Source: Candidatus Moraniibacteriota bacterium (lineage in GTDB: Bacteria; Patescibacteriota; Minisyncoccia; Moranbacterales; UBA1568). Taken from it: a DNA stretch of 64,000 bases. The position numbers were made by a program, and so were the translations under genes. The stretch spans positions 67,407 to 131,406 of the forward strand of contig JAYTWI010000009.1 of NCBI GenBank assembly GCA_043743535.1, given 5' to 3'. The notes beneath the pieces were generated by a model. The model had not been told where the DNA came from, did not search any database, and was given only the letters and a program-made list of their open reading frames with translations. Of the stretch, positions 1 to 64,000 are shown one piece after another. Each line of letters begins with the position of its first letter. Within the stretch, counting starts at the first letter, position 1.

Positions 1-749
1 ACGAAATCAGGCGTTTACGAGAAAGCGGTAAGCGTTTGGCACAGGTGCTGCAAACGTTGATTGTCGGGCTCAAACCTGGGATGTCGACGCTCGATATCGA
101 CATCCTGGCAGAGAAACTGATCCGAGCCGAAGGTGGTCTGCCTATTTTCAAAGGGTATGGGGCTTCGGCTGGTGTGCCTTTCCCTGCTTCCTTGTGTACT
201 TCAATCAATAACGAAGTGGTGCACGGTATTCCAAAAAAGAACCGATTTTTGAAAGAAGGTGACTTGCTGAAGCTTGATATTGGGATGCGTTTTCTAGGGA
301 TGGTTTCGGATATGGCGCGCACGGTGCCGATTGGCGTTATTTCTCCAGAAGCACAAGAACTGCTTGATGCCACCGAAGAAAGCTTAGCCTTTGGTATTGC
401 TACTATGAAACCGGGCGTGCACATCTCCGCTTACGCTCGTGCTGTACAGAACTTGGTGGAGCGGAAAGGGTTTTCTGTCGTGCGCGACCTGGTAGGGCAC
501 GGGGTAGGACATGAACTCCATGAAGACCCGCAGGTGCCGAACTTTGTCTCGTCGCACATGCATGATTTTGTTCTCGAGGAGGGGATGACTTTGGCGCTTG
601 AGCCGATGGTTAATGCCGGCACATTTCATGTGGAAATAGCCGAAGATGATTGGACATTTGTCACTGCCGATGAAAAATTGTCAGCGCATTTCGAAGACAC
701 GATTGTTATGACTGCACACGGAGCAGAGGTTTTGACAAAGATGGGGTAG
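1..749 (+). CDS. map: Methionine aminopeptidase type I, 5'-partial (runs off the window start)
   Basis: The in-frame translation from base 3 reads EIRRLRESGKRLAQVLQ..., which matches the MAP N-terminal region. Later motifs HGIP, DIGMRF and GHGVGHELHEDP are metal-ligand signatures of the pita-bread fold. Confidence 0.85.
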   Translation, partial: EIRRLRESGKRLAQVLQTLIVGLKPGMSTLDIDILAEKLIRAEGGLPIFKGYGASAGVPFPASLCTSINNEVVHGIPKKNRFLKEGDLLKLDIGMRFLGMVSDMARTVPIGVISPEAQELLDATEESLAFGIATMKPGVHISAYARAVQNLVERKGFSVVRDLVGHGVGHELHEDPQVPNFVSSHMHDFVLEEGMTLALEPMVNAGTFHVEIAEDDWTFVTADEKLSAHFEDTIVMTAHGAEVLTKMG

Positions 750-831
750 AGGTTTCAAACGGATGAAGAAAGAAATGATTCTCTGAAATTTTGTAAAAGA
801 TATATTTTAGAAAATTTCAAAATATCATCGT

Positions 832-1236
832 ATGGAAACAACGTACAAAAATTATCTTGGATTGGATTGGGGAGCTACCAAGGTAGGGGTGGCTCTGGCG
901 CATGAAGAAATCAGGACGGCATTGGCCTATGGTGTTCTCAAAAATGACGCTGTTCTGGTGAAAGGTATTGGATCTTTGATAGAAAAAGAAGCAATAGGAA
1001 CGATTGTTATCGGTATTCATAAGAGCGCCACTTTCCATGGGGAGCACGAGGGAGAGAAACTCGGAAAACTGCTTGGGGAGCAGTTAGGAGTGAAGGTGGC
1101 GTATCACGATGAAATGTTTACCAGCAAAATGGCTCAAAGTAACCTCATCGCTCAGGGGGAAAAACATGTTTCGGCTCATGACGATGCTGAAGCAGCGAGT
1201 ATCCTCCTCCAGTCATGGCTCGATAGAAAGAAATAG
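832..1236 (+). CDS. ruvX: RuvX/YqgF Holliday-junction resolvase-like putative pre-16S rRNA nuclease
   Basis: N-terminal LGLDWGATKVGVALA matches the YqgF family. Size is ~134 aa. ATG start at 832. Confidence 0.8.
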   Translation: METTYKNYLGLDWGATKVGVALAHEEIRTALAYGVLKNDAVLVKGIGSLIEKEAIGTIVIGIHKSATFHGEHEGEKLGKLLGEQLGVKVAYHDEMFTSKMAQSNLIAQGEKHVSAHDDAEAASILLQSWLDRKK

Positions 1237-1262
1237 GTTTAATAAATGGAAATGGAAAAGTT
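1199..1262. repeat. Direct repeat copy 1 (3' end of ruvX plus stop), ~63 bp
   Basis: GTATCCTCCTCCAGTCATGGCTCGATAGAAAGAAATAGGTTTAATAAATGGAAATGGAAAAGTT recurs at 2127-2189 with one mismatch and one 1-nt indel. Confidence 0.85.
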
Positions 1263-1273
1263 CAGACATCACG

Positions 1274-1302
1274 CTTGACTTTTCTTCTTTTTAGGTGTAC
1301 AA
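1274..1302 (+). promoter_or_regulatory. Putative sigma70-type promoter (-35 TTGACT, 17 bp spacer, extended -10 TGtACAAT)
   Basis: cTTGACTtttcttctttttaggTGtACAATatac lies directly downstream of direct-repeat copy 1. It resembles the native promoter after copy 2 (TGgTACAAT at ~2243-2251). Confidence 0.4.
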
Positions 1303-1326
1303 TATACAGTTCGTTAAAAATACCCA

Positions 1327-1428
1327 TTTTTGCCAGAGCCTCATATTTTTTTGTAGGTACAAATCGTATTACGATTGTGAAAACATTTGTACACGATATT
1401 TGAAAAGAAAATATGAGGCTCTGGCAAA
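1327..1428. repeat. Large inverted repeat: 22 bp perfect stem, ~58 nt loop with nested palindromes
   Basis: TTTGCCAGAGCCTCATATTTTT ... AAAAATATGAGGCTCTGGCAAA. Inside the loop, GTACAAAT/ATTTGTAC and ATCGTA/TACGAT are also palindromic. Confidence 0.7.
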
Positions 1429-1503
1429 CTCACTATCACAGTGAAAGGCTACGAGTAGAGGATGACGCCATGACACACGTCGTGACCCCATCGGATACCC
1501 CCC

Positions 1504-1962
1504 ATGACCATACTCCGGGTCGCGGCGGAAACCATGAGTGACATGCTCTGTCGCCACGTCACGGTCAACCGTGACCGGATCCCGCAAGCTGTCCTCGACG
1601 CCACTGGCCGCAGGCAGTACCTCAACCAAGCAGTTGTCTGTACCATGCCACGTGGCACGGGTGGCGAGACAGAAGTCTTTTTCTTCAAGAACGATGGCTA
1701 CGCCAGCGATGTGGAACTGAAGCAACAATTCACACTTCGTGGCCTTGTCCCTGTCGATCCGTACACGCTCGCCGCTGTGAATGAAACTGACCCGGCCTTC
1801 GCCGACACTTATCCAAATGCTACCCACTGGCAGGATGCGAATGGCAATTGGTGCTACGCGACCTTCGACCGGTGGGATGACGAGCGGAGCGTGGGTGTCT
1901 ACCGGTACGACGGTGACTGGGGTGACGGCTGGTGGTTTGCGGGTCTTCGCAAGGACACTTAG
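1504..1962 (+). CDS. Hypothetical protein encoded in foreign high-GC cassette (Trp/Asp/Gly-rich C-terminus ...DGDWGDGWWFAGLRKDT)
   Basis: 152 aa ORF with strong GC3 bias on the + strand. Local GC ~60% versus ~47% in flanking DNA. Followed by an intrinsic terminator. No family recognised. Confidence 0.55.
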   Translation: MTILRVAAETMSDMLCRHVTVNRDRIPQAVLDATGRRQYLNQAVVCTMPRGTGGETEVFFFKNDGYASDVELKQQFTLRGLVPVDPYTLAAVNETDPAFADTYPNATHWQDANGNWCYATFDRWDDERSVGVYRYDGDWGDGWWFAGLRKDT

Positions 1963-2015
1963 CGCTTCGCGCTTGATCTCTTGGGCCTGGACCTCGTTCT
2001 TCGGCTCTTTGAGTT

Positions 2016-2056
2016 CCCCTGTTGATTTGTAAATCAGTAGGGGTTTTATTTTTTTA
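2016..2056 (+). terminator. Rho-independent terminator of the cassette gene
   Basis: CCCCTGTTGATTTGTAAATCAGTAGGGG hairpin (one mismatch) followed by TTTTATTTTTTT. Confidence 0.6.
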
Positions 2057-2126
2057 AAAATCGTATATAGTAATTTTGATAGTAGGAGAATCTGTAGGAG
2101 ACTACGGCTACTTGCAGCCGAATCCC

Positions 2127-2189
2127 GTATCCTTCTCCAGTCATGGCTCGATAGAAAGAAATAGGTTTAATAAATGGAAATGGAAAGTT
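2127..2189. repeat. Direct repeat copy 2 (duplicate of ruvX 3' end)
   Basis: Matches 1199-1262. Contains a second in-frame copy of ...SWLDRKK* not attached to any ORF. Confidence 0.85.
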
Positions 2190-2265
2190 GGTGAGTTCTA
2201 GAATTCACCAATCCCCGTATGAAGTGCTTGAGTTGTAATTTTATGGTACAATACTGTTGTAAGTA

Positions 2266-3066
2266 GTGAGGATAATCTATCCGTATTTTTTTATGGAGAC
2301 ACCATATTTGTCAGTCATTGTCCCGGCTTATAAAGAAGGCGAGCGTATTGGACGTAACCTCTTGGAGATTGATAAGTATTTGAAGGGCAAGAACTACACC
2401 TATGAAATTATTGTGGTGGTAGATGGTTCACCTGATAATACGGCCGAAGTAGCACGTAATTATGCTCTGCAAATTCCGCATTTGCGAGTGATAGAAAATC
2501 TGGAAAATCACGGCAAAGGATATGTGGTACGGCAAGGACTGCTTGAAGCTGTCGGCAAGTACCGAGTTTTTCTTGATGCTGATGGTTCTACCTCTATCAC
2601 TCATTTAGAGACTTTTATGCCACAGATGGAGGCGGGTTTCGATGTGGTGATTGGTTCACGAAAAGTGGAAGGATCATTCGTGCAGGTTCACCAGCCTAAG
2701 TATCGAGAAGTTTTAGGCGAGGGCGGTAATTGGTTGATCCGGATTGTCCTTGGATTGTGGAGCTACCCCGATACCCAGACTGGTTTCAAGATGCTTTCTG
2801 GCGTGGGGGCACAGGAGGTAGCCAGTCGTATGGTGGTGGATCGTTTCGGTTTTGATTTCGAATTGATTGTTTTGGCCATGAAACTGGGTTTCAAAATCAA
2901 ACAGATGCCGGTGCGCTGGATGAACGAAGATGGGTCAACCGTGACCTTGACCGGTCCTAATGGTTATATCCAGGTGATCATTGATCTTTTCAAGACCAAA
3001 TGGCGTTTCCTCTCAGGTGCGTATCATATCAAAGACTATACCGATGGTATTAAAAAGTCAGCCTAA
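2266..3066 (+). CDS. Family 2 glycosyltransferase (dolichyl/polyprenyl-phosphate sugar synthase-like)
   Basis: LSVIVPAYKEGERI ... VVDGSPDNT ... FLDADGST is a GT-A DxD-type signature. The track start 2266 is GTG. The ATG at 2293 (METPYLSVIV) is the more likely start. Confidence 0.8.
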   Translation: MRIIYPYFFMETPYLSVIVPAYKEGERIGRNLLEIDKYLKGKNYTYEIIVVVDGSPDNTAEVARNYALQIPHLRVIENLENHGKGYVVRQGLLEAVGKYRVFLDADGSTSITHLETFMPQMEAGFDVVIGSRKVEGSFVQVHQPKYREVLGEGGNWLIRIVLGLWSYPDTQTGFKMLSGVGAQEVASRMVVDRFGFDFELIVLAMKLGFKIKQMPVRWMNEDGSTVTLTGPNGYIQVIIDLFKTKWRFLSGAYHIKDYTDGIKKSA

Positions 3067-3102
3067 CTAGAGGAGGAAGGAAAACAAAAGAGAAATAAAA
3101 AA

Positions 3103-4128
3103 ATGAGCAAAGGAGAAACAGAGAAAATTGAAAAGTCATCGAATGAAACCGAACTGCGTCAGGACATCGTCACTGGTGACTGGGTAGTGATTGCTACCGG
3201 CCGCGCCAAGCGCCCGGATGGTTTTGTTACAGTGGAGCGCGTGGCGTCTGTAGAGAGTATCGATCCTTTTGCTGATCCGGATCAGAGTGGTCAGGAAAAG
3301 GATGTCCTCGTGTATCGCCTTGATGATGGGGAGTGGAGTTTACGAGTCTTCCCTAACAAGTACCCGGCATTTTCACGTGGTCGGGTAGTAAAGGAGCTTT
3401 CTGAAGGCCCGTACTTTGCGATGAGCGGGGTTGGCTATCATGAGGTAGTGGTGACGCGCGATGCCCATAAGTCGCTCGCACAGTTGGAAACCTGGCAGGT
3501 AGCCGAAGTGATTGATGCTTACCAAGAGCGTTACCTAGCTCTCATGAACAAGAAAAGTGTTAACTATATTCAGGTTCTGCATAATCATGGCAAAGAAGCG
3601 GGTGCCTCACTCTCACACCCTCATTCGCAGATAATGGCTATTCCGGTCATCGCTCCTCATATCGAACTTGATTTGACGGGTGCGCATCGGTATTACGGAA
3701 GTCATAAAGAACGAGTGTTTAGTGTCATCGCAGAGTATGAAGTTAGCGTCAAGAAGCGTTTGGTATATGAGAATGAACATTTTATCGCATTCTGTCCCTT
3801 TGCCGCCCGCGCCAATTTCGAAGTATGGATCTTGGGCAAGCGTCCTAATCCTTATTTTGAACGAATTACCGACGAGGAAAAATTTGCCTGTGCCGAGGCT
3901 CTACAGCAGACGCTCCTAGCCCTCTATAAAGGGCTCTACGATCCAGCATACAATTTTTATATCCACACCGCTCCCTGTAACGGTCAGGATTACCCGTACT
4001 ATCAGTGGCACATCGAGATTTTGCCGCATACTTCAACCTGGGGCGGGATGGAGTTGTCAACCGGTATTGAAACGTCCACCATTGCGCCGGAGGCTGCAGC
4101 CGAGCATCTGCGCGAGCAATTAGCCTAA
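3103..4128 (+). CDS. Galactose-1-phosphate uridylyltransferase-like (HIT superfamily, GalT family)
   Basis: HPHSQI active-site motif (HxHxQ), VTGDWVVIATGRAKRP N-terminal region, ~340 aa. Confidence 0.7.
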   Translation: MSKGETEKIEKSSNETELRQDIVTGDWVVIATGRAKRPDGFVTVERVASVESIDPFADPDQSGQEKDVLVYRLDDGEWSLRVFPNKYPAFSRGRVVKELSEGPYFAMSGVGYHEVVVTRDAHKSLAQLETWQVAEVIDAYQERYLALMNKKSVNYIQVLHNHGKEAGASLSHPHSQIMAIPVIAPHIELDLTGAHRYYGSHKERVFSVIAEYEVSVKKRLVYENEHFIAFCPFAARANFEVWILGKRPNPYFERITDEEKFACAEALQQTLLALYKGLYDPAYNFYIHTAPCNGQDYPYYQWHIEILPHTSTWGGMELSTGIETSTIAPEAAAEHLREQLA

Positions 4129-4144
4129 ATGATTGACTGACCGT

Positions 4145-4951
4145 ATGAAGAAAAAATTTTTTGTCATTGGTAACCTCAAGATGAATATGCTCTCGTCTGA
4201 AGAAGCTCTCCAGTACGTTTCTGTTTTGAAGCGTGAGGCGGCCGGAAGAACATATCAATCGGTAACTGGAGTTATTTGTCCGTCGTACCCCTATCTGGGT
4301 GTTTTTGAGGAAATGCCAGGGTGGATAGAGAAAGGAGCGCAGAATGTCTTTTGGGAAAAGGGTGGTGCATATACAGGCGAGGTTTCTCCTCTTATGCTGA
4401 AGAATGCCGGAGTCAACTATGTCATCATCGGCCACAGTGAGCGCCGTACGTTTCAGGGAGAGACCAATGAAATAGTAAAGAAGAAAATAATTTGTGCCCT
4501 GAAGTATCTGCTCGTGCCAATCGTATGTATAGGCGAGACGAAGGAGGAGCGGCAGGCGGACGATACACTGCGTGTCCTCGAATTACAACTGCAAAGTATT
4601 TTTTCTGAGCTCTCCAAAATGCAGGCGGAAAAAATTATTATCGCTTACGAGCCGCGTTGGGCGGTCGGAACCGATCAGTTGCCGACGACGGAAGAGATTC
4701 TTCAGGTGAAGATATTGATACGGAAAATTTTGACGGAAAATTTTGATGCGGAACTGGGCGAGCGAGTGGTCGTGCTCTATGGCGGTTCGGTCAAAAGTTC
4801 ATTTCTTCCAGCCGTATCATTCGAAGCGGGAATGGATGGGGTGTTGGTCGGGAGAGAGAGTCTCTTTCCTTATGAGGTGATAAAGATGATGGATGTATTG
4901 GAAGAACACGCGCTTTTGGTCGCAGCCAAAAAGAATAAAGAGGTGAAATAA
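4145..4951 (+). CDS. tpiA: Triosephosphate isomerase
   Basis: VIGNLKMN, IGHSERR, AYEPRWAVGT and YGGSV motifs. The track start 4133 is TTG. ATG at 4145. Confidence 0.85.
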   Translation: MKKKFFVIGNLKMNMLSSEEALQYVSVLKREAAGRTYQSVTGVICPSYPYLGVFEEMPGWIEKGAQNVFWEKGGAYTGEVSPLMLKNAGVNYVIIGHSERRTFQGETNEIVKKKIICALKYLLVPIVCIGETKEERQADDTLRVLELQLQSIFSELSKMQAEKIIIAYEPRWAVGTDQLPTTEEILQVKILIRKILTENFDAELGERVVVLYGGSVKSSFLPAVSFEAGMDGVLVGRESLFPYEVIKMMDVLEEHALLVAAKKNKEVK

Positions 4952-4978
4952 GATGCTAACTATGCTAAGGAAAATGCT

Positions 4979-5836
4979 ATGATTGGGAATGTCAAAGAAA
5001 TGCTGGAGCGTGCGAAGGCGGGAGGGTATGCTGTAGGGGCTTTCAATACCATAAATTTGGAAACGACGCGTGCCATCGTGGAAGCAGCCCGAGAGCTTTC
5101 TTCGCCGGTCATTATTCAAATGACGGAAAAGACGTTTGACTACGCTGGAGGGCGAGCTATCTTCCAGCTCGTAAAAAATACGGCCGAATTTTATGCTCCA
5201 AAGATTCCAATCGGTATTCACCTCGATCATGGCAAGAGTTTTGAAACAGTGGAACGGGCGATGGATATTGGTTTTACTTCGGTGATGTATGATGGGTCGC
5301 GCAAGGAGTACGCAGACAATTTGATGATGACAAAAAAAATTGTGGAAATTGCTCATGCACGCGGCATCGTAGTGCAGGCCGAATTGGGCAATGTGCCGTA
5401 TATTGGGGAAATCCAGATGGAAGATATAGATTGGGAAAAATATATGACTGACCCGTACCAGTCCAAGCGGTTCGTGGAAGAAACGAAGCTCGACACGTTG
5501 GCGGTGGCGATCGGCAACGCTCATGGATTCTTCCGTGAGCGGAGCGTGCCAGATTATGACCGTTTGGGGGCTATTGCTTCGCTTGTGTCAGTACCTTTGG
5601 TGCTTCATGGCTCCTCAGATTGGCAAAATGACCGCGTGACGGAGGTAATCAAGCGTGGCATAAGCTGTTTCAATGTCGACACGGCTATCCGTCTTTCTTT
5701 TATCGGTAAACTCAGGGAAGCACTCCAAGCAGAAGAAGAGACTGATCTGCGCAAGGTTCTAGGGAAAGCTAAGGAGGCGACCAAGGAAACAGTTATGGCA
5801 AAAATCGTGGCTTTCGGGAGTGACCACAAGGCTTAA
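4979..5836 (+). CDS. fba: Class II fructose-bisphosphate aldolase
   Basis: N-terminal KEMLERAKAGGYAVGAFN, plus HLDHG and GSS metal/ligand regions typical of FBA/tagatose aldolase class II. Confidence 0.85.
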   Translation: MIGNVKEMLERAKAGGYAVGAFNTINLETTRAIVEAARELSSPVIIQMTEKTFDYAGGRAIFQLVKNTAEFYAPKIPIGIHLDHGKSFETVERAMDIGFTSVMYDGSRKEYADNLMMTKKIVEIAHARGIVVQAELGNVPYIGEIQMEDIDWEKYMTDPYQSKRFVEETKLDTLAVAIGNAHGFFRERSVPDYDRLGAIASLVSVPLVLHGSSDWQNDRVTEVIKRGISCFNVDTAIRLSFIGKLREALQAEEETDLRKVLGKAKEATKETVMAKIVAFGSDHKA

Positions 5837-5859
5837 TAACAAATGTTTATGCTATTTTT

Positions 5860-6864
5860 ATGACGGTACAACGTATTGCTATCAACGGTTTTGGGCGTAT
5901 TGGGCGAGCCGCTTTCAAAATTGCATTAGAAAAAAAGAATATTACGGTCGTCGCCATCAATGATTTGACGGACGCTTTTACTTTGGCACACCTCCTCAAG
6001 TATGATACAGCCTACGGGCACTACAAGAAAACAGTGACAGCAGAGAACGGGAAGTTGATTGTGGAGGGAGTCGAGATACCCGTTTTTGCTGAAGCGGATC
6101 CAAAAAAATTGCCATGGAAAGATCTGGCGGTGGACGTGGTGCTCGAATGTACGGGGCGTTTCACCGATCTTTCGGGAGCAACACAGCATATTACCGCCGG
6201 AGCTAAAAAAGTGATTCTTTCTGCGCCGGCCAAAGGCGATGATGGAGGGGTGCCTACCTATTTGATCGGGGTCAATGATACTGAATATAAAGGGGAGACG
6301 GTCATTTCCAATGCATCGTGTACGACAAATTCTTTGGCTCCAGTGGCCAAGATTATAAACGAACGTTTCGGTATTGCCAAAGCGCTCATGACTACCATTC
6401 ATTCCTACACCGGTGATCAAAATCTCGAGGATGGTCCGCACAGGGATCTGCGGCGAGCGCGCGCGGCCAGCCAAAATATCGTGCCTACTACCACGGGCGC
6501 AGCCATTGCGGTGACGCAAGTGATTCCAGAGCTCGCGGGACTTTTTGATGGGTATTCTATGCGGGTGCCGACTATTGTCGTGTCGCTCACGGATTTCACA
6601 TTCGTTCTCAAAAAGAAAACCACGGTAGAAGAAATGAATGACGTGTTGCGTCAGGCGGCGAGCGATCCTCGCTATCGCCAGGTGCTCGCGGTGACGGATG
6701 AGCCGTTAGTGTCGTCTGATTTTATCGGCAACCCCTTTTCTAGTATCGTTGATTTGTCTCTGACCAAGGTGATTGATGGTGATCTGGTCAAGGTTGTAGC
6801 CTGGTATGATAATGAGTGGGGCTACTCCAATCGATTGGTAGAAATGGTAGAAATGGTAGCATAA
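5860..6864 (+). CDS. gap: Glyceraldehyde-3-phosphate dehydrogenase
   Basis: INGFGRIGR Rossmann motif, SNASCTTN catalytic Cys, WYDNEWGYS C-terminal signature. Confidence 0.9.
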   Translation: MTVQRIAINGFGRIGRAAFKIALEKKNITVVAINDLTDAFTLAHLLKYDTAYGHYKKTVTAENGKLIVEGVEIPVFAEADPKKLPWKDLAVDVVLECTGRFTDLSGATQHITAGAKKVILSAPAKGDDGGVPTYLIGVNDTEYKGETVISNASCTTNSLAPVAKIINERFGIAKALMTTIHSYTGDQNLEDGPHRDLRRARAASQNIVPTTTGAAIAVTQVIPELAGLFDGYSMRVPTIVVSLTDFTFVLKKKTTVEEMNDVLRQAASDPRYRQVLAVTDEPLVSSDFIGNPFSSIVDLSLTKVIDGDLVKVVAWYDNEWGYSNRLVEMVEMVA

Positions 6865-6885
6865 TTTTTTTTTCGGTACTCCTGT

Positions 6886-7935
6886 ATGGTAAAAGCAGAT
6901 GATCACAAAAAAAGATTGCTTGTGATAGCGAATACGAATTTAGCTGAGCTTTCTGATGAAGAAGTTTTGCGCCTGTTGGCTGAACGCAAACAACTAGAGA
7001 TACTAGAGAAAGAGTATGAACAAGCGCAAAAAAAGCAGGAAGCGCGGTATTTGGTAGAGCAGCAGCAGGCTGATATCGAGGAGAAATTGACAAATCTGAA
7101 TAAATGTATCACCCCGGATAAGGCTGACGATGATCTGCTCAAATTGATCAAAGAGCGTCAGGGTCTAGAAGCAGAGCGTGATGCGCTAGCGGCAGAGCTT
7201 ATGGTCATCGTACAGGGCGAAGGCGCCACTCTGATACCAGAACAAAAACAGTCAGCCTCGACTACTACAGAGACAGCGCCTACGCTAGCAACAGAAAAAG
7301 TACTACCGCCGATAGCGCCGCCCGAAACGGTCCCTGTTGTCGTGGAGAGGGACGAAGTGCCGATAGAGGAACCGACTGATGTTATCTCCGGGGTAGTGGA
7401 TGCTGATTTTGGGCGCGAAGCCATCGCTCGAGAAAGTGGCGAATTGAATCGTTATATAGGAGAGCTCAAAAATAACGCTGAATCTCTGGGTACCTTTCTC
7501 GATGGGATGCCGCTTGATGCGAAACAAAGCAGAGCGTTTATGCTTGAAGTGGCAAAGATTGATCCAGCTTACGCTATGCACTACGCCGACAAGAACACAC
7601 TCAAGAAAGATGAAAGTTTCAATCTGGCATTGGTCAGTATACGCAATACTCATAATACGGGCACTGTTTTGTCGGAGATGCTCCCTGAGGCGCGTACAGC
7701 CAAAGTGGTGATGGCTGCTATTCGTACCGATTATCGCAATGTCCGTTTCGCCTTGCCTCAAATGGAAGATTACGAAGAGATGCTTGAGCTCGCGAAAAAA
7801 ATGGCCTTGGAAAAAATTAAGGAGATGAAAGACGGCGTGGATGCACCATTTCTCGTGCCGAAAGTTTTGCAAAAAGATAAAGCTTTTATGGCAGAAGTGG
7901 AAAAGATCATTCCCAAGGAAGAAGAAAATCTTTAA
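6886..7935 (+). CDS. Hypothetical protein with N-terminal coiled-coil and Thr/Pro-rich linker
   Basis: 349 aa ORF, no recognised domain. Confidence 0.5.
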   Translation: MVKADDHKKRLLVIANTNLAELSDEEVLRLLAERKQLEILEKEYEQAQKKQEARYLVEQQQADIEEKLTNLNKCITPDKADDDLLKLIKERQGLEAERDALAAELMVIVQGEGATLIPEQKQSASTTTETAPTLATEKVLPPIAPPETVPVVVERDEVPIEEPTDVISGVVDADFGREAIARESGELNRYIGELKNNAESLGTFLDGMPLDAKQSRAFMLEVAKIDPAYAMHYADKNTLKKDESFNLALVSIRNTHNTGTVLSEMLPEARTAKVVMAAIRTDYRNVRFALPQMEDYEEMLELAKKMALEKIKEMKDGVDAPFLVPKVLQKDKAFMAEVEKIIPKEEENL

Positions 7936-7952
7936 TAAACACGTTTCGGGCT

Positions 7953-9545
7953 ATGTATGATATTCTCATAAAAAATGGAACGATCATTGATGGTAGTGGT
8001 CGTCCGATGTACCGCTGTGATCTGGCTATCGTAGAAGATCACATAGTGGCGATGGGGGATTTCCCCCACGCGCGAGCGGAAAAGGAAATCGATGCTACGG
8101 GTCAGTATGTAACGCCTGGTTTTGTGGATGTCAATAATCACTCGGATACCTATTGGCAGTTGCTTTCCCATCCAGAACTGGAGAGCATGATCCAGCAGGG
8201 AGTCACCACGGTCGTCGGTGGCAATTCCGGCTCTTCCTTAGCACCTTTGACCGAGCCGGGAGATATTCGCTCTATCCAGAAATGGACGGATATCGAGAAG
8301 ATCAACTTCAATTGGCTCTCTATGAAGGAATTTTTGGGGGCAGTGGAGAAACGACGGCCAACGCTGAACTTTGCGACGTTGGTGGGACATGGGACGCTCA
8401 GGCGTGGAGCCATGAAGGATGAGACACGGACCATTACGCCGGATGAGATTGGGATGATGCAACAGTATTTCAAGGTGGCTATGAAGGAGGGGGCGATTGG
8501 TTTGTCGACAGGACTTATCTATACTCATGCCCGTGGGGCTGGCGTGCGGGAACTTACGACTTTGGCCAAGAGTGCCGGATCCTTAGGTGGCCTCTATGTC
8601 ACCTATGTCCGTGATGAAAAAGAAAATCTTGTTAAGGCGGTGGAAGAGGCGCTCGCGGTTGCGCGCGAGGCTGGAGTACCAATTCATATTTCACACCTCA
8701 AAGCGGTAGGTGAGAAAAATTGGCATCTGATGGATGAAGTTTTCAACTTGATTGAAACGGCCGCCCTCGATGACATTGCTGTGACCTTCGATGTCTACCC
8801 CTATACCTCGACCGGCTCAGTTTTGTACACGCTCCTGCCAGAATGGGTGACACAAAATGGCAGAAAAATGATGATTGAGCAACTGAAAGATCCACAGACC
8901 TACGCCATGGTTTTGCGTGATATGCAGCAGAAGAAAACGGATTATGCTCAGGTGCAGATTTCTTCTTCGGCCTTGAGCAAAATGCTCTCAAGGCGTCGGA
9001 TATCAGAGATTGCCACGCTTCAAGGAAAATTACCGGAGCAAGTGATTTTGGATTTCTTACTGGCAAGCGACGGACGTGCTATCGTGACTATGGACGTGCT
9101 CTCGGAGCGTAACGTTTTGAAGGCTATACAGCATCCGTTTTCTATCATTTCGAGCAATGGCGTTGGGTACGGTGTGGCACACGCTCAGTCAGGCGACCTG
9201 GTGCACCCGCGTAATTTTGGTACTTTCCCGAAGGTCTTTGCCAAGTATGTACGCGAAGACAAGGCTCTTTCGTGGGAGGAGGCGGTACATAAGATGACAG
9301 GCAAGCCGGCTTTGAAATTCAAACTAGAAAAGCGTGGATTACTAGCGGAGGGGTACTTTGCTGACGTTGTGATCTTTCACCCAGATACTATCTCCGATAG
9401 GGCGACGATGGAAGACCCGTACCAGTATCCGGCCGGTATCGAGTACGTGATTATCAATGGTACGATTTCTTTGTTTCGGGGGGTTTTGACTGGGCGACCA
9501 GCGGGCACTATTTTACGTCCAAAAAAAAGCTTTTTTAAGTGGTGA
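7953..9545 (+). CDS. Amidohydrolase-superfamily protein, N-acyl-D-amino-acid deacylase (D-aminoacylase)-like
   Basis: ILIKNGTIIDGSG...VTPGFVDVNNHSD at the N-terminus and a C-terminal beta-sandwich region match COG3653-like architecture. The first metal motif reads NNH rather than HxH. Confidence 0.65.
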   Translation: MYDILIKNGTIIDGSGRPMYRCDLAIVEDHIVAMGDFPHARAEKEIDATGQYVTPGFVDVNNHSDTYWQLLSHPELESMIQQGVTTVVGGNSGSSLAPLTEPGDIRSIQKWTDIEKINFNWLSMKEFLGAVEKRRPTLNFATLVGHGTLRRGAMKDETRTITPDEIGMMQQYFKVAMKEGAIGLSTGLIYTHARGAGVRELTTLAKSAGSLGGLYVTYVRDEKENLVKAVEEALAVAREAGVPIHISHLKAVGEKNWHLMDEVFNLIETAALDDIAVTFDVYPYTSTGSVLYTLLPEWVTQNGRKMMIEQLKDPQTYAMVLRDMQQKKTDYAQVQISSSALSKMLSRRRISEIATLQGKLPEQVILDFLLASDGRAIVTMDVLSERNVLKAIQHPFSIISSNGVGYGVAHAQSGDLVHPRNFGTFPKVFAKYVREDKALSWEEAVHKMTGKPALKFKLEKRGLLAEGYFADVVIFHPDTISDRATMEDPYQYPAGIEYVIINGTISLFRGVLTGRPAGTILRPKKSFFKW

Positions 9546-9650
9546 ATACCCCTTTTGCATCCTCCTCGTGACAGGTATCTTCAGTTGTGAGAGGATGTGA
9601 GGGTGACTCTGTAGCCGGTGGGTGCTGTTGATAATGGCTGCGGGTGTCCC

Positions 9651-11060
9651 ATGGATATGCAAGAATCATTTTTCAAGAATAAACGAGTGACGGTATTCGG
9701 CCTGGGGCTGAGTGGGGGCGGGGTAGGGACCGTGCTTTTTTTGGTGAAGCAAGGGGTTCGTGAGGTCATTGTGACTGATATGAAGAGCCGTCAAGAATTG
9801 GCGCCTGTCATCGCCAAGCTCGCAGCCTATAAGAACATCACTTTCGTGTTCGGTCAGCACCGGCCGGAAGACTTTACTCGGGTGGACATGGTGATCAAGA
9901 ACCCGATTATTCCTTGGACGAATGAGTATGTGAAACTCGCGAAGAGGAATAAGGTGCCCGTGGAAATGGATTCGAGTCTTTTTTTTGCCCTCTGTCATGC
10001 CACGATTATCGGTGTGACAGGGAGCAAAGGCAAGACAACGACTGCCTCTCTTATTGCTCATATTTTGGAGCAGGCTGGTAAAGCGGTTGTGCGGGTTGGT
10101 ATCAGTCAGGGGGGAGTGCTCCCCTTCCTTCAAAAGATTACCAAAGAAAGCATCGTTGTGTTCGAACTTTCTTCTTGGCGACTGTCCGCTTTGTCTGTGG
10201 TGAAAAAAAGTCCACACATTGCTGTCGTTACCAACATCTTTCCCGATCATCTCAACTACTATAAGTCTATGGCGGCCTATAAGGCTGACAAAAAAAATAT
10301 CTTTACCTTTCAAAGGAGCCGTGACGTGGTCGTGGCTAATTTTGCAGATAGTGCGGTGCGGGAAATGGTACAGGATGCGCCGGGGCAGCTTGTCTGGTTT
10401 TCGACTCTTGGGCCGATTGAGGGAGATGGGGCGTGGCTCGATGATGCGACGTTGTTTGCTTCTGTTCAAGGGAAAACACAGTCGTTGCTCCCGGTAGAAA
10501 AAGTAGCGTTGAAAGGCACACATAATTTATCCAATATTTTAGCCGCCGCCGCCGCTACTCTTGCTTCGGGACTTTCGCTTGAGCAGGTGCGTGCTGGTAT
10601 CAGAACGTTCAGTGGCGTTCCTCATCGTTTGGAAAAAGTTGCCGTCAAGAAGGGAGTCGTCTATTTCAATGATACGGCGGCGACTATCCCTGACGCGGCC
10701 GTGGCTGCTCTTCGGTCATTCACTGAGCCAGTTATTCTGATCGCGGGTGGCAGTGATAAGGAATTGGACTTCGAAAATTTTGCCCAGGAAATTCTTGTTC
10801 GCTCCAAGGGGCTGGTACTCTTCAAGGGTACAGGGACTGAGAAATTGCTCAAAGCTCTGCGGCGGGCGTTGCCAGAAGGGGAACGGGAAAGGAAATTTGA
10901 GATCGTGGAGACGATGGGCAAAGCAGTGGAGCTTGCTTCGCGCGGTGCTGAAGCGGGAGACGTCGTTCTTCTTTCGCCTGGTGCCACCAGTTTTGGACTC
11001 TTCCAAAACGAGTTTGATCGGGGCGAACAATTTCGCCAAGCGGTGAACGATTTGCCATAG
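9651..11060 (+). CDS. murD: UDP-N-acetylmuramoyl-L-alanine--D-glutamate ligase
   Basis: KRVTVFGLGLSGGG N-terminal Rossmann, GVTGSKGKTTT P-loop, GGSDK and Mur ligase C-terminal domain. Alternative GTG start at 9618. Confidence 0.85.
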   Translation: MDMQESFFKNKRVTVFGLGLSGGGVGTVLFLVKQGVREVIVTDMKSRQELAPVIAKLAAYKNITFVFGQHRPEDFTRVDMVIKNPIIPWTNEYVKLAKRNKVPVEMDSSLFFALCHATIIGVTGSKGKTTTASLIAHILEQAGKAVVRVGISQGGVLPFLQKITKESIVVFELSSWRLSALSVVKKSPHIAVVTNIFPDHLNYYKSMAAYKADKKNIFTFQRSRDVVVANFADSAVREMVQDAPGQLVWFSTLGPIEGDGAWLDDATLFASVQGKTQSLLPVEKVALKGTHNLSNILAAAAATLASGLSLEQVRAGIRTFSGVPHRLEKVAVKKGVVYFNDTAATIPDAAVAALRSFTEPVILIAGGSDKELDFENFAQEILVRSKGLVLFKGTGTEKLLKALRRALPEGERERKFEIVETMGKAVELASRGAEAGDVVLLSPGATSFGLFQNEFDRGEQFRQAVNDLP

Positions 11061-11109
11061 GGATTATCCAGCCCTCGTTTATACTCGGCCTGGTACAAAT
11101 GTTTTTTTC

Positions 11110-11160
11110 TTGACAGTATACCAGGAAATGGTATACAGTACCCCCGTAGGGTATATAATA
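11110..11160 (+). promoter_or_regulatory. Promoter/operator region: TTGACA -35, extended -10 TGgTATACA, two adjacent palindromes including a CsoR-type GC-rich pseudo-palindrome overlapping TATAAT
   Basis: TTGACA (11110-11115); GTATACCAggaaaTGGTATAC palindrome (11117-11137); GTACCCCCGTAGGGTATATAAT (11138-11159), which contains a TACCC-N5-GGGTA inverted repeat. Confidence 0.5.
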
Positions 11161-11439
11161 ATGGATGAGACTATGACGCTAAAAAAGACGTTGAAGAAAA
11201 AGGAAACCAAGTCGCCTATCGAATCTCGCCTTGCCCGTATCGAGGGCCAATTGCGGGGGATACGGCGGATGCTGGCGGAGAAGCAAGACTGTCTCGCTAT
11301 TATTACTCAGGTGACCGCTATTCGCGAAGCGGTAGCGATGCTCGGGGTGGAGCTTTTGAAAGATGATATCACCTGCAAGTGGGATGGTAAGCGAAAAATT
11401 GATGAAGCTTATCTCAAGTCGCTCTTCCGGATGCAGTAA
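11161..11439 (+). CDS. CsoR/RcnR/FrmR-family (DUF156) metal- or formaldehyde-sensing transcriptional repressor
   Basis: ~92 aa all-helical protein. RLARIEGQLRGIRRML matches the family signature. Conserved Cys residues at ...KQDCLAI... and ...DITCKW. Confidence 0.75.
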   Translation: MDETMTLKKTLKKKETKSPIESRLARIEGQLRGIRRMLAEKQDCLAIITQVTAIREAVAMLGVELLKDDITCKWDGKRKIDEAYLKSLFRMQ

Positions 11440-11472
11440 CTCCTCGTGATATTTGCTATATAAGAAAAACTT

Positions 11473-12708
11473 ATGAACAACCCTTTCGAAAACGCACAGC
11501 AGCAATTGCGAGCCATTCATAAAATAGTCGGTTTCGACGAAAACATTATGGTCCAGCTGATGAGCCCCAAGAGGGTGCTCGAGGTATCATTACCGGTCAA
11601 GATGGATGATGGTCACACAGAAGTATTTACTGGGTATCGTTCGCAGTATAATGATGCTCGTGGTCCTTTCAAGGGCGGCATCCGTTTTCATCCTGGAGTG
11701 ACGGTAGATGAGGTCAAAGCGCTTTCGGCGTGGATGACATGGAAGTGTGCTGTTGTTAATATCCCGCTTGGGGGTGGGAAGGGCGGAGTGATTGTTGATC
11801 CGAAGAAGCTTTCTTTAGGGGAGATCGAACGTTTATCACGAGCCTACGCGCGAGCGCTTACTCCCTTCATCGGACCTATGGTGGATGTGCCCGCGCCGGA
11901 TGTTTCGACTGATCCGCGCATTATGGGCTTCATGCTTGATGAATATGAAGAGGTGATCGGACGACGAGCACCTGGTGTTATCACAGGAAAGCCTCTTTCT
12001 ATTGGTGGTTCAAAAGTACGGGAGTATTCGACCGCCAAAGGAGCTTTTCATGTTATTGAGAAGGCAGTAGAGGTACTTGGTTTGACCCGTACCGCCACAG
12101 TCGCCATTCAGGGCTTTGGGAACGGCGGGAGTTTCTTAGCAAAAATTTTGCAGCAGGCTGGTTTCCTGGTGGTGGCGATCGCTGATTCCAAAATGACGGT
12201 CTATAATAAGGATGGTCTCGATATCACGGTACTGGAAAAAAGTAAAAACGAAACGGGTAGCTTCAAAGGCACGGGTGTTGGCGAGGAACTACCTAGTGAA
12301 GCAGTGCTTTCACTCCCTGTTGATATTTTGGTGCCGGCTGCCTTGGAGGATGCTCTCCATGAAGGGAATATGAAAGAGATTCAGGCCAAGCTCATTGTAG
12401 AAGTAGCTAATGGTCCAGTGACACCAGAAGCGGAAGAATTCCTGACTGGAAATGGCGTGATGATTGTGCCGGATATTTTGGCCAACGCCGGTGGGGTGAC
12501 GGTGAGTTATTTCGAGCAGGTGCAGAATGCGATGAATTATGCTTGGGAAGAAGAAGAGATTTTGCACAAGCTACGAGTGATTATGGACACTGCATTTGAG
12601 GCCGTGTGGCAAGAAAAGGAAACATATAAAACCACTATGCGTATGGGAGCCTATGCTCTGGCCGTGAAGCGCGTAGCTCAGGCTATGAAAGATCGGGGCC
12701 GGGCATGA
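11473..12708 (+). CDS. Glutamate (Glu/Leu/Phe/Val-family) dehydrogenase
   Basis: KGGIRFHPGVTVDEVKALSAWMTWKCAVVNIPLGGGKGGV catalytic-domain signature. C-terminal Rossmann GFGNGGSF. Confidence 0.85.
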   Translation: MNNPFENAQQQLRAIHKIVGFDENIMVQLMSPKRVLEVSLPVKMDDGHTEVFTGYRSQYNDARGPFKGGIRFHPGVTVDEVKALSAWMTWKCAVVNIPLGGGKGGVIVDPKKLSLGEIERLSRAYARALTPFIGPMVDVPAPDVSTDPRIMGFMLDEYEEVIGRRAPGVITGKPLSIGGSKVREYSTAKGAFHVIEKAVEVLGLTRTATVAIQGFGNGGSFLAKILQQAGFLVVAIADSKMTVYNKDGLDITVLEKSKNETGSFKGTGVGEELPSEAVLSLPVDILVPAALEDALHEGNMKEIQAKLIVEVANGPVTPEAEEFLTGNGVMIVPDILANAGGVTVSYFEQVQNAMNYAWEEEEILHKLRVIMDTAFEAVWQEKETYKTTMRMGAYALAVKRVAQAMKDRGRA

Positions 12709-12781
12709 TTTTCTGTGTTGGTTGAGCAGTCCTCTCTACCGGGAGGCAGGTAAAAAACTCATCAGTTAAGAAGTTATAAAT

Positions 12782-13708
12782 ATGTACGACGTGATTATTA
12801 TTGGGGGAGGGCCAGGTGGGGTTGCCGCGGGCGTGTATGCGGCACGTAAACAATTGAAGACACTGTTTCTTACGGAAAGTTTTCAGAGTCAGTCAACAGT
12901 ATCGGCGAGCATCGAGAATTGGATTGGGACGGTGTCCATTTCTGGTTGGGAGTTTGGTCAATCACTTGAGAAACACTTGCGTGTCCAAGAGGGAATCGAA
13001 ATTGTCGTTGGAATGAAAGCATCGAAAGTGACCAAGCGTGATGAAGGTGGGTATATTGTTGCAACCGAAAAAGGTGGTACGTATGAAACGAAAACAGTGA
13101 TCATCGCCTCTGGTGGTCGCCATCGTCACCTCGGTGTGCCTGGCGAAGAGAAATTCAATGGCAAGGGAGTGGTCTACTGTTCTACGTGTGATGCACCATT
13201 CTTCCGCGACAAGAAAGTGGTAGTAGTTGGTGGCGGCAATGCCGGATTGGAGGCCGTGGAAGATTTGCTTCCGTATGCCAGTGAAATCCTTCTCGTCGTT
13301 CGTTCAGGGGAATTGAAAGGTGATCAAGTGACTCAGGATACCATACTCACTTCGCCTAAGGTAACTGTTATGTACAAACAATTGACACAGGAAGTGTTGG
13401 GAGAAATGAAAGTGGAAGGCGTTCGTCTCAAACATGCTGAGACCAGTGAAGAACAAACAATCACTCTTGATGGAGTGTTTGTGGAAATCGGGATGATACC
13501 TAATACCGAGTTCGTAAAGGACTTATTGGAATTAAACGAACGTGGAGAAATCATCATTGATGGGCGTACCACCGCCACTTCTCGGCCGGGGATTTTTGCC
13601 ACTGGAGATGCCACTGATATGCCCTTCAAACAAAACAATATCTCAGCTGGTTACGGGGTGGTAGCCGCCCTCTCGGCTTACGATTTTATTCGCAAGGGGA
13701 GAGGGTAG
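12782..13708 (+). CDS. trxB: Thioredoxin-disulfide reductase
   Basis: IIIGGGPGGVAAG FAD motif, CSTCD redox-active CxxC, VVVVGGGNAGLE NADPH motif, ~308 aa. Confidence 0.8.
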   Translation: MYDVIIIGGGPGGVAAGVYAARKQLKTLFLTESFQSQSTVSASIENWIGTVSISGWEFGQSLEKHLRVQEGIEIVVGMKASKVTKRDEGGYIVATEKGGTYETKTVIIASGGRHRHLGVPGEEKFNGKGVVYCSTCDAPFFRDKKVVVVGGGNAGLEAVEDLLPYASEILLVVRSGELKGDQVTQDTILTSPKVTVMYKQLTQEVLGEMKVEGVRLKHAETSEEQTITLDGVFVEIGMIPNTEFVKDLLELNERGEIIIDGRTTATSRPGIFATGDATDMPFKQNNISAGYGVVAALSAYDFIRKGRG

Positions 13709-13804
13709 AAACTCTTTACAGAAGTGGGAAAACGTGCTATACTGCTTGTACAAATGAAAAATAGGTTGCCTCGACTAAGTCGAGTGAGCATCGTTAGAAG
13801 TACA

Positions 13805-13844
13805 GAAAACGGGTATTCAGAAGGAATGCCTGTTTTCTTTTTCT
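13805..13844 (+). terminator. Putative intrinsic terminator after trxB
   Basis: GAAAACGGGTATTC-agaag-GAATGCCTGTTTTC hairpin (14 bp stem, 2 mismatches) followed by TTTTTCT. Confidence 0.5.
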
Positions 13845-13895
13845 GGCAGGGGTTCTCAAGTTTTTAACTTGATAGTTTTCAGACAGTGGTGGGGG

Positions 13896-13924
13896 TTGAA
13901 ATACGGGCTTTCCTAAGCTATACT
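13896..13924 (+). promoter_or_regulatory. Putative promoter for murA (-35 TTGAAA, 17 bp spacer, -10 TATACT) with ~105 nt leader
   Basis: gTTGAAAtacgggctttcctaagcTATACT. Confidence 0.4.
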
Positions 13925-14032
13925 ACTTGGTGCCCTCCCGTAGGAGAAGCAGAGAAAAATTGGTATAGTGGGGTGGAGCTTCTGTATGCTTTTGTGTGAT
14001 TTTTTTAAGACATTGCGGTAAATTTTACGAGT

Positions 14033-15295
14033 ATGGAAGTTTTTGAAATCGAGGGCGGAAAAAAGCTTTCCGGCACAATCACGGTTTCTGGACTGAAGAA
14101 TGCGGCTACGCCTATTTTGGCTGCTACTCTTTTGACGAATGAAACGTGTGTCTTGAAAAATGTCCCGCGTATTGAAGACGTTTTTCGAATGTTAGAAATT
14201 TTAGAGAGCTTGGGAGCGACGGTCGAGTGGCGTGGGGAAAGCACGGTGGCTATTACCGCTCACACTATTGATGCTAAACGGATCAATCAAGAAGTGGTTA
14301 AACGTCTGCGCTCCTCCGTTTTTCTCTTGGGGGCGCTTTCGGCTCGTGTCAATCATTTTGCTATTCGTCAGCCTGGGGGCTGTGTCATCGGGGCGCGGCC
14401 GATGGGCACACATATTGATGCCTTGGAGAAACTGGGTGTCACCATTAAGGGGGATGGTAAAAGTTTCCTTATAGATGCCACCAAGAAAAAAACCGCCAAG
14501 GTAGTGTTGCGTGAACTCTCGGTGACGGCTACAGAAAACATTATGCTGCTCGCTGCGACTTTGCCAGGGAAAACCGTCATCAAGCTGGCCGCAACAGAAC
14601 CACATGTCGCCGACTTGGGGAAATTCTTACAGGCTCTCGGGGTAAAGATGACTGGTCTCGGCACCCATACTATTACCATAAGCGGCCAACGGAAATTGTT
14701 TGGTGCCACGCATACGATTATGCCGGACCACAATGAGGCTGCCACCTTTCTTGTCTTGGGGGCGCTCACGGGGAGCGAGTTAACCGTGAAAAATGCCCGC
14801 GAGGATGATCTGGATGTCGTTTTGGAGAAAATGAAAGAATTTGGCGTGACTTTTACAGTTGGTAAAAACAGCATCACAGTTCATCCGGCCAAAAAATTGC
14901 GGGCAGTTTCCAAAGTGCAGACTCAGACGTATCCCGGTGTCCCAACCGAAACGCAATCTCTTTTCGCCGCTCTGGCCACCCAGGCCGAAGGAGACACTCT
15001 TATTTTTGAAACGATGTTCGAAGGTCGATTTAACTATGTTCCTGAGCTCATCAAAATGGGAGCGCAGGTGGATATTCTCAATCCGCATCAGTTAATAGTC
15101 CATGGCAAGACCAGACTCCACGGGACGGTAATCAAAAGCTATGACTTGCGGGCCGGGGCAGCGCTCATTTTAGCGGCCTTGGCCGCACGCGGTACGACTA
15201 TCATCGAAGACATCTATCAGATAGATCGTGGGTATGAACGGATTGAGGAGCGGCTACAAAAAATCGGGGCACTGATCAAACGAGTGAATGTGTGA
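14033..15295 (+). CDS. murA: UDP-N-acetylglucosamine 1-carboxyvinyltransferase
   Basis: FEIEGGKKLSGTITVSGLKNAATPILAATLL matches the MurA N-terminus. 420 aa EPSP-synthase fold. Confidence 0.9.
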   Translation: MEVFEIEGGKKLSGTITVSGLKNAATPILAATLLTNETCVLKNVPRIEDVFRMLEILESLGATVEWRGESTVAITAHTIDAKRINQEVVKRLRSSVFLLGALSARVNHFAIRQPGGCVIGARPMGTHIDALEKLGVTIKGDGKSFLIDATKKKTAKVVLRELSVTATENIMLLAATLPGKTVIKLAATEPHVADLGKFLQALGVKMTGLGTHTITISGQRKLFGATHTIMPDHNEAATFLVLGALTGSELTVKNAREDDLDVVLEKMKEFGVTFTVGKNSITVHPAKKLRAVSKVQTQTYPGVPTETQSLFAALATQAEGDTLIFETMFEGRFNYVPELIKMGAQVDILNPHQLIVHGKTRLHGTVIKSYDLRAGAALILAALAARGTTIIEDIYQIDRGYERIEERLQKIGALIKRVNV

Positions 15296-15328
15296 AAAAC
15301 ATTGAGAAATTTTGTGATTTTATAGTTT

Positions 15329-16345
15329 ATGCAGTCAATATTTTTACCGAAAATCGGGATTGATTTGGGCACGGCCAATACCCTGGTGTTTGTGCCGGGT
15401 AAGGGGGTAGTCATTAACGAGCCATCGGTGGTGGCAATTTCACTCACCGAAAACAAAGTGTTGGCGGTAGGCAATGAGGCAAAGGAAATGCTCGGACGTA
15501 CCCCCGATACTATCATGGCCGTGCGTCCGCTCAAGGATGGGGCTATTGCTGACTATCGTATCACCGAAGCGATGCTCAAATACTTTATCGGGCGAGTCGG
15601 TGGCCGGATCCGTTTTTTTCGCCCGGAAGTCGTCTTGTCTATTCCGGCTGGTATTACTTCCACTGAACGTCGAGCAGTAATTGACGCGGCTCTCAAAGCC
15701 GGAGCCAAGGCCGCCTATGTTGTCAAAGAGCCAATTTTGGCTGCTATTGGAGCCGGTATCCCTATCCATACTGCGCAGGGCAATATGATTATTAATATCG
15801 GAGGCGGAACGTCAGAGATTGCTATCATTTCTTTGGGTGGGGTGGTGGCCTCGCACAGCGCCCGGGTAGGTGGTAACCGGATCGATCAAGCTATTTCCGA
15901 CTATATCAAACGTAAGTACAGTCTGGCCATTGGTGATCGTACGGCTGAAGAAGTGAAAATAAAGATCGGCTCCGCTATCGCCCAAGTCAAAGAAGATCAT
16001 ATGGAAGTGCGGGGGCGCGATCTGATGGGCGGCCTACCGAAGACAGTCAATATTTCGTCGAACGAAGTGACCGAAGCTATCCAAGATGAGCTGCGTGAAA
16101 TCATCAATGTCATTAAGCAGGTACTCCAGGAAACACCGCCGGAATTGGCAGCTGATATTATGGACAAGGGGATGGTACTTTCTGGCGGCACGGCGCAGCT
16201 TCGCTACCTCGATCAGCTCATTTCCAAAACCATCAATGTACCGTGCTATGTGGCTGATGATCCTGCCTTTTGTGTGGTCAAGGGAACAGGTGTCGTGCTC
16301 GAAAATCTGGATGTTTACAAGAGAAGTATAATGCTGGGGAAGTAG
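15329..16345 (+). CDS. mreB: Rod-shape determining actin homologue MreB
   Basis: IGIDLGTANTLV phosphate-1 motif, GGGTSEIAIIS, VLSGGTAQL. Confidence 0.9.
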   Translation: MQSIFLPKIGIDLGTANTLVFVPGKGVVINEPSVVAISLTENKVLAVGNEAKEMLGRTPDTIMAVRPLKDGAIADYRITEAMLKYFIGRVGGRIRFFRPEVVLSIPAGITSTERRAVIDAALKAGAKAAYVVKEPILAAIGAGIPIHTAQGNMIINIGGGTSEIAIISLGGVVASHSARVGGNRIDQAISDYIKRKYSLAIGDRTAEEVKIKIGSAIAQVKEDHMEVRGRDLMGGLPKTVNISSNEVTEAIQDELREIINVIKQVLQETPPELAADIMDKGMVLSGGTAQLRYLDQLISKTINVPCYVADDPAFCVVKGTGVVLENLDVYKRSIMLGK

Positions 16346-16367
16346 GATTGGTAGCGAAATATTTCTT

Positions 16368-17498
16368 ATGACTATCGGCATTGATGCCTCGCGGGCATTT
16401 TTGAAACGACGCACCGGCATAGAAGAATATGCTTATCAGGTGATTAAGCATATGCGAGGAGAGCTGTCTCATGAGGCGGTTGTTTTATATGTTCGTAAGA
16501 AACTTACATTCTCAGATGGTCGTCTCAGAATGGACATGCCGAATATTGATTTTGAGTTGCCAGAAAAATGGCACGTGCGAGGATTGTGGGCGCCACGCTT
16601 TTGGACACAAATCGCTTTGTCTATCGAAATGTTCTTCTACCCAGTAGACGTATTATTCGTGCCAGCGCATACTGTGCCCTTGCTCCATCCTAAGAAAACC
16701 GTGGTCACCATCCATGGGCTGGAATACGAATTTTGTCCCGGGTCGTATTCTTTCTGGGAACGACTCTATATGAGCCTCTCTATCCGCTATTCCTGTCTGG
16801 TGGCCAGTACTGTTATCTGTGTGTCGGAAAATACCAAGAAAGATGTGATGAAATTATATGGTGTGATGGCGGAAAAAATTCGGGTGATTTATGAGGGATA
16901 TGAAAGTAAATTTCAAAATCCAAGTGTCAAATACCAAACAAAACCCAAAGCTCAAAGCCCAAACGTCAATCCTTACGTGTTGTTTATTGGAAGATTAGAA
17001 GAGCGCAAGAATGTGGTACGGATGATCGAGGCTTTTGAAATATTAAAAACAAAATATCAAATCCCACACGAACTCATCTTGGTAGGAAAGTCCGGGTATG
17101 GCTATGAAAGAATCAAGCAGAAAATAGCGAGGAGTAAGGCAAAGGAATCACTTCGCGAAATGGGCTATGTTTCGGAAGAGGAAAAATGGGGTTTGCTATG
17201 GAATGCTGACATATTTCTGTTCCCCACTCTGTATGAAGGTTTTGGGATACCAGTTCTAGAGGCACAGAGTGTGGGGGTGCCAGTGGTGACATCTCATACG
17301 TCGTCTTTACCAGAAGTAGCCGGTGAAGGAGCAGTTTTTGTTGATCCCTTAAATGTAGAGAGTATAGCTAAGGGTATCTACCAGGTGCTTTCTGATCCGA
17401 ATGTGAGAAGTGGTATAATAAAAAAAGCGGTCATCAATGTGAACCGTTTTGGTTGGGCGTCGTGCTCGAAGAAAATTTCTCAATTATTGTCACAATAA
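16368..17498 (+). CDS. Family 4 (GT-B) glycosyltransferase
   Basis: C-terminal EGFGIPVLEAQSVGVPVVTS is an E-x7-E-like retaining GT-B signature. Confidence 0.8.
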   Translation: MTIGIDASRAFLKRRTGIEEYAYQVIKHMRGELSHEAVVLYVRKKLTFSDGRLRMDMPNIDFELPEKWHVRGLWAPRFWTQIALSIEMFFYPVDVLFVPAHTVPLLHPKKTVVTIHGLEYEFCPGSYSFWERLYMSLSIRYSCLVASTVICVSENTKKDVMKLYGVMAEKIRVIYEGYESKFQNPSVKYQTKPKAQSPNVNPYVLFIGRLEERKNVVRMIEAFEILKTKYQIPHELILVGKSGYGYERIKQKIARSKAKESLREMGYVSEEEKWGLLWNADIFLFPTLYEGFGIPVLEAQSVGVPVVTSHTSSLPEVAGEGAVFVDPLNVESIAKGIYQVLSDPNVRSGIIKKAVINVNRFGWASCSKKISQLLSQ

Positions 17499-18655
17499 TG
17501 GAAATAATGGAAGGGACATCATTGAAACAACCGGTGCCGAAAAAAGTAGCTCTCGTGCATGATTTTTTGTTTTCCTATGGCGGAGCGGAGCGGGTGCTTG
17601 AGGCATTGTGTGAAATGTATCCCGAGGCGCCTATCTACACGCTCCTCTATGACCAAGAGCGGATGGGGGAACATTTTCGTGGCCGTGATATTCGAGTGTC
17701 GTGGCTGAAACATTTGCCGCGTTTTATCCAGAAACGATATCGTTTACTTCTGCCCTTTTTCCCGGTAGCAGTGGAGAGCATCGACCTGCGGGAATTTGAT
17801 GTGGTTATTTCTTCCTCTGGAGCCTGGAGCAAAGGCATCATCACTCGGCTCAATACTACTCACATCGCCTACCTCCATTCGCCTATGCGCTACGCCTGGG
17901 ACTATCACGAGCAGTATTTGGGAGAAATCGGGGCGCGAGGAAAAGTGCGGATTTTTTCGCGTATGCTTCTCTCTTACCTCCGCATCTGGGATCGTCAGGC
18001 GGCGCTTCGGCCGGATGTATTGTTGGCCAATTCACGCTATACGGCGGCACGTATCAAAAAGTACTACCGCTCTTTGGCAGCGGTGATTTACCCCGGGGCA
18101 CTTTCTTTGTTTGAAAAAGTAGGCAATGTCTCCGCAACGCGCGAAAATAAGCGGGAATACTTTTTGGTGGTGTCGCGTCTGACCTTGTCCAAAAAGGTAG
18201 ATACGGTGGTTGCGGCTTTCAATAAATTGGGCCTGCCACTTGTGGTGGTGGGGGAAGGGAAAGAGCGGACGAGACTAGAGAAATTGGCCAAGTCCAATAT
18301 TCGTTTCACTGGCTTTGTGCTAGATGAGCAATTGGCGGCTCTCTATCGTGGTGCGCGGGCGCTTATTTTTCCGGCGGAAGAGGACTTCGGTATGGTGGCA
18401 GTGGAGGCTTTGTCTTTCGGTACCCCGGTTATTGCTTTTGATTATGGAGGTATCCGCGAGATCGTAGAGGAGGGTGTGACTGGTGAATGGTACCATGCCC
18501 AGGCAGCAGAAATAGTGGCCGAAGGGGTGCGGCGCTTTCTTGCTAAAGAAGGAACCTACGACGAGGGGGTGATGAAGCAGTCGGTAGCACGCTTTACCAA
18601 GAGTCGCTTTCAAGAAGAACTGCGAGTGGCCGTTGAGAGGGCGAGTAACAATTAA
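17498..18655 (+). CDS. Family 4 (GT-B) glycosyltransferase
   Basis: GGAERVLEAL near the N-terminus and EDFGMVAVEALSFGTPVIA near the C-terminus. The ATG at 17498 overlaps the upstream TAA (TAATG), suggesting translational coupling. The track ORF starts at 17453. Confidence 0.8.
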   Translation: MEIMEGTSLKQPVPKKVALVHDFLFSYGGAERVLEALCEMYPEAPIYTLLYDQERMGEHFRGRDIRVSWLKHLPRFIQKRYRLLLPFFPVAVESIDLREFDVVISSSGAWSKGIITRLNTTHIAYLHSPMRYAWDYHEQYLGEIGARGKVRIFSRMLLSYLRIWDRQAALRPDVLLANSRYTAARIKKYYRSLAAVIYPGALSLFEKVGNVSATRENKREYFLVVSRLTLSKKVDTVVAAFNKLGLPLVVVGEGKERTRLEKLAKSNIRFTGFVLDEQLAALYRGARALIFPAEEDFGMVAVEALSFGTPVIAFDYGGIREIVEEGVTGEWYHAQAAEIVAEGVRRFLAKEGTYDEGVMKQSVARFTKSRFQEELRVAVERASNN

Positions 18656-18666
18656 TAACATTTTCG

Positions 18667-19572
18667 ATGCACATCATCGGCCATTTCAAAGAACGGAAAG
18701 CGCTCTCTCAGAGTCTTGACGGAAAACTATTTTCCCAGGCCTTTCTTTTTTTTGGGCCACGCAGCGTGGGGAAGAGTTTGTGTGCTTTGGAATTGGCTGC
18801 GCTCTTGGCTCTGGAGCCTGATTTCGTACCGACCACTGGTAAGCCCCATCCATTTGACGTGATGGTCATCTATCCGATGGCTGTGACCAAGAAGGGGATA
18901 ACGAAAATGAAAAAAATACCGGCCGAGGATATCCGAGCTGCTCTCAATTTTTTGGGGAGTTTCCCGGCGAGCGGCGGTTTCCGAACCGTAGTTATCGAAG
19001 ATGCGCATCGCCTTTCGGAAACGGCACAAAATGTTTTGCTCAAGACCTTGGAAGAGCCTAACCCTTCCACGGTTATTATTCTCGTGACACACGAGCTCGG
19101 TAGTATTTTGCCGACACTGTTGTCGCGCGTGAAACGGGTGCGTTTTGATTTTGTCCCGGAAGAAGCAATCCGCCGCGGGTTAGCCGAATATTTTCCGCAG
19201 TACCCGACAGGGGAGGTAGCCCCTTTCTTTTTTGCTCTTGGCCGGCCAGGAATGATTCTTTCAGCTCTCGTAGATGCCTCGCAGTTTTCGACTGAGCGCG
19301 AAAAACTTGGAACTCTTTTTCGGCTCTCGACGCTTTCGCTTTCTGAGCGTCTGAAGTTAGCAGAAAAACTTTCCACCAACGCTGACCTGACCGTACGTCT
19401 GCTCGAGTGGTGGTTGCCAGGACTCTATAATCAGGCGAAAAAAATTAAAGAAAGGCAGCTGACAGTACGTTTCTATGCTCTTTTAGAGGCAGTCGAACAG
19501 ACGATAATACTTTTGAAAACCACCCAAAGTAATACCCGTTTATTACTGGAAAAACTATTTTTGAGTCTCTAA
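18667..19572 (+). CDS. holB: DNA polymerase III delta-prime subunit (clamp-loader AAA+)
   Basis: FLFFGPRSVGKS Walker A-like motif, VVIEDAHRLS, TVIILVTHE...LPTLLSRV sensor motif. Confidence 0.75.
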   Translation: MHIIGHFKERKALSQSLDGKLFSQAFLFFGPRSVGKSLCALELAALLALEPDFVPTTGKPHPFDVMVIYPMAVTKKGITKMKKIPAEDIRAALNFLGSFPASGGFRTVVIEDAHRLSETAQNVLLKTLEEPNPSTVIILVTHELGSILPTLLSRVKRVRFDFVPEEAIRRGLAEYFPQYPTGEVAPFFFALGRPGMILSALVDASQFSTEREKLGTLFRLSTLSLSERLKLAEKLSTNADLTVRLLEWWLPGLYNQAKKIKERQLTVRFYALLEAVEQTIILLKTTQSNTRLLLEKLFLSL

Positions 19573-19584
19573 TCAGTACGAGAG

Positions 19585-20547
19585 ATGCGATTTTTGTGGA
19601 AAACACAATTAAAAAGAGAACGTGGTAAGCTGTCTTTGAAACAAGCTCCTTCGAAGGGGAATGTCTCTCGCAAGGAGCGTTTGGCATCAGCTTATGGTAA
19701 GCCACATATGAAAGCGATCTTGTTTGGGGTGGTTTTTTTATGGAGCCTCTTCGTCGTCACACTTGGGTACATTTTCTTTTTTTCTCCTTTCCTTTTCATT
19801 ACGGCGCCGGAGGTAGTCGGTACAAGATCTATTTCCCAAGAAGCGGTGGCGCAGATGGTGACGGAGGAAATCTCGGGAAAATATTTCTCACTCATTCCTC
19901 GCAACAGCTTCTTTCTGATACGACCGGAAGAGATTGAGCATTTTTTGCAAGAGCGTTACCCGCTGATGCGTGCCGTTTCTGTTACACGAGTCTTCCCGAA
20001 TCATTTGCAAGTAGTGGTGACTGAACGTGAAAAAATCGTGGTGTGGTGTTCTTTCGCTCACTGTTTTCATATTACTGAAGACGGCAGTGTATTCCCTGTT
20101 TCCGCTGCTTTTGAAGAGCCCGAGAACCTCGGGAGGACCATTACCATCAGAGATATGAGCGAAGAGCCGATGCCAGTCACTCCACGAGTTTTTCAGAACA
20201 CATTCGTCCCGTTAGTGATTGCTGTGGAAGAAGCTTTCCGGCGGGTGCTTCATGTCGAGGTCGATGAAACGTTCACGGTCGTTTCATATTTTGCTGATGA
20301 CTTACGTGTGAAAACAAACGATGGTTTTGAAGTGTATATCAGTACCAAGCGTCCGCTCGAAGACTCGATGGCTGCCCTCTCGCTTTTGTTTGAAAAGGAA
20401 TTATCGTCGGTTGATACGAAGCGGTTGCGATATATCGACGTGCGTACCGAAAATCATATCTACTACGCATTTTTGGATGAGGTAAAACAAACGAGTGAGA
20501 CGCCAGTTGCTTCGAAAGATACGAAAGAGGTGGGGAAGAAAAAATAG
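19585..20547 (+). CDS. FtsQ/DivIB-like membrane protein (short cytoplasmic tail, one TM, POTRA-like domain)
   Basis: Basic N-terminus, TM helix ILFGVVFLWSLFVVTLGYIFFF, then IRPEEIEHFLQERYPLMRAVSVTRVFPNHLQVVVTEREKIVVW, which resembles POTRA. Weak call. Confidence 0.4.
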   Translation: MRFLWKTQLKRERGKLSLKQAPSKGNVSRKERLASAYGKPHMKAILFGVVFLWSLFVVTLGYIFFFSPFLFITAPEVVGTRSISQEAVAQMVTEEISGKYFSLIPRNSFFLIRPEEIEHFLQERYPLMRAVSVTRVFPNHLQVVVTEREKIVVWCSFAHCFHITEDGSVFPVSAAFEEPENLGRTITIRDMSEEPMPVTPRVFQNTFVPLVIAVEEAFRRVLHVEVDETFTVVSYFADDLRVKTNDGFEVYISTKRPLEDSMAALSLLFEKELSSVDTKRLRYIDVRTENHIYYAFLDEVKQTSETPVASKDTKEVGKKK

Positions 20548-20555
20548 AGAGAATT

Positions 20556-22442
20556 CTACTGTGGCGGGAAGTAGTAGATGAAGAAATTATCACCGGCCCT
20601 GGCGATGGGTGTTTTGTCTTTGAGCCAGCTATAGTCTTTTTCTCCCGGCAACTTCTTTTTGTAGAGATTTTCCTGATAAAAGAAGGTCGTGATAGCGTAC
20701 CAGCCTGGTTCTGGATCACGACTGGCGTACCAGGGGATATATTTGCCCTCCAGGTAGTAGCTCGGGTTGCCGCCACCAAAATAGTCGACACGGATTTTGT
20801 CGATAGGTGGGTAAGAGAGGAGTGCCGTGTCGCAGCCAGGGAGAAATGATTTTCCTGCCACGCAATCATTATGCTTAGCGACGAAGTTTTTCAAATGGAT
20901 TAAATCTTGCCCCCAGTCATAATTGGAATCTGTGACGTACTTGTAACCATTGAGATGGCCGCCGGTGATGGCATTGAAGTAGGAAAGGTAGCTCGGGTAA
21001 CTCCAGATCGGGATGGCGACGATAATGAATGTGAGTAGACAAAAGAGGATAGTGAGTATTTTCTTGGTTCCAGGTTCATCTTGGGCGCGTTTGTAGAAAT
21101 CAAAGAGTGCTTTGGCGACCAGCATATAGAAGAAGGGCATAATAGGGAAGAGATGACGGAGGCCGATATTGAGATTGCCAGTGATGCTGATGTAGCCGTA
21201 GAAGAGGATGAAAAACATTGCAAGATACTGAGCCACGCGGTGCTGAAAGGAATGACAGAGCGTTTTTACCAGGCCATGCTTGGCTTTTTCTTCAATCAGC
21301 GATTTACCGATGCGGTAGAGTCCATAGCATGAGGTGAAGAGCAAAAGGAAGAGAAATGGCAAGGTCTCTTTGAGAACAAATACCACGGGGAAGTACCAGA
21401 GTGAGGCGGCTTCTGTGACTTGGCCTAGGAAGTAGTGGGTGTTGCCGCCAACCACGCGGGAAAAAACCATGAAGAAACCAAGAAAGTATTCACTCAGCGG
21501 CTTGAGGAGAGCATGTTCGCTGGAGTAAACAACTATGGCGTGAGCAAGATGAGCAAATTGATTTTTTTGAGCCAGGAGATGATCGGCCAGGATGGCAATT
21601 TTCTCACCCGGCATATTTATGGTATTTATGGCATAGACGATCCAAATGACCATGAAACAAACTACGACGCTTGCGGCGAATTTGAGGAGGTATTGGAAAA
21701 GCAATCGGGTTTTGAAAAGTGCTCTGCTTCTGGTATCGGCGGGATTCTGCTCCCTCGTCAAGGCATAGAGAATGACGAAAAGCCCGAAGACGGGGAAGAG
21801 GAGGACAGCGGAAAATTTCGCCAGTTCGGCAAGACCGAGAAAAAGGCCGGAGAGAAAAATGTTGCGCCCGTTCGGGTGTTTCAAGAAACGAATGAAAAAG
21901 TAAAATGCAAAAAAGATGAAAGCGGCGATGCCGATATCAGTAGTGACATAATGATTGTGGGCGATAATGTTGGGGTCGAAGGCATAGAGGGCGACAGCAA
22001 ATACGCCAGCCAGTGTCCCTCCGAGTTCTTTGGTCCAGACAAAAATCGCGATTCCAAGGAGGACGGCTATGATGATGATGGGGATGCGGGAGAAAAACAA
22101 AACGGTAGCAGTGTCGTTACAGGCTGCTTCGGGGCGTGAACAGTTGACGAACATATCGCCAACAACCCACTGCTCGTTAATCCCAGTTTGCCATTCTGCG
22201 GATGCGAGGGGGAACTGTAGTCCGAGAGGTAGCAACATGAGTCCAGCCAGGTCTTTGAGGAGCGGTGGGTGTTCGGGGTTGAGACGCATATCACCATAGC
22301 GGACGTAGCTGTAACCGGCTGGGATGTGAGCCTTTTCATCAAAAATCATCGATTCTTGGCTAGAGACCAAGAGTGAGAGGGCGAAGTGAAAGAAGAGGAT
22401 GCCTGCTACCACCATGACCGCGTGCTTTTTGACGAATTCCAT
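20556..22442 (-). CDS. GT-C fold membrane glycosyltransferase, PMT/ArnT-like (GT39/GT83, PMT_2)
   Basis: DEKAHIPAGYSYVRYGDMRLNPEHPPLLKDLAG in the first loop, about 12 TM helices, 628 aa. Confidence 0.7.
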   Translation of the reverse strand: MEFVKKHAVMVVAGILFFHFALSLLVSSQESMIFDEKAHIPAGYSYVRYGDMRLNPEHPPLLKDLAGLMLLPLGLQFPLASAEWQTGINEQWVVGDMFVNCSRPEAACNDTATVLFFSRIPIIIIAVLLGIAIFVWTKELGGTLAGVFAVALYAFDPNIIAHNHYVTTDIGIAAFIFFAFYFFIRFLKHPNGRNIFLSGLFLGLAELAKFSAVLLFPVFGLFVILYALTREQNPADTRSRALFKTRLLFQYLLKFAASVVVCFMVIWIVYAINTINMPGEKIAILADHLLAQKNQFAHLAHAIVVYSSEHALLKPLSEYFLGFFMVFSRVVGGNTHYFLGQVTEAASLWYFPVVFVLKETLPFLFLLLFTSCYGLYRIGKSLIEEKAKHGLVKTLCHSFQHRVAQYLAMFFILFYGYISITGNLNIGLRHLFPIMPFFYMLVAKALFDFYKRAQDEPGTKKILTILFCLLTFIIVAIPIWSYPSYLSYFNAITGGHLNGYKYVTDSNYDWGQDLIHLKNFVAKHNDCVAGKSFLPGCDTALLSYPPIDKIRVDYFGGGNPSYYLEGKYIPWYASRDPEPGWYAITTFFYQENLYKKKLPGEKDYSWLKDKTPIARAGDNFFIYYFPPQ

Positions 22443-22471
22443 AAGGCGTATGTTTTATTTAGATAGCCGGA

Positions 22472-24088
22472 TTATTTTTTCTCATCTGGAATAACAATGA
22501 CATCAAAATCGCCGCCCTCACGCGAAGGACCATTCCAATCGATATGCTGTTTGTAGGCGTTGGGGTAGCGTTCGAACATTTTCTGGGCGATAGTGTCGTT
22601 GTAATTGATCATGAGAAAGATACTGGGGTGGTGAATGATTGTATCTGGGGAGATGATTTCCATATTGGCTACGCGTTGATAGGTCAGATAGTAAAACGGA
22701 TGAGCATAGACGGGCAGTTTGTTGAAGTCGTTTTTGCCATCTTCGTTGATCATGATGTATTTCTGAGTGCTCTCTGGCAGGGCGAGCAAATAACGTGCCA
22801 TATTGGTGTAGTTCTCATTGAAGGCAGTAGCAGCATGGACGTTTTGACTGAAAAACACAAAATATTTTGTCAGATTAAAAACGGCGCTGAACGAGAGGCT
22901 GATGACCAAGAGTGAGACAAGAGCCAGTTTCATTCCAGGTTGTGAACGGAGGGCTTTTTGGGCGAACCAAAAGGCGGCCATAGTGGCCATGAGGAAGACT
23001 GGCATTTGCGTGCCGATGGAACGGAGGGCATGCGGCAATCCCTCGTTGGTCAGAAACTCCGGTAACAGCATGACAAAGAAGGATCCAAGGAGGAAAAAAT
23101 TTCTGACCAGACGCAGGTCACGGTCTTTATCACGGAGACGTTTTCCGATCAGGGTGACGGTCTGCCAGATGAGATAGAGAAACCCAGCCAGGAAGAAGGT
23201 GCCGACTACCGGGTCGAGGACCGGATAGGGTGGGTAGTTGTGGCGCCAGTTTTGATCACCCCAGAAATTATATTTGAGAAGTGAGAGAGCAAAAGTCTTG
23301 CCGATGGTACCCCAGAGATTGCCACCGTTAGCCAGTGGAGAAAATACGGAAATCTGTGAAGAACGTGACTCGAAGTCCTCGGGATGGGAAATAAAAAAGT
23401 TATAGAACATGGGGGCAGCGGAAATAAAGGCCCCGAAGATGAAAATGAGCGTGTGTTTCCAAAAGCGGCGGAGGAAGTTTTCGTAAGAAAAAATGAGCGC
23501 CGGAAACAATACGACGAGAATAAGCGGGGCTACCCGGAAAGCGATATAGGTGTGGAGCCCCAAACCGAAAATGATGCCAGAGAGGAAGAAATCGCGGATG
23601 CGCTGCGTCCGAAAGCCACGGAAAAAGAAGTAGAAAGAAAAAGTGAGAATGAAGGTAGTCATGATAGCCCGGAAGCCGATACGGGAAAAATTGATCGCCC
23701 AGTAGGAAGTGGCCAGCATAAAGGAAGCGATCAGACCGGCTCCGCTTCGGTGGAAGAGTTCTTTGGCCAGAAGGTACATCCCCAAGACAGACAATGTGCC
23801 GAAAAGCACCGAAGCGATGAGTAGCCCCGTGATGGTATTGCCAATAAGGGCAATAAAAAGTGCTTGGATATTGATAAACAAACCTTCACGGCCGTAGTTG
23901 GCTGGGTAGAAGAGTTTGAAATTCCCGCTGGCGAGAGCATTTAAGGCATCGACGCCATTGGCCGCTTCGTCAGGGTAGATGCCGGCTGGGATACTTTCGA
24001 TATGATAGAAACGGACGAAGAAGGCAAAGAGGATAATAAGAGCGAGAGAGGTTCCGACGATGAGGGAAAGTTTTTTGTGTGGGGTCAT
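22472..24088 (-). CDS. GT-C fold membrane glycosyltransferase, ArnT/PMT-like (GT39/GT83)
   Basis: IPAGIYPDEAANGVDALNAL... first-loop motif, polytopic. The track ORF extends to 24175, but the M at 24088 (MTPHKK...) is the more likely start because 24138-24175 looks like promoter sequence. Confidence 0.7.
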   Translation of the reverse strand: MTPHKKLSLIVGTSLALIILFAFFVRFYHIESIPAGIYPDEAANGVDALNALASGNFKLFYPANYGREGLFINIQALFIALIGNTITGLLIASVLFGTLSVLGMYLLAKELFHRSGAGLIASFMLATSYWAINFSRIGFRAIMTTFILTFSFYFFFRGFRTQRIRDFFLSGIIFGLGLHTYIAFRVAPLILVVLFPALIFSYENFLRRFWKHTLIFIFGAFISAAPMFYNFFISHPEDFESRSSQISVFSPLANGGNLWGTIGKTFALSLLKYNFWGDQNWRHNYPPYPVLDPVVGTFFLAGFLYLIWQTVTLIGKRLRDKDRDLRLVRNFFLLGSFFVMLLPEFLTNEGLPHALRSIGTQMPVFLMATMAAFWFAQKALRSQPGMKLALVSLLVISLSFSAVFNLTKYFVFFSQNVHAATAFNENYTNMARYLLALPESTQKYIMINEDGKNDFNKLPVYAHPFYYLTYQRVANMEIISPDTIIHHPSIFLMINYNDTIAQKMFERYPNAYKQHIDWNGPSREGGDFDVIVIPDEKK

Positions 24089-24137
24089 AGAGCGGGTCAC
24101 TGATGCTTCGATAGGCGACAGCAGAGATTTAATTTTT

Positions 24138-24150
24138 TTGTTTGTTATGG
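24138..24150. promoter_or_regulatory. Palindromic TGGTATAATTATA element giving back-to-back -10 boxes for divergent genes
   Basis: TATAAT is readable on both strands. It sits between the divergently oriented 22472..24088 (-) and 24192..26057 (+). Confidence 0.35.
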
Positions 24151-24191
24151 TATAATTATAACAAAGTTGCCACAAAAATGAAAATACGCTG

Positions 24192-26057
24192 ATGCCATTT
24201 AATTTTCAAGGCGGGGTAGATCGAGTCAGGAAACTTTTTTCGGGGGGTGAACAAGCTCACGATCTTCCTTTGATTTCTCTAGAAGAGTATCGAACAAAGT
24301 ATGCCGAGTACTTTTCCCCCGGTAAGTGCTGGATGAGTAGGGATAATAAGGTGAGAATAGAGACGTCGGTACCATGGATGATTAATCATACGCGCCTCGA
24401 TGAGGAAGATGAAAAGGGAGAGCCTAATCTTGCAAAAAGGGAGCTGTTTGCGAGTGAGGATGAATTATGGGCACTGCTCTACGACGGTGGGTACGAACCA
24501 ATCGGTATTTCTATTGCGAAAAATCCTGAGAAAGCGTCTGAGAGTGATAAAGGTGCGGATGGTGAAGCGACTACACCAGAGAGCGGCACCGAAACGCCGG
24601 CGGCCAATGTTGATAGCGTGACAGTCGAGGGGCATCCGGATTCGGGCGAAGATGCTATGCACATTATCGTCGAGGCTGCGAAAATACGAGCTGAAATCGA
24701 AACCTTGTTGAGCCAGGCACGTGAGTTGGTGGTTGCTGATGAACCTAACCCTTTACAGGAACTGCTTGTTCAAATTGATAGCGAAACAACCGAAGCATCA
24801 AAAGAAATCGATCGTTTGTTTACTACTCCTGCTCCAGACAATGTTGAAAAACTCACGGCACTGCTCGAAGAATTACGCCGTAGGCGTGATGGGGCAGAGC
24901 GGGCGCTTCATGCGCTACAGACACTCTCTTCCGATTCTGGAGCAGTAGTCGCGAGCGAAAAGACCCCAGCTGAATCAGGGGGTGGAGATTTTGGCGAGAG
25001 CAGAGGTAGTGAGAAAAAAACTTCCAAAAGAAAAAAAGGGAAGGGTAGTGGCCCTGATGATGGTGGCGAGGTGCCACTGGTTGTTGGGAGTTCACTGAAT
25101 GACGCTTCACTAAGGGTTTTAAGTAGCCTTAAAAGAATGACATCACCAGCCCCCATAGAGCAAACTCTGCTACCAGTGGAGTCTATAGCGGACGAAGGTG
25201 TAAAGAAGGCCACGGAACAAATTTTTTCGGAAGCGCTTGCTAGCGATCGTGCGACCGTATCTACGATAATTGAAGCTATCACGACTCCGGAAGAGTATGC
25301 GGAGTTCCTCCGTACGCTGGAGAAAACTCATTCCAAAGATGGCGATCGTGATATATATCATATCCTCAACTTTGATAACTATGAAGTCGCTTTCCGGCGG
25401 AGTCTTGCACAGGAAGAGCGTTCGGCAGTGATGGCATTGGAGGGGGAGCTTAAAAAACAGCTGTATGATAAGTTTGAAGTTCTTTTCGCGTCGTTTCGTC
25501 AGGAGTTACAAACGTATTATAATAAAGAAAAGGCGAAGATTGACAGCGTGGTAGAGGAAATAGCACTTGATGCTCTCGTTTCATCGTTTACTGATGGCCC
25601 AGAGTCTTTGCAGCGATGGAAAAAGTGTGCGCCCGACATGACCGCAGTCGAACAGTCAAGAGTGATGGAAGAAGCATCTCGACTCTTGGGCGCACTCAAC
25701 CACGACTTGGAAGCACGGAGGGGAGATCTCGCTCGGAGCAAAGAATGGGATGCTTTTCTGGCGCTTCCGAAAGGCGAGCAAATGATAAATTTGTACAAGC
25801 AGACGGTGAAAAGAGTCTGGCAGAGTTTTTTCGATGGGCTTAAAGACGAGGGGCTCATTGATGTTATGACATGGTCAGAAAAGATAAAAGAGTGGGAGAC
25901 TCACTATCTGCCTATGGTGAGGAAACAGATTGTTGGTAGTATTCTTGGTCAATCAGAGGTGACTAGAGAACAAGGGGAAATTATTTTTGAAGAGCTGCTG
26001 CGAGTACTTGACCGAGAACGTGAAGAAAAAAGAGCTAGAAGGGAAAGACCTGTATGA
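24192..26057 (+). CDS. Hypothetical acidic coiled-coil protein (621 aa)
   Basis: Long ORF, no TM, no recognised domain. Its stop overlaps the start of the next gene (ATGA). Confidence 0.5.
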   Translation: MPFNFQGGVDRVRKLFSGGEQAHDLPLISLEEYRTKYAEYFSPGKCWMSRDNKVRIETSVPWMINHTRLDEEDEKGEPNLAKRELFASEDELWALLYDGGYEPIGISIAKNPEKASESDKGADGEATTPESGTETPAANVDSVTVEGHPDSGEDAMHIIVEAAKIRAEIETLLSQARELVVADEPNPLQELLVQIDSETTEASKEIDRLFTTPAPDNVEKLTALLEELRRRRDGAERALHALQTLSSDSGAVVASEKTPAESGGGDFGESRGSEKKTSKRKKGKGSGPDDGGEVPLVVGSSLNDASLRVLSSLKRMTSPAPIEQTLLPVESIADEGVKKATEQIFSEALASDRATVSTIIEAITTPEEYAEFLRTLEKTHSKDGDRDIYHILNFDNYEVAFRRSLAQEERSAVMALEGELKKQLYDKFEVLFASFRQELQTYYNKEKAKIDSVVEEIALDALVSSFTDGPESLQRWKKCAPDMTAVEQSRVMEEASRLLGALNHDLEARRGDLARSKEWDAFLALPKGEQMINLYKQTVKRVWQSFFDGLKDEGLIDVMTWSEKIKEWETHYLPMVRKQIVGSILGQSEVTREQGEIIFEELLRVLDREREEKRARRERPV

Positions 26058-29000
26058 AGAATCACACATTCGAAGGACACGGAGAACAAAATAAAACACC
26101 CGAGCCTATGAGCGAGCGAGCAGCCAAACTGGCAGCGTTAAGAGAGAGGCTATCGCCAATTATTGCGGACGGAATGGCTGTTGATTTAGAAGTGTTCGAT
26201 CAAAAACCGACGGCAGAGGGAGGTTCAGAATCAGGAGCGGTGGAATCGCAAGTGGTGGAACCGGCTGCTACTTCCGCGGTACCTGAGCCAGCTTCATCGC
26301 CAGACCAGGTACTAAAACCACGACGAAGAGCGAAAGCAAGAGTGGAAAAGGGCAAGAAACCAAGAAATCCTTCTGCTTCGACGGCTTCACCAGGAACTTC
26401 GAATGTTCTTGTTTCTGCTACCGTGGAACAGCCCGCATCGTTCAAGGAATCTGCCCCCGAACTTTTGCCCGAAGGTGGTCAGTTGAAATTTACGGATGAA
26501 CGTGGGGTGGACGTGATAGTGGAAAAGCAAGGTGGCTTGTATGGGGTGGATGATAGCAAAGATTTCACCGGATTTATTTATAATGAGGATCAAATAAGGA
26601 CGTTGATCAAAGGATGGACACCGTTAGGAGAAAGTGTCTTGGAGTTAGCTCAAGAAACTGAAAGACAAGAGCAGGAAAAACTGTATGGAGAGGTTGAGAG
26701 GTTGCTTATCCAACAGCAAGAGCAATGGCTGGTAAGAATAGAACAAATTACGAATACTGAAGAGTATAACGCTTTGGTAGATGAAGCAGTGGAAATCGGT
26801 AGGCAATACAAACCGGACCATCCAGGAATAATGAGTTTCCTACTCGGGGAGCCCTTTGAGAGGTTGTTGGCACAGTATCCGCAAGTGAGTACTCAGACAA
26901 AAGAAAAATTGTATTCGCAGGCCCACGACCTACAAGGGAAGATAAATAAAGCTTCCCGAAAAAAAGCCAGTGATTTGCTGATTATGCGAACGGAAGCACC
27001 AACAGCTCATTCAGGCGCTAGCACTTCTGCTCATGACGCATTTCCGCTGGTGAAAACATCGGATCATGGTCATGGTGTATCGCAGAATGAAATTGGAGAA
27101 GTTACGAGCGGTGAGGCAAGAGGAGAAAGACTGGAAAGGTATAGGGCGCAGATAGCGGCCGGCGACTTTGAGGAGGCAGTGATTATCAATCGGGACACTC
27201 CATCAGTAGCCGGGATTGTCAGTCCAGAGGCCGCAGCGGATGCCGGCATTGATTCAAGTGAGCCCTTTGAGACTGATTTTGTCCCGTTTGCAGATGGGGA
27301 GAGAGTGAGCTATCTCACTCTTGACGAGGAAGAAGGAAGCGTGGAAAAAAGAAATGGGAAGTATTTTATCAAGACGGGGGATACTATGCTTGATGCTAAT
27401 GATCCAGGTCTGAGTGAAGTAGGAATGCTGGCAGAAGCTCAAAAAAATAAATGGCGTTTCCAGCGTGAGCTTAACGGAGGAGCGCCTGGCGCCGTCGAGC
27501 TACCAGTATTCAATGACGTCATTAGGAACGCATCGATTGGAGGCGAGAGTAATCCGGCTACTGCGTCCCCTGATGCTGCTCGCGCGGGAGAAAGAAGAGA
27601 ACAGGATTACGACACGGTACGCGAAGGCGATGTGTGGGTGCTACGCGATGCTTCCGGCCAAGAATTACGACGGGTAACAGTGAATCAATTTATTAAATAT
27701 AGTGGAACAGCACTACAGGTCAATTTTTCTGACAGCACAAAGCAACTTCCCCCGGTAGAGGATGACTTCGGATACCTTGATGTGGATTTGACCCGCGTTG
27801 ATACGGAAATGGTTTTGGATAGGTTTCTTCAGATGCTGCGTGCTGATGGCTTTGTGTTGGAAAGTGCTGGTACGGGAGCAGGAACAACTGAAGTGGCGCC
27901 GATTATGGGTGAGCGACGAGGGATGGATGCTCCAGATGGCCGAAGGGCTGAAGTACCGGTTGAAAATCCCGACGTGGCAGTGAAGATTGAGGAAGAACAT
28001 ACTGTGCCTACTACACTCGAGGAGAAAATTGCCCAGTTGCGGCAAGAAAAAGATGAGTTTCGTTATAAATTTGCAGAAAGTGATTTCAAAAATAGCACCA
28101 TCTTGGGGAAATTAGGCTCCATCTTTCGTGAATTGGACAAGAATAAGAAAGATTATGATACGGACACATGGAAAAGGTATTATCTGGGGGCACTAGAGCA
28201 ACTGAAGGATGCTGAGCTGGAACAAATAAAAAAATCGGGGCTCACTGGAGAGATCTTGAATGATGCTTTGGCTGGGATGCTTGAGTATTACAAGATCAAC
28301 GAACCATTGGGATTGATCAAGGCTCGTACCCGCGTACGCTTGGAAACAAAAATAGCAGACAAAGAATGGCCAGAACAGATAATGGATCGGATGGAAAATA
28401 TTGGACGGGAGTACAACAAGCTCAATTGGAAGACAAAAGTTCTCATTGGGGGAGTATTTATTGGCGGCGCGTTCACTTTGGGGTCTACTGGGGCGGCGGG
28501 GGCAGCCATTGGCGGCGGGGCACTTTTCCTTCGGAAAATAGTGACCAGCATTGGAGGGGGTCTTTCTTTGGATGCCACACTCGAAAAAGTAGAAGACTGG
28601 TTTGAGAAAAAGAGCGATACGGATAACAAAGAAATTAAAAAGCAAATGGCAAGAATGGATGATATTGACGACTGGGATAAATTCGAAGGAGTTAATGTTT
28701 TACTTGATCAGGAGATTGCTTCACTTGATGGAAAGTTACAGAAACATAAATCTCATGCCACCAAACGGAAACTCATTGCTTTCGGAACGAGTATCGGATT
28801 TTCATTCGGGAGTTATGCTTTCGGCCATGGCGCCCCGAGTGCTGGTGGAGGAGCGGCGCGTACAACGGTAGCGGCAGCGGCAGCGGAGGCGAAGCGAGCC
28901 GCCATACCATCTGGTGCCGCGGCTTCTGGAGTAGCCCGCTCTATTGAGCAAGCGGCTTCGGCTCCCAGTGGGGCAGCCTCGGCTGGGGTGGGGCAGGCAC

Positions 29001-30208
29001 CAATGCCGAGTGGGGCAGCTTCGGCTGCGATGGAGCAGGCCACTCCTCCTCAGGCTAATGCGGCGGCTTCAGCGGTAGCGGTAGCTGAGCGCATCGCTGC
29101 TCCAGTACCAGGTGTCGATACTACTCCTCCAGTAGGAGCGGCTGTGAAGATAGCGGCGGAGACAGCGGCCGCGATCCCGGGGAAAGATCTGTTGATCAAT
29201 TATTCGGTGACGCCAGCTGATGCGCGTAAGGGTTTGTGGGGCATATTGGAAAAGCGTTTGCCTGCTGATATGTCAGAAGCAGAGCGCCCACGCGCTATTC
29301 AGTCGCTCTCCAACGCTATTGCGCGAAAACTGCAGGAAATGGACCCGGAAGATTGGAAAAAAGTCGGTTTCCCTTCAGGTGAAGTCGGTGACATTCGCGC
29401 TGGGGGCACTATTGACTTTGCAAGATTGCTCAATCCAGATGATGTCCAAAAGGTACTCAATGGAAATTTCATTGCCGCGCCGCCAGAAATACCGTACCCT
29501 ACTTCTTCTATCGTAGAGCCGGCGGTTGATGTGGCTCTGACGGTTGGCGTCGATGCCAGTGGGCTAGCAAAACAAGTAGTACAAGAAGTGGTGAGTGACA
29601 AATTATCTGAAGTAGCGGCCGTAGCAGCAAAGATTCCTGATGTCTCCTCGGGTGAAAAGGCGGCTATCTTCAGTAGCTTTCAAGAACCGTCAGTACCACC
29701 AAAGGGCATGCCGATTGAGGGTGTTCACCCATCTACGGTTGTCACAACCTATGTGACGGAACGAGCCACGCTATTGCCTCGGGAGGGGATGATTCGTGCG
29801 CGCTATGGAGTGCGGGCGATACAGTATTTCCAGGAACATCCTGGAGAATGGGGAGGAGTGAGAGAATCCGCCACTAGGATGCGCGATAGCCTCTTCTTTG
29901 ATCCGAATGCTTCATATAATCCGGAGCGGTATGCCAGGTTAGGTCAGACGACGTTGTCATCGGTGCTGCGCGATGCCGAAGCCTTCAGACAGAATCCGCT
30001 TGCTAACTTCACTTATGATCGCACTACCGACCCACTGAGCATTCGTGCCATACGCCAGGTGAATGATTTTGTGGAAATTGCTAAGCGGACTTTTGGTGTG
30101 GAAGGGGCGATGGTTGCGGCAGGAGAATCGATTAACAACTATGTGCTTCGGATGACGATGAAAGGTGTGGCGGAGGGGCGACCTATCAGATTTTTTTATC
30201 GATCATAA
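26054..30208 (+). CDS. Giant hypothetical protein (1384 aa) with central Gly-zipper hydrophobic segment and Ala/Ser/Pro-rich repeat region
   Basis: ORF translationally coupled to the upstream gene. VLIGGVFIGGAFTLGSTGAAGAAIGGGALFL plus three PSGAAS-type repeats at ~28900-29040. Confidence 0.55.
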   Translation: MKNHTFEGHGEQNKTPEPMSERAAKLAALRERLSPIIADGMAVDLEVFDQKPTAEGGSESGAVESQVVEPAATSAVPEPASSPDQVLKPRRRAKARVEKGKKPRNPSASTASPGTSNVLVSATVEQPASFKESAPELLPEGGQLKFTDERGVDVIVEKQGGLYGVDDSKDFTGFIYNEDQIRTLIKGWTPLGESVLELAQETERQEQEKLYGEVERLLIQQQEQWLVRIEQITNTEEYNALVDEAVEIGRQYKPDHPGIMSFLLGEPFERLLAQYPQVSTQTKEKLYSQAHDLQGKINKASRKKASDLLIMRTEAPTAHSGASTSAHDAFPLVKTSDHGHGVSQNEIGEVTSGEARGERLERYRAQIAAGDFEEAVIINRDTPSVAGIVSPEAAADAGIDSSEPFETDFVPFADGERVSYLTLDEEEGSVEKRNGKYFIKTGDTMLDANDPGLSEVGMLAEAQKNKWRFQRELNGGAPGAVELPVFNDVIRNASIGGESNPATASPDAARAGERREQDYDTVREGDVWVLRDASGQELRRVTVNQFIKYSGTALQVNFSDSTKQLPPVEDDFGYLDVDLTRVDTEMVLDRFLQMLRADGFVLESAGTGAGTTEVAPIMGERRGMDAPDGRRAEVPVENPDVAVKIEEEHTVPTTLEEKIAQLRQEKDEFRYKFAESDFKNSTILGKLGSIFRELDKNKKDYDTDTWKRYYLGALEQLKDAELEQIKKSGLTGEILNDALAGMLEYYKINEPLGLIKARTRVRLETKIADKEWPEQIMDRMENIGREYNKLNWKTKVLIGGVFIGGAFTLGSTGAAGAAIGGGALFLRKIVTSIGGGLSLDATLEKVEDWFEKKSDTDNKEIKKQMARMDDIDDWDKFEGVNVLLDQEIASLDGKLQKHKSHATKRKLIAFGTSIGFSFGSYAFGHGAPSAGGGAARTTVAAAAAEAKRAAIPSGAAASGVARSIEQAASAPSGAASAGVGQAPMPSGAASAAMEQATPPQANAAASAVAVAERIAAPVPGVDTTPPVGAAVKIAAETAAAIPGKDLLINYSVTPADARKGLWGILEKRLPADMSEAERPRAIQSLSNAIARKLQEMDPEDWKKVGFPSGEVGDIRAGGTIDFARLLNPDDVQKVLNGNFIAAPPEIPYPTSSIVEPAVDVALTVGVDASGLAKQVVQEVVSDKLSEVAAVAAKIPDVSSGEKAAIFSSFQEPSVPPKGMPIEGVHPSTVVTTYVTERATLLPREGMIRARYGVRAIQYFQEHPGEWGGVRESATRMRDSLFFDPNASYNPERYARLGQTTLSSVLRDAEAFRQNPLANFTYDRTTDPLSIRAIRQVNDFVEIAKRTFGVEGAMVAAGESINNYVLRMTMKGVAEGRPIRFFYRS

Positions 30209-30231
30209 TTCACGGTTAACATATTTATACT

Positions 30232-30537
30232 ATGGCTCTCGATTATACAGCGCTGCGTGAAGAATTGATCACGTCTTTTCACTTGGAACAGGTGCCGAAA
30301 GAGCGGCAGGACGAACTTATCTCCAAGATGGGCGAGGCCCTTCTCAAAAGAATTTTTTTGGAGACGATGGAAAAGCTCGGTGACGATGGCGTGGTTGCGT
30401 ATGAGGCGCTCTTGGATAAGAAAGCTAAACAAGAAGAGATTGAAGCATTTTTCGAAAGCAAGATTCCGGGGTACAATGTCTTTATCAAAGGAGTGGTCGA
30501 GGACTTCAAAGAAGAAATGTCAAAGAATTTGGCCTAA
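30232..30537 (+). CDS. Hypothetical small acidic protein (101 aa)
   Basis: ORF only. Confidence 0.4.
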   Translation: MALDYTALREELITSFHLEQVPKERQDELISKMGEALLKRIFLETMEKLGDDGVVAYEALLDKKAKQEEIEAFFESKIPGYNVFIKGVVEDFKEEMSKNLA

Positions 30538-30540
30538 TCA

Positions 30541-30993
30541 TTGGTGTACTCATATATGCCTGAAGAAGAAATGGTGTTGCCATCCGAAAACAAGGCTGAG
30601 ACCGAACCTCTTTCTCCAGAAGCGGTGCCAGTCACAGCTGCAACCGAGGGTACATTTCGCCCGGAGGAACAGGCCTCCGCTCCTGAATCGGCGGCTGAAA
30701 AATCTGAGGGTACCTATCATGAGATTTTGTCCAAAGTTGCCAGTAATGCCTCTGTTGTTGCGCCTCAGGATGACAGTTCGATAGCTCTCGATACCAAGAG
30801 TATCAGTGAAACGACTGATGAAGAAAGTAGGATACAAAAGCTCCTCAATCTGGCTACCACCAAGGGAGTGGGGCATGCCGTCAAGGTAGCCCAGTCGCTC
30901 CGCGATTTTTATGCTCTCGATCGTATGCATGACGAACTCTCTGGCAAACTCTATGAGGGGCTGCTCAAACTCGGTCTGATCACCAAGGAATAA
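30541..30993 (+). CDS. Hypothetical protein (150 aa, possible start at 30556)
   Basis: ORF only. No hydrophobic segments. Confidence 0.35.
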   Translation: MVYSYMPEEEMVLPSENKAETEPLSPEAVPVTAATEGTFRPEEQASAPESAAEKSEGTYHEILSKVASNASVVAPQDDSSIALDTKSISETTDEESRIQKLLNLATTKGVGHAVKVAQSLRDFYALDRMHDELSGKLYEGLLKLGLITKE

Positions 30994-31015
30994 TAGGGGA
31001 GATATTTTTGGTTCT

Positions 31016-33517
31016 ATGCAAAACAGTTTTGATTTGAATACTCTGCTGGTGCCGTTGGTGTATCTCTTCGCTACCGCATCTTTGATGAGCGGCGTGTATT
31101 TGGTCGTCCGTAGCTTTTTACGTTTTCGATACCAGGTCAACCAGTCGCTCAATATGGATTTGGAGGTGATCAAGGTGATGCGTAAGAAGAGCCCAGAGGG
31201 ACAGCAGCAGGCGGCTGATGCTTGGCGTGAAGAAATTTTTGCCATGGAACAACTCCTTTCTTCCTTGGCGGTTTTGAAGCCAACTGGCAACTTTCTCAAG
31301 AAGCTTTTTTTCGAGCCGCCGAGCATCGTTTTCGAGATCACGAACCCTTCGTCGAGCGAAGAAATATTTTTTTACCTCTCTATCCCCAAGCGCCACCGCG
31401 AAAGCGCGGAGAAGCAGATCCACAGTTTCTTCCCGCATGCTGTTATCGAACAGATTCCTGATTACACGATCTTTTCCCCAGGCAGTTTTACGGCAGTGGC
31501 GCTTCTGGAATTGAAATCCACTCACGCCTTGCCGCTCCGTACTTACCGCACGCTTGATATCGATCCGCTCAATGAAATTTCCAATGCCCTGAGTAAATTG
31601 GAGACAGAGGCCGAGGGCGCTGCTATCCAGATATTGCTTTCTCATACTGATAGTCAGTGGCGTTCAGAAGGGCGCGTCTTGGCCCAAAAGATGCAGGAAG
31701 GGAAACGCTTGAAGGATGCGCAGGGGAGTGGCACGTTTGCCAAAGACGTAGGAAAAGGAGTGGGCAAAGAAATGGCCTCGATGCTGATGCGCACACCGAA
31801 TACTGGGAAGAGAACTGATGCAGAAGAAAAAAAGGTGGTATCACTGACCCCTGAAGAACAGGAGTTGGTGAAATCAATCGACAGCAAAGCGAGCAAAGCT
31901 GCTTTCCGAGTCAATATCCGGCTGTTGTCTTCAGCTGCTACACAGGAGCGAGCTGATGCTATCTTGGCTCATATGGAGAACGCTTTTGGGCAATTTGAAA
32001 ATCCTGAAGTGAATAGTTTTCGGGTCAAGAAACGTATCAAAGACAAGACGGCTGTTTATGACTATATCTTTCGCAATGTGGACGACGAGCAGGCAATGAT
32101 TTTGAACGTGGAGGAGTTGGCTAGTATTTTCCATTTTCCGATCTCTACCACCGAGACACCCAAGATCAAGTGGTTGAAAGCAGGAGCAGCTCCTCCACCG
32201 GTAAATATTCCGAAGGAAGGCATTCTCCTTGGTTACAATGATTATCGTGGCGTGAAGAGTGATATTCGTATCACTGATAATGACCGCCGCCGCCATATGT
32301 ATGTTATCGGGCAGACAGGTGTCGGTAAGTCCAATTACCTCCAGGAAATGGCCAAGAAGGACGCTCGGGCTGGCAAGGGCTTCTGTTTCATCGATCCGCA
32401 CGGCGATGCCATCGAGGATATTTTGACCGCCATCCCCAAAGAGCGAGCCGAAGATGTCATCATTTTCGATCCAGCTGATGTGGCGCGACCGATTGGTATC
32501 AATATGCTCGAATTCGATCCGGCTCATCCGGAACAAAAGACTTTCGTCATCAATGAAATGATTGGTATCTTCGACCAGCTCTACGATATGAAAGCCACCG
32601 GCGGTCCGATGTTCGAACAGTATATGCGAAACGCCATGCTCCTCATTATGGAGCACCCAGAGAGCGGTTCGACACTCATGGAAATTCCCAAAGTCTTGGC
32701 TGATGAAGAGTTCCGCCGCTACAAACTCTCCAAATGCACCAACCCCATCGTGCGCGACTTTTGGTTGAAGGAGGCAGAGAAAGCTGGGGGCGAGGCTTCG
32801 CTCGCCAATATGGTGCCGTACATCACGTCCAAACTCACCACTTTCATTAGTAACGACATGATGCGTCCTATTATCGCCCAGCAGAAGAGCACGCTTAATT
32901 TCCGTGAGATTATGGACGGGGGCAAGATTCTTCTCATCAATCTTTCCAAGGGCAAGATCGGTGAAATTAATGCTCGTTTGCTCGGTATGGTGATCGTCGG
33001 AAAAATCCTGATGGCCGGTCTATCGCGGGTGGATATCCCCGAGGCCGAGCGCAGAGATTTCTATCTCTACCTCGATGAATTTCAAAACGTTACTACAATT
33101 TCCATTGCTCAGATTCTCTCAGAGGCTCGCAAGTACAAGTTGGTGCTCATCTTGGCTCACCAGTTCATCGCCCAACTCAAGGAAGAAATTTCCAAGGCGG
33201 TCTTTGGCAACGTCGGCTCACTCACTGCTTTTCGGGTGGGACCGGAGGATGCTGATTTCCTGGAAAAGCAGTTTGCCCCGGTCTTTACGGCTAACGACTT
33301 GGTCAATGTCGATAATTATAACTGTTTCGTGCGTCTTCTTATGAATAACGAACTGACCAAGCCTTTCAATATGAAAACCTTTCCGCCCAGCCATGGTGAT
33401 CAGGAAGTGGCCAACGCCCTAAAAGAGCTCTCTCGCTTGCGCTACGGGCGCGATGCCTCGATCGTCAATCGAGAAATTATGTCTCGGATGCAACTAGCCG
33501 AAAAAGCAGTGGTCTAG
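31016..33517 (+). CDS. VirB4/TraC/CagE-like type IV secretion ATPase (FtsK-HerA superfamily)
   Basis: One N-terminal TM, a ~400 aa N-domain, then RRHMYVIGQTGVGKS Walker A, YLYLDEFQNV Walker B and RKYKLVLILAHQFIAQL, an R-finger/Q motif typical of VirB4/VirD4 ATPases. 833 aa fits VirB4 better than VirD4. Confidence 0.6.
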   Translation: MQNSFDLNTLLVPLVYLFATASLMSGVYLVVRSFLRFRYQVNQSLNMDLEVIKVMRKKSPEGQQQAADAWREEIFAMEQLLSSLAVLKPTGNFLKKLFFEPPSIVFEITNPSSSEEIFFYLSIPKRHRESAEKQIHSFFPHAVIEQIPDYTIFSPGSFTAVALLELKSTHALPLRTYRTLDIDPLNEISNALSKLETEAEGAAIQILLSHTDSQWRSEGRVLAQKMQEGKRLKDAQGSGTFAKDVGKGVGKEMASMLMRTPNTGKRTDAEEKKVVSLTPEEQELVKSIDSKASKAAFRVNIRLLSSAATQERADAILAHMENAFGQFENPEVNSFRVKKRIKDKTAVYDYIFRNVDDEQAMILNVEELASIFHFPISTTETPKIKWLKAGAAPPPVNIPKEGILLGYNDYRGVKSDIRITDNDRRRHMYVIGQTGVGKSNYLQEMAKKDARAGKGFCFIDPHGDAIEDILTAIPKERAEDVIIFDPADVARPIGINMLEFDPAHPEQKTFVINEMIGIFDQLYDMKATGGPMFEQYMRNAMLLIMEHPESGSTLMEIPKVLADEEFRRYKLSKCTNPIVRDFWLKEAEKAGGEASLANMVPYITSKLTTFISNDMMRPIIAQQKSTLNFREIMDGGKILLINLSKGKIGEINARLLGMVIVGKILMAGLSRVDIPEAERRDFYLYLDEFQNVTTISIAQILSEARKYKLVLILAHQFIAQLKEEISKAVFGNVGSLTAFRVGPEDADFLEKQFAPVFTANDLVNVDNYNCFVRLLMNNELTKPFNMKTFPPSHGDQEVANALKELSRLRYGRDASIVNREIMSRMQLAEKAVV

Positions 33518-33591
33518 GGAAGAAAATGGACTGCGAAACGAAAGTTTGCTTGCGTTTCTGAGCAGAGAGATTGCTTTTTGGTAAATACTTT

Positions 33592-35952
33592 TTATTTCAG
33601 CTTGAAGGAGAAGAGCTCATGGTCAGTTGTCAAGAAAACTTCATTCCCTGATTCATTGACCGTGAAGGCAGTGGCAGTAGCCAATTTTTCATGGAAATAC
33701 TGAGTGACGATTTGACCCGCTTGATCCCAGGAAAGCAGTCGCTTGTTGTTTTGGTCGAGAGCATAGATATTTGCTAAACCCGAATGGGTGTAGAGGGCGG
33801 TGAGCGAAAGCATAGCTGTGGGGGATTCGAGGGTGTTTTGTCTGTGGCCACGAAAGAATCCATCGATGACAGGTAGTTCAGGTGCCGAAAGGTAGATGGT
33901 GTCACTCACTGTCATTTTGGTGTTATCAGTTATGGCTACGGTATTTTTCAGCCACTTGGTGCCTTCGCCGAAGCCACCCTCTGCCCGCGGAAAGCGATAA
34001 ATTTGATCAGTACTGTCGTCGAGCACGTAGAGATAGGTGAGGTAGGCACCGATGCTTCGTACCCGCACCCCTGCTGGAAGGTTGAGATTGTTTTCGACAA
34101 AGGAGTGATTGATAGGACTAAAGGCAAAGAGACGTTTGTTTTCAGTGTAGATGAAGAGGAGATGCAAATCATCCATAACGGCTACCTGGGTAGCAGAATT
34201 ATTTTCCGGCAGCGGAAAAGTCTGATTGTTCTCGATTTCGATAATGCTTTTCTTTGTCACCAAGTATGGGGCATTCGCTAAGATGACTGGCGTGACGATA
34301 TTTTCTTCTGTAGTGGTGATATGAAGGACATCACCCACGATTTGGGCATTTTTTTCGTTGTTCGGGGCTATGACGGTGACCGCTACTGTTTCTGTGTTTA
34401 CTTGCTGCACTGGTTGTTTGTTTACGGTTTCCTTACTGGTCTGTGATTTTCCAGAAAAATAAAAAATGACGAAGGCGAGAAGGATGAACACGCCGAGGCT
34501 GCCGAAGAACGTTTTGAGGAGGATAAGAAAGCGCGAAGGAGCTTTCTCCTGGACCTGTCTATTTTGGTAGAAACGGGCTATTTTCTCTTTGATAAAGGAG
34601 GGGATTTCTTCTTCTGGCTCAAAAGCGATTTCTTTTGTCGTGGCTAAAGTGCTACTTGTTAGCTTTACTGTTTGCTCTTTAGTTATTGTGGTGGGCAATC
34701 CTGCACGAGAAATTTCGTCGATAATAAGTGCTTGCTCCGGAATAACAGGAGGCACTATTTTTGATGTGATTGCTAATACTTTCGCTTGTTTCAGGGATCT
34801 TTTCTCAGCTGCTTTCGCCACAACATGTTTCCAGAAACGTTTTACTACACGCACCGATTTGCGAGCGACGGTGCGGCCGCTTTGCCCCAATGCTAGGAGA
34901 GTGAGACTCATTTGCTTTCTCTCTTTACGCCACCACTTGTCTTGGGCAGTGGCTATGGTACGGAGGAAGTGACCTGTTTCCAAGAGGCCGAGCTTAAAGT
35001 GTTCAAAAAAAGGATGGGCACCTGGTGTTTGTGGTGTGTCGCCCTGGACATAAATATGACCAGTTTTCGAGTCGATGTATTCTGGGAGGGGGGATTCTTT
35101 TGCTTCGACTTGCTTAGTTGTTTCTTCCTGGCTGTCTAGGCGTGATTTCGGTGAAAAGGCTGATTGGCTAAAAACGTTACTCACTATGGCATTCATTGAT
35201 TCTTCGGATTTTTTTGTGGGCTTCTTTTCTGGTAGCTGAGCACTACCTTCTTTGAGGTCAATGACTAGAGTGCCGGACATATCGAGCTCATTGACGAGGG
35301 CAGTCTTTAGGAACTGGGCGAAACGCTCGCGGCCGATGCGCTGGGCGTTTTTTTCCAAATTGGTTAAAGAAAAGAGAGCAAAAAGTTCTGGTGAACTTAA
35401 AAGCACCTGATCCTCAGCATTTAATCGGCCGCTCGAAACTTCGACAAAGGTCTTGATGGGATGCTGCGAAGATTCATCTGAGGCGAGACCTTCGCTAATA
35501 TCAGCCATCGTGCCATTGCGAAAAAGGATGATGCGAGCGTGGCCAGTAACGGAAAAATGAAGATTATTTTTTTCGAGTACCCCTAATGCGCCGTGGAATT
35601 TTCCGAGCCAGGCGATGTTGCCATGCTTCACCAGTTCGGTTAGTGCCAAATTGATTTTGTGGAGAGCTGCTTCAAAGCTTTCGATGGCTCCGCGATGGGA
35701 GTTGCTAAAATATTCTTTTTTAGCTACGGAGGCGAGGAAATTAACGATGTAGGCCGAGTCATCACTCTTTTCATCCACCTCGAAAACGCCGAGGAGCGTT
35801 CCTAGTCCTTGTTTGGAAATATTTTCGCCGGTAACGCTAAAGGTCCGTATAAATGGCTCTACGGAACGCCCATTCGTGACAAGGATCTCTGTCACCACCT
35901 TCTCCAATTCCGGCAGGGGTTTTATTTTTTCTTGATTTTTTCTTTCGGACAT
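33592..35952 (-). CDS. Membrane protein: N-terminal cytoplasmic PP2C-like (possibly catalytically degenerate) domain, one TM, C-terminal extracytoplasmic domain
   Basis: LGVFEV..., FHGALGVLEKNNLHFSVTGHARIILFRNG and MSGTLVIDL resemble PP2C motifs, but the DGHGG metal motif is absent. TM at FLILLKTFFGSLGVFILLAFVIFYF. Confidence 0.4.
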   Translation of the reverse strand: MSERKNQEKIKPLPELEKVVTEILVTNGRSVEPFIRTFSVTGENISKQGLGTLLGVFEVDEKSDDSAYIVNFLASVAKKEYFSNSHRGAIESFEAALHKINLALTELVKHGNIAWLGKFHGALGVLEKNNLHFSVTGHARIILFRNGTMADISEGLASDESSQHPIKTFVEVSSGRLNAEDQVLLSSPELFALFSLTNLEKNAQRIGRERFAQFLKTALVNELDMSGTLVIDLKEGSAQLPEKKPTKKSEESMNAIVSNVFSQSAFSPKSRLDSQEETTKQVEAKESPLPEYIDSKTGHIYVQGDTPQTPGAHPFFEHFKLGLLETGHFLRTIATAQDKWWRKERKQMSLTLLALGQSGRTVARKSVRVVKRFWKHVVAKAAEKRSLKQAKVLAITSKIVPPVIPEQALIIDEISRAGLPTTITKEQTVKLTSSTLATTKEIAFEPEEEIPSFIKEKIARFYQNRQVQEKAPSRFLILLKTFFGSLGVFILLAFVIFYFSGKSQTSKETVNKQPVQQVNTETVAVTVIAPNNEKNAQIVGDVLHITTTEENIVTPVILANAPYLVTKKSIIEIENNQTFPLPENNSATQVAVMDDLHLLFIYTENKRLFAFSPINHSFVENNLNLPAGVRVRSIGAYLTYLYVLDDSTDQIYRFPRAEGGFGEGTKWLKNTVAITDNTKMTVSDTIYLSAPELPVIDGFFRGHRQNTLESPTAMLSLTALYTHSGLANIYALDQNNKRLLSWDQAGQIVTQYFHEKLATATAFTVNESGNEVFLTTDHELFSFKLK

Positions 35953-36104
35953 ACTTTCTTGTAGTATACCACATATGGGGCTATATTGGAGAGTTTTTTC
36001 CTTTATTAGAGAGGGAAAAGCAACTTTTGACTTTTCCGGGCATCTTTTCTATACTGCGGATGAGGCTGATTGTCCGATTTCTTTCTTTCTAATGCCTGTA
36101 TTGT

Positions 36105-36710
36105 ATGTCACTTGTTCTCTTTGACGCGTTATTCGGATCGAAAGCACGTGCCCGGCTCATCCGTTTCTTTTTGCTCAATCCTGGAGTGGAATTTGGTACG
36201 GCAGAAGTATCTGAAAAGACGATGATCCCCCGAGCGGAAGCGACGCGGGAATTGACACGTTTAGCCAAGATGAAGCTGATTGTCGAACGGACACGCAAGG
36301 GTCACCGTTGTTTCGTCGTCAATGAAGCCTTCCCTTTTTATACGGAACTCAAAAGCTTGGTTTCCAAACTCAATGTTCACGCCCAATCACAGGTCTTCCG
36401 CAAAATTAAAATTATTGGCGAGGTCAAACTGATCCTCATCAGTGGTCTTTTCCTCAATTATCCCAAGAGTAAAGTAGATATGGTGCTCGTGGTCAATAAC
36501 GTCAACCGCACTAAGTTGAAGCATGCCATAGCGCATTTGGAGGCTGAGGTGGGGAAGGAGATTCGTTTTGTCCTTATGAATAGCGAAGAACTGCACTACA
36601 GGCTCAATATGCTTGATCGTTTTTTCATCGAGTTTTTGGAAGCTCCCTATGAAGAAGTGACCAACAAAGTCCCTGAACTGAAGCGGTTCATCGCTGGGCT
36701 GAAGAAATAG
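36105..36710 (+). CDS. Hypothetical protein with N-terminal winged-helix-like region and C-terminal minimal nucleotidyltransferase-like region
   Basis: ARARLIRFFLLNP...AEVSEKTMIPRAEATRELTRL resembles a wHTH. GEVKLILISG...DMVLVV resembles a NTase core. Weak call. Confidence 0.4.
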   Translation: MSLVLFDALFGSKARARLIRFFLLNPGVEFGTAEVSEKTMIPRAEATRELTRLAKMKLIVERTRKGHRCFVVNEAFPFYTELKSLVSKLNVHAQSQVFRKIKIIGEVKLILISGLFLNYPKSKVDMVLVVNNVNRTKLKHAIAHLEAEVGKEIRFVLMNSEELHYRLNMLDRFFIEFLEAPYEEVTNKVPELKRFIAGLKK

Positions 36711-36733
36711 TGTTTTAAAGATAACAGAAAAAT

Positions 36734-37834
36734 ATGCCGCTTTCAGAGTTGCTTATTATCGGAGCGCTTGTAACCGGCCTCTTTTTATGGCTCTCATTTT
36801 TCGTGCGTCGCCAGTCAGGACTATCTCTTCAAGGGAACACCGAATTCCTCACTCAGATGACGTCTATCGAACGTCGCTCCGATGAACGAATGCAGTTCAT
36901 CACTCAGACCCTCAATCAGCAGTTGGGGAGCTTCCAAACGACGCTCGATCGACGGCTTGATGACAACAGCAAGCGTTTGGACGAGCGTCTGGATGTGGCT
37001 TCCCGTTCATATACCGATGTTCAGAAGAGTTTGGAGCAAATGCGTCAGTCAAGTGACCGTATCCTCGAGGTAGGGAAAGAAGTGGCCTCGCTCCAAGAAA
37101 TTCTTAAGGCGCCTAAGATTCGAGGAGGTTTTGGGGAGCTTATGCTCAAAGACTTGATGACACAGATGTTACCCAAAGAGCATTTTTTTCTGCAGCATGC
37201 TTTCAAGAGTGGGGAAGTGGTAGACGCACTGATCAAACTCAAAGGAGGGTCTATCAGTGTCGATTCTAAATTCCCGTTGGAAAATTTTAAGAAAGTGATG
37301 ATCGCCAAGAGCGACGAGGAACGCAAAGTGGCTCGCCGGCAGTTTTATACAGACGTCAAAAAGCACGTGGACGCCATCGCCGCCAAATACATCGTTCCGG
37401 AAGAGGGGACTCTTGATTTTGCCCTGATGTATATCCCGGCCGAAAACGTTTATTACGAGATCATTATCAAGGATGATGATGAACAGGGATTGCTCGATTA
37501 TTTGACTTCCCGACGGGTCATTCCGGTTAGTCCGAATTCCTTCTATGCCTATATGCGGACGATCCTCTTCGGGCTACAGGGCCTGCAGATTGAGAAACGG
37601 GCGAAGGAAATTATGGGCCAGCTCGAGAAGCTCGCGCGGGTGCACGAGCGTTTTGAAAAGGAGTTTGATGTGTTAGGCAGTCATTTGGGGAATGCTCACA
37701 AGAAATACGAGGATGCGGAGAAATTTTTGAATAAATTAAGCGATCAGCTAGAGCATGCGCGAGTTGGTACCAGTCATGATGAACTAGATGCCTCGCCGCT
37801 TCCAGAAGCGGTTGATGTTCCTAAACTTCCTTAA
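36734..37834 (+). CDS. rmuC: DNA recombination protein RmuC
   Basis: N-terminal TM, long coiled-coil, DFALMYIPAENVYYEII C-terminal RmuC signature. Confidence 0.8.
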   Translation: MPLSELLIIGALVTGLFLWLSFFVRRQSGLSLQGNTEFLTQMTSIERRSDERMQFITQTLNQQLGSFQTTLDRRLDDNSKRLDERLDVASRSYTDVQKSLEQMRQSSDRILEVGKEVASLQEILKAPKIRGGFGELMLKDLMTQMLPKEHFFLQHAFKSGEVVDALIKLKGGSISVDSKFPLENFKKVMIAKSDEERKVARRQFYTDVKKHVDAIAAKYIVPEEGTLDFALMYIPAENVYYEIIIKDDDEQGLLDYLTSRRVIPVSPNSFYAYMRTILFGLQGLQIEKRAKEIMGQLEKLARVHERFEKEFDVLGSHLGNAHKKYEDAEKFLNKLSDQLEHARVGTSHDELDASPLPEAVDVPKLP

Positions 37835-37841
37835 TACTATG

Positions 37842-38237
37842 GTGATAAACGCCAATCTGGGTTGGGAAAAAAATGTGGCTGATCTTGGCCAAGGAAAAAC
37901 CTTTTTTGAGAACATGATCGTGCAAATTCTTTTTGTCGCCGCTTTCCTCCCGACCCTTGTGAGTTTCGGGCTACTTTCCTACTTCGTCAGACCGACGGGG
38001 AATATTATCGTGCTTCATTACAATGTCTATTTCGGAGTCGATCTTTTAGGGGTTTGGTGGCAAGCTTACGCACTACCGTTCTTAGGGCTACTTCTTTCCT
38101 TAGGACATTTTTTTTTGGCTCGGCGTTTTTATCGACGGGGCGAGCGCATCGCCGCCTACTTGATGCTCTTGGCTGCCGGTATGCTTGCCTTGGGTATCCT
38201 TATCGGCAGTGCCAGTATCGCCTTCATCAATTATTGA
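37842..38237 (+). CDS. Hypothetical small integral membrane protein (3-4 TM)
   Basis: Hydrophobic ORF. ATG at 37842 is just after the rmuC stop. Confidence 0.4.
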   Translation: MINANLGWEKNVADLGQGKTFFENMIVQILFVAAFLPTLVSFGLLSYFVRPTGNIIVLHYNVYFGVDLLGVWWQAYALPFLGLLLSLGHFFLARRFYRRGERIAAYLMLLAAGMLALGILIGSASIAFINY

Positions 38238-38250
38238 TTTACTCCTCCCT

Positions 38251-39291
38251 ATGTCGCTTTTAGAGCTCTTTTCTCCCCCATTTCTCATCGCCTTTGCTTT
38301 GACGGTAGGCAGTATGCTTCTTTTCTTGTTGGTGCCTCTTTTCAAGCGTACGGTGTGGCGGAGCGGCATGCGGCATGTAGCAAAAAAAAAGATTTCGCGC
38401 TTGGGCGGTGTAGCAATGCTCATCGCTTTTTCTGTTACTACAGTACTTGATCCTCATCTTGTCATCAGCCATGAGATTTTTGGTTTGCTCGTTGGAGTTG
38501 TTTTGGTCTGTATTTTCGGTTTGTGGGACGATATTTCTGAATTGGGCTTTAAGGTGCAGATTTTTTTTCAAGTGGCACTTGCCGCCATTCTCTATATTTT
38601 CGGGATGCGTATAGAGACGCTGACGAATCCGTTCGGTGGCGTATGGGTATTGCCAACGGAGAGTTTTGTGCTTATCGGCTTTATTTTTTTGCTCCTGTGG
38701 TTGTTTTTGGTTATGAATGCTTTCAATTGGTTGGATGGTCTTGATGGTCTTTCGGGGAGCGTTTCTTTGATTACGTTTACGACAATTTTTTTTCTTAGTT
38801 TGAAGCCGGAAGTTAATCAACCACCCATCGCTCTCCTCTCGGTCATTGGTGCTGGAGTCACTCTTGGTTTCCTTATTTTCAATATTCATCCGGCACGTAT
38901 TTTGGCTGGGACAACCGGCTCAATGTTTCTTGGCTTTCTCATTACCGTTTTGGCAGTAATCGCTGGCACTAAGATAGCAACCGCGCTTCTGGTGTTGGCG
39001 CTACCAATTGCGGATGCCCTGTGGGTGATTGGGGAGCGTGTGCGGGATAAGACATCTATATTTCAGGCTGATCAACGGCACCTGCACTTCAAATTGCAGG
39101 AACTCGGGTGGTCGGAGAGCCACATTGCTTGGTTTTTTTCCTCGGTGACTGGCTGTATTGCCCTCATTGCCTTATATACGGCCGCCATAGGAAAATTTAT
39201 TGCTATCCTCCTGGTGTTAGGGATTATTTTCTCCTTACTCCTTTTTGTGGCGAGAAAGACTCGGCTAAAACAGCATGAAAAAACCGTATGA
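38251..39291 (+). CDS. MraY/WecA-family polyprenyl-phosphate N-acetylhexosamine-1-phosphate transferase (GT4)
   Basis: MNAFNWLDGLDGLSG (NxxNxxDGxDGL), GTTGSMFLGFL and RHLHFKLQELGWSE, polytopic. The motifs are mixed between MraY-like and WecA-like, so I cannot discriminate. Confidence 0.75.
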   Translation: MSLLELFSPPFLIAFALTVGSMLLFLLVPLFKRTVWRSGMRHVAKKKISRLGGVAMLIAFSVTTVLDPHLVISHEIFGLLVGVVLVCIFGLWDDISELGFKVQIFFQVALAAILYIFGMRIETLTNPFGGVWVLPTESFVLIGFIFLLLWLFLVMNAFNWLDGLDGLSGSVSLITFTTIFFLSLKPEVNQPPIALLSVIGAGVTLGFLIFNIHPARILAGTTGSMFLGFLITVLAVIAGTKIATALLVLALPIADALWVIGERVRDKTSIFQADQRHLHFKLQELGWSESHIAWFFSSVTGCIALIALYTAAIGKFIAILLVLGIIFSLLLFVARKTRLKQHEKTV

Positions 39292-39752
39292 ATGGCTTGA
39301 CAAAGAAACGAGCATTAGTAATTTTCGGCATCATTCTGTGTGGCCTCTTTTTTTGGACTGTGCAAAAACAACGGCGGGTACCAGCATTTGTGCCACAGGC
39401 TGTTTTGGTACAGGACAAGACCTTTACGCTCGAACTGGCCGTTACGCCAGAACAAATGGCCCTCGGTTTGGGGGAGCGGACAAACTTGTGTGATACCTGT
39501 GCGATGCTGTTCGTTTTTGACCGACCAGGGCGGCAGGCTTTCTGGATGAAGGGGATGCTTTTTTCCTTGGATATCGTTTGGTTACTCGATGATACGGTAG
39601 TGCATATCGAACGCGATATCCGAGCCACCACCACGGATATTTTTACCCCAAAGGAAAGGGCGAATCGTGTGCTTGAATGGAATGCTGGCGCCGGTAAAGG
39701 TCTAGAAGTGGGGGATCATGTAATTTTTTCAGGAGATACGCTTGGTCAGTAG
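39288..39752 (+). CDS. DUF192 (COG1430) domain protein with signal anchor
   Basis: FWMKGMLFSLDIVWLDD...VVHIERD matches the DUF192 pattern. Confidence 0.6.
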   Translation: MNGLTKKRALVIFGIILCGLFFWTVQKQRRVPAFVPQAVLVQDKTFTLELAVTPEQMALGLGERTNLCDTCAMLFVFDRPGRQAFWMKGMLFSLDIVWLLDDTVVHIERDIRATTTDIFTPKERANRVLEWNAGAGKGLEVGDHVIFSGDTLGQ

Positions 39753-39780
39753 TAGTTTAGTGATTTTCCCCAATATAAAA

Positions 39781-39803
39781 CCCCGCCGTTGCGGGGTTTT
39801 ATC
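39781..39803. terminator. Bidirectional intrinsic terminator between convergent genes
   Basis: AAAACCCCGCCGTTGCGGGGTTTTATCATTTT. Confidence 0.7.
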
Positions 39804-39842
39804 ATTTTCTCGAGAAAAGAACGGATGTCTGTCGTAAACGGT

Positions 39843-40451
39843 CTAGCGGTAAGCGCTGACGCGGGCAGAATACTTTTTCAGATTTTGTAGCTGATGGTCG
39901 TTTAAGGTCTTTGATTTCTCGATGGCTTGATGGATCAAATCCTTGGAGAAATCAATTGAGGTCTTGGAATTCACTGATCCATGAAAGGGTACGTGCTTAC
40001 GTAGGTAATCCTCGATATAGACTTTGTGTTCCGAGGTCAATGAGGAGTCGGTATTCTTTTCGAGGTAGTGAGCGAGTGCGCGGCGGGCCAAATGAGTAGT
40101 ACCGTTCCCGCGTTCTGCTTGTTCCACGAAAGAGGCTTCGGTCTCATGACTAAGTTCCGGAGTGACGACGACGCCAGCTTTCATTGATGCAGGAGTTGTT
40201 TCCTGTGACTTCCCCTGGTCAGGAGTAGTTGTCTCGGCATCCTGTTTCCCGAGCGTGTCTAAGAGTGTATTCGTATCATCAGAGAGCGATTGTTGCGAGC
40301 GCTGGGAGTATGAATAAATCCCGAGGGCGATAGCCGCAACAATGAAGATGCTAACGATAATGCGGAGATTCTCTTGCACCCACATTTTGGCTTGATTAAC
40401 GGAAGTATCTTCTTCTTCGAACATCGGATCCTGGCTTTCCATAAAGTTCAC
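39843..40451 (-). CDS. Hypothetical membrane-anchored protein (N-in, one TM, Thr/Ser/acidic linker)
   Basis: ORF with TM IIVSIFIVAAIALGIYSY. Confidence 0.45.
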   Translation of the reverse strand: MNFMESQDPMFEEEDTSVNQAKMWVQENLRIIVSIFIVAAIALGIYSYSQRSQQSLSDDTNTLLDTLGKQDAETTTPDQGKSQETTPASMKAGVVVTPELSHETEASFVEQAERGNGTTHLARRALAHYLEKNTDSSLTSEHKVYIEDYLRKHVPFHGSVNSKTSIDFSKDLIHQAIEKSKTLNDHQLQNLKKYSARVSAYR

Positions 40452-41055
40452 CTCTCTTTCTAGTGTTAGACAAATTTTGAAAGTGCTGCTTGCGTTGAAG
40501 CTTTGGCTCTTGGAAGTTTTGAGATTCCAACAGCTGGATCGACCTCCTGTTTCTTCATAGTAAGACCTGAAAAATCGCTTGTCAACTGGACAAAGTAACG
40601 CCTTTTCAGCCTAATGCCAATTATTTCTTGAGGTTCGCTCATCGCACCCGTTACCACCTACTTCACAGAGAATAAAAAGGAAAAAAATTTTCGAAACGTG
40701 CTCCTTCAAATGTTTGTGAAAAAACATAATTTGTCGAGCGGGGAGTCGGCATGAGAGTCGGGATTTGAAAGGTGTCAACGTCATATGAAATGAGAGAAGC
40801 AAATGAATACTAAAAAATATTTTATGTGGTGAAATTTTTTGGTTGCATTTTTTGTTTCGACTCTTGACAGTATTTTTTTCTCTTTGCATTTTTCAAAAAA
40901 AGTGTATAATAAATGTAGACAGAAATAATTTCTGTGTCACACACAAAAAAAGAATTGTGTTGTGCAAAATAAAAAAATAAATCCTTACGTCTTTCTCTGG
41001 TGAGTGAACGTACTCGTAAGAAGAGGGGCGAAGGTTTGAAGGGAGGTGAAACATT

Positions 41056-41160
41056 ATGGCAGCTAAGAAAAAAGCAGCTAAGAAAGTAGCAAAGAAGAAA
41101 GTAGCTAAGAAGAAGACCGCCAAGAAAGTTACCAAGAAGAAGACCGCCAAGCGCAAATAA
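41056..41160 (+). CDS. 34-aa Lys/Ala-rich peptide (MAAKKKAAKKVAKKKVAKKKTAKKVTKKKTAKRK)
   Basis: Strong SD GGGAGGTG 8 nt upstream of the ATG. Candidate promoter TTGCAT-15-TGTATAAT at ~40884-40913. Absent from the ORF track because it is under 60 aa. Confidence 0.5.
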   Translation: MAAKKKAAKKVAKKKVAKKKTAKKVTKKKTAKRK

Positions 41161-41248
41161 TTTTGCCACAAAGTCTTTTTGTGAAATACAAACAAAAAAT
41201 TCCCACTGCCTGTCGGCGGAGGGATTTTTTGTTACATGAAAAGGCCTT

Positions 41249-42157
41249 CTATTTTTTGATTATTGCCATGATAATGCGCTTTTTTCCAGCCAAATCAGGT
41301 ATGACTGACACGCTAGCGGTTGGAAAAGTATCCACTATGTATGCTCTCATTGGTGTCGCTTGTTCGGGGCTGATTTCGAAGAGGACGATGATCTCTTGAG
41401 GGAGTTCGCCATGGTGCACGCTTAGTTCTCGGCAACAGCGGAGATAATGATCGAGGCCATGCTCGCCGCTTATGAGAGCGCTCACCGGCTCATAGCGGAT
41501 ATCGGCGGCTGTTTTCGCGTAGAGTTTTTCTGAAACATAAGGAAGATTGGCCAAGAGGATAAGTATGTCGGCTTGCGAAAAGAGGGATACATAAGGAGCA
41601 ATGAGTGATCCATGACGGAAGACGATGGGCGGGAGTGGTGCGAGCCTCCGGGCATTTTTTTTTGCCACACGTAGTGCTCGGGTAGACAGGTCACTACCAT
41701 AAAAGGCAATGCGCTTCAGAGAAAGTGTTGTCGATGCGAGTGTCTTGGCAAGTGCAATGATGATGTTGCCACTACCCGTGCCGATATCGGCGCAGATAAT
41801 TTTCTGATGTGTATCAGTAGACAACCGATTTGTTAGAAGGACACTTACTTGTTCAACCATGATTTCTGTTTCCGGTCTCGGGATGAGTGTATCGTTTGTT
41901 ACGTGAAAGTCGAAGCCATAGAATTCCTTGTGGCCAGTGATGTAGGCGATTGGTTCATGCTGTATACGTCTGGTAGCGTACTGTTCGAATCGGCGCCTGG
42001 GAGCACTCTTTATGACGTATTCAGGGTGAGCGAGCAAGAATACCTTTTCTTGCCCGGTAGCGTGAGCTAACAGGATAAAAAAATCTTCCGGCAAGAGGAG
42101 CGGAAGGTGGAATTTCGCGAGGGCGGAAACGGTTGTCATAGCGAGAAGGGGTGACAT
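41249..42157 (-). CDS. prmC: Release-factor glutamine N5-methyltransferase PrmC/HemK
   Basis: ADIGTGSGNIIIAL SAM motif and NLPYV (NPPY-type) motif. Lies downstream of prfA in the same orientation. Confidence 0.8.
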   Translation of the reverse strand: MSPLLAMTTVSALAKFHLPLLLPEDFFILLAHATGQEKVFLLAHPEYVIKSAPRRRFEQYATRRIQHEPIAYITGHKEFYGFDFHVTNDTLIPRPETEIMVEQVSVLLTNRLSTDTHQKIICADIGTGSGNIIIALAKTLASTTLSLKRIAFYGSDLSTRALRVAKKNARRLAPLPPIVFRHGSLIAPYVSLFSQADILILLANLPYVSEKLYAKTAADIRYEPVSALISGEHGLDHYLRCCRELSVHHGELPQEIIVLFEISPEQATPMRAYIVDTFPTASVSVIPDLAGKKRIIMAIIKK

Positions 42158-43239
42158 TATGACTGTTTTTCCAATTTACGACGGATATCTTCTGCTTCCA
42201 GCGCGTCTAAAATGGGGTCGAGACCACCGCTTAAGATAGTGGGGATGTTACTCCATGACTGTTTGATGCGATGATCCGTCACGCGATCTTGGGGATAATT
42301 GTAGGTGCGAATTTTCTCGCTCCGATCTCCGGTGCCGATCTGGTCGCGCCTCGCATCGCCTAGTTCTTTGTTCTGACGGTCTTCTTCCAGTTGATAGAGG
42401 CGGGAACGCAAAACCTTCATCGCTTTGTCTTTGTTTTTTATCTGAGATTTCTCATCCTGACAACTGACTACCAGGCCGGAGGGCATATGGGTAATGCGCA
42501 CGGCACTGTAGGTGGTGTTGACTGACTGGCCACCAGGGCCGGAGGAACAGAAGGTATCGATGCGCAAATCAGTGGGGTTGATGGTAATTTCCACGTCTTC
42601 AATTTGTGGTAGGACTGCTACCGTGGCGGTCGAGGTGTGGATGCGCCCAGCCTTTTCTGTCTCTGGCACCCGCTGTACACGATGTACGCCAGATTCGTAC
42701 TTCATTTTTTGATAAACGGAAAGAGTGCTGCCAGCGTGGTTGATTTCAAAAACTACCTCTTTGAAGCCACCAACCTCAGTTTGGTTTGAGTGGAGTATTT
42801 CGACGCGCCAGCCTTGCTTTTCGGCATAGTGGGTATACGTGCGGAAGAGCTCGGCTGCAAAAAGCGATGATTCATCGCCACCGGCTCCGCCTCGAATTTC
42901 GACGATGATATCTTTGCTGTCGTTCTTGTCTTTGGGTAAGAGAAGCTTGGTTAGCTCTGCCTCGAGAGCTGATTTTTCTACTGATAAAGCCATATTTTCT
43001 TCCATGGCCAGTGTTTTGAGCTCGTCATCAGCCTCATCGGAATGAGTGAGTTCGGCATTGTCACGCATATTTTTTTCTACAGCCCGAAAACGCTCGATTC
43101 TAGACACGATGGTATCGAGCTCTGCTTTGCGTCTGCCTAAAGTGGCGAACTTTTTGTTGTCGCGGACGACGCCTGGATCATTGAGCAGTGCTGTGACCTC
43201 CTGGTATTCGCGTTCAATTCCGGTGAGCAGTTCTTGCAT
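42157..43239 (-). CDS. prfA: Peptide chain release factor 1
   Basis: GGQSVNTT (GGQ) motif, PxT-region-containing RF1 architecture, 360 aa. Confidence 0.9.
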
Positions 43240-43279
43240 AGGTCAAAAAGTCATGGTTCAAAATGTGAAATTGAAGAAT

Positions 43280-43358
43280 AACAGGTATTCACCTGATTTT
43301 ACCAGCACTCGCTCGGAAACAAAAGTGCACTTTTGTTTCACTCGCTTCGTTTGGTAAT
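43280..43358 (+). repeat. Structured repeat family copy A (~80 nt)
   Basis: aaCAGGTATTcACCTGATTTTACCAGCACTCGCTCGGAAACAAAAGTGCACTTTTGTTTCACTCGCTTCGTTTGGTAAT. Near-identical copies at 51232-51310 (reverse complement) and 60941-61021. Confidence 0.85.
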
Positions 43359-43472
43359 AGATACATTGTTAGTATACTCCATTGCAAAAGAAAAACCCCA
43401 TTGGTTTGGGATTTTTCAGTGTTTTTTCGAGATAAAAATGGACAGAGAAAAAAACCACCAGTCGTGAAGGTG

Positions 43473-43751
43473 CTACGCTTTGGCCGGCTTTGTGGGCTTG
43501 GCTTCTTTCTCGGTTTTTGGTGCCTTTTTGCGGGCTACCTGGGCGGCCTGCGTCTTGGCTGTCATTTTTTTGAAGCGATCTACGCGGCCGGTAGTGTCAA
43601 TAACCTTCTTCTTACCGGTGTAGAGGGGATGGCATAGCGCGCAGATTTCCGTGTGCATTGCTTCCACGGTTGAGCCGGTTGTCAAAACCGCTCCGCAGGC
43701 GCAGGTAATAGTTGCTTCCGTGTAGTAGGTCGGATGAATGCCTTTTTTCAT
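43473..43751 (-). CDS. rpmE: 50S ribosomal protein L31 with Lys/Ala/Pro-rich C-terminal extension
   Basis: MKKGIHPTYY...CACG...C.LCHP zinc-ribbon motifs. Extra ~25 aa tail KKAPKTEKEAKPTKPAKA. Confidence 0.85.
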   Translation of the reverse strand: MKKGIHPTYYTEATITCACGAVLTTGSTVEAMHTEICALCHPLYTGKKKVIDTTGRVDRFKKMTAKTQAAQVARKKAPKTEKEAKPTKPAKA

Positions 43752-43877
43752 AAAGATGAGGAAGATAAAGATTTTTCAGTCATGTAGCCACGAGTCTAGC
43801 ACGGTATGGTGAAATTGGCAAGCACGCCTCGTCCGCGCACGATGAGACTGGTTCATATAGCGGAAAATCCCAGTAAT

Positions 43878-43906
43878 TTGCCAAAAAGCAGCCCCTCTGC
43901 TAGACT
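43878..43906 (+). promoter_or_regulatory. Putative rpsB promoter (-35 TTGCCA, 17 bp spacer, -10 TAGACT) with ~175 nt structured leader
   Basis: TTGCCAaaaagcagcccctctgcTAGACT. The leader contains the nested hairpin GATCCC...CTGCGctcCGCAG...GGGATC. Confidence 0.35.
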
Positions 43907-44081
43907 AATCACTGTATTTTCCAGACTCTTCTCTCTCTAGAGTAAGAGCTGAAAATCAGACATACTTTCTGTTCGATCCCTTCCTGGTCTGCGCTCCGCA
44001 GCGCTTCGGGATCTGAAGCAGGCGGAAAGTAGGTGGCTCTTTTGAGAAAGAGCGTTAAGGTAATTCATAAAGAATAACAGT

Positions 44082-44930
44082 ATGACTGAGGTCACTACGA
44101 CTGAAGCGGAAGTTGAAGCGTCGCAAAAAGCTTCGGAAGAGCCTGCGAACTATTTCGCCACGGTGGATTTTGACAAGCTCGACGTCAGCTTGGAGGGTCT
44201 CCTCAAGGCGGGTGTCCACTTTGGGCATTTGAAGTCGCGTCGTCATCCGAAGATGGATGAATATATCTATACCACGCGCAAGAACATCAATATCGTCAAT
44301 TTACAGAAGACGGTAGAGAAGATGGAAAAGGCTAGCGCTTTTTTGATCAGTGTTGTCAAAAGTGGCAAACCGATTCTTTTTGTCGGTATGAAGAAGCAAA
44401 CTCACGATACCATCACTGGTATCGCCAAGCAGACTGGTCAGTACTATATGGTGGATCGTTGGCTCGGTGGGACACTGACTAACTTTGTGGCCATCCGCTC
44501 ACGGGCGCGGCATTTGGTTGATTTGCAGGCCAAGTTTGCTCAAGGTGAGTTTAAGAAATATACGAAGTTTGAGCAGGCTAAAAAGATGGAAGAGGTAGCA
44601 CGTCTCGAAAAGAAAGTGGGAGGTATCAAGGGGATGGAAGAGATGCCAGGCGCTATTGTCATCGCTGATGTTAAAGAGGCTGGTTTGGTTCTTCACGAAG
44701 CCAATAAGATGAATGTGCCGATTGTTGGTATCGTTGATACCAACACCGATCCTTCCCGTGTTGATTATCCAATTCCCGGCAATGATGATGCTCTGTCATC
44801 GCTCCGTCTCCTCTTTGGTTTCTTGGGGAAGACGGTCATACAGGCTAAGGCTGCACACATTGCACAAAAAGAAAGTGTTCTCGCCAAAGAAAAAGGAGCG
44901 ACTGAAAAAACAACAGAGACAAAGGCTTAA
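44082..44930 (+). CDS. rpsB: 30S ribosomal protein S2 (with ~35 aa acidic N-terminal extension)
   Basis: LLKAGVHFGHLKSRRHPKM, VVDRWLGGTLTN. Confidence 0.9.
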   Translation: MTEVTTTEAEVEASQKASEEPANYFATVDFDKLDVSLEGLLKAGVHFGHLKSRRHPKMDEYIYTTRKNINIVNLQKTVEKMEKASAFLISVVKSGKPILFVGMKKQTHDTITGIAKQTGQYYMVDRWLGGTLTNFVAIRSRARHLVDLQAKFAQGEFKKYTKFEQAKKMEEVARLEKKVGGIKGMEEMPGAIVIADVKEAGLVLHEANKMNVPIVGIVDTNTDPSRVDYPIPGNDDALSSLRLLFGFLGKTVIQAKAAHIAQKESVLAKEKGATEKTTETKA

Positions 44931-44991
44931 TTGTTTTTTATTTTGGGGCTCAATTGAGGGAGCGCTAAGCAAAAATCTAAAAGCAAAAGGT

Positions 44992-45576
44992 ATGAGTCAA
45001 ATGGAACAAATCAAGGCTCTGCGGGAAAAAACCGGAGCCGGTATCGTGGATGTCAAAAAAGCCCTCGATGAAGCAGGCTATGATGAGGCCAAAGCGATCG
45101 AATTATTGCGCAAGCGTGGTCAGGATAAGGCTTTGAAAAAAGGTGATCGTGAAACTCACGAGGGGATAGTTGTCGCCTATATCCATTCCAACCAACGCAT
45201 CGGCGCTATGGTCAAACTCTATTGTGAGACCGATTTCGTCGCACGTACCGATGAATTTCAGGAATTGGGGCGTGATATTGCCATGCAGGTAGCCGCTTCG
45301 ATGCCACAGTATATCAGGCCGGAAGAAGTGCCGATGGAGGTCATAGAGAAGGAGAAAGCTATCTGGCAGGAACAGCTCAAGGCTGAAGGCAAGCCAGATT
45401 CGATGTTGGAGAAAATCATGGCCGGCAAGGAAGCAAAATTCCGCAACGAGATCTCGCTCTTGACCCAGTTTTTCGTTAAGGATCCTTCGAAAACCATCGG
45501 GGAATTGCTGGCTGAGAAAATTCACAAGATGGGCGAGAATATCCAGGTCGGGTCATTTGTCCGTTATGACATGTAG
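44992..45576 (+). CDS. tsf: Elongation factor Ts (short form)
   Basis: IKALREKTGAGIVDVKKALDEAGYDEAKAIELLRKRG UBA-like N-terminus. Lies downstream of rpsB. The track ORF starts at 44713, but the in-frame ATG at 44992 fits EF-Ts. Confidence 0.85.
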   Translation: MSQMEQIKALREKTGAGIVDVKKALDEAGYDEAKAIELLRKRGQDKALKKGDRETHEGIVVAYIHSNQRIGAMVKLYCETDFVARTDEFQELGRDIAMQVAASMPQYIRPEEVPMEVIEKEKAIWQEQLKAEGKPDSMLEKIMAGKEAKFRNEISLLTQFFVKDPSKTIGELLAEKIHKMGENIQVGSFVRYDM

Positions 45577-45635
45577 GTCACCAGGCGGAACACTGAGCGA
45601 GGAAAGATGCGTAACTCACAAAAAAACAGACGGGC

Positions 45636-46430
45636 ATGTGGTATCTGATTGTTCCACCGATTATTGTCATTTCGAGTACCACTTTCTTGTTGTGGTATTT
45701 GTCACGCAAGGGGGCTGACCCGACTGTTGCTCGTCGTGTTTCAGAGGTAGAGGATTCCATCGAGGCACCAGCCTTTTCACGCACCAAATCTTTCTTACTG
45801 CGCCTGTTGGAAAAATTGGCTCAGCGTTTCAAAGTGGGGTCACTTCAGGCACATAATGCTATGAATGAGTTGTCGCAGTTTTTGCGTGAGAAACGGCGCC
45901 AAGCACAAGAGCAAATTTCGACGAAAAGAGAGATGACAGGTGAAAAAGTCTTGCTCGGACAAGTAACCGATGAAGAAAAGGAGTCGCCATTGGCGCGCTT
46001 TATGAAGAAAACTGGTGCTTTGCCTGCTCCAGCCACAATGAGAGAGGAGCGGCAGGGAATGGCTGTACCCCCCTTGGGTATGTCGGACAAAAGTATCTCT
46101 TTCCGGGAGGACTTAAGTGCCCCTATTCTGCGCAAACGTAAAGAAACGCTCTCACGTCCGATGGTGAGCGAAGTGGCCATGCATCCAGAAGGGCAAGAGA
46201 AGAAAGTCGTGCAATACAGCGCTTTGGAAGAACGATTGATTGCGAGGATCGCCGTTAATCCTAAGGATTTCACCGCTTATGAAGAGTTGGGCGATTATTA
46301 TCTCGAAATGAAAAGTATTACCGACGCCAAGGAATGTTATCGTCAGGTATTGAAACTTTCCCCAGTCCATCGCATGGTCAAAATTAAGATTCGCCGTCTC
46401 GAGAAACTCTTGACGAGGAGCGGGGAATAA
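45636..46430 (+). CDS. Hypothetical membrane-anchored protein with C-terminal TPR-like repeat
   Basis: N-terminal TM. C-terminus YEELGDYYLEMKSITDAKECYRQVLKLSP. Confidence 0.45.
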   Translation: MWYLIVPPIIVISSTTFLLWYLSRKGADPTVARRVSEVEDSIEAPAFSRTKSFLLRLLEKLAQRFKVGSLQAHNAMNELSQFLREKRRQAQEQISTKREMTGEKVLLGQVTDEEKESPLARFMKKTGALPAPATMREERQGMAVPPLGMSDKSISFREDLSAPILRKRKETLSRPMVSEVAMHPEGQEKKVVQYSALEERLIARIAVNPKDFTAYEELGDYYLEMKSITDAKECYRQVLKLSPVHRMVKIKIRRLEKLLTRSGE

Positions 46431-46453
46431 TGAGAAGCTGAAAAAGCTTTCAT

Positions 46454-46526
46454 GCCACCCTAGCTCAGTTGGTAGAGCAACGCACTTGTAATGCGTGGGT
46501 CGTCGGTTCGAGTCCGACGGGTGGCT
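46454..46526 (+). tRNA. tRNA-Thr (anticodon UGU)
   Basis: Cloverleaf: acceptor GCCACCC/GGGTGGC, anticodon loop cTTGTAa, T-loop TTCGAGT. Confidence 0.85.
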
Positions 46527-46590
46527 CACAATGTTGATTCTTATTGAATTTCGTTGTAAATTTTTAGTTGTACGTTGTTAGTTAAAAAAT

Positions 46591-46673
46591 GGGTAGGTGG
46601 TAGAGTGGTCTATTACAACAGACTGTAAATCTGTCGGCTTCGGCCTTCGGGGGTTCGAATCCCTCCCTACCCA
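46591..46673 (+). tRNA. tRNA-Tyr (anticodon GUA), type II with long variable arm
   Basis: Acceptor GGGTAGG/CCTACCC, anticodon loop aCTGTAAa, variable arm CGGCTTCGGCC, T-loop TTCGAAT. Confidence 0.85.
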
Positions 46674-46685
46674 CAAATTGAAACT

Positions 46686-46721
46686 AAAAGCCCTGGATTG
46701 TTCCAGGGCTTTTAGTTTTTT
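46686..46721 (+). terminator. Intrinsic terminator after tRNA-Tyr
   Basis: AAAAGCCCTGGattgttCCAGGGCTTTTAGTTTTTT. Confidence 0.6.
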
Positions 46722-46852
46722 ATGATAGGAGGAAGTGAACTGCTTCACTTCCGAGAGGGGTGAGAAAGACGGAGTGATGTTTCGCGAGCACGCGAAACCA
46801 CGAGTCGGGGTCGCGGAAATCTGCTCGTGACGGCGAGCGGATTATCTGTGAC

Positions 46853-46872
46853 CGAATCCCTCCCTACCCACA
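46853..46872 (+). repeat. 20 bp direct duplicate of the tRNA-Tyr 3' end (att-like scar)
   Basis: CGAATCCCTCCCTACCCACA is identical to 46656-46675 inside tRNA-Tyr. The intervening ~150 nt is hairpin-rich. Confidence 0.8.
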
Positions 46873-46923
46873 AAAACTAAGACAGCTCTCGTCAGGGTGC
46901 TGTTTTTGTGATTAGATTGAGGT

Positions 46924-47013
46924 ATGAAGAAATTTGCAGGAAAAGTAGCTGTTATTACTGGCGTCAGTCGCAAGAAAGGCATCGGTTTTGCTGTGGCAAG
47001 GCGAGTACCTTGA
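46924..47013 (+). pseudogene. N-terminal fragment of a short-chain dehydrogenase/reductase (Rossmann GxxxGxG region only)
   Basis: MKKFAGKVAVITGVSRKKGIGFAVARR then a stop. The Rossmann fold does not continue in any frame. Confidence 0.55.
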
Positions 47014-47122
47014 AGCAGGATTGAGAAATTTTTTCGTCAGGAAAAATATTCGTGATCTAATCCGGTTGTTTCATCTCTGTTTATAAAAATAACCCTCGTC
47101 AGAGAATCATTTTTGGGATCAG

Positions 47123-47713
47123 ATGAAGTCTATAAATAAGTTTGAAAATTTACCCCAAGCTTCGCCCAATTATATGAACGCAATTATTCTTCATGGAACA
47201 GGAACAAAGAATAATGAATTTTGGTTTCCATATTTGAAAAAAGAACTAGAATCATTGGGCTACGAAGTATGGCTTCCGCAACTTCCTAACGATGAATGCC
47301 CAAACCTGAATAATTGGCTCCCGTTTATCTTTTCAAATGGAAAATTTACTAAAGACACTATTCTTATCGGTCATTCGGCAGGATCTCAAGTAATTCTCAG
47401 TGTCCTTGAGAATATCGATGTTACTATAAAGAAAGCTATTTTAGTATCTGGTTACGCTAAAACGTTACGGAAAAATACAAAGGGTGAAAAAGTCGAAGGT
47501 GAACCGAACTGGAGAGTTATTAAACTACATGCCAAAGAATTTATTTTTATCAATTCGGATAATGATCCTTGGGGCTGTGATGACACGCAAGGGAGGATGA
47601 TGCAAGAAAACCTTGGCGGACAATTGATTATTCGCCATGATGGTCATATGGGGTCAACCACATATAATCAGCCCTACAAAGAGTTTCCGCTTCTGGTAGA
47701 ATTAGTGAAATAG
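47123..47713 (+). CDS. Alpha/beta-hydrolase, YdeN/RBBP9-like serine hydrolase family
   Basis: ILHGTGTKNNEFWFP..., GHSAGS nucleophile elbow, C-terminal D and H residues. 196 aa. Confidence 0.65.
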   Translation: MKSINKFENLPQASPNYMNAIILHGTGTKNNEFWFPYLKKELESLGYEVWLPQLPNDECPNLNNWLPFIFSNGKFTKDTILIGHSAGSQVILSVLENIDVTIKKAILVSGYAKTLRKNTKGEKVEGEPNWRVIKLHAKEFIFINSDNDPWGCDDTQGRMMQENLGGQLIIRHDGHMGSTTYNQPYKEFPLLVELVK

Positions 47714-47862
47714 TTTCCAACGTGAATTCTCCTCAGAGTCTTAGTGCTTATGACCCAACCAAATATATTCTTCATCACTGGAGTAAATGGCGTAGGGGAA
47801 AGTATGCTTATTTTTTAGAATTTTGTATTAAGACAGAAGCAGCACATTATATTCCTTGATTT

Positions 47863-48423
47863 ATGACCGAACCAAGGAAACCAAAACTTATCATCATCAA
47901 CGGAGCTTTGGGAGTGGGAAAAACCACTCTGGCGGAGCGCTATGCAAGTGGACATCCTTTGACGTTACAGATTGATATTGATGAAGTGCGGAGGCATATT
48001 AGCTTCTGGCGAGAAGAAAAAGAAATATCTGGGACGCTCTCCAAGCAGATTGCTTGCGAAATGGCACGGGCACATCTCTTGTCTTTCCATGATGTGGTGG
48101 TGTCGCAGATATTTACTCAATCAGCGTATTTGGAACAATTGGAAGCTATCGCCCAAGCATGTGGAGCCGAGTTTCATGAATTTCTTTTGTTTCTTCCTCG
48201 TGAAGAAGCGGTAACACGGTTCGTGAAACGAGGCCAAAGAAAGGGCTATCCAGATGGCTTCCGTCCAGGTGGATTAGTAGATCTCGGAGGAAGAGAAAAA
48301 AAGGTACTGCAAATGTACGACGATATGATGGCTATGATTTCGCAAAGACCAGAGACTAAAGTAATAGATTCTCAAGAAGGCGAGATAGTAGCTACCTATA
48401 AGACCTTGATAGAGAATCTCTAG
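47863..48423 (+). CDS. P-loop kinase, chloramphenicol-phosphotransferase/AAA_33-like family
   Basis: LIIINGALGVGKTTLA Walker A at the N-terminus. ~186 aa, typical for the small CPT-like kinases. Confidence 0.6.
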   Translation: MTEPRKPKLIIINGALGVGKTTLAERYASGHPLTLQIDIDEVRRHISFWREEKEISGTLSKQIACEMARAHLLSFHDVVVSQIFTQSAYLEQLEAIAQACGAEFHEFLLFLPREEAVTRFVKRGQRKGYPDGFRPGGLVDLGGREKKVLQMYDDMMAMISQRPETKVIDSQEGEIVATYKTLIENL

Positions 48424-48480
48424 AGGTTCTTCCTCACCTTGACTTCGAGAACAAATTGTGCCATAAATGAAACACTCGTT

Positions 48481-48518
48481 CTTCGCGCAACCGCGAAGGT
48501 TTTCAGTTCATTTTTTTT
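48481..48518 (+). terminator. Intrinsic terminator
   Basis: CTTCGCGcaacCGCGAAG hairpin followed by GTTTTCAGTTCATTTTTTTT. Confidence 0.5.
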
Positions 48519-48531
48519 GGAGGAGAATACG

Positions 48532-48813
48532 ATGTCAAAAGCAAGCGGTGTTGGGAGGGGCGCCATTGAGGGTCCACGCGTTGTTACCGGTCGGGAGGGA
48601 CGTCCGATCATTACCGTGACGAAGCGACCGGTAGTTGCCCAAGTTGCCCAGCCGACCCCCGCGGTGAAACCATCACAAAGGCAAAAAAAGTCGACACGAG
48701 CTCAAGCGGAGTTTCAAGGACGGCTTCGTGCACGTAACGCAGAGCTCGACCGGGACGTTGGGGTGAGCGGATTTTACCTCCCACCTGTTGTCTTGCCACC
48801 CAGGCGGCGGTAA
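48532..48813 (+). CDS. Hypothetical basic/Pro-rich small protein (93 aa)
   Basis: SD GGAGGAG 6 nt upstream of the ATG at 48532. The track ORF from 48439 is probably too long. Confidence 0.4.
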   Translation: MSKASGVGRGAIEGPRVVTGREGRPIITVTKRPVVAQVAQPTPAVKPSQRQKKSTRAQAEFQGRLRARNAELDRDVGVSGFYLPPVVLPPRRR

Positions 48814-48904
48814 CTACAGTATCACAGGGACGCAATGCCGTTCCTTTTTTCTTGCCAGCACTGAAATTTCCTGGTAGGCTAATGTACAGTTTGTGAAGTA
48901 GCAG

Positions 48905-48977
48905 GCCGTTGTAGCTCAGTTGGTAGAGCACGTCCTTGGTAAGGACGAGGTCATCGGTTCAATCCCGATCAACGGCT
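48905..48977 (+). tRNA. tRNA-Thr (anticodon GGU)
   Basis: Acceptor GCCGTTG/CAACGGC, anticodon loop cTTGGTAa, T-loop TTCAATC. Confidence 0.85.
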
Positions 48978-49018
48978 CAACTGTGGTATTAGCGCTAATC
49001 ATTAGAAGTGATAAAATT

Positions 49019-49792
49019 ATGAACAAAGAAGTAGCGAATGAAATCGCGGTTGGAGTAATTGTGTTAATTGTAGTAATTGTCGGCGGTGTTTTTTGGATGC
49101 AAAGTGAAAAACAAGTAGCTAATAATGTACAACCGGTTATACAGGTTCCTGTTGTACAAAAAGAAGTACAGCCACAACAACAAACGCAACAGGTGAAGCC
49201 TGTGGATGAAGCTGTAAATTGGCAAGCATACGAAAACGAAAAATTTGGGTTTAAATTCAAATATCCAAATAATTTAGAGACTGAGCAAAATATGAACGTA
49301 GATTATTTTTCTCTTTCGATTGGAAATAAAGTACGACCCACGCCATCATCAGATTATTTTGTTGACTCCACCTTTTTGATGGAAGTTAAAAAAACAAATT
49401 TCAAAGATATAAATAGCTGGTTCTTTCATTTCAAGAAAGACTTTGAAAAGCCTTCCAATTACGAAGGTTACATAATTCACCCGATAGTCAACGACGTTGA
49501 GAATTTTAAAATAGACAATCTAGACGCGAAGAAATATATCCCAAATGAGGGAACATTTCCTTTTTATGACAGGTGCGTTGTGTTTATTAAGAGTGGATTT
49601 GAATATTCTTTTTGCTACAGCGGTGTATTGAATGATGATGAAAAAAATTTAGCAATAATTAAAAAAGACGAGTATGGCGCAAATCAGTATGATGACAACT
49701 TAATTGAATCCATAAAAAATGGCTACAGAGAAAAATTTGATCTGATCATTTCAACTATAAAATTTACGAAAAAAGACGAAACAGCTAATTAG
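49019..49792 (+). CDS. Hypothetical membrane-anchored protein with Gln/Pro/Val-rich linker (AT-rich orphan gene)
   Basis: ATG at 49019 just after the tRNA (the track ORF from 48920 overlaps the tRNA). TM IAVGVIVLIVVIVGGVFWM. Local GC ~33%. Confidence 0.55.
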   Translation: MNKEVANEIAVGVIVLIVVIVGGVFWMQSEKQVANNVQPVIQVPVVQKEVQPQQQTQQVKPVDEAVNWQAYENEKFGFKFKYPNNLETEQNMNVDYFSLSIGNKVRPTPSSDYFVDSTFLMEVKKTNFKDINSWFFHFKKDFEKPSNYEGYIIHPIVNDVENFKIDNLDAKKYIPNEGTFPFYDRCVVFIKSGFEYSFCYSGVLNDDEKNLAIIKKDEYGANQYDDNLIESIKNGYREKFDLIISTIKFTKKDETAN

Positions 49793-49881
49793 CAGACATA
49801 TAAAAATACGGGATTTTCTTGTTTGGGGTGACAGCGAATGGCCCGGGGGCGGAAGCCCTGAGAGAGCGGAGCGAGTTAAAT

Positions 49882-49897
49882 TCCCGATCAACGGCTC
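49882..49897 (+). repeat. 16 bp direct duplicate of the tRNA-Thr(GGU) 3' end
   Basis: TCCCGATCAACGGCTC is identical to 48963-48978 in the tRNA. Confidence 0.75.
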
Positions 49898-49983
49898 CAG
49901 TAAGTCGCCTGAGAGAGGTTGCGTATTGACGAAAAAGTCGTTTTCCCGTACAGTGGAAAGGCTTTATATTACTGACATTTCCT

Positions 49984-50145
49984 ATGGGCAAGATCAAGGA
50001 CAACATGGCGAAGCTGAAGTGTAGCCTGTGTGGGCGCATCACCCATTACACCAAGCGTAATAAGAAGAAGGTGAAAGAAAAACTCTCCCTCTCCAAATAT
50101 TGCCGCTTCTGCAAGAAGAACGCCACCCACACCGAGAGCAAATAG
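49984..50145 (+). CDS. rpmG: 50S ribosomal protein L33
   Basis: MGKIKDNMAKLKCSLCGRITHYTKRNKKKVKEKLSLSKYCRFCKKNATHTESK, with four-Cys zinc ribbon and L33 length. Candidate promoter TTGACG-17-TACAGT at ~49927-49955. Confidence 0.8.
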   Translation: MGKIKDNMAKLKCSLCGRITHYTKRNKKKVKEKLSLSKYCRFCKKNATHTESK

Positions 50146-50185
50146 TTCTCGGTTTTTGGTAGGGCGTGTTACAATATTTCTACCA

Positions 50186-50256
50186 GGGGGCGTCGTATAA
50201 TGGTAGTACAACGGTCTCCAAAACCGTTTGCGTAGGTTCGATTCCTACCGCCCCTG
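50186..50256 (+). tRNA. tRNA-Trp (anticodon CCA)
   Basis: Acceptor GGGGGCG/CGCCCCT with a G1-U72 wobble, anticodon loop cTCCAAa, discriminator G. Confidence 0.8.
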
Positions 50257-50303
50257 CTTAAAGTTCATTTGACGTTGGTCATTTGGATTTTGATATTTTT
50301 TCT

Positions 50304-50375
50304 GGCCCCATCGTCTATCGGCTAGGACATCAGGTTCTCATCCTGAAAAGAGGGGTCCGACTCCCCTTGGGGCTA
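50304..50375 (+). tRNA. tRNA-like sequence, possible tRNA-Glu (anticodon CUC) with non-canonical T-loop (TCCGACT)
   Basis: Folds as a cloverleaf: acceptor GGCCCCA/TGGGGCT, D-loop with GG, anticodon loop tTCTCAt, T-stem AGGGG/CCCCT. U55 is replaced by C. Followed by the hairpin ATCTCCACtgcatgGTGGGGATTTT, which is terminator-like. Confidence 0.35.
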
Positions 50376-50443
50376 CACCAAAGAAATCTCCACTGCATGG
50401 TGGGGATTTTATGCTAAAATAGAGTAAATGATAACGCTTTTTT

Positions 50444-51157
50444 ATGCCCGCTCTTGTTTTTGATATTGAAACGGTTGGGGAGGATTTCGACCGACTGGAT
50501 GAGACCAGTCAGGATGTTTTGACGCGGTGGATTCGGAAAGAATCAGGAAGCGGCGAAGATTATACAGCCGCGCTCGCTGACCTGAAAAATGGGATGGGTT
50601 TTTCGCCGTTGACTGGGCAGATCGTAGCTATCGGGATTTACGACGCGGAGCGCAAGAAGGGCGCTGTCTACTTCCAGCCTTCTCCCAAAGGGAAAGAACA
50701 ATCGTTCGAGGAAGCGGAGTGCAAATTCGAAGTGTTGGGGGAAAAAGAAATGCTAGAACGTTTTTGGGAAGTGGTAGAGAAGTATGACACCTTCGTCACC
50801 TTCAATGGGCGAACCTTCGATGTGCCGTTTTTGATGGTGCGTTCGGCTATCCATGGTATTCGGCCGACCAAGAACCTTTTGGCTAATCGTTACCTCAATT
50901 ATCATCCTGCCAATGCCCGCCATATCGATTTGTTGGATCAGTTGACGTTCTATGGAGCCTTGCGCAAGAAGGGGAGCTTGCATTTGTGGTGTCGGGCTTT
51001 TGGTATTGAAAGCCCCAAGGCTCAGGGGGTTGACGGTGATGATGTCAAGGCGCTCTATGAGAATGGCAAGAGCGCTGATATTGCCCGCTACAACGCTCGT
51101 GATTTGCGAGCCACGGCAGAACTCTATGAGCGCTACAAAAACTTTTTACAGTTTTAG
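50444..51157 (+). CDS. RNase H-like 3'-5' exonuclease related to the PolB exonuclease domain (YprB/COG3298-like)
   Basis: FDIETVG (Exo I), FNGRTFDVPFL (Exo II), YNARDLRAT (Exo III, YxxxD). Confidence 0.65.
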   Translation: MPALVFDIETVGEDFDRLDETSQDVLTRWIRKESGSGEDYTAALADLKNGMGFSPLTGQIVAIGIYDAERKKGAVYFQPSPKGKEQSFEEAECKFEVLGEKEMLERFWEVVEKYDTFVTFNGRTFDVPFLMVRSAIHGIRPTKNLLANRYLNYHPANARHIDLLDQLTFYGALRKKGSLHLWCRAFGIESPKAQGVDGDDVKALYENGKSADIARYNARDLRATAELYERYKNFLQF

Positions 51158-51231
51158 AATTTTCTCGCGTGTATCTTGTCGCAGTTCTCTTTTCTTGCTA
51201 CACTCGCCAGTATGTTTCTTCCCGGCAGTTA

Positions 51232-51310
51232 ATTACCAAACGAAGTGAGTGAAATGAAAGTAAACTTTCGTTTCTGAGCGAGTGCTGGTAAAATCAGGTA
51301 AATACCTGTT
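51232..51310 (-). repeat. Structured repeat family copy B (reverse orientation)
   Basis: The reverse complement reads AACAGGTATTTACCTGATTTTACCAGCACTCGCTCAGAAACGAAAGTTTACTTTCATTTCACTCACTTCGTTTGGTAAT. Confidence 0.85.
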
Positions 51311-51320
51311 ATTTCAGACT

Positions 51321-52397
51321 ATGCATATCGAAGAAGAGTTGAAGAACTATAAAGCGCGTCTCGATCCCAAGATAGACGCGTATTTTAATGATGTCATCAA
51401 AGATATCACCAGAGAAGATGTTTTGGTGGGCGAAGCCCTGGAACATGCCCGGGCTATTGTTATGGCGGGCGGCAAGCGGTTGCGTTCGGCCTTTATGTAC
51501 TATGGTTACCTGGGAGCAGGAGGGGTGGAGGAGGAAAAAATCCTTGATGCCTCGGTCAGCATTGAACTTTTGCATGCCTTTTTATTGGTCCACGATGATA
51601 TCATCGATCGTGACGATCTGCGGCACGGTGTGCCGACGCTTCACGTGCGCTATGCGGATGTCGGCCGGCGCTATTTTTCGGAAAAGGATGTAGCACATTT
51701 CGGCAATTCCATCGCCCTCATTATGGGAGATATGCTTCATGCTTTTGGTAATGATATTTTATTCCGTTCTGACTTTCCCAAGGAGCGTATTTTTCAAGCT
51801 CTCTCCTGTGTCGAGCGTATTGTTTCGATGACGGTCATTGGTCAGGCCCGTGACATCTATATGGAGTATATGTGTGAAGCAAGCGAAGAAGAGATCCTCA
51901 CTATGTACAAGAACAAGACGGCCAAATATACTGTAGAGGGGCCGCTTCATCTGGGGGCTATTTTGGCAGGGGCTTCTGACGAACTTTTGGCTGGGCTTTC
52001 GGCCTACGCTATTCCTTTGGGGATTGCTTTCCAGATCCAAGATGATATTCTCGGGATTTTTGGTTCAGCCAGTCGTATTGGTAAACCAGTGGGCTCGGAT
52101 ATACAGGAAGGGAAAATTACGTTGTTGGTTTCGCTCGCTCTCAAGCACGGCAGTCGGGCAGAACAGAAACAATTGAAAAGAATTCTTGCTTTAGGAACAC
52201 AAATTAGTGATACGGATATTGAAACATTTCGGACGATTGTCAACTGTACTGGAGCGCTCACGGCAGCCAAAGAACGGGCCGAAATCTATATTAAAGAAGG
52301 GACACTGGCTCTGGAAAAGACCCAACCTCTCCTAACTGCGCGAGCCTATAATTTCCTTTCGTCAGTAGCAGTTTATATGACTCAGAGAGAATTCTAA
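51321..52397 (+). CDS. Polyprenyl diphosphate synthase (FPP/GGPP synthase family)
   Basis: LLVHDDIIDRDDLRHG (first DDxxD) and FQIQDDILG (second DDxxD). The track ORF from 51282 overlaps the repeat. ATG at 51321 is preferred. Confidence 0.8.
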   Translation: MHIEEELKNYKARLDPKIDAYFNDVIKDITREDVLVGEALEHARAIVMAGGKRLRSAFMYYGYLGAGGVEEEKILDASVSIELLHAFLLVHDDIIDRDDLRHGVPTLHVRYADVGRRYFSEKDVAHFGNSIALIMGDMLHAFGNDILFRSDFPKERIFQALSCVERIVSMTVIGQARDIYMEYMCEASEEEILTMYKNKTAKYTVEGPLHLGAILAGASDELLAGLSAYAIPLGIAFQIQDDILGIFGSASRIGKPVGSDIQEGKITLLVSLALKHGSRAEQKQLKRILALGTQISDTDIETFRTIVNCTGALTAAKERAEIYIKEGTLALEKTQPLLTARAYNFLSSVAVYMTQREF

Positions 52398-52404
52398 AAA
52401 TTCT

Positions 52405-53130
52405 ATGACGGAAATAATAACGAAAATAGATACGGTGCTACCACAGCACGTGGTGATTATTCCCGACGGCAATCGCCGCTGGGCTGTCGCGCGCGGCCTC
52501 GCGCCTTGGCGGGGACACGAAGCCGGCGCGGAGGTCACTGAAGCGCTCGTCAGAGAGGCTCGGCGTTTGGGTATTCGCGAACTTTCTATTTGGGGTTCGT
52601 CGATGGAGAATCTCACTAAACGACCAGTGCTTGAGAGTAAAGCCCTACTTCGCATTTACGAAACCTATTTTCAGAAACTTTTGGAAAGCGAAGATATCCA
52701 CAAAGACCAAGCCAGGATTCGTTTCATCGGTCACTGGGAAGAGCAATTTCCAGCTTCGCTCAAGAAGATCCTCTATCAGTGTATCGAGGCCACCAAGGAC
52801 TATGATCAATACCATTTGAACTTTTTTTTGGCTTACAGTGGGGATGATGAAATGCGGTTGGCTATCGAGCGTATAGCAAATGAATTGCCGGCCGGTACCA
52901 AGGTAACCAATGAGCTCATCAAGGAACGATTGATGACCAAAGAGTTGCCACCAGTCGATCTCTTGATTCGGACCGGAGGGGAACCGCATCTCTCGGCTGG
53001 TTTTATGATGTGGGATATCGCCAATACCCAGCTCTATTTTTCGGAGAAATTATACCCAGATTTCGACGCTGCGAGCCTCGATTCTGCCATCGAGGACTAC
53101 AGTGCTCGCGGTCGGCGCTTCGGGAAATAA
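52405..53130 (+). CDS. uppS: Undecaprenyl diphosphate synthase
   Basis: HVVIIPDGNRRWA and the cis-prenyltransferase C-terminal RTGGE. Confidence 0.85.
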   Translation: MTEIITKIDTVLPQHVVIIPDGNRRWAVARGLAPWRGHEAGAEVTEALVREARRLGIRELSIWGSSMENLTKRPVLESKALLRIYETYFQKLLESEDIHKDQARIRFIGHWEEQFPASLKKILYQCIEATKDYDQYHLNFFLAYSGDDEMRLAIERIANELPAGTKVTNELIKERLMTKELPPVDLLIRTGGEPHLSAGFMMWDIANTQLYFSEKLYPDFDAASLDSAIEDYSARGRRFGK

Positions 53131-53138
53131 AGCCGGGA

Positions 53139-53166
53139 TTGACAGATTTTTACTATCTGCTACAAT
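53139..53166 (+). promoter_or_regulatory. Putative promoter of the infA-r-protein operon (-35 TTGACA, 16 bp spacer, -10 TACAAT)
   Basis: aTTGACAgatttttactatctgcTACAATagg. Followed by a leader with the hairpin GTGTTCTCTATAGAGAGCAC plus a T-run at ~53262-53300. Confidence 0.45.
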
Positions 53167-53338
53167 AGGACTACATTTTGAAAAACTGCATAGACTCAGG
53201 AAAAAAGAGAGGGTAATCAAGAGATACATATTCAGGAACGAGGATTGATTGCTTACCATAGAAACTTCTCTGTTTTTGTGTTCTCTATAGAGAGCACAAA
53301 GTTTTTCTGCGTACTATCGCTTGTCGCAAATGCACACT

Positions 53339-53560
53339 ATGGCCAATAACAAGGAATTGATCCGCATGGAAGGCGAAGTCTTGGAAACTTTACCAAGTAC
53401 TACCTTCCGCGTTCGTCTTGATAACGGCCACGAGGTACTCGCTCATATTTCTGGTCGGATGCGTGTCCATTACATTCGTCTGTTGCCAGGGGATCGGGTG
53501 ACGCTTGAGATGAGTCCTTATGACTTGTCCAAAGGGCGGATCGTTTTGCGTAACAAATAG
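53339..53560 (+). CDS. infA: Translation initiation factor IF-1
   Basis: [42 protein letters not shown]... S1-like OB fold. The track start 53321 is TTG. Confidence 0.85.
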
Positions 53561-53568
53561 CCTACACT

Positions 53569-53682
53569 ATGAAAGTTCGAGCCTCAGTGAAAAAAATTTG
53601 TGTGCACTGCAAGATTGTTAAACGTAAGGGCGTCCTCTTTGTTATTTGCACTACGCCGAAACATAAGCAACGTCAGGGATAA
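53569..53682 (+). CDS. rpmJ: 50S ribosomal protein L36
   Basis: [37 protein letters not shown] (37 aa, Cys/His zinc ribbon). Not in the ORF track because it is under 60 aa. Confidence 0.85.
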
Positions 53683-53697
53683 TTTTAGAAACGAACT

Positions 53698-54087
53698 ATG
53701 GTACGTATCGCCGGAATCAACATTCCAGACAATAAAAGAATCGAAATAGCTCTGACCTATGTTTTTGGTATTGGTTTGTCGACCAGTCAGAAAATTTTAA
53801 AAGAACTGGCCATCAGCCTAGATACTCGTACCAAGGATTTGACCGCTGAAGACGCAAACAAGTTGCGCGACATGATTGAAAAGAAGTACCGAGTGGAAGG
53901 TGAGCTGCGCCATGTCATCAAAAGTAACATCAAGCGCTTGAAAGAAATCGGTTGCTATCGTGGTACACGGCACCAAAAAGGTTTGCCGGTGCGCGGTCAG
54001 AGAACCAAGACTAATACGCGGACCGTCCGTGGTAACGTAAGAAAGACGATGGGTAGCGGTCGCAAGAAGTCTGATGCCAAGACCTAA
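53698..54087 (+). CDS. rpsM: 30S ribosomal protein S13
   Basis: [26 protein letters not shown]. Confidence 0.9.
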
Positions 54088-54129
54088 AGTCAAAACGCGA
54101 AGCCAGCCTTAAGCCAGTCCAAATGAACT

Positions 54130-54588
54130 ATGGAAGAATTGATTACCGAAACAATTGAAAAAACCGAAAAGACAGCGGTTGAAGCCGGAGCGGAAGCCGG
54201 AGCGGAAACAGCTGCCAAGAAAAAGAAGAAAATCAAGCGTCAGATCCTTAAGGGTCGCGCCAGTATTCAGTGCACCTACAACAATACTATCGTCTCGATT
54301 GCTGACTTGAGCGGTGCCATCCTAGGCTGGTCAAGCTCTGGGCACCTTTCTTTCAAAGGAGCTAAGAAGTCGACTCCCTACGCGGCCACCCAGGTAGTAG
54401 CTGATGTAACGGAGAAAGTGAAGAAGTATGGAATGCAGGAGCTTGAAGTATTCGTCAAGGGCGTCGGCTCTGGTCGTGAAGCTTCTATCCGGGCGCTGTC
54501 CAATAATGGTTTCAATCTGGTGACGATCAAAGATATTACCCCGATTCCGCATAACGGTTGTCGTCCTCGTCGTCCTCGTCGTATCTAA
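54130..54588 (+). CDS. rpsK: 30S ribosomal protein S11 (with ~35 aa N-terminal extension)
   Basis: ASIQCTYNNTIVSIADLSGAILGWSSSG ... GCRPRRPRRI. Confidence 0.9.
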   Translation: MEELITETIEKTEKTAVEAGAEAGAETAAKKKKKIKRQILKGRASIQCTYNNTIVSIADLSGAILGWSSSGHLSFKGAKKSTPYAATQVVADVTEKVKKYGMQELEVFVKGVGSGREASIRALSNNGFNLVTIKDITPIPHNGCRPRRPRRI

Positions 54589-54607
54589 CCTACATTGAAG
54601 TGAAATT

Positions 54608-55240
54608 ATGGCAAACAATGTCGATTCCAAGTGTAAACTCTGCCGTCGGGCGGGCGAGAAACTCTTTTTAAAGGGTGATCGTTGTCTGTCTCCGAAGTGT
54701 GCTATGGTGCGTCGTCCATACGCCCCTGGTATTCATGGCCACAATCCCAGTCGGGGTGGCAGTGAATTTGGCAAGCAGTTGGCGATGAAGCAGAAGATTA
54801 AGCGTTTGTATGGCGTAATGGAACGTCAGTTCCGTCACCACTTCGACGAAGTGCGTAATGTCCCTGGGATTACCGGTGATCAGTTGCTCTCACGATTGGA
54901 ACGGCGGCTCGACAACGTTGTCTACCGTCTGGGGTTTGCCGCTTCGCGCGCTCTGGCCGCCCAGCTGGTCAGTCACAAGATGTTTGAAGTCAACGGCAAG
55001 CGCATGAATATTCCTTCCGTAGAAATGAAGCCCGGGGATGTGATTGCTCTCAAGGCTAACAAGAAAGACAAAACCTATTTCAAGAATCTTCTCGAAACGA
55101 TACAAAACAAAAAGGACGTTCCTCACTGGCTCAATCTGGATGTAACGAAAATGGAGGGAAAAGTCCTTGCCATGCCGGCACGCGGGGATGTAGGAGTTCG
55201 CGTCGATGCTCAAATGGTAGTGGAATATTATTCGAAATAA
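54608..55240 (+). CDS. rpsD: 30S ribosomal protein S4
   Basis: N-terminal Cys cluster CKLCRR..C.SPKC, RLDNVVYRLGFA S4 domain. Confidence 0.9.
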   Translation: MANNVDSKCKLCRRAGEKLFLKGDRCLSPKCAMVRRPYAPGIHGHNPSRGGSEFGKQLAMKQKIKRLYGVMERQFRHHFDEVRNVPGITGDQLLSRLERRLDNVVYRLGFAASRALAAQLVSHKMFEVNGKRMNIPSVEMKPGDVIALKANKKDKTYFKNLLETIQNKKDVPHWLNLDVTKMEGKVLAMPARGDVGVRVDAQMVVEYYSK

Positions 55241-55320
55241 TCTATTTAATACTGTATAACGTTTCCGGTGGGCGGTCTTAGAGCACAAGGTCCGACAGTT
55301 CATCCGAAGCCAATAATAGT

Positions 55321-56139
55321 ATGCAGACTATAACGTCACCGCAGCAGCCAAAGTACACTTCGCTCGGGGAAAACCACGGGAAGTTTGAAATTCTCGGTTG
55401 TCATCCTGGCTACGGGACTACCTTGGGCAACGCTTTGCGCCGGGTTATCTTATCATCACTCGACGGCGCCGCCGCTCACTCAGTCAAGATTACGGGCGTT
55501 TCTCACGAGTTCTCTACCATCGATGGGGTGATGGAGGATGTGGTGCAAATTATCCTGAACTTGAAGCAGGTGCGTTTTCGTTTGCACGGCGATGAGCCAG
55601 TCAAGATCTCTCTCAAAAGCAAGGGCGAGGGCGTGGTGACAGCCGCCGCTTTCAAGACGACCTCCAATATCGAAGTGGTCAATCCTAACCAAGTCATCTT
55701 CACTATTTCGGAAAAGAAAACGGAAGTGGAAATGGAAATTGAAGTCGACAAGGGTTTGGGCTATGTGCCAGTAGAACATCGTGAGAAGAGCGATGATCGC
55801 GAGATTGGCGTGATTGCTATCGATGCCATCTATACTCCGGTCAAGCGCGTGAATTACGAGGTAGAAAACATGCGTGTCGGCAAACGCACAGATTATGACA
55901 AAATTACTCTTGAGATTGTGACGGATGGTACTGTTTCTCCAATAGCGGCTTTCGAGAAGAGTGTGGCTATCTTGGTTGGCCAATTCTCTGCTCTCGGGGC
56001 GATGGAGAGTGACGCCGTCCTAGCAACGGAAGTTGAAGTGACCGAAGCGGCAACTGTAGAGGCACCGGTGGAAGCAGTGAAAGAAAAAAAGAAAGTTGTC
56101 CGCAAGAAAAAGACAGACGCTCAGGTAGAGACGGAATAA
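55321..56139 (+). CDS. rpoA: DNA-directed RNA polymerase alpha subunit, N-terminal (assembly) domain only; C-terminal domain replaced by a charged low-complexity tail
   Basis: LGCHPGYGTTLGNALRRVILSSLDGAA... matches the alpha-NTD through ~residue 225. The ORF ends at 272 aa with ...EAVKEKKKVVRKKKTDAQVETE. No HhH alpha-CTD follows before rplQ. Confidence 0.8.
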   Translation: MQTITSPQQPKYTSLGENHGKFEILGCHPGYGTTLGNALRRVILSSLDGAAAHSVKITGVSHEFSTIDGVMEDVVQIILNLKQVRFRLHGDEPVKISLKSKGEGVVTAAAFKTTSNIEVVNPNQVIFTISEKKTEVEMEIEVDKGLGYVPVEHREKSDDREIGVIAIDAIYTPVKRVNYEVENMRVGKRTDYDKITLEIVTDGTVSPIAAFEKSVAILVGQFSALGAMESDAVLATEVEVTEAATVEAPVEAVKEKKKVVRKKKTDAQVETE

Positions 56140-56166
56140 ACAGACTACTTCTCAGCAAGAAATCCT

Positions 56167-56532
56167 ATGAAGCACAGACACTCCGGCCGCGTACTCGGTC
56201 GAGTCCGCAATCAGCGTAATGCCCTCATCAAGACTCTCTTGGGGAGTTTGGTAATGTATGAACACATCACCACCACAGAGGCCAAGGCCAAGGAAGTGAA
56301 GAACTTTATTGACCAGGTGATCAACAAGTCCAAAGTGGCGCGGGCTGATACCAAACGCCGAGTGGCGATGATTCGTCATTTGCAGCGCCAAGTTCCAGCC
56401 ATGGCCACCAAGAAATTGCTCAGTGATTTCGGAACCCGCTTCGAAGGCCGCACCTGTGGCTATGTCCGGGTCATTAAGCTCGAGCCTAGGAAGAGTGATG
56501 GCGCTCATATGGCTATTATCGAATTTGTCTAA
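56167..56532 (+). CDS. rplQ: 50S ribosomal protein L17
   Basis: MKHRHSGRVLGRVRNQRNALIKTLL... Confidence 0.9.
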   Translation: MKHRHSGRVLGRVRNQRNALIKTLLGSLVMYEHITTTEAKAKEVKNFIDQVINKSKVARADTKRRVAMIRHLQRQVPAMATKKLLSDFGTRFEGRTCGYVRVIKLEPRKSDGAHMAIIEFV

Positions 56533-56542
56533 AGTTACCCTT

Positions 56543-56956
56543 ATGGCGAAAGTGAAACACATGATTGATCGCAAGTACCATCTCTTTGATGCCAAGGGGA
56601 AAATTTTGGGTCGTTTGGCGACCGAAATTTCGGCGCTTCTGACTGGCAAGAGCAAGGTGACCTACGCCCCGCATATCGATGGAGGGGACTTTGTAGTGGT
56701 CATCAATACTGATTTGGTAGCGGTGACTGGCAACAAAGCTGACGATAAGATGTACCACCGTTTCAGCGGCTATCCCGGCGGCATTACCTCGATCGCTTTC
56801 AAAGACCAGCAGAAGAAAGACTCACGCAAACTCGTCTATCAGGCACTGTATGGAATGTTGCCCAAGAACAAACTGCGTGGTCGGATGCTGACTCGTCTGC
56901 ATCTTTACAAAGACGCCAATCATACTGAGAAAATCATTCACGTAACCCACGACTAG
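56543..56956 (+). CDS. rplM: 50S ribosomal protein L13
   Basis: DAKGKILGRLATEISALLTGKSK..YAPHIDGGDFVVVINTD..AVTGNK. The track ORF from 56423 is over-extended. ATG at 56543. Confidence 0.85.
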   Translation: MAKVKHMIDRKYHLFDAKGKILGRLATEISALLTGKSKVTYAPHIDGGDFVVVINTDLVAVTGNKADDKMYHRFSGYPGGITSIAFKDQQKKDSRKLVYQALYGMLPKNKLRGRMLTRLHLYKDANHTEKIIHVTHD

Positions 56957-56958
56957 CT

Positions 56959-57480
56959 ATGGCCACTTCCAAAGTAACAACTGAAACTGAAGTAGCACAA
57001 CCCGTGGTCAAGACGGTCAAGAAAGCTGTGGCCAAAAAGGTAGCGCCAAAAGCGGCTCCGAAAGTAGCCAAGAAGGCGGAAGTAGCCGCACGCTATCTGT
57101 ATGCTGTCGGACGACGTAAAACAGCCGTCGCTCAGGTACGCCTCTACCCAGTGGCCAAGTCTGAAGGAGTAACTGTCAATAAGAAAACTATCCGCGAATA
57201 TTTTGGTACTGTGGCTTTGGAGGCACAGGCGCTCCTTCCGCTCAAAACTGCTGGTCTCGAGGAATCATTCACCGTGACGGTGGTGGTACGTGGTGGGGGG
57301 CTACATGGTCAGGCTGACGCCATCAAGCTCGGTGTGGCTCGCGCTCTTATCCTCCACGATATTTTGCTCCGTCCGACTTTGAAAGCCTTAGGATTTTTGA
57401 CCCGTGATGCTCGCGCCGTGGAGCGCAAGAAGCCAGGTTTGAAGAAAGCTCGTCGCGCTCCACAGTGGAGCAAACGGTAA
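56959..57480 (+). CDS. rpsI: 30S ribosomal protein S9 (with Lys/Ala-rich N-terminal extension)
   Basis: YLYAVGRRKTAVAQVRL ... KPGLKKARRAPQWSKR. Confidence 0.9.
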   Translation: MATSKVTTETEVAQPVVKTVKKAVAKKVAPKAAPKVAKKAEVAARYLYAVGRRKTAVAQVRLYPVAKSEGVTVNKKTIREYFGTVALEAQALLPLKTAGLEESFTVTVVVRGGGLHGQADAIKLGVARALILHDILLRPTLKALGFLTRDARAVERKKPGLKKARRAPQWSKR

Positions 57481-57514
57481 GCGAAACATTTTTCAGATTT
57501 CTGTACTGCAAAAC

Positions 57515-58705
57515 TTAAAACTCCGGCAATCCGGAGTTTTTGCTTGGTGGAAAGCAAGAGTACTTCACGCAGCTTTTTTGAGCGGAGGCATGATAGGGCC
57601 GATCGAGAAAACGCATAACATCCTGGCAATCCGTGTTTTCGTCTGACCCTACTTGTTTAAGGTAAGTGTCAATGTCAAAATCCTTTAGTTCGTCATTAAT
57701 CCAAAGCTTTGCCAGTTCATGATTCATGAGTCCGTGGTTTGTTTCTTCGACGAGAATGGAGAGAGTACGGAAAATAGGGAAGGCTTTTTTGTAGGGTCTA
57801 TCTGAACGCAGAGCATCAAAAACGTCTGCCAGACGGAGCGTAGCCAAGAGGGCACTCACCTGCACTACTTCCTTTGAAATAGGTCGGGTTTCTTCTCGGC
57901 CTACGGCTTTTTCGTGGTGGTTACCGATCAGGGGAAGAATGGGACTTCCTGGGAAGTAGCGCGTCGCGATCTCGACTGAGACATCTTGGTGTGTGGCGAT
58001 GAGTGCGCCGAGCGATTGATTCGTGTCTATGCCCCGCCTCTGCAGTGAGGTATTTTCCTCTTTAGATAGGGCGACTGCAAGTGGGGTGAGGTCTTTGGGG
58101 CGCAAGTGGGGTTGGCTCGCGAGCGTGGTCGCGTAATCGGCGATTTTTTTCTTGGCAACCTCCGGAGAAAAAGAATTGTGACAGAATTGTTCGAAGAACG
58201 TGCGCCAATGGGTATCAGTAAGATAGTTATTGAGGATAGCGGGTTTGGGGGTAAGAATGATTTTTCCCATATCATGGAGCAAACAGGCGTGCTCAATATC
58301 CCAAGGTACTAGGCCTTCTTTTTTTATTTCCTGGCGTAGATATTCACCCACCGGACCAAGACTTTGGATTTTTTGGTGAGCTATTTGGTACGTCCGCAGG
58401 CAGTGTTCAAATGTTTCATGGTCGAAAAGTTCGAGAATGGTGAGCATTTCCCAATCTCCACTCATCAGTAACTTTTTGTTATCACCAAGGATTGCTTCAC
58501 TTCGTTTTTTGGTGCGCTCCATGGCCTCTTCGAGTAGTCCCCCATGCTCCTTTTTGGAAAAAGTATGGAGAATGGTTTCGTAGTTCCCAAGCTGGCAAAT
58601 ATCACGAGCCACCGCTTCATGATCCCACCTTTCTTCTTCGCTTCCATGTTTCTGTGCGCGCGAAGGAGAAATAATTTCTAAAGGCCTGCCAAATTCATGA
58701 GGCAT
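57515..58705 (-). CDS. HD-GYP-type metal-dependent phosphohydrolase
   Basis: CLLHDMGK (HD), GNHHEKAVGREETRP (cf. HHExxDGxGYP) and DVFDALRSDRPYKKAF (cf. DxxDALxxxRPYK). Confidence 0.65.
   Translation of the reverse strand: MPHEFGRPLEIISPSRAQKHGSEEERWDHEAVARDICQLGNYETILHTFSKKEHGGLLEEAMERTKKRSEAILGDNKKLLMSGDWEMLTILELFDHETFEHCLRTYQIAHQKIQSLGPVGEYLRQEIKKEGLVPWDIEHACLLHDMGKIILTPKPAILNNYLTDTHWRTFFEQFCHNSFSPEVAKKKIADYATTLASQPHLRPKDLTPLAVALSKEENTSLQRRGIDTNQSLGALIATHQDVSVEIATRYFPGSPILPLIGNHHEKAVGREETRPISKEVVQVSALLATLRLADVFDALRSDRPYKKAFPIFRTLSILVEETNHGLMNHELAKLWINDELKDFDIDTYLKQVGSDENTDCQDVMRFLDRPYHASAQKSCVKYSCFPPSKNSGLPEF
57521..57541. terminator. Bidirectional intrinsic terminator (CTCCGGcaatCCGGAG + T-run) at the convergence of the r-protein operon and the HD-GYP gene
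   Basis: AAAACTCCGGCAATCCGGAGTTTTT. The hairpin overlaps the last codons of the minus-strand gene. Confidence 0.65.
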
Positions 58706-58719
58706 ATTGTCGTTATTAT

Positions 58720-60195
58720 TTATAAACCGAAAAGATTAGTAGAGGGGCTGATGAGGGAGACCGAAGTAACGGTGTTGTTGGTCATATTTGGGTCTTTGAG
58801 AGTTCGTACGACGTAGAGAGTACCTTCGTTAAAACGAGGTAGGACTTGTAAGAGTGGAGTATCGAAGGTCAACAAATCAGCAAAATCTCGCCGGTCACGA
58901 CTGTCGAGTTCGGCTATTTTAACATTCTGACCGATAGTGAAGAGAATATGTTCGTAGTCGCCTGACCACAGGACATTGTGGATGGAGCTGGAAAAACGGG
59001 CAATCTGGATGATGCTATCCATCGCGCGCATCGGTTGAGCCTGCCAATCTTGATTGAAGTAGACCGATGCCTCATTATCACTGTAAAAGAGGAGTTTCTT
59101 GCCATCATCTGAGTACTGGACACCCTGAATACCTTGGCCGATTGCTTTGAGCGGGTTTTCGGTCACCTGTTTGTTGTAAACGAAAAGTTTACCGGAGGAA
59201 TGGTTGATGACCGCAAGGTACTCCTTGTTATACGTGATGAGCGTGTAGGTGTTGGAAGCTTCAATGGGAAGGGGCGTGGGAGTGATTTGCTTGGGAGTGG
59301 CGTCGGTACTACTGGCTGGGATTTGATAGACAATGCCATTTTCACTGCTCAAATAATAGATATTGCGTCCAGAGATGTCATAGGCTGCCACCTGATTTTT
59401 GACCAAGATGGGCAGTGGTTTGATCTCCGCACTGTCGATGCGGTAGAGTGCGCCTTGGTTGAGAAAGAAGAGGAAATTTTTTGCGGTAGCATCCCAACGT
59501 ACGTCAGTGATGGTAGTTTTTGTTTGGGCCAAATCGTTGAGGGAAAGACTTTTTTTGGTGGTGATATCACTGATGATATAGATGAGGTGGCCATTTTCCA
59601 AGAGAGGGATACAAAGCTTGTGGCTTTCAGGCGACCACTCGATGTTCGCTCGGGATTGAGGAGAAAATGAAGCGGTGGTGGTGGCAAATACTTCTTCGCT
59701 TTCTTCAGCCTTAGGGTCGATGATTTCTACACTGTAGCGGTTGTCGGACTTTTTGACGGTAGCAAGTAGTCCGTTGGGGGCGGGGAAGAGCTTGATAACT
59801 TGCTCAGTATGGGGGACAGGCAGTTGTTCGTAATTTTCTTTCACCAGAAAGACGTTCCAAAATTCCGTAGTGAGACCGCTTTGGATGACTACTTTTTTAC
59901 TCCATTTCTTGTAGCCCTTGGCGCCAACTTCTACGAAGTGTTCGTCGGGGTTGAGACCCGTGACATGGATGGAATTATTGAGGAGGCCTAACCGCTGCTT
60001 GGGCACCACGACACCATCGATCGTGATGATGACAGGGTCGGTATTGATTTTGAGTGACAGTGAACCGGTGGAAATGAAAATACCACGTTCAAAGCTGAAA
60101 CGGTAGCCAAAAGTGTAGAACACGACAGAGCTGGCCGTTACGAAAAAAGTTACGACAAAAAGAGCGAAAAGATAAGGGCGCAGGCGTTTGAGCAT
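58720..60195 (-). CDS. Hypothetical secreted/membrane-anchored protein with PEGA-like domain and beta-propeller-like repeats
   Basis: N-terminal TM. LKINTDPVIITIDGVVVPK...VEVGAKGYKKWSKKVVIQSG resembles PEGA. The rest is beta-rich. Confidence 0.45.
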   Translation of the reverse strand: MLKRLRPYLFALFVVTFFVTASSVVFYTFGYRFSFERGIFISTGSLSLKINTDPVIITIDGVVVPKQRLGLLNNSIHVTGLNPDEHFVEVGAKGYKKWSKKVVIQSGLTTEFWNVFLVKENYEQLPVPHTEQVIKLFPAPNGLLATVKKSDNRYSVEIIDPKAEESEEVFATTTASFSPQSRANIEWSPESHKLCIPLLENGHLIYIISDITTKKSLSLNDLAQTKTTITDVRWDATAKNFLFFLNQGALYRIDSAEIKPLPILVKNQVAAYDISGRNIYYLSSENGIVYQIPASSTDATPKQITPTPLPIEASNTYTLITYNKEYLAVINHSSGKLFVYNKQVTENPLKAIGQGIQGVQYSDDGKKLLFYSDNEASVYFNQDWQAQPMRAMDSIIQIARFSSSIHNVLWSGDYEHILFTIGQNVKIAELDSRDRRDFADLLTFDTPLLQVLPRFNEGTLYVVRTLKDPNMTNNTVTSVSLISPSTNLFGL

Positions 60196-60356
60196 AGTCT
60201 AAAAAGAGTTTACGAAACGCTGTCTCCTTCTAGTATACCTCAAAAAATGAGAACACTCTAGGGTTGAAAAATAGCTTGATAAAGGCATATTTTCGATTAT
60301 TTTGTTTAGGCATATTTTTGACAAAGGAGTGCTCTGCGGTGTAAGCTATAGGGGCG

Positions 60357-60902
60357 TTGCGCAAGAATAGGTGTGTTTACTCAGAATGTCCACTGTCTAT
60401 GGTTTGGTTCAACAGTTTCATCTCCGCTCTGCACATTCCAAACAATCTGGCGGGGGACTTGTCTCTCTTTTTGTTTTTTATTGCCCTTAGTCTAGTTTTT
60501 GGTTTTGTTTTCGGACGGTGGAAGTTGGTCAATATTCTGATCAATGTCTATATCGCCCTGGCTCTGGCTAATATTTTGCCTAAAGAACTCTTGGCCTTCT
60601 CGATATATGCTAAGGCTGTTGTTTTTGTCACGCTGCTCGTTTTTTTGACTGCGGTTGATGATCGTCTGTTCGATGTCCATATTACCAACGCTGGCACTGA
60701 CTTTTTTTGGCGTCTTTTTGTGATGAGCATCATGGTGACCGGCATGGTGTTGAGCTCCGCCCTTTCCTTGGTGCCCAAGGCGTTTGCCTTAAGCTATATT
60801 TCCGCGGCTGCCTATGGCTACTTTGCTTCCCCCTTCGCCCTGATTTTCTGGATGACTATTCCACTTTTACTCCTTCTCTTTATCAACAATCGATTGAAGT
60901 AG
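60357..60902 (+). CDS. Hypothetical integral membrane protein (~5 TM)
   Basis: Hydrophobic ORF. Confidence 0.4.
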   Translation: MRKNRCVYSECPLSMVWFNSFISALHIPNNLAGDLSLFLFFIALSLVFGFVFGRWKLVNILINVYIALALANILPKELLAFSIYAKAVVFVTLLVFLTAVDDRLFDVHITNAGTDFFWRLFVMSIMVTGMVLSSALSLVPKAFALSYISAAAYGYFASPFALIFWMTIPLLLLLFINNRLK

Positions 60903-60940
60903 GACAGGTCAGCATTGTTCGTGGATGACTGACAAAAAAT

Positions 60941-61021
60941 AATAGGTATTTATCTGATTTTACCAGCACTCGCTTGCGGAAACGGAAGTAAACTTTCGTT
61001 TCGCTCACTTCGTTTGGTAAT
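60941..61021 (+). repeat. Structured repeat family copy C
   Basis: AATAGGTATTTATCTGATTTTACCAGCACTCGCTTGCGGAAACGGAAGTAAACTTTCGTTTCGCTCACTTCGTTTGGTAAT. Confidence 0.85.
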
Positions 61022-61101
61022 GAAAAGCCGCAGGGAGAACATGTCTCGCTGCGGTTTGTTGGTGCTTGACGCGTGCTTGTTAGCGTGGGTTATGACGAGG
61101 C

Positions 61102-61539
61102 CTACTGCCTGATGATTCCCATACGCCCCCCCTTTTTTTTGGAAATTATCCGGATTATTGGTCGGCACGCCCGAGGGATGCTGAGGAGCGTCAACAGCAG
61201 GCCAGATGCCAGCCAGAGTGGCCACCAGCCGAATGAATGGCTCTTTTCGCGTGTCAAGACTAAGAACAGTAAAGCAATCATTGGCGGTAATACGAACCAG
61301 AAGGTCAATCCCAGTCCGTGTTTGTGCCACTTGAAACGGTTGATTGCGAGAATGGCCACGATGACCAGATAGAGCACAATCATCAGGATTAGAGCGCTAT
61401 TACCACTGGTGGCGGTCAGCTGGCCATGCTTGCGAGCAAGTGAGAGGTACCACTCGCCAGCCCCGAGACAGAGAACCATGATGGCTGCTGCTCCGATAGC
61501 AGCCATCATGATGCGGAGGAGAGATTTAAAGAACTGCAT
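61102..61539 (-). CDS. Hypothetical small membrane protein
   Basis: Hydrophobic ORF. AAGGAAG SD-like motif before the M at 61539. Confidence 0.35.
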   Translation of the reverse strand: MQFFKSLLRIMMAAIGAAAIMVLCLGAGEWYLSLARKHGQLTATSGNSALILMIVLYLVIVAILAINRFKWHKHGLGLTFWFVLPPMIALLFLVLTREKSHSFGWWPLWLASGLLLTLLSIPRACRPIIRIISKKKGGRMGIIRQ

Positions 61540-61827
61540 ACTGATCTTCCTTTGGTTTACCAAACGGCTTGTTTGGGGTTGTCCGTATTATACAACCCTC
61601 GTCCTGATTGTAAATGGCCGACGGAGGCTCAAGCGGGCATCATCGCTGTCCGTAATCATGACGGCGAAGAACAGCAGGCCGAGCAGAAAGAGGGGGAGAC
61701 GCGCCAGAACCAATAGCAATCCGTGCTGCAAACAGAAAAAAATATAGTATACGTTGGCTTGTTTCCGTCTTTATTGACAGTTCGTTTTTGTTGCGTGGTG
61801 CATCAGACCAGGGAGTCCTAGGCGGCC

Positions 61828-61855
61828 TTGACACGCTCTTAATACTTGCTATACT
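61828..61855 (+). promoter_or_regulatory. Putative rRNA operon promoter (-35 TTGACA, 16 bp spacer, -10 TATACT)
   Basis: cTTGACAcgctcttaatacttgcTATACTggg, ~290 nt upstream of 16S. Confidence 0.5.
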
Positions 61856-61930
61856 GGGTAAGCAATCTAGAAGCCATGTGGTCATGGGTTGCTTTTGTTT
61901 CTATCTGTTTTTCTAAACAGGGTGAACCGT

Positions 61931-61946
61931 AACTTAACAATTTAAG
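61931..61946 (+). promoter_or_regulatory. boxA-like antitermination element in rRNA leader
   Basis: AACTTAACAATTTAAG resembles the E. coli boxA core CTTTAACAATTTA. Confidence 0.4.
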
Positions 61947-62150
61947 AGCCGTTCAAAATTATGCGCACGCATGGTTTTGGACAAACAATAAACAAATCAC
62001 AATTTTTTGTGGTTAGTCCTTGTCTTTTATTTCCTTCGGGAGAAAAAAGATAATTACGGAAAACTCTATTCTATTATCGAATCTGAAATTCCGGCGAGTG
62101 AAGTATATCGCCGGGAGTTTGCGCAAGCGAATGATTCATATATTTCTATT

Positions 62151-62190
<40 letters not shown>

Positions 62191-62347
62191 GATAAGGCAT
62201 GCAAGTCGAGTGGGTTTAGACCCACGGCAAACGGGTTCAGATAACATAGGAATCTACCCTCGAGTCGTGAATAATTCGGAGAAATCCGAGCTAATGCACG
62301 ATGCCCTCTACGGAGGAAAGATTTATCGCTCGAGGAGGAGCCTGTGT

Positions 62348-62385
<38 letters not shown>

Positions 62386-63237
62386 TATGACGGGTAGGGG
62401 GTATGAGAGTATGGCCCCCAACATTGGAACTGAGACACTGTCCAAACACCTACGGGTGGCTGCAGTCGAGAATATTCCACAATGGACGAAAGTCTGATGG
62501 AGCGACGCCGCGTGCGGGATGAAGGTCTTAGGATTGTAAACCGCTTTTTTCAGGGAGCAATTTCGATGAGAGTACCTGAAGAATAAGAGGTTACTAACTC
62601 TGTGCCAGCAGTAGCGGTAATACAGAGACCTCAAGCGTTATCCGGATTTATTGGGCGTAAAGCGTAGGTAGGCGGCTTTGTTAGTCGGATGTCAAAGCTC
62701 GGGGCTCAACCCCGAAAAGGCATTCGAAACGGCATAGCTAGAGAGTGTGAGAGATCAGTGGAATTTATGGTGTAGTAGTGAAATGCGTTGATATCATAAA
62801 GAACACCCAAGGCGAAGGCAACTGATTGGCACATTTCTGACGCTGAGCTACGAAAGCGTGGGTAGCGAATGGGATTAGATACCCCAGTAGTCCACGCCCT
62901 AAACTTTGTTCTCTCGCTATACGGAGTATCGACCCTCTGTGTGGCTAAGCTAACGCGTTAAGAGAACCGCCTGGGTAGTACGATCGCAAGATTAAAACTC
63001 AAAGGAATAGACGGGGACTTGCACAAGCGGTGGATTATGTGGTTTAATTCGATGGTACACGAAAAACCTTACCAGGGCTAGATATTCTATGGAAAGACCT
63101 AGGAAACTAGGTAACTCCGCAAGGACCGTAGGACAGGTGATGCATGGCCGTCGTCAGTTCGTGGTTTGAACTGTTCCCTTAAGTGGGGTAACGAACGCAA
63201 CCCTTGTCGTCTGTTACAAGTGTCAGGCGAGACTGCC

Positions 63238-63360
63238 CAGCCCGGAGCGCACGATGCGTGCGCGAGTATAAAGTATGGCGTATGACGTATAGAGTATAGA
63301 TACTCAATACACGATACCCCATACTCTCTACTTGCGATTCTCATCGCGAATTGTGGGCTG
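63238..63360 (+). other. ~123 nt insertion/expansion segment within 16S helix 40 region (between GACTGCC and GGAGGAAGG)
   Basis: The canonical 13-nt hairpin GGTGATAAACCGG is replaced by CAGCCCGGAGCGCACGATGCGTGCGC...GCGATTCTCATCGC...GGGCTG, which contains several perfect local hairpins. Confidence 0.5.
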
Positions 63361-63585
63361 GGAGGAAGGCGGGGATGACGCCAGGTCAGCATGTCCCTAG
63401 ATGCCCTGGGCTACACACATAATACAATGGGGAGTACAACGGGCAGCGACACAGCAATGTTGAGCTAATCCTTAAAAACTCCCCCCAGTTCGGATTGGGG
63501 TCTGCAACTCGACCCCATGAAGCCGGAATCGCTAGTAATCGCGGGTCAGCCATACCGCGGTGAATACGTTCTCAAGTCTTGTACT

Positions 63586-64000
63586 CACAAGAACCGCGCA
63601 CAGCGGGTAATATTGCCAAGTCGTTCAAATCGACTCCTTCGTCTCGTCGACGAAGCGTAGCAGAAAGATAGTTCATTCCCGCGAGGGAATGAGCGGAGGA
63701 TCTGGATGCAAATCATAGCCTCGAAAGATGCACTGTCCATACAGTGCGGAAAAGCGGTGATTGAGCCATGAAAATAGGCGGTGAGCATGGTGAAAATCAA
63801 ACAAAACCGCATCTTGGATGTGAAGAAAGGGAGTATTACTTACCTGTGGAGAGCTCATGTTGTTACGCCGCGTAAGTGGCGTATAATGAAACTTATGCAA
63901 CATGAGCAGTCAGCTGGACTATAGTATCCGTCTTTATAAGACGAGAGAAGGGTCCACTCGATGCAAATTGGTATGGAATTAACACCAGAATATATTGTTG
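63586..64000 (+). mobile_element. Probable self-splicing (group I-like) intron inserted in 16S at E. coli position ~1395, carrying the start of a LAGLIDADG-type homing endonuclease ORF at 63961
   Basis: 16S homology stops inside the universally conserved TGTACACACCGCCCGTC. The following 375 nt contain stable hairpins such as TCATTCCCgcgaGGGAATGA (GNRA loop), GCACTGTccataCAGTGC and CTTCGTCtcgtcGACGAAG. An ORF begins MQIGMELTPEYIV..., cf. LAGLIDADG N-termini ...EYIVGFVDGEG. Confidence 0.45.

Follow-up and report, generated by a model that had tools for sequence, protein, structure and literature searches.

Mtd of the Bordetella phage BPP-1 and TvpA of Treponema denticola are the prototype variable proteins of diversity-generating retroelements (DGRs). 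The DGR targets of CPR bacteria (clade 2, Roux et al. 2021, PMC8144416; Wu et al. 2018, PMC5758913) carry a C-terminal variable region (VR) on a C-type-lectin-like (CLec-like) scaffold, differ from their template repeat (TR) specifically at adenines and have a reverse transcriptase (RT) and Avd beside many copies. They have been reported to be without a recognisable Pfam domain (PMC8144416), and the set includes remote targets.

We analysed a 64-kb stretch of DNA (the window) in which a 928-bp unit lies between the genes ruvX and GT2 and is bracketed by two copies of the ruvX 3' end. Between the repeats, a promoter and a long hairpin precede a GC-rich ORF, and a terminator comes after it. The features of the locus are as follows.

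832-1236, plus strand: ruvX, intact, with its 3' end duplicated (Pfam RuvX, E 7.7e-20); it adjoins GT2 in empty-site relatives.
1199-1262, plus strand: direct repeat copy 1, the terminal 38 nt of ruvX with its stop codon, and 26 nt more (repeat alignment).
1275-1303, plus strand: cassette promoter, TTGACT-17-TACAAT with TG in front (10 of 12 consensus matches).
1320-1472, plus strand: 5' leader with hairpin, conserved in the family and ending in GAGGATGACGCCATG (Shine-Dalgarno sequence and the original start codon at 1470).
1329-1352 and 1405-1428: inverted repeat, 24-nt arms, 96% complementary and 52 nt apart.
1470-1541, plus strand: remnant of the original frame, namely MTHVVTPSD (1470-1496), the deletion junction, the shifted frame and a stop at 1541.
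1504-1962, plus strand: ORF of 152 aa, the end of helix 2 and a complete predicted CLec-like domain of a DGR variable protein.
1852-1952, plus strand: VR of the target gene (alignment to template repeats of other loci).
2016-2053, plus strand: terminator of the target-gene transcription unit, a hairpin (2016-2043) and a T run.
2078-2132, plus strand: first ~55 nt of the DGR RNA region (GATAGTAGGAGAATC...GCCGAATCCCGTATCC), cut at the junction (alignment).
2127-2132, plus strand: right-junction microhomology GTATCC, common to the DGR motif and ruvX (alignment; ruvX 1197-1204).
2127-2189, plus strand: direct repeat copy 2, the displaced ruvX 3' end with no gene attached (repeat alignment).
2244-2252, plus strand: native -10 box TGGTACAAT of the GT2 promoter, kept in the empty-site relatives L081 and L082.
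2293-3066, plus strand: GT2, the downstream host gene, dolichyl-phosphate beta-glucosyltransferase-like (Pfam Glycos_transf_2; P0121 is 100% identical).

The initial annotation, made from the letters alone, had described the end of ruvX and the nucleotides after it as occurring twice, with one mismatch and one indel, and had seen in the insert a promoter of its own, an inverted repeat, the ORF at 1504-1962 and a terminator; all of these were found again in our analysis. The core of the repeat (1199-1258 and 2127-2186) is 60 nt long with one mismatch, while the extended repeat (63/64 nt) aligns over 64 columns at 96.9% identity with one gap and cannot be of chance origin. The sole mismatch, at position 1206, is a synonymous change (CTC vs CTT) and the only coding difference between the two copies, whose longest exact common stretch is 52 nt. 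The same annotation had taken the native promoter after copy 2 for a diverged duplicate of the one after copy 1, a view that we abandoned since its -10 box and the leader that follows are kept in relatives without the insert. The empty site that it expected in relatives was seen in two sets of contigs, L081 to L083 (GT2 95% identical in amino acids) and L084 and L085 (85%), in which ruvX is directly followed by GT2 and has a single 3' end.

Comparison of the ORF with its homologues showed that it belongs to a large family found in Patescibacteria only (clustering at 50% identity gives about 1,500 clusters), and every one of the 199 homologues that is named or located comes from Patescibacteria-type MAGs. 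The final ~100 nt of the gene recurred 350 to 450 nt downstream in 42 of 80 related loci, with the adenine-specific VR/TR pattern in about 40 of these 42 (602 of 622 mismatches at TR adenines). The Avd gene and the RT adjoin this downstream repeat (TR), and RT and Avd were found beside 31 of the 66 homologous loci with enough flank, RVT_1 and bAvd scoring above the Pfam cut-offs; RT and target identities were correlated (Mantel r 0.47). The window VR differs from the TR of L044 at 20 positions, 13 of which are TR adenines, and has diversified codons where related TRs have AAC positions. Solo copies can also be served in trans: the VR of L005 matches the TR of L010 at a distance of 207 kb, and all 15 mismatches fall at adenines. 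The predicted protein fold of the family is CLec-like, and short forms made of the CLec-like domain recur. These sequence patterns identify the family as the variable (target) protein of a DGR. In complete relatives, the RT copies the template-repeat RNA with adenine errors, and the final ~100 nt of the target gene are overwritten by the cDNA.

The family thus shares with the CPR DGR targets the C-terminal VR, a predicted CLec-like scaffold, the adenine-specific differences and the RT and Avd beside many copies; the L005/L010 pair is its example of a remote target. It is likewise without a Pfam domain: searches of the ORF and family against Pfam, NCBIfam, PHROGs, PADLOC and PDB sequences gave nothing usable, and Foldseek gave no significant match in the PDB. 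A scan of IMG/VR returned no relatives, which leaves a phage origin unsupported. Compared with Mtd and TvpA, the family protein is small (~200 aa) and has an N-terminal two-helix hairpin, with no detectable sequence similarity to either and no detected signal peptide or phage context. The window copy differs from the described CPR targets in three respects: it has no TR, RT or Avd within the 64 kb, it is deleted at its 5' end and frameshifted, and it is bracketed by a duplicated host-gene end. In the DGR papers that we read, we found neither a duplicated-gene-end footprint of this type nor an enrichment in GC across the gene nor a hairpin in the leader described. The kind of gene is ordinary and it is the insertion footprint that is unusual.

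Alignment to L042 showed identity over at least 33 nt, after which sequence is missing, and the window gene is a net 128 nt shorter than that of L042. As 128 is not a multiple of 3, this loss of ~128 nt near the 5' end shifts the frame, and the conserved start codon reads into the stop at 1541. The ORF at 1504-1962 has no Shine-Dalgarno sequence upstream. Neither an RT, an Avd gene or a second copy of the gene nor a TR-like repeat of positions 1781-2060 was found anywhere in the 64-kb window, and it is therefore homology, together with the VR pattern, that assigns the window copy to a DGR. The start codon running into a stop and the lack of a ribosome-binding site for the ORF suggest that the window copy is a solo target and probably in decay. 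The truncated ORF may still be alive, given that short forms limited to the CLec-like domain are recurrent in the family; at best, it would be a remote and truncated target served by a DGR from beyond the window.

The rest of the insert is also that of a DGR. Family members have near-consensus promoters at the equivalent place upstream, and the terminator arrangement after the stop codon is also theirs. A conserved spacer and a GC-rich hairpin are common to the window and its homologues at this place, where an IMH and an inverted repeat downstream of the VR would be expected in a DGR. The segment at 2078-2132 aligns to GGTAGTAGGCGA...GCCGAATCCAGTATCCAT, which is located between the terminator and the TR in complete DGRs. 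The cassette was thus shown, by the missing RT, Avd and TR, the 5' deletion and the retained ~55 nt, to be a DGR fragment consisting of the target transcription unit and the beginning of the DGR RNA region. The leader hairpin is 92% paired, with compensatory changes at 12 of 17 pairs. A covariance model of the leader (R1) matched the window only at this place, with 50.2 bits, the window sequence having been in the training alignment. Rfam 15 gave only sub-threshold miRNA-hairpin noise on the window region and nothing at E<=1 on 16 homologous loci and L031. The hairpin is a covarying leader RNA that is conserved in the family and lies outside the known Rfam families.

We consider it probable that a fragment of a Patescibacteria DGR was inserted between ruvX and GT2 by illegitimate recombination, with no recombinase involved. 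In six comparable loci (the window, L042, L060, L065, L072 and L080), the distance from repeat to gene ranges between 114 and 635 nt on the left side and between 35 and 339 nt on the right side, and a duplicated upstream gene end or terminator was also seen at the solo copies L042 (folD), L060 (an aldolase gene), L065 and L080. At the right junction of the window insert, DGR RNA region and ruvX share 6 nt (GTATCC), or 7 nt (AGTATCC) against the family consensus; the microhomology evidence comes from the right junction only. The absence of an integrase, the variable boundaries and this microhomology together point to illegitimate, recombinase-independent insertion. The best family match to the window protein elsewhere in the protein collection was at most 63% identical, and the source copy is therefore not in this assembled genome. 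The donor would be another Patescibacterium, from which the fragment would have entered the ruvX-GT2 spacer of a Moranbacteria-like genome, possibly by template switching during replication or repair or by joining at a staggered break. With re-entry at GTATCC, at a point 63 nt upstream of that of exit, the 3' end of ruvX would have been duplicated and the gene itself preserved.

This footprint was not seen around 31 complete DGRs, apart from L035. At L035, a 59-nt repeat is present in three copies, one upstream of the target and two downstream of the RT. The repeats that flank L048 and L043 are duplicated promoters or leaders rather than host-gene ends.

The closest known mechanisms are microhomology-mediated templated insertion or duplication, by template switching of the FoSTeS/MMBIR type, and homology-facilitated illegitimate recombination during transformation. 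So far as the event in the window can be read from one junction, it resembles them in that the insertion is flanked by a duplication tens of nucleotides long, has a junction with 6-7 nt of microhomology and variable breakpoints, and dispenses with a dedicated recombinase. For homology-facilitated illegitimate recombination, it is atypical that recipient DNA is duplicated and not deleted.

We then weighed other origins of the duplication. Circular or donor DNA carrying the cassette and the ~63-bp ruvX end, from a related strain that already had the cassette after ruvX, would produce the same arrangement by Campbell-type integration, in which homologous recombination of the host at the resident ruvX end yields direct repeats with no need of an integrase; we regard this route as unlikely for the window. 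At L060 and L042, most of the differences between the repeat copies are synonymous (pN/pS 0.14 and 0.18, respectively), as if each copy had evolved as a functional gene end, and two alleles of separate lineages would account for this better than a duplication in situ in one step. The insertions at L060 and L042, and possibly that of the window, could reflect homologous (Campbell-type) integration or a later allelic replacement. The single coding difference in the window repeat is also synonymous, and the nucleotide identity of ruvX to L081 is only 69% while that of the neighbouring genes is 85-89%, which hints at a recombination tract. This low identity is no more than suggestive because ruvX also evolves faster in the L081-L084 comparison. 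However, Campbell-type integration would still need an earlier illegitimate join between the DGR motif and ruvX at GTATCC, the cassette follows ruvX in no relative among the 80 loci, the window repeats are 98% identical although the whole of ruvX is only 69% identical to its nearest relative, and different host genes are involved in the other genomes.

An ancestral cassette that was precisely deleted in the relatives is very unlikely. Recombination between the 63-bp repeats would restore exactly the empty site that was seen, but the five empty-site contigs represent two levels of divergence and none is filled, and the cassette has no close relative. The 98% identity of the repeats, when the intergenic sequence has strongly diverged from L081, indicates that the duplication is young.

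An assembly artefact, either a chimeric join or a mis-resolved repeat, is just as improbable. The sequence comes from a metagenome assembly and the exact stretch in common is only 52 nt long. Two Logan contigs (k=31, run SRR23617269), with ruvX and GT2 identical to those of the window, end at window positions ~1236 and ~2157, which corresponds to the 31-mers wholly inside the exact 52-nt repeat. This break could also be caused by a mixture of strains, and the presence of both repeat contexts in the contigs gives independent support for a real repeat. Moreover, the copies are not identical (a mismatch and an indel), the microhomology at the right junction makes biological sense and lies within a family motif, and unrelated assemblies show the same architecture with repeats that have diverged to 85-95%, too far for k-mer collapse to occur.

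Phage 21 and the element e14 encode an integrase and integrate at one fixed site, the 3' end of E. coli icd. The window resembles them in that the 3' end of a protein gene is duplicated and the gene stays intact, and at L060 and L042 the differences between the copies are mainly synonymous. Direct repeats of the attL/attR type, the empty site in relatives and a similar footprint at folD and aldolase genes of other genomes would also fit a site-specific element that restores the gene end with an integrase encoded elsewhere, and a decayed or miniature integrative cassette had indeed been proposed by the initial annotation. That reading is highly improbable. As the annotation had already noted, there is no integrase in the insert, whose only sizeable ORF is the target gene, without a Pfam, NCBIfam, PHROG or PADLOC match; none was present at the comparable loci either, and, unlike in phage 21 and e14, the target genes and the ends differ from one of the six loci to the next. 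The right end is an arbitrary breakpoint in the DGR RNA motif with 6-7 nt of microhomology, and the content is a truncated piece of a larger element that is not of a mobile type. An integron gene cassette, a promoterless ORF with an imperfect attC palindrome after it, was rejected because the insert has its own promoter and its palindrome, located 5' of the ORF, is a sense-strand leader with G-U pairs and covariation. An IS200/IS605-type element, which would have an HUH/Y1 transposase and subterminal hairpins, was rejected on the lack of a Pfam match, the lack of an HUH motif or a conserved Tyr among the invariant residues, and the predicted CLec-like fold.

The ORF at 1504-1962 is the most GC-rich of the 53 ORFs of the window (58.8% compared with 48.3 ± 3.6%), with a GC3 of 67.8% compared with 51.4 ± 6.1%. 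The contrast of ~60% GC in the insert with ~47% in the flanks, as first described, holds for about 1440-2000 and fails for the promoter and leader at 1263-1440 (33-40% GC). In 79 of 80 genomes the gene was richer in GC than the sequence on either side of it, the average difference being 12.5 points; this excess is confined to the gene itself and was seen in genomes of 33-58% GC, while the neighbouring RT in related loci has a host-like GC content. Composition is therefore uninformative on the donor, and the high GC content is an intrinsic property of the gene family and no donor mark. Off-target mutagenesis by the DGR, i.e. an adenine-specific depletion, was rejected as its cause, since A3 and T3 both fall and C3 rises most. 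Translational selection is unlikely to be the sole cause: the ORF tops the GC3 ranking, with one other ORF near it (0.64) and the rest of the top 12 at 0.59 or below. Transfer from a high-GC actinobacterial host to a Saccharibacteria-like epibiont, which had been suggested from the composition contrast, is scarcely credible when every homologue is from Patescibacteria-type MAGs and none is in IMG/VR, when the GC excess is family-wide and confined to the gene, when promoter, leader and DGR RNA motif are likewise family-specific, and when the genome is Moranbacteria-like, its GT2 homologues being named Moranbacteria.

Several wider possibilities follow. Target cassettes of Patescibacteria DGRs may be repeatedly copied alone to the 3' ends of housekeeping genes, independently of a recombinase. 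The junctions of the window and L060 lie within ~9 nt of each other in the 5' motif CCGAATCCAGTATCC of the DGR RNA gene, where the copying process may tend to break; such breakage could be tied to transcription, an R-loop or RT activity at this place. The gene-wide GC enrichment may be a mutational or selective signature linked to the DGR, and the leader hairpin may be a new regulatory RNA of DGR targets. Taken jointly, semi-autonomous solo target cassettes, DGR-linked GC enrichment and a regulatory leader RNA form a speculative proposal that we put forward tentatively.

The duplicated host-gene end and the microhomology junction are concrete footprints of the spread of solo DGR targets without obvious mobile-element machinery. 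For the biology of CPR DGRs, the locus draws attention to three family-wide features, namely a GC enrichment confined to the gene, a covarying leader hairpin and a conserved motif with which the DGR RNA region starts. In a Patescibacteria genome, a GC island of a single gene can be no more than the sign of a DGR target gene, which removes the tempting and wrong inference from such an island to transfer from a high-GC host.

The insert lies between two direct-repeat copies, between ruvX and a glycosyltransferase gene (GT2). Comparison of these copies showed that 59 of 60 nucleotides are identical between positions 1199-1258 and 2127-2186, and that the repeat reaches 1199-1262 and 2127-2189 when one gap is allowed, so the repeat claimed around the insert is real. 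It consists of the final 38 nt of ruvX, stop codon included, and 26 nt of spacer. The features of this stretch are:

832-1236: ruvX (Pfam RuvX)
1275-1303: near-consensus promoter, between the repeat copies
1329-1352 and 1405-1428: inverted repeat with 24-nt arms, between the repeat copies
1504-1962: ORF, between the repeat copies
2016-2043: terminator-like hairpin, between the repeat copies

In two k=31 Logan contigs of SRR23617269, ruvX and GT2 are identical to those of the window. One contig (L087) terminates at position ~1236 and the other (L086) begins at ~2157; both breaks are inside the repeat copies, exactly one k-mer into an exact 52-nt stretch of the repeat. Since the contigs end where a 31-mer falls within the 52-nt repeat, both repeat contexts are present in an independent data set. 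The host genome is Moranbacteria-like, judging from GT2 homologues, and in contigs of relatives with a GT2 that is 95% (L081-L083) or 85% (L084 and L085) identical, GT2 directly follows a ruvX with one 3' end, which is the empty site predicted by the initial annotation. The insertion and the duplication are both real. These relatives share the -10 box of GT2 (TGGTACAAT) and its leader in conserved form; both are therefore native, which disproves the view that the downstream promoter is a diverged duplicate of that of the cassette.

Searches of curated libraries with the ORF protein gave no match. The protein had 199 homologues of 52-63% identity, nearly all of ~200 aa, the named ones from Patescibacteria MAGs, and a profile search gave 1,515 family clusters at 50% identity. 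Scanning species-representative genomes gave 80 loci with a family gene (L001-L080), Patescibacteria-type without exception. A reverse transcriptase (RT) of ~310-350 aa (Pfam RVT_1) is located downstream of the family gene in 36 of the 80 loci, and ~20 loci additionally encode, on the opposite strand, a small four-helix protein (Pfam bAvd) with the DGR Avd model as top NCBIfam match. The final ~100 nt of the gene are repeated 350-450 nt downstream in ~40 loci, and 602 of the 622 mismatches between the two copies coincide with an adenine in the downstream one. This pattern, of template repeat (TR) and variable region (VR), defines a diversity-generating retroelement (DGR), to which the family thus belongs. 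DGRs of the CPR are known, with targets lacking recognisable domains (PMC8144416; PMC5758913). The insert thus carries a truncated solo copy of a DGR variable-protein gene, a gene type already known. At L006:4935-5309 (-), L063:4920-5291 (-) and ~18 further loci, avd is encoded on the opposite strand, in the interval from the TR to the RT gene.

A search of the 64-kb window revealed neither an RT, Avd or TR nor a further family member. Solo copies, with neither RT nor TR alongside, are frequent (32 of the 66 loci with enough flank), and they can be genuine remote targets: between the VR of L005 and the TR of L010, 207 kb apart on one contig, 15 of 15 differences are at adenines. This solo copy (L005:4001-4414), which has a different N-terminal domain, is a clear remote target of the TR at L010:4869-4965; the shared Moranbacteria contig is 652 kb long. 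The window retains the conserved leader, start context (GAGGATGACGCCATG) and opening nine codons (MTHVVTPSD, 1470-1496), nearly identical to those of the solo locus L042; the sequence downstream of them is missing. Because the window gene is a net 128 nt shorter than that of L042, the original frame ends at the stop at 1541; the ORF 1504-1962, with the lectin domain, has a start without a Shine-Dalgarno sequence. That the window copy is a pseudogene is what we infer rather than demonstrate, since short forms with only the C-type-lectin domain recur within the family. The VR (~1852-1952) aligns with TRs from other genomes, with diversified codons at AAC positions. Downstream of the terminator, 2078-2132 aligns with a motif (GGTAGTAGGCGA...GCCGAATCCAGTATCCAT) that complete DGRs carry after the terminator and before the TR. 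This similarity stops at GTATCC, the first six nucleotides of repeat copy 2, which identifies the insert as a DGR fragment severed between VR and TR.

No other family member more than 63% identical to the window ORF was found in the homologue search, so the source copy is absent from this assembled genome; an acquisition from another Patescibacterium is favoured as its putative origin. L064, a Patescibacteria-type genome with homologues of the window's GT2-galT-tpi block, has a family gene accompanied by TR and avd immediately beyond tpi, and 4 kb of downstream sequence revealed no RT; DGR loci thus occur at different sites of this conserved neighbourhood.

In composition, the ORF stands apart from the rest of the window, with a GC of 58.8% against 48.3 ± 3.6% and a GC3 of 67.8% against 51.4 ± 6.1% for 53 window ORFs. 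The description of the insert as GC-rich thus holds for the ORF but not for the promoter and leader section, which is AT-rich. In 79 of 80 genomes, the family gene has a higher GC than the sequence on either side, the mean difference being 12.5 points (in one locus, 62.9% against 38.4%, with a GC3 of 0.85). The excess coincides with the gene borders, the gene being a sharply bounded GC island of ~600 bp, typically at locus coordinates ~3840-4460 (L001-L080), in hosts of 33-58% GC. The adjoining RT has a host-like GC (L044 RT, 30% versus 57%), and RT and target identities correlate (Mantel r 0.47). The shift has no adenine specificity: at third codon positions C increases most while A and T both decrease. 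Because the excess is so widespread and gene-bounded and the RT is host-like, high GC is a property of the gene family and carries no donor information; transfer from a high-GC actinobacterial host is unsupported, all 80 loci being Patescibacteria-type. Long antisense ORFs, which cover the whole target gene and sometimes exceed its length, occur at 1369-1827 (-) in the window and, with 205-250 aa, in 15 loci (e.g. L021:3782-4534), and are most likely a by-product of GC3-rich codon usage. Elsewhere in the window, two AT-rich kilobases (47001-48000 and 49001-50000; GC 0.38 and 0.36 versus ~0.47) adjoin tRNA genes Thr, Tyr, Thr, Trp and Glu (46.4-50.4 kb).

The inverted repeat of the window corresponds to a leader hairpin (GGTCATAGCGAAAAG...CTCGCTATGACC type) present upstream of most family members. 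In an alignment of 34 sequences, 92% of cells were paired, with compensatory changes in 12 of 17 pairs; none of 500 shuffles attained these values, and shifted registers fell to 36-50% paired. This covarying hairpin has its G-U pairs on the sense strand, suggesting that the structure is formed by RNA. Covariance model matches were found only upstream of family genes (~43 loci), with one in the window; an Rfam search with the hairpin gave no match. The almost invariant start context GGAGATGACGCCATG creates a 3-codon upstream ORF (ATGACGCCATGA) in many members. In complete DGRs, the motif downstream of the terminator consists of a -10-like box, GGTAGTAGGCGA, a short hairpin and GCCGAATCCAGTATCCAT; the DGR (TR) RNA probably starts there. 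These conserved elements are at:

window 1320-1472; L031:3721-3841; L048:3729-3847: 5' leader, upstream of the target gene
window 2078-2132; L001:4544-4634; L010:4571-4661; L042:4561-4651: motif 3' of the target-gene terminator

Similar footprints surround other solo copies. Upstream terminators are duplicated at L065 and L080, and gene 3' ends at two loci:

L042:3550-3653 and 4792-4895: duplicated folD 3' end, flanking the solo target gene
L060:3022-3213 and 4632-4823: duplicated class-I aldolase 3' end, flanking the solo target gene

Complete DGRs have no such flanking duplications, save that of L035, where a 59-nt repeat has one copy 5' of the target gene (3356-3414) and two copies 3' of the RT (6502-6557 and 6736-6794); it may represent an insertion footprint or else a small family of repeats.

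There is no recombinase gene in the insert, repeat-to-gene distances differ widely among comparable solo loci, and the right junction of the window is within a microhomology, GTATCC, common to the DGR motif and ruvX (AGTATCC versus the family consensus). These observations leave the proposed integrative element unsupported, and from them we infer that recombinase-independent illegitimate recombination is the favoured route. Host sequence would have been re-entered 63 nt behind the exit point, by template switching or by joining at a staggered break. Campbell-type homologous integration, or replacement of the upstream gene by another allele at a later stage, stays a serious rival because most differences between the repeat copies of L060 and of L042 are silent (19 synonymous versus 9 non-synonymous, pN/pS 0.14, and 6 versus 3, pN/pS 0.18, respectively); these copies look like functional alleles of two lineages joined, rather than a neutrally decaying remnant. 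The ruvX of the window (832-1236) is 69% identical in nucleotides to that of the relative L081 (3435-3845), against 85-89% for the neighbours map, GT2 and galT, which may reflect a recombination tract or no more than rapid evolution of the gene; ruvX evolves fast in any case. In the DGR motif, no more than ~9 nt separates the right junction of the window insert from that of L060, an independent solo insertion, which could be chance with only six comparable loci. At L048 (3621-3747 and 4696-4821) and L043 (3782-3819 and 4522-4560), what is repeated is the promoter of the cassette itself, of which a further copy lies 3' of the target gene; at L048 this copy comprises promoter and leader without the hairpin.

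The footprint of the insertion, the GC island shared across the family and the leader RNA are observations of modest novelty and merit a systematic survey.

Follow-up and report, generated by a model that had tools for sequence, protein, structure and literature searches.

Patescibacteria carry a type IV secretion system (T4SS) with a VirB4 clade within MPF-FATA, TrsD, PrgI/VirB3, VirB6, and VirB2-like pilins (PMC12102498, PMC10633639). It is a separate locus, usually near dnaA/dnaN in Paceibacteria, and no coupling protein is linked to it as published. Likewise, the essential Saccharibacteria T4SS locus is without a recognisable coupling protein (PMC10633639). A 2025 survey counted 5,713 VirD4-type homologues of type IV coupling proteins (T4CPs) in 2,918 of 3,035 Patescibacteria genomes, just 148 of them near virB4. 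These unlinked homologues, present in almost every genome, have no assigned function (PMC12102498). VirB4 was found in 2,417 genomes, a difference of about 500. In S. epibionticum, the T4CP homologue is reported as non-essential, while the T4SS is essential (PMC12102498).

Several described ATPases are relevant for comparison. The classical T4CPs TrwB (R388), VirD4, and TraD have two transmembrane (TM) helices, lack a DUF8128 domain, and work with a relaxosome. T4CPs of the DUF8128 type occur on plasmids of Embleya sp. NBC_00896 (WP_331738717.1) and Bacillus subtilis DSM 5611 (65 kb; WEZ26732.1). They adjoin genes for VirB4, VirB3/PrgI or TcpE, a VirB6-like protein, a relaxase, and a cell-wall hydrolase. 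Other T4CPs have small dedicated partners: CagZ for Cag-beta, and IcmS/IcmW/LvgA/DotM/DotN for DotL. T4CPs can also recruit partners through disordered C-terminal tails, as in TraD and DotL. FtsK/SpoIIIE and the Streptomyces TraB, ring ATPases from the same superfamily with a membrane anchor, need no T4SS channel. A review treats TraB as a T4CP functioning without other T4SS subunits (PMC12857230).

Gene organization of the locus

We analyzed a 64-kb stretch (the window) of a Moranbacteria (CPR) chromosome. The cluster under study comprises these genes:

24192-26057, + strand: acidic protein of 621 aa, encoded first in the operon (ORF call)
26054-30208, + strand: 1384-aa giant protein (ORF call)
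30232-30537, + strand: 101-aa acidic DUF5663 protein (ORF call, Pfam PF18908)
30541-30993, + strand: 150-aa acidic protein, directly upstream of the ATPase (ORF call)
31016-33517, + strand: 833-aa membrane-anchored ATPase of the T4CP family (VirD4/TraD/TrwB type) with a DUF8128 N-domain
33592-35952, - strand: 786-aa convergent single-pass membrane protein

The first five genes form a tight, co-oriented operon. The 621-aa and 1384-aa genes overlap by ATGA, and the remaining gaps are 23, 3-18, and 22 nt. The six ORFs, five of them co-oriented, were all found exactly where a preliminary description of this DNA had placed them, as were the coupling of the first two genes and the acidity of the 621-aa protein (net charge -35; the 1384-aa protein has -44). 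As that description held, this is a genuine cluster with uncharacterised upstream genes; the 621-aa protein has no match in Pfam, NCBIfam, or PADLOC. The 150-aa gene probably starts at Met6 (nt 30556), where the database version begins, giving 145 aa.

The other genes of the window are housekeeping (MurA, MreB, holB, FtsQ, RmuC, RF1, S2, Tsf, RpoA, glycolysis). VirB3, VirB6, VirB8, a relaxase, a pilin, and an integrase were not detectable across the whole 64 kb. The base composition is flat, repeats are lacking, and tRNA genes are absent from the vicinity of the cluster. It had been suggested that the locus is not a classic conjugative element and that the usual partners (VirB6, VirB8, VirB3, relaxase, pilin) are unrecognisable; both observations stand. 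A promoter and terminator scan gave no signal above chance.

Family assignment of the ATPase

Judged by its sequence, the 833-aa protein is a T4CP (VirD4/TraD/TrwB) and not a VirB4/TraC protein, the label it had first received. Its sequence is that of a catalytically intact, membrane-anchored ATPase of the hexameric type. Its features are as follows:

31034-31108, + strand: N-terminal TM helix, aa ~7-31 (hydropathy 1.77)
31154-32215, + strand: DUF8128 alpha/beta N-terminal domain, aa ~47-400
32309-32332, + strand: Walker A GQTGVGKS, aa 432-439 (G432 and K438 invariant in 42 homologues)
33059-33079, + strand: Walker B FYLYLDE, aa 682-688 (D687 and E688 invariant in 42 homologues)

As in T4CPs, a membrane anchor comes first, followed in the cytoplasm by a P-loop domain whose Walker A and B motifs are intact, and an all-alpha domain is inserted in the nucleotide-binding domain. 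The anchor consists of a single TM helix; in the AF2 model, aa 7-45 form one long helix that includes it. The DUF8128 domain is the form that coupling proteins carry in conjugation loci of Gram-positive bacteria and archaea. TrwB_AAD_bind (34.9 bits, cut-off 20.5), TraG-D_C (26.9 bits, cut-off 22), and DUF87 all score above their Pfam cut-offs, and the best partial NCBIfam matches are TraD/VirD4-like models. The T4SS-DNA_transf model has no match in the 833-aa protein; it matches the Embleya homologue, and weakly CPR homologues. A profile of 42 ATPase sequences matches TrwB (9e-8) and DotL (5e-6), and no VirB4 chain.

The alignment with the T4CP of the actinobacterial Embleya plasmid runs from end to end (E=3e-72, aa 76-811, 26% identity over 749 aa). 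That locus encodes TrbL/VirB6-like, PrgI, VirB4-like, T4CP, Replic_Relax relaxase, and NlpC/P60 proteins. Conversely, the VirB4 of the same locus, which itself matches TraC_F_IV and AAA_10, aligns with our protein at Walker A only (E=0.011). The homologue on the 65-kb B. subtilis plasmid (aligned aa 102-816) sits upstream of TcpC/TcpD/TcpE. The ATPase thus has full-length orthology to T4CPs of bona fide conjugation loci. It has the same full-length architecture and Pfam set (TM anchor, DUF8128 alpha/beta N-domain, P-loop domain with helical insertion). Unlike the plasmid T4CPs, it is chromosomal, lies in a housekeeping neighbourhood with unrelated operon mates, and lacks their partners in the 64 kb. 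With its single TM helix and DUF8128, it also differs from TrwB, VirD4, and TraD (only 17% identity).

Other identities were considered and rejected. For VirB4/TraC/CagE, the Pfam models (CagE_TrbE_VirB, AAA_10, TraC_F_IV) give no match at E<0.01, and the sole NCBIfam VirB4 match is VirB4_plasma (E=0.04, 11.6 bits, cut-off 590). The N-terminal domain is not homologous to that of VirB4, and VirB3/PrgI, VirB6, and other channel genes are absent from the window and from 80 syntenic loci. No association with a T4SS channel or substrate (relaxase or effector) was found there either. An FtsK/SpoIIIE identity fails on the FtsK_SpoIIIE motor-domain model and the C-terminal gamma (KOPS-binding) domain. 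HerA fails on the HAS barrel at the N-terminus and on a nuclease or effector as partner (NurA, Sir2, DUF4297, etc.). A grouping with FtsK or HerA had been raised as a check; by sequence, the protein groups with the T4CPs of secretion and conjugation.

Distribution and conservation of the ATPase

The ATPase family is large, with 5,784 clusters (50% identity) at E<1e-30 and 21,711 at E<1e-3. It is present throughout the CPR and also outside it. Over 80 Moranbacteria species, its median identity is 71%, compared with 30-62% for most flanking housekeeping genes. It is the second-best-conserved gene, and the gene order is identical across the 80 species. All the genomic contexts examined are chromosomal. 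The ATPase gene therefore belongs to the chromosomal core of Patescibacteria; it is inherited vertically and is not linked to any T4SS channel genes. We infer that it very probably belongs to the published set of unlinked T4CP homologues. A dnaX gene lies at most seven genes downstream in 13 loci, which represent 9-13 separate ATPase clades. Some CPR homologues carry disordered C-terminal tails of 600-1200 aa.

Small proteins encoded upstream of the ATPase

The sole widely conserved companion of the ATPase is a small protein with a disordered, acidic N-terminal part, encoded directly upstream. Here it is the 150-aa protein, whose C-terminal part is short and helical. Its gene adjoins the ATPase in 78 of 80 Moranbacteria loci, every time it is present. 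In diverse metagenomes, the family also takes position -1 at 11 loci (13 overall), from 6-9 ATPase clades. More generally, the ATPase is preceded, at no more than 160 bp, by a small gene on the same strand in 49 of 71 diverse loci. These proteins fall into at least four families with no detectable mutual homology (hhalign probability <1%), so they could be unrelated genes.

The 101-aa protein matches DUF5663 above the gathering score (E=6.5e-7). Its gene is found in 64 of 80 Moranbacteria loci. Beyond this group it occurs only in three loci: L123 and L140, where the ATPase is at least 57% identical, and L164. No sequence or fold evidence likens the 150-aa or the DUF5663 protein to CagZ or the Icm adaptors, the small partners of known T4CPs.

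The large proteins

The 621-aa gene is nearly strain-specific and hypervariable. It was detected by tblastn in one of 80 Moranbacteria loci, and phmmer returned only two loci that have the C-terminal ~100 aa in common. In the 1384-aa giant, the N-terminal 620 aa are variable and acidic, and the C-terminal 765 aa are conserved within Moranbacteria. We distinguished these regions in the conserved part:

27971-28828, + strand: conserved helical region, aa 640-925 (alignment occupancy 0.8-0.95; helices confident in AF2)
28829-29173, + strand: Ala/Pro-rich low-complexity linker, aa 926-1040 (from sequence; pLDDT <50; poorly conserved)
29174-29503, + strand: putative degenerate LysM-like domain, aa 1041-1150 (family consensus VxxGDxxWGxL)
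29801-30205, + strand: all-helical C-terminal domain, aa 1250-1384 (pLDDT 80-95)

Within the helical region, aa ~795-840 form a hydrophobic hairpin rich in glycine, and aa ~905-925 are a third hydrophobic segment. This membrane region has a hydropathy of 1.0-1.6, up to 2.2 in homologues, and GxxxG-type motifs. With its membrane segments, the giant could insert through Sec with no T4CP needed, which weighs against the coupling module proposed below. In the LysM-like domain of this copy, a 3-residue insertion replaces the GD of the consensus. Against PDB sequences, the family profile matches the LysM regions of LytE (E=1.5e-6) and SafA (0.028), over the first ~25 residues only. Pfam LysM matches 2 of 29 family members (best E=0.02), and AF2 predicts a confident small alpha/beta domain with two short strands and long helices. 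The C-terminal helical domain is conserved in about 70-80% of the family, and its fold search gave no informative match.

The family is confined to Moranbacteria and close sisters; of 60 Moranbacteria loci, 51 have it at this position, as do L123 and L140. The gene is missing in L052, and the slot encodes just 268-291 aa in L041 and L063. In the sister lineage L087, a large gene of unrecognisably different sequence takes this place. Most other CPR lineages that keep the ATPase lack the giants. Over 80 Moranbacteria loci, the giant has a median identity of only 27%, whereas the ATPase reaches 71%.

The genes are conserved together in a nested pattern: the ATPase is the most widespread, followed by the small upstream gene, then DUF5663 and the 1384-aa family, and finally the 621-aa gene. 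The operon gained the DUF5663 protein and the hypervariable giant in Moranbacteria and their closest sisters, and this genome has the strain-specific 621-aa gene in addition. Co-conservation of the neighbours, another check raised at the outset, holds broadly for the small upstream gene and only at the order level for the giants, and for the 786-aa gene does not go beyond the synteny of the flanking housekeeping genes.

Proposed role of the cluster

We propose that the cluster is a substrate-recruiting coupling or cargo module, possibly for a T4SS encoded elsewhere (probability about 0.5). The ATPase would form a ring on the inner side of the membrane, recruiting substrates with ATP and feeding them to a translocation channel, as coupling proteins do. 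By analogy with CagZ for Cag-beta and IcmS/IcmW for DotL, the small upstream proteins would be adaptor or regulator subunits. The fast-evolving large proteins may be lineage-specific clients or envelope partners of the ATPase. Most likely, the channel would be the separately encoded Patescibacterial T4SS, a VirB4/VirB3/VirB6/pilin locus usually near dnaA. An ATPase recruiting for a channel, together with such partners, would make the cluster a coupling or cargo module and not a self-contained secretion apparatus. Unlinked T4CP homologues have already been reported from nearly all Patescibacteria. With a stand-alone relative of coupling proteins, a small disordered partner, and fast-evolving giants, the operon is a poorly understood version of a known component and would not be a novel secretion machine.

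Several observations weigh against a coupling module. The T4SS channel genes are absent from the window, and the T4CP homologue occurs in about 500 more Patescibacteria genomes than VirB4. A housekeeping role related to DNA would account at least equally well for the very high conservation of the ATPase and for the repeated occurrence of dnaX near it in independent clades. An obligate coupling of the ATPase to the Patescibacterial T4SS is doubtful, given that only the T4SS is reported as essential in S. epibionticum.

A possible but rather unlikely alternative is a T4SS-independent DNA pump. The T4CP-like ATPase would have been exapted as a stand-alone membrane-anchored DNA translocase, like FtsK/SpoIIIE or Streptomyces TraB, which have a similar replication and division context on the chromosome. 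Tentatively, it might segregate or clear the chromosome during division, or serve the uptake or transfer of DNA, with the upstream genes as regulators or envelope anchors. The housekeeping-level conservation, the position amid holB, ftsQ, and rmuC, and the dnaX linkage across clades are consistent with such a role. SpoIIIE and SftA are dispensable in Bacillus, so the non-essentiality of the S. epibionticum homologue fits as well. The absence of a relaxase, with which classical T4CPs work, and the T4CP homologues in genomes without VirB4 (PMC12102498) point in the same direction. However, its nearest relatives outside the CPR belong to complete conjugation loci as their coupling proteins, and one TM helix per subunit offers no obvious DNA channel. 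An annotated ftsK is already present in TM7x (PMC10768705). Xer, DivIC, NrdR, and RNR occur as neighbours in a single ATPase clade only and thus reflect lineage synteny, not independent support.

The preliminary description favored either a divergent or minimal T4SS built of the giants or a different assembly borrowing only the ATPase. The second option is nearer the evidence, apart from its VirB4 label. The first, a self-contained type-IV-like secretion or host-interaction apparatus powered by the ATPase, is improbable. The tight five-gene operon, the presence of a large gene at this position in nearly all Moranbacteria and in L087, and the membrane segments and LysM-like ectodomain suited to spanning the envelope speak for it. 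But the ATPase is not VirB4, the sole universal T4SS component, and the fold search found no VirB6-, VirB8-, or VirB10-like fold in the giant. A structural role is unsupported because the giants are absent from most lineages with the ATPase; moreover, they are missing or short even in L052, L041, and L063, and evolve much faster than usual machine parts.

Finally, a decayed integrated conjugative element or a HerA/MADS-type anti-phage defence ATPase is very improbable: plasmid homologues do lie within conjugation loci and PADLOC reports mad8 (E=5e-13) plus weak HerA matches, but the mad8 match spans the generic ATPase domain only, PADLOC found no other MADS or defence components, integrase, relaxase, repeats, and a nearby tRNA gene are absent from a region of flat composition, and the invariant gene order and strong ATPase conservation are the opposite of the patchy, strain-variable presence with flanking repeats expected.

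The convergent 786-aa gene

The 786-aa gene is a syntenic neighbour only, and its membership in the proposed coupling module is without support. It is missing in a Moranbacteria subclade (L044, L050, L052, L053, L055, L057, L060, L073, L074), where another gene directly follows the ATPase, and it is absent from the diverse ATPase loci. Its synteny with the ATPase is no greater than that of the flanking housekeeping genes. The PP2C-like domain previously attributed to this protein is unsupported: the PP2C model matches 1 of 27 family members (E=0.012) and not the copy here, and the family has no PP2C match among PDB sequences. On the other hand, it is a membrane protein as described, with one strong TM helix (aa 481-499), and its C-terminal ectodomain resembles NHL repeats (E=6e-4 in a profile search of PDB).

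Gene content of the operon

The cluster consists of the following six genes. This ORF list is identical to the gene arrangement in the preliminary description.

24192-26057, + strand, 621-aa gene
26054-30208, + strand, 1384-aa gene (giant protein)
30232-30537, + strand, 101-aa gene (DUF5663 protein)
30541-30993, + strand, 150-aa gene
31016-33517, + strand, 833-aa gene (ATPase)
33592-35952, - strand, 786-aa gene, convergent

The first two genes show an ATGA overlap, and the other gaps between + strand genes are 23, 3-18 and 22 nt. Because of this overlap and the short gaps, the five + strand genes have the appearance of a single operon. Scanning for promoter and terminator consensus sequences gave counts at chance level, none above it. 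The 150-aa protein begins at Met6 in its database version, resulting in 145 aa. The 621-aa and 1384-aa proteins are both acidic (net charges of -35 and -44).

A tandem pair of PMT_2-type (dolichyl-phosphate-mannose-like) glycosyltransferases (628 and 567 aa; 20556-24175, - strand) abuts the operon start divergently, with only 16 nt between the facing start codons. All Moranbacteria keep this position, as does the sister lineage L087. The remainder of the window is ordinary chromosome. It encodes glycolysis genes, MurD, MurA, MreB, glycosyltransferases, holB, FtsQ, the PMT_2 pair, RmuC, an MraY-like transferase, RF1/PrmC, S2, Tsf, RpoA and tRNAs. Close homologues point to Candidatus Moranbacteria, within the Patescibacteria (CPR). 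No T4SS channel gene, relaxase, pilin or integrase was detectable within the 64-kb window, in agreement with the absence of T4SS partners, relaxase and integrase noted before.

The ATPase is a coupling protein

The ATPase had been described as VirB4-like. Domain models, structural databases and plasmid loci place it with the type-IV coupling proteins (T4CP; VirD4/TraD/TrwB). The Pfam models TrwB_AAD_bind, TraG-D_C and DUF87 match it, each over the gathering score, and no VirB4-family Pfam model does. Its best partial NCBIfam matches are TraD/VirD4-like models. We compared a profile of 42 homologues with all PDB sequences. It matched TrwB (9e-8) and DotL (5e-6), then HerA (1e-3), and no VirB4 chain. 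The domain PF26449 (named DUF8128 in later output) is N-terminal in all homologues.

In the confident AlphaFold model (pLDDT 86.3), a long TM helix at the N-terminus precedes the alpha/beta N-domain (aa ~47-400), and the P-loop domain contains a helical insertion of ~130 aa. The model aligns with almost the whole of TrwB-deltaN70, over 357 of 420 residues at 3.2 A. The catalytic motifs are intact: neither Walker A (G432-S439) nor Walker B (D687, E688) varies, so the ATPase should be catalytically active.

The annotated plasmids are the decisive evidence for the family assignment. Full-length relatives with 22-28% identity, covering DUF8128, occur on plasmids of Streptomyces and its relatives, Bacillus, haloarchaea and Sulfolobus. 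The homologue of an Embleya plasmid sits within a complete conjugation locus of the Gram-positive type. The order is TrbL/VirB6-like, PrgI (VirB3), VirB4-like (TraC_F_IV/AAA_10), the homologue (T4SS-DNA_transf, TrwB_AAD_bind, TraG-D_C), a Replic_Relax relaxase and NlpC/P60. The ATPase aligns with this Embleya T4CP over aa 76-811 (E=3e-72). Its alignment to the VirB4 encoded there is confined to the surroundings of Walker A (E=0.011). Likewise, a B. subtilis 65-kb plasmid has a homologue upstream of TcpC/TcpD/TcpE. The ATPase is a coupling protein and not a VirB4. This corrects an annotation trap: a protein of ~800 aa with a C-terminal P-loop in Patescibacteria is not necessarily a VirB4.

In haloarchaea, the N-domain is encoded by a separate gene preceding the ATPase gene. 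Their plasmids carry a natural split of the DUF8128 N-domain/ATPase arrangement into two halves. Plasmid pNATPE01 of Natrinema pellirubrum (L086 8647-12814), for example, has a 382-aa DUF8128-counterpart gene directly upstream of a 994-aa T4CP-like ATPase. A 395-aa alphaproteobacterial protein, from a Sulfitobacter mediterraneus plasmid (L171 6989-8176), is without the N-domain and matches aa 399-785 alone (36.6% identity, E=8e-64). It is closer to the ATPase domain than any Gram-positive plasmid homologue. Its gene adjoins transposases and a recombinase.

Conservation within Moranbacteria

We compared 80 species-level Moranbacteria loci with ATPases 65-87% identical to that of the window. The syntenic order is holB, FtsQ, two PMT_2 genes, a variable block, the 101-aa gene, the 150-aa gene and the ATPase. 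Downstream follow the 786-aa gene, a 201-aa gene, RmuC and onward. Since the whole region is syntenic, gene order shared with the ATPase proves nothing alone.

Median identity of neighbourhood genes across the Moranbacteria loci

201-aa gene: 73%
ATPase: 71%
RmuC: 62%
PMT_2: 52%
DUF5663 (101 aa): 47%
150-aa gene: 42%
786-aa gene: 42%
holB: 41%
FtsQ: 30%
1384-aa gene: 27% (C-terminal half only)

The ATPase is among the best-conserved genes of the neighbourhood and behaves as a core gene. Of the 80 loci, 78 have the 150-aa gene, in every case adjoining the ATPase. With the family profile, a member of the 1384-aa family was found just upstream of the small genes in 51/60 loci. The giant-protein slot is empty in L052 and holds only 268-291 aa in L041 and L063. 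The 621-aa gene occurs in one locus. One subclade is missing the 786-aa, 201-aa and RmuC genes downstream of the ATPase. In the sister lineage L087 (ATPase 54% identical), a large gene and then two small genes again precede the ATPase. Neither family profile matched the proteins of L087, whose giant protein does not match the 1384-aa profile.

Many public records labelled 'uncultured Bdellovibrionales bacterium' (MAGs at L003, L004, L006, L010, L012 and more) carry the Moranbacteria-specific syntenic block, their ATPases being 67-85% identical. They are evidently mislabelled Patescibacteria.

Partners of the ATPase in other lineages

The diverse sample consists of 80 metagenome loci with ATPases 36-59% identical to that of the window. 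They came from a scan that used aligned distant members, and we called and clustered their ORFs locally. A small same-strand gene (90-220 aa) lies within 160 bp of the ATPase start in 49 of the 71 loci with an upstream ORF. These genes belong to at least four families. They share a build, in which a long N-part is disordered and a short C-part helical, and hhalign among the four gave no mutual signal. The family of the 150-aa gene was found in 13 diverse loci from 6-9 ATPase clades, where the ATPases are 43-59% identical to that of the window. DUF5663 and the 1384-aa family are present only in the closest sisters (L123, L140, perhaps L145), and no homologue of the 786-aa gene was found in the diverse loci. 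Loci with ATPases of ~930-1050 aa have their own small-upstream-protein family, with the motif DEDLIE.EWV ... Y.QLQ...S.YLKKR.

Co-conservation is nested. The ATPase is everywhere, the small upstream partner in most lineages, DUF5663 and the giant protein roughly at order level, and the 621-aa gene at strain level. The neighbourhood first described around the ATPase holds broadly only for the small upstream gene, and at about order level for the giant and DUF5663.

Other neighbours differ in their spread. The gene dnaX (DNA polymerase III gamma/tau) is found no more than seven genes downstream of the ATPase in 13 loci, which represent 9-13 separate clades of the ATPase. All instances of a XerC/D-type recombinase (16 loci), DivIC, NrdR, RNR and a PduO-type adenosyltransferase trace to only one or two clades, so they reflect lineage synteny. 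One large clade (among L090-L169) has a conserved block of ATPase, NrdR, ribonucleotide reductase, PduO-type adenosyltransferase, XerC/D-type recombinase and DivIC. An unannotated family of ~180-220 aa takes the position directly after the ATPase in 10 loci from 6-8 clades (L095, L097, L099, L100 and others); it is absent from the window and the Moranbacteria loci. It presents an N-terminal coiled coil and a highly conserved C-part, EGVFDG..MID..GKKYPVPANYASKSKLV.GD.LKL...DG.F.YKQIGPV, and was also recorded at L082 381-968 (- strand).

Some CPR homologues (P0179, P0187, P0177 and L089 5560-10680) have disordered C-terminal tails of 600-1200 aa, rich in Pro/Ala/Ser/Gln and ending in the conserved motif K..KGEVYVD..GNVIVGE. 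We considered fusions as a functional clue and set them aside: the long CPR homologues hold disordered Pro/Ala-rich tails without informative domains.

Giant, 621-aa and 786-aa proteins

The 1384-aa protein matched nothing in Pfam, NCBIfam or PADLOC. In its family, aa 640-925, 1041-1160 and 1280-1384 are conserved, and the Ala/Pro-rich linker poorly so. The region aa 640-925 is helical, with a glycine-rich hydrophobic hairpin and an additional hydrophobic segment (hydropathy of 1.0-1.6 in the window copy and up to 2.2 in relatives). The region aa 1041-1150 carries the family motif VxxGDxxWGxL. Its profile matches the LysM region of LytE (1.5e-6) and SafA (0.028), and Pfam LysM weakly matches 2/29 family members. 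These matches suggest a LysM-like region, degenerate in the window copy. The giant has an odd number of membrane segments and no signal peptide, which would put its variable N-part in the cytoplasm and its LysM-like end on the outside. Both the 621-aa protein and the first 620 aa of the giant have only scattered modules in common with relatives.

The 786-aa protein has one TM helix and a C-terminal NHL-repeat-like ectodomain (E=6e-4). The PP2C-like domain once assigned to it comes down to a single weak match among 27 relatives. In the family, the ectodomain is NHL-repeat/beta-propeller-like, the linker at the TM helix is highly variable in length, and the cytoplasmic N-domain (aa 40-300) is very conserved, with many invariant residues.

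Family spread and published coupling proteins

A full scan of 1.84 billion representative proteins gave 21,711 clusters with E<1e-3, and 5,784 under the stricter threshold of E<1e-30. Many align along the whole length, with 33-54% identity. A 2025 survey of 3,035 Patescibacteria genomes described the canonical T4SS as a VirB4 clade within MPF-FATA, including TrsD, PrgI/VirB3, VirB6 and VirB2-like pilins, its locus in Paceibacteria usually near dnaA/dnaN (PMC12102498). It counted 5,713 VirD4-type T4CP homologues in 2,918 genomes, only 148 of them near virB4 (PMC12102498). The homologue of S. epibionticum is non-essential, and the survey therefore leaves exaptation possible (PMC12102498). The essential Saccharibacteria T4SS locus is without a recognisable coupling protein (Tn-seq, PMC10633639).

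From its family assignment and unlinked position, we infer that the ATPase belongs to the surveyed set of unlinked T4CPs. The family and its orphan status in Patescibacteria are therefore already published, and DUF8128 is already in Pfam. Literature searches found no papers on PF26449 or DUF5663. Nor did the searched literature describe the recurring small upstream partner, the order-level gain of DUF5663 and a hypervariable LysM-like giant membrane protein, or the dnaX linkage.

Patescibacteria account for a large part of bacterial diversity and rely on host cells. Neither cargo nor a coupling protein has been tied to their T4SS, which is essential in the sole genetically tractable member, and unlinked T4CP homologues are in nearly every genome.

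Proposed role and alternatives

We propose a coupling module, with a probability of about 0.5. A membrane-anchored T4CP ring would recruit substrates, and the small upstream protein may be its adaptor or regulator. T4CPs with small partners are known: CagZ for Cag-beta and IcmS/IcmW for DotL. The fast-evolving operon mates would be lineage-specific clients or envelope partners. The module would probably feed a T4SS encoded elsewhere, whose locus is without a coupling protein. The disordered tails of some CPR homologues fit a recruitment platform. A novel secretion machine would have been more striking than this locus, which yields concrete, testable adaptor and cargo candidates for the orphan coupling proteins of CPR bacteria and sets a clear either/or between T4SS coupling and an independent DNA or protein pump.

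More tentatively, the ATPase and its small disordered partner could together constitute a machine of two genes, present across the phylum and inherited vertically, that has stopped serving conjugation or the known T4SS. It might be a motor placing or exporting hypervariable, lineage-specific giant envelope proteins for host contact, such as the LysM-like protein, or a stand-alone DNA pump tied to replication/division. If true, T4CPs would have given rise to a new functional class.

A T4SS-independent DNA pump, taken by itself, is rather unlikely. In its favour, T4CPs are in more Patescibacteria genomes than VirB4, the homologue is dispensable in the only species tested, and the ATPase is conserved at housekeeping level and recurrently linked to dnaX; however, ftsK is already annotated in TM7x. 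That annotation also told against an FtsK stand-in, an idea prompted by the XerC/D, DivIC, NrdR and RNR neighbours, as did the origin of all these neighbours in a single ATPase clade. We keep the idea only as a rival because the broader dnaX linkage supports it.

The self-contained apparatus of giant proteins suggested in the preliminary description is distinctly improbable, as the cluster holds no T4SS structural homologue. We judge both a mobile-element remnant and a defence system very unlikely, given the flat base composition, the housekeeping synteny without integrase or relaxase (consistent with the earlier view that this is not a classic conjugative element) and PADLOC matches limited to generic ATPase domains. 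One such match covers aa 410-764 of the ATPase (mad8, methylation-associated defence system component 8, E=4.8e-13), with no other components of that system nearby.

PADLOC also gave a full-length match (E=3.9e-20) between the candidate defence family PDC-M05A and the basic 201-aa protein (36105-36710, + strand). It reaches 89% identity across Moranbacteria, and no Pfam family covers it. Its syntenic position does not vary, which speaks for a housekeeping regulator and against a defence gene.

Follow-up and report, generated by a model that had tools for sequence, protein, structure and literature searches.

A probable mobile hairpin-repeat in the intergenic DNA of Moranbacteria

In this study we describe a family of short structured repeats, the hairpin-repeat, which lies between genes in a stretch of 64,000 nucleotides of Candidatus Moraniibacteriota DNA (the 64-kb window). 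Two of its copies, A and B, were inserted after the window's lineage split from that of a congeneric relative, and the family gains new sites, loses old copies to decay and keeps up its structure. We put the probability at about 0.7 that the hairpin-repeat is a low-copy, non-coding, non-autonomous MITE/REP-like mobile repeat of Moranbacteria (CPR) which has inserted recently between housekeeping genes. The family appears to be previously undescribed and is of an ordinary kind; in the searchable literature we found no description of MITE- or REP-like repeats in CPR/Patescibacteria. An earlier note on this DNA had proposed a mobile or structural repeat of this type, and the proposal is borne out by the absence of A and B at the orthologous sites of relatives and by the other places at which other genomes carry their copies.

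CPR/Patescibacteria have very small, densely packed genomes, nearly all of them known through metagenomes alone. The window contains a 16S rRNA gene, five tRNA genes, rpmE-prfA-prmC, rpsB-tsf and a ribosomal-protein/rpoA cluster, and the closest homologues of its RF1 and polyprenyl synthetase are annotated Candidatus Moranbacteria or Moraniibacteriota. The latter enzyme has a 100% identical counterpart on an NCBI contig of 132 kb.

Results

Copies in the window and their anatomy

The window holds three intact copies of the hairpin-repeat (A, B and C), a degenerate fourth and possibly a decayed fifth. The three copies had been located in the earlier note, and its positions, quoted modules and central hairpins all proved correct when we re-inspected the sequence. 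It had also suggested a search with a covariance model; run on the window and on regions of relatives, such a search found copy 4 and further diverged copies. The model used here, R1, was built from eight copies.

43274-43361, + strand: copy A (covariance model 108.6 bits), with the orientation of the earlier note on +; the rpmE terminator lies on one side and the prfA start (43239, - strand) on the other
43282-43295: small hairpin of copy A, CAGGT-attc-ACCTG
43299-43304 and 43352-43357: outer-stem arms of copy A, TTACCA and TGGTAA
43306-43313 and 43339-43346: direct repeats of copy A, CACTCGCT
43316-43339: central hairpin of copy A, GAAACAAAAGTgcACTTTTGTTTC
43296-43304, - strand: TGGTAAAAT in copy A, read in the direction of prfA; similar to an extended -10 (TGnTATAAT) that faces outward to the downstream gene
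51229-51316, - strand: copy B (110.2 bits), with the earlier orientation on -; central hairpin GAAACGAAAGTttACTTTCATTTC; the insert stops 10 nt short of the ATG of the polyprenyl synthetase gene (51321)
51232-51310: inserted segment of copy B as given by the empty site, 79 nt, ATTACC...CCTGTT on the + strand, followed by ATT
51286-51294, + strand: TGGTAAAAT in copy B
60935-61024, + strand: copy C (102.7 bits), central hairpin GAAACGGAAGTaaACTTTCGTTTC; between the convergent genes for a membrane protein (60357-60902, +) and a 153-aa membrane-like ORF (61102-61563, -)
60957-60965, - strand: TGGTAAAAT in copy C
33515-33599, - strand: copy 4, degenerate (R1, E 0.009); between the convergent genes for a VirD4/TraG-like protein (31016-33517, +) and a 786-aa ORF (33592-35952, -)
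40672-40734, - strand: possible fifth copy, heavily decayed (E ~5, alone not significant)

A repeat search of the window returned the copies as 82-nt arms of 90% identity. The 16-mer TTTACCAGCACTCGCT on the left and the 18-mer CTCRCTTCGTTTGGTAAT on the right occur exactly three times each in the window; with up to three mismatches, chance would give 0.38 and 0.14 matches, respectively, and the observed counts were reached in none of 100 shuffles. In copy 4 the central hairpin and the left end are still recognisable, while the outer stem and the right end have decayed. Its score with the later model R2 is circular because copy 4 sat in the R2 training alignment.

The hairpin-repeat is built of a small hairpin (CRGGTA..TACCYG) and an outer stem (TTACCA/TGGTAA) within which lies a 10-bp, AT-rich central hairpin, and on either side of the latter stands a direct repeat, the two being conserved and not complementary to each other (GCGAGTG when read in the direction of the genes). 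The short form is 79-88 nt long and the long form ~175 nt; the end motifs are AACRGGTATT... at one side and ...TTCGTTTGGTAAT at the other. The small palindrome reported earlier is perfect in B but not in A and C, the latter reading TAGGTAttTATCTG and including two G·T pairs. The reported inverted repeat, TTACCA/TGGTAA, is also present, although on the left it is not the true terminus and lies 22 nt inside the element. Conservation extends a few bases past the limits first drawn (AATAAC on the left, RAA on the right), and the true termini of the insert (AACAGGTA... / ...TTGGTAAT) are not inverted copies of each other. Copy C has two extra nucleotides (TG) inserted ahead of the central hairpin, both of its hairpins contain G·T pairs, and a further hairpin, CCGCAG...CTGCGG (61028-61060), immediately adjoins it.

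A coding peptide was considered as well. One frame is open and ends TGG TAA in several copies, without a conserved start; since the hairpin changes are compensatory and copy C is frameshifted by 2 nt, a conserved reading frame was rejected. At two sites, 1053-1055 of the metagenome contig L009 and 33592-33594 of the window, the stop codon of a neighbour gene falls within the conserved A-rich left end or on its border (AAATAAC / TGAAATAA), and insertion may have reshaped the last codons of these genes.

Two unrelated repeats of the window were recorded on the way. A 60-nt direct repeat, 98% identical (1199-1258 and 2127-2186), surrounds a ~930-bp segment whose 152-aa ORF (1504-1962, +) matched nothing in Pfam. 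The 3' end of ruvX runs into the first repeat, and a Logan contig from another sample (L024, SRR23617269), with proteins identical to those of the window, ends at the last ruvX base, inside this repeat. The segment looks like an inserted cassette with an att-like duplication. A 35-nt unit (CCCAGTGGGGCAGCCTCGGCTGGGGTGGGGCAGGC) occurs twice, 42 nt apart and 86% identical, at 28964-29040 within a 1384-aa ORF (26054-30208).

Filled and empty sites

The contigs L018, L019 and L030 represent the congeneric relative, whose RF1 is 96% and whose DNA is 88-90% identical to that of the window. At both positions where it could be compared, those of A and B, this relative is empty. Copy A is absent upstream of prfA in L018 and L019, where the sequences flanking the gap, the rpmE terminator and the prfA leader, can each be aligned; the flanks are indel-rich and this junction is not base-exact. 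Copy B is absent in L030, which comes from the same sample as L018, and here the flanks are almost identical and the gap is exactly 79 nt. The window reads CAGTTA[ATTACC...CCTGTT]ATTTCAG and L030 reads CAGTTAATTTCGG: the empty site has a single ATT, and the filled one has it at either junction. The more distant relatives L020, L022 and L023 are empty at both the A and B sites, and L021 is empty at A, the sole site that it covers. As the distant relatives are also empty, absence is the ancestral state, and the window's lineage has acquired A and B recently.

The reverse is also seen, the window being empty where others are filled. Its fba-gap spacer is 23 nt long and without the copy that the MAG L003 carries there, and its 16S leader is without a subfamily copy of ~80 nt present in L022 and L025, with the same ATT redundancy at the junction. 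At both base-exact junctions (B against L030, and the L022/L025 16S leader against the window) the insert is ~79-80 nt long and starts with an ATT that also comes after it, and the empty site has ATT once. Is this the footprint of a target-site duplication, which the earlier note had advised looking for? Two readings fit the 3-nt redundancy: a preferred target was duplicated over 3 bp, or the element has ATT as its own first bases and went in beside an ATT; an unambiguous duplication was not found at these junctions. GACAGT stands just upstream in both empty sites and was considered as a fixed target motif; no other copy shares it, and we treat it as a coincidence. The variable hairpin seen beside the right end of some copies was rejected as a part of the element, the A and B insertions including none, and such hairpins are most likely the terminators of upstream genes.

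Copy B (51232-51310) and a copy in L025 (9878-9965) sit in the same exonuclease-polyprenyl synthetase spacer of distant genomes, in the same orientation and at different offsets. With closer relatives empty, this arrangement points to independent insertions, that is, to a hot spot or a selected position.

Copies in other genomes

Eleven further copies were found in related MAGs and metagenome contigs. A strict two-anchor pattern, scanned over 185,579 reference genomes with one genome per GTDB species, gave a single match per genome in just three of them, the MAGs L002, L003 and L004; the pattern held both ends within 48 nt by design and is uninformative on longer elements. An 18-mer scan of JGI metagenomes (241 million records), which constrained the left end only, gave 13 matches, of which 11 were chance and two were real (L009 and L015), both with the right end nearby. 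For diverged copies, syntenic regions were fetched by way of RF1 and polyprenyl-synthetase homologues and then searched with the model, with the following results.

L022 19079-19168: L022a, diverged copy, long form
L025 9878-9965: L025a, diverged copy
L022 20602-20688: L022b, 16S-leader subfamily
L025 20388-20483: L025b, 16S-leader subfamily
L029 530-652: long form (E 0.0014), downstream of prmC

The remaining copies lie upstream of atpD (L002), between fba and gap (L003), between the genes for PBP2 and greA (L004), beside a tRNA-Pro gene (L015) and at the 3' end of a rhodanese gene (L009). The long forms L022a and L029 (~175 nt) are extended leftwards of the core by additional hairpin modules (CCAGGGCAAGCCCTGG, AAACGAACtgatGTTCGTTT, CCGCGGCAAGCCGCGG), and what appeared to be a 31-nt 'insertion' in L004 is one such module. 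By comparison of the two, the short form looks like the long form after a deletion between two GGTATT repeats.

The copies do not cluster by genome: pairwise identities are 90% for A-B, 86% for A-C, 94% for B-L015 and 95% for L009-L002. Copies are thus 86-95% alike across hosts whose proteins are merely 60-80% identical, and such likeness requires either purifying selection on the whole element, that is, a function, or recent horizontal spread.

Traces of a much older copy may lie downstream of prmC, where six of the seven relatives scanned gave weak-to-moderate matches in the same region and orientation (L021 6468-6581, E 0.03-0.04; L020, L018, L019 and L022, E 1.3-5.6). It appears to be one orthologous copy of great age, which L029 retains in fairly good shape and of which L021 keeps a half-decayed version; the window and the other relatives show barely a trace. 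The region itself is unusual: downstream of prmC, 800-900 nt without a long ORF (40451-41249 in the window) recur in all relatives examined. The stretch holds a short lysine-rich ORF, with 27-nt repeats (AAGAAAGTAGC...) at 41080-41148, together with the decayed element trace, and matched no Rfam family at threshold.

One labelling matter concerns the sequence from which L003 and L025 both derive (CAYLJX010000003.1). It is labelled 'uncultured Bdellovibrionales', yet it has the complete Moranbacteria gene order in common with the window (prmC-prfA-rpmE / rpsB-tsf / exo-PPS-uppS-infA-rpsM...), with proteins 66% identical, and the label is probably wrong.

Searches for a mobilising enzyme and for known families gave no match. 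Among the ~45 ORFs of the 64-kb window scanned with Pfam there was no transposase, integrase or HUH protein, and no autonomous element with hairpin-repeat ends was seen in the window or at the real metagenome matches. Rfam 15 gave no gathering-threshold match at any copy, and permissive scans of the short and long forms returned nothing credible: the best sub-threshold matches over copy A or the long form, with E >1, were the lactis-plasmid RNA (17.9 bits, cut-off 70) and isrK (12.5 bits, cut-off 50), and the one lower E-value in the stretch scanned, that of ctRNA_p42d (E 0.05, 19.6 bits, cut-off 50), belongs to a match on the rpmE terminator region, 3' of copy A. Phages and plasmids gave no blastn match, and three scans of viral contigs yielded chance matches in coding-like sequence only.

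Secondary structure and covariation

All three copies fold into the same three helices, the small hairpin, the outer stem and the central hairpin. As RNA, each copy folds better than its own shuffles on either strand (z -2.5 to -4.9). As single-stranded DNA, A and B do so clearly (z -3.6 to -4.3) and C is marginal (z -1.8, matched by 9 of 200 shuffles).

The claim that stem substitutions are compensated, and that a structure is conserved, was to fall if additional copies showed no covariation. The additional copies do covary: across 14 copies aligned to the model, 14 of the 22 pairs have changed on both sides and 92% of cells are paired, values reached by none of 500 column shuffles, while slid partners pair at 35-53%. 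The alignment was fitted to the covariance model, which favours the structure, and the clearest cases are visible by eye. Changes on both sides come from all three helices: pair 2 of the small hairpin goes from A-T to G-C, the central hairpins of A and L003 have G-C replaced by A-T, and the loop-closing pair of L022a and L025a changes from T-A to C-G. In the 16S-leader subfamily of L022 and L025 the fold is kept with different stem sequences, the outer stem and small hairpin having been wholly replaced by other complementary ones. The loops are better conserved than the stems.

The wobble compensation suggested earlier fared less well. Changes on both sides are seen, but with no strand specificity: mismatches that read G·U on the strand of the earlier note number 12, and those that do so on the opposite strand, which appear as A·C on the former, number 15. 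With the two types about equally frequent, there is no sign of RNA-level selection on one transcribed strand. A further observation concerns the central hairpin and loop of copy B (51251-51274), which are the exact reverse complement of L015 2542-2565, with loop TT against AA and the single mismatch included, while the flanking modules are co-linear. This suggests that the hairpin was inverted by template switching. Template switching is also able to transfer a substitution between the two arms, so that some of the compensation may be mechanistic and not selected.

Orientation, promoter-like and terminator-like features

The orientation relative to flanking genes had been described as variable. 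Both strands are indeed used, but most copies are co-directional with adjacent transcription, by ~6-7 to 1 among the informative cases, a bias that is suggestive and not significant. The co-directional strand is the reverse complement of the orientation in the earlier note. On this strand the copies stand 10-105 nt upstream of the starts of prfA (A), the polyprenyl synthetase gene (B and L025a), atpD (L002), gap (L003), the tRNA-Pro gene (L015), a membrane-protein gene (L022a) and the 16S rRNA gene (L022b and L025b), and in L029 and L021 the strand points at the Lys-rich small gene. L004 alone is clearly antisense, in a tandem spacer. Copy C, copy 4 and the L009 copy lie between convergent genes, right after the hairpin and T-run of the co-directional gene. 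With regard to replication, no strand bias was seen among the four copies of the window: A and C are on + and B and copy 4 on -, and GC skew is uniformly positive throughout.

The motif TGGTAAAAT, whose role as a promoter element is putative, doubles as the 3' arm of the outer stem. It is exact in 8 of 8 copies of alignment A2, and altered in L022a (CGGTAAAAT); L025a (CGGTAAAAA) and the 16S-leader subfamily have lost it. A textbook promoter of the rRNA operon, TTGACA-N17-TATACT, is present at ~61829-61857 in the window and ~20181-20209 in L025, followed by a conserved leader hairpin (CACAATTTTTTGTGG), and Moranbacteria therefore seem to follow sigma-70 consensus rules. This promoter stands upstream of the 16S-leader copies, which, judging from that position, must be transcribed.

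The element had been set apart from terminators for lack of a T-run. This holds for the strand read at the time, but on the opposite strand a T-rich tail (GTTATTTY) follows the small hairpin, and in A and B the 5-bp small hairpin with TTATTTC/TTATTCT passes a lax terminator scan. The terminator-like hairpin is weak, 5-6 bp and AT-rich, and copies of the element also occur inside the 16S leader.

Discussion

The filled and empty sites of A and B, the scattered locations of the other copies and the decayed copies together describe an element that moves, and the hairpin-repeat is best compared with the bacterial MITEs and with the structured intergenic repeats of the BOX/ERIC/BIME kind, like which it behaves. 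The reading with the best support is a non-autonomous mobile repeat in which the nested hairpins would be the structure recognised in cis. How might it move? We hypothesize that an enzyme whose gene lies elsewhere in the genome mobilises it in trans. This enzyme would recognise the folded hairpins, most simply as single-stranded DNA, which would explain both the equal tolerance of G·T and A·C mismatches and the conservation of the whole element across genera. Insertion would take place into AT-rich intergenic DNA beside AAT/ATT, with a 3-bp duplication or none. The copies that persist would be mostly those co-directional with a neighbour, and so would be co-transcribed as hairpins of a 5'-UTR, a leader or a 3'-UTR. 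Modest effects on expression are conceivable, through RNA stability, weak termination or the putative outward TGGTAAAAT motif.

Like the Correia/NEMIS elements of Neisseria and the RUP elements of Streptococcus pneumoniae, the hairpin-repeat is shorter than 200 nt, non-coding, intergenic and multi-copy, is polymorphic for insertion among close relatives, folds into hairpins with short inverted repeats, inserts at AT-rich sites and would be co-transcribed with its neighbours. An outward promoter motif has been reported for Correia elements, and TGGTAAAAT is a possible parallel. The differences are that our inverted repeats are only 6-7 bp, the left one 22 nt inside, that the junction has a 3-nt ATT redundancy and no related autonomous IS was found among the window ORFs by Pfam, and that there are few copies per genome, compared with tens to hundreds, with the whole sequence and not the ends alone conserved across genera. 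Held to a strict definition of a MITE, the hairpin-repeat is small, non-coding, multi-copy and insertion-polymorphic but lacks terminal inverted repeats at its very ends. With the BOX elements of Streptococcus and the BIME/REP mosaics of enterobacteria, families whose mobilising mechanism was unknown or came to light only later, it shares modular hairpin boxes of variable number, here in short, intermediate (L004) and long (L022a and L029) forms, as well as intergenic position and a stable fold; there is no sequence similarity. REPs proper are imperfect palindromes of 20-40 nt that begin with a GTAG-type head, run to hundreds of copies and are accompanied by a RAYT gene, and none of these traits was seen here: the unit is an 80-nt nested two-hairpin structure with 1-3 strict matches per genome, and the window has no Y1/RAYT domain. 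A third comparison is with the PATEs derived from IS200/IS605 (HUH Y1 transposases). In the hairpin-repeat, too, hairpins are the conserved feature, compatible with single-stranded DNA recognition, and true terminal inverted repeats are missing; its clean junctions would be compatible with duplication-free insertion next to AAT. However, its two hairpins do not resemble each other as those at IS608-type ends do, the left hairpin begins 2-3 nt from the end, no replication-strand bias was seen (n=4) and the window has no TnpA. Membership in the MITEs or REPs in the strict sense is accordingly not established, and the hairpin-repeat has some PATE traits only.

Two features sit badly with a purely selfish, drifting MITE, namely the likeness of cross-genus copies to one consensus (86-95%) and the very low copy number; both would be compatible with selection acting on the element as a whole, or with its having spread horizontally in recent times. 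Could the hairpin-repeat be a mobile structured module under selection across Moranbacteria genera? It would then either represent a new class of protein-binding leader or UTR RNAs spread by transposition, or mark a mobilisation system of CPR bacteria, as yet undescribed, that recognises hairpins. The conserved nested fold with its GCGAG loop, the 16S-leader subfamily and the insertions in the same orientation at the same gene speak for such a module, which we nevertheless hold to be unlikely. Somewhat harder to credit is a functional cis-acting RNA read from the co-directional strand, as a 5' leader or intercistronic element that binds a protein through the GCGAG internal loop or that stabilises or processes the transcript, with mobility secondary or with copies retained by selection. 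It would account for the strand that faces the next gene start in most copies, with L004 the sole clear antisense case, for loops more conserved than stems in helices that all covary, for copies within 86-95% of one consensus across genera, for the preserved fold of the L022 and L025 16S-leader copies on different stems and for the presence of B and L025a in the same exo-PPS spacer of distant genomes. However, the genes served would be functionally unrelated, close relatives do without the element at the same genes, and decayed copies exist; equal numbers of G·U- and A·C-type mismatches are unexpected for an RNA read from one strand, the orientation count (~6-7 to 1) is small and not significant, and Rfam has no match.

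The outward extended -10 invites the thought of a portable promoter, where TGGTAAAAT would start transcription in the small hairpin and drive the downstream gene. The motif is 27-105 nt ahead of downstream start codons and exact in all eight A2 copies, the sigma-70-type consensus is valid in the clade (TTGACA-N17-TATACT in the window and L025) and orientation is biased to gene starts. Yet the motif is the 3' arm of the outer stem, so that structure alone explains its conservation, and it is altered or lost in L022a, L025a and the 16S-leader subfamily. No -35 matches, a consensus scan called no promoter in this direction in A, B or C, the 16S-leader copies already lie downstream of a real promoter, and C, L009 and copy 4 face gene ends; we regard the idea as very improbable. 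More doubtful still are a family of trans-acting sRNA genes and intrinsic terminators duplicated together with their genes. Size, stable fold and multiple copies would suit the former, and in A and B the small hairpin plus TTATTTY on the co-directional strand was flagged as terminator-like; several copies also adjoin a variable hairpin and T-run. Against both, there is no conserved promoter, the flanks are unrelated up to the element edge, and the elements insert alone, without neighbouring genes. The stem has merely 5-6 AT-rich base pairs, the variable hairpins belong to upstream genes and none came with the copy A insertion, and a terminator would do harm inside the rRNA leader, where copies are found.

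The probable mobile repeat thus remains our preferred reading, and on present evidence it reveals no new kind of biological system. What it does mean is that mobile non-coding DNA persists in the reduced genomes of CPR bacteria. Its insertion polymorphism is a marker at strain level, and the hairpin-repeat may explain assembly breaks and variable spacer lengths beside core genes. It also raises the tractable questions of which enzyme moves the element and of whether its copies alter the expression of genes such as prfA, the polyprenyl synthetase gene or the rRNA operon.
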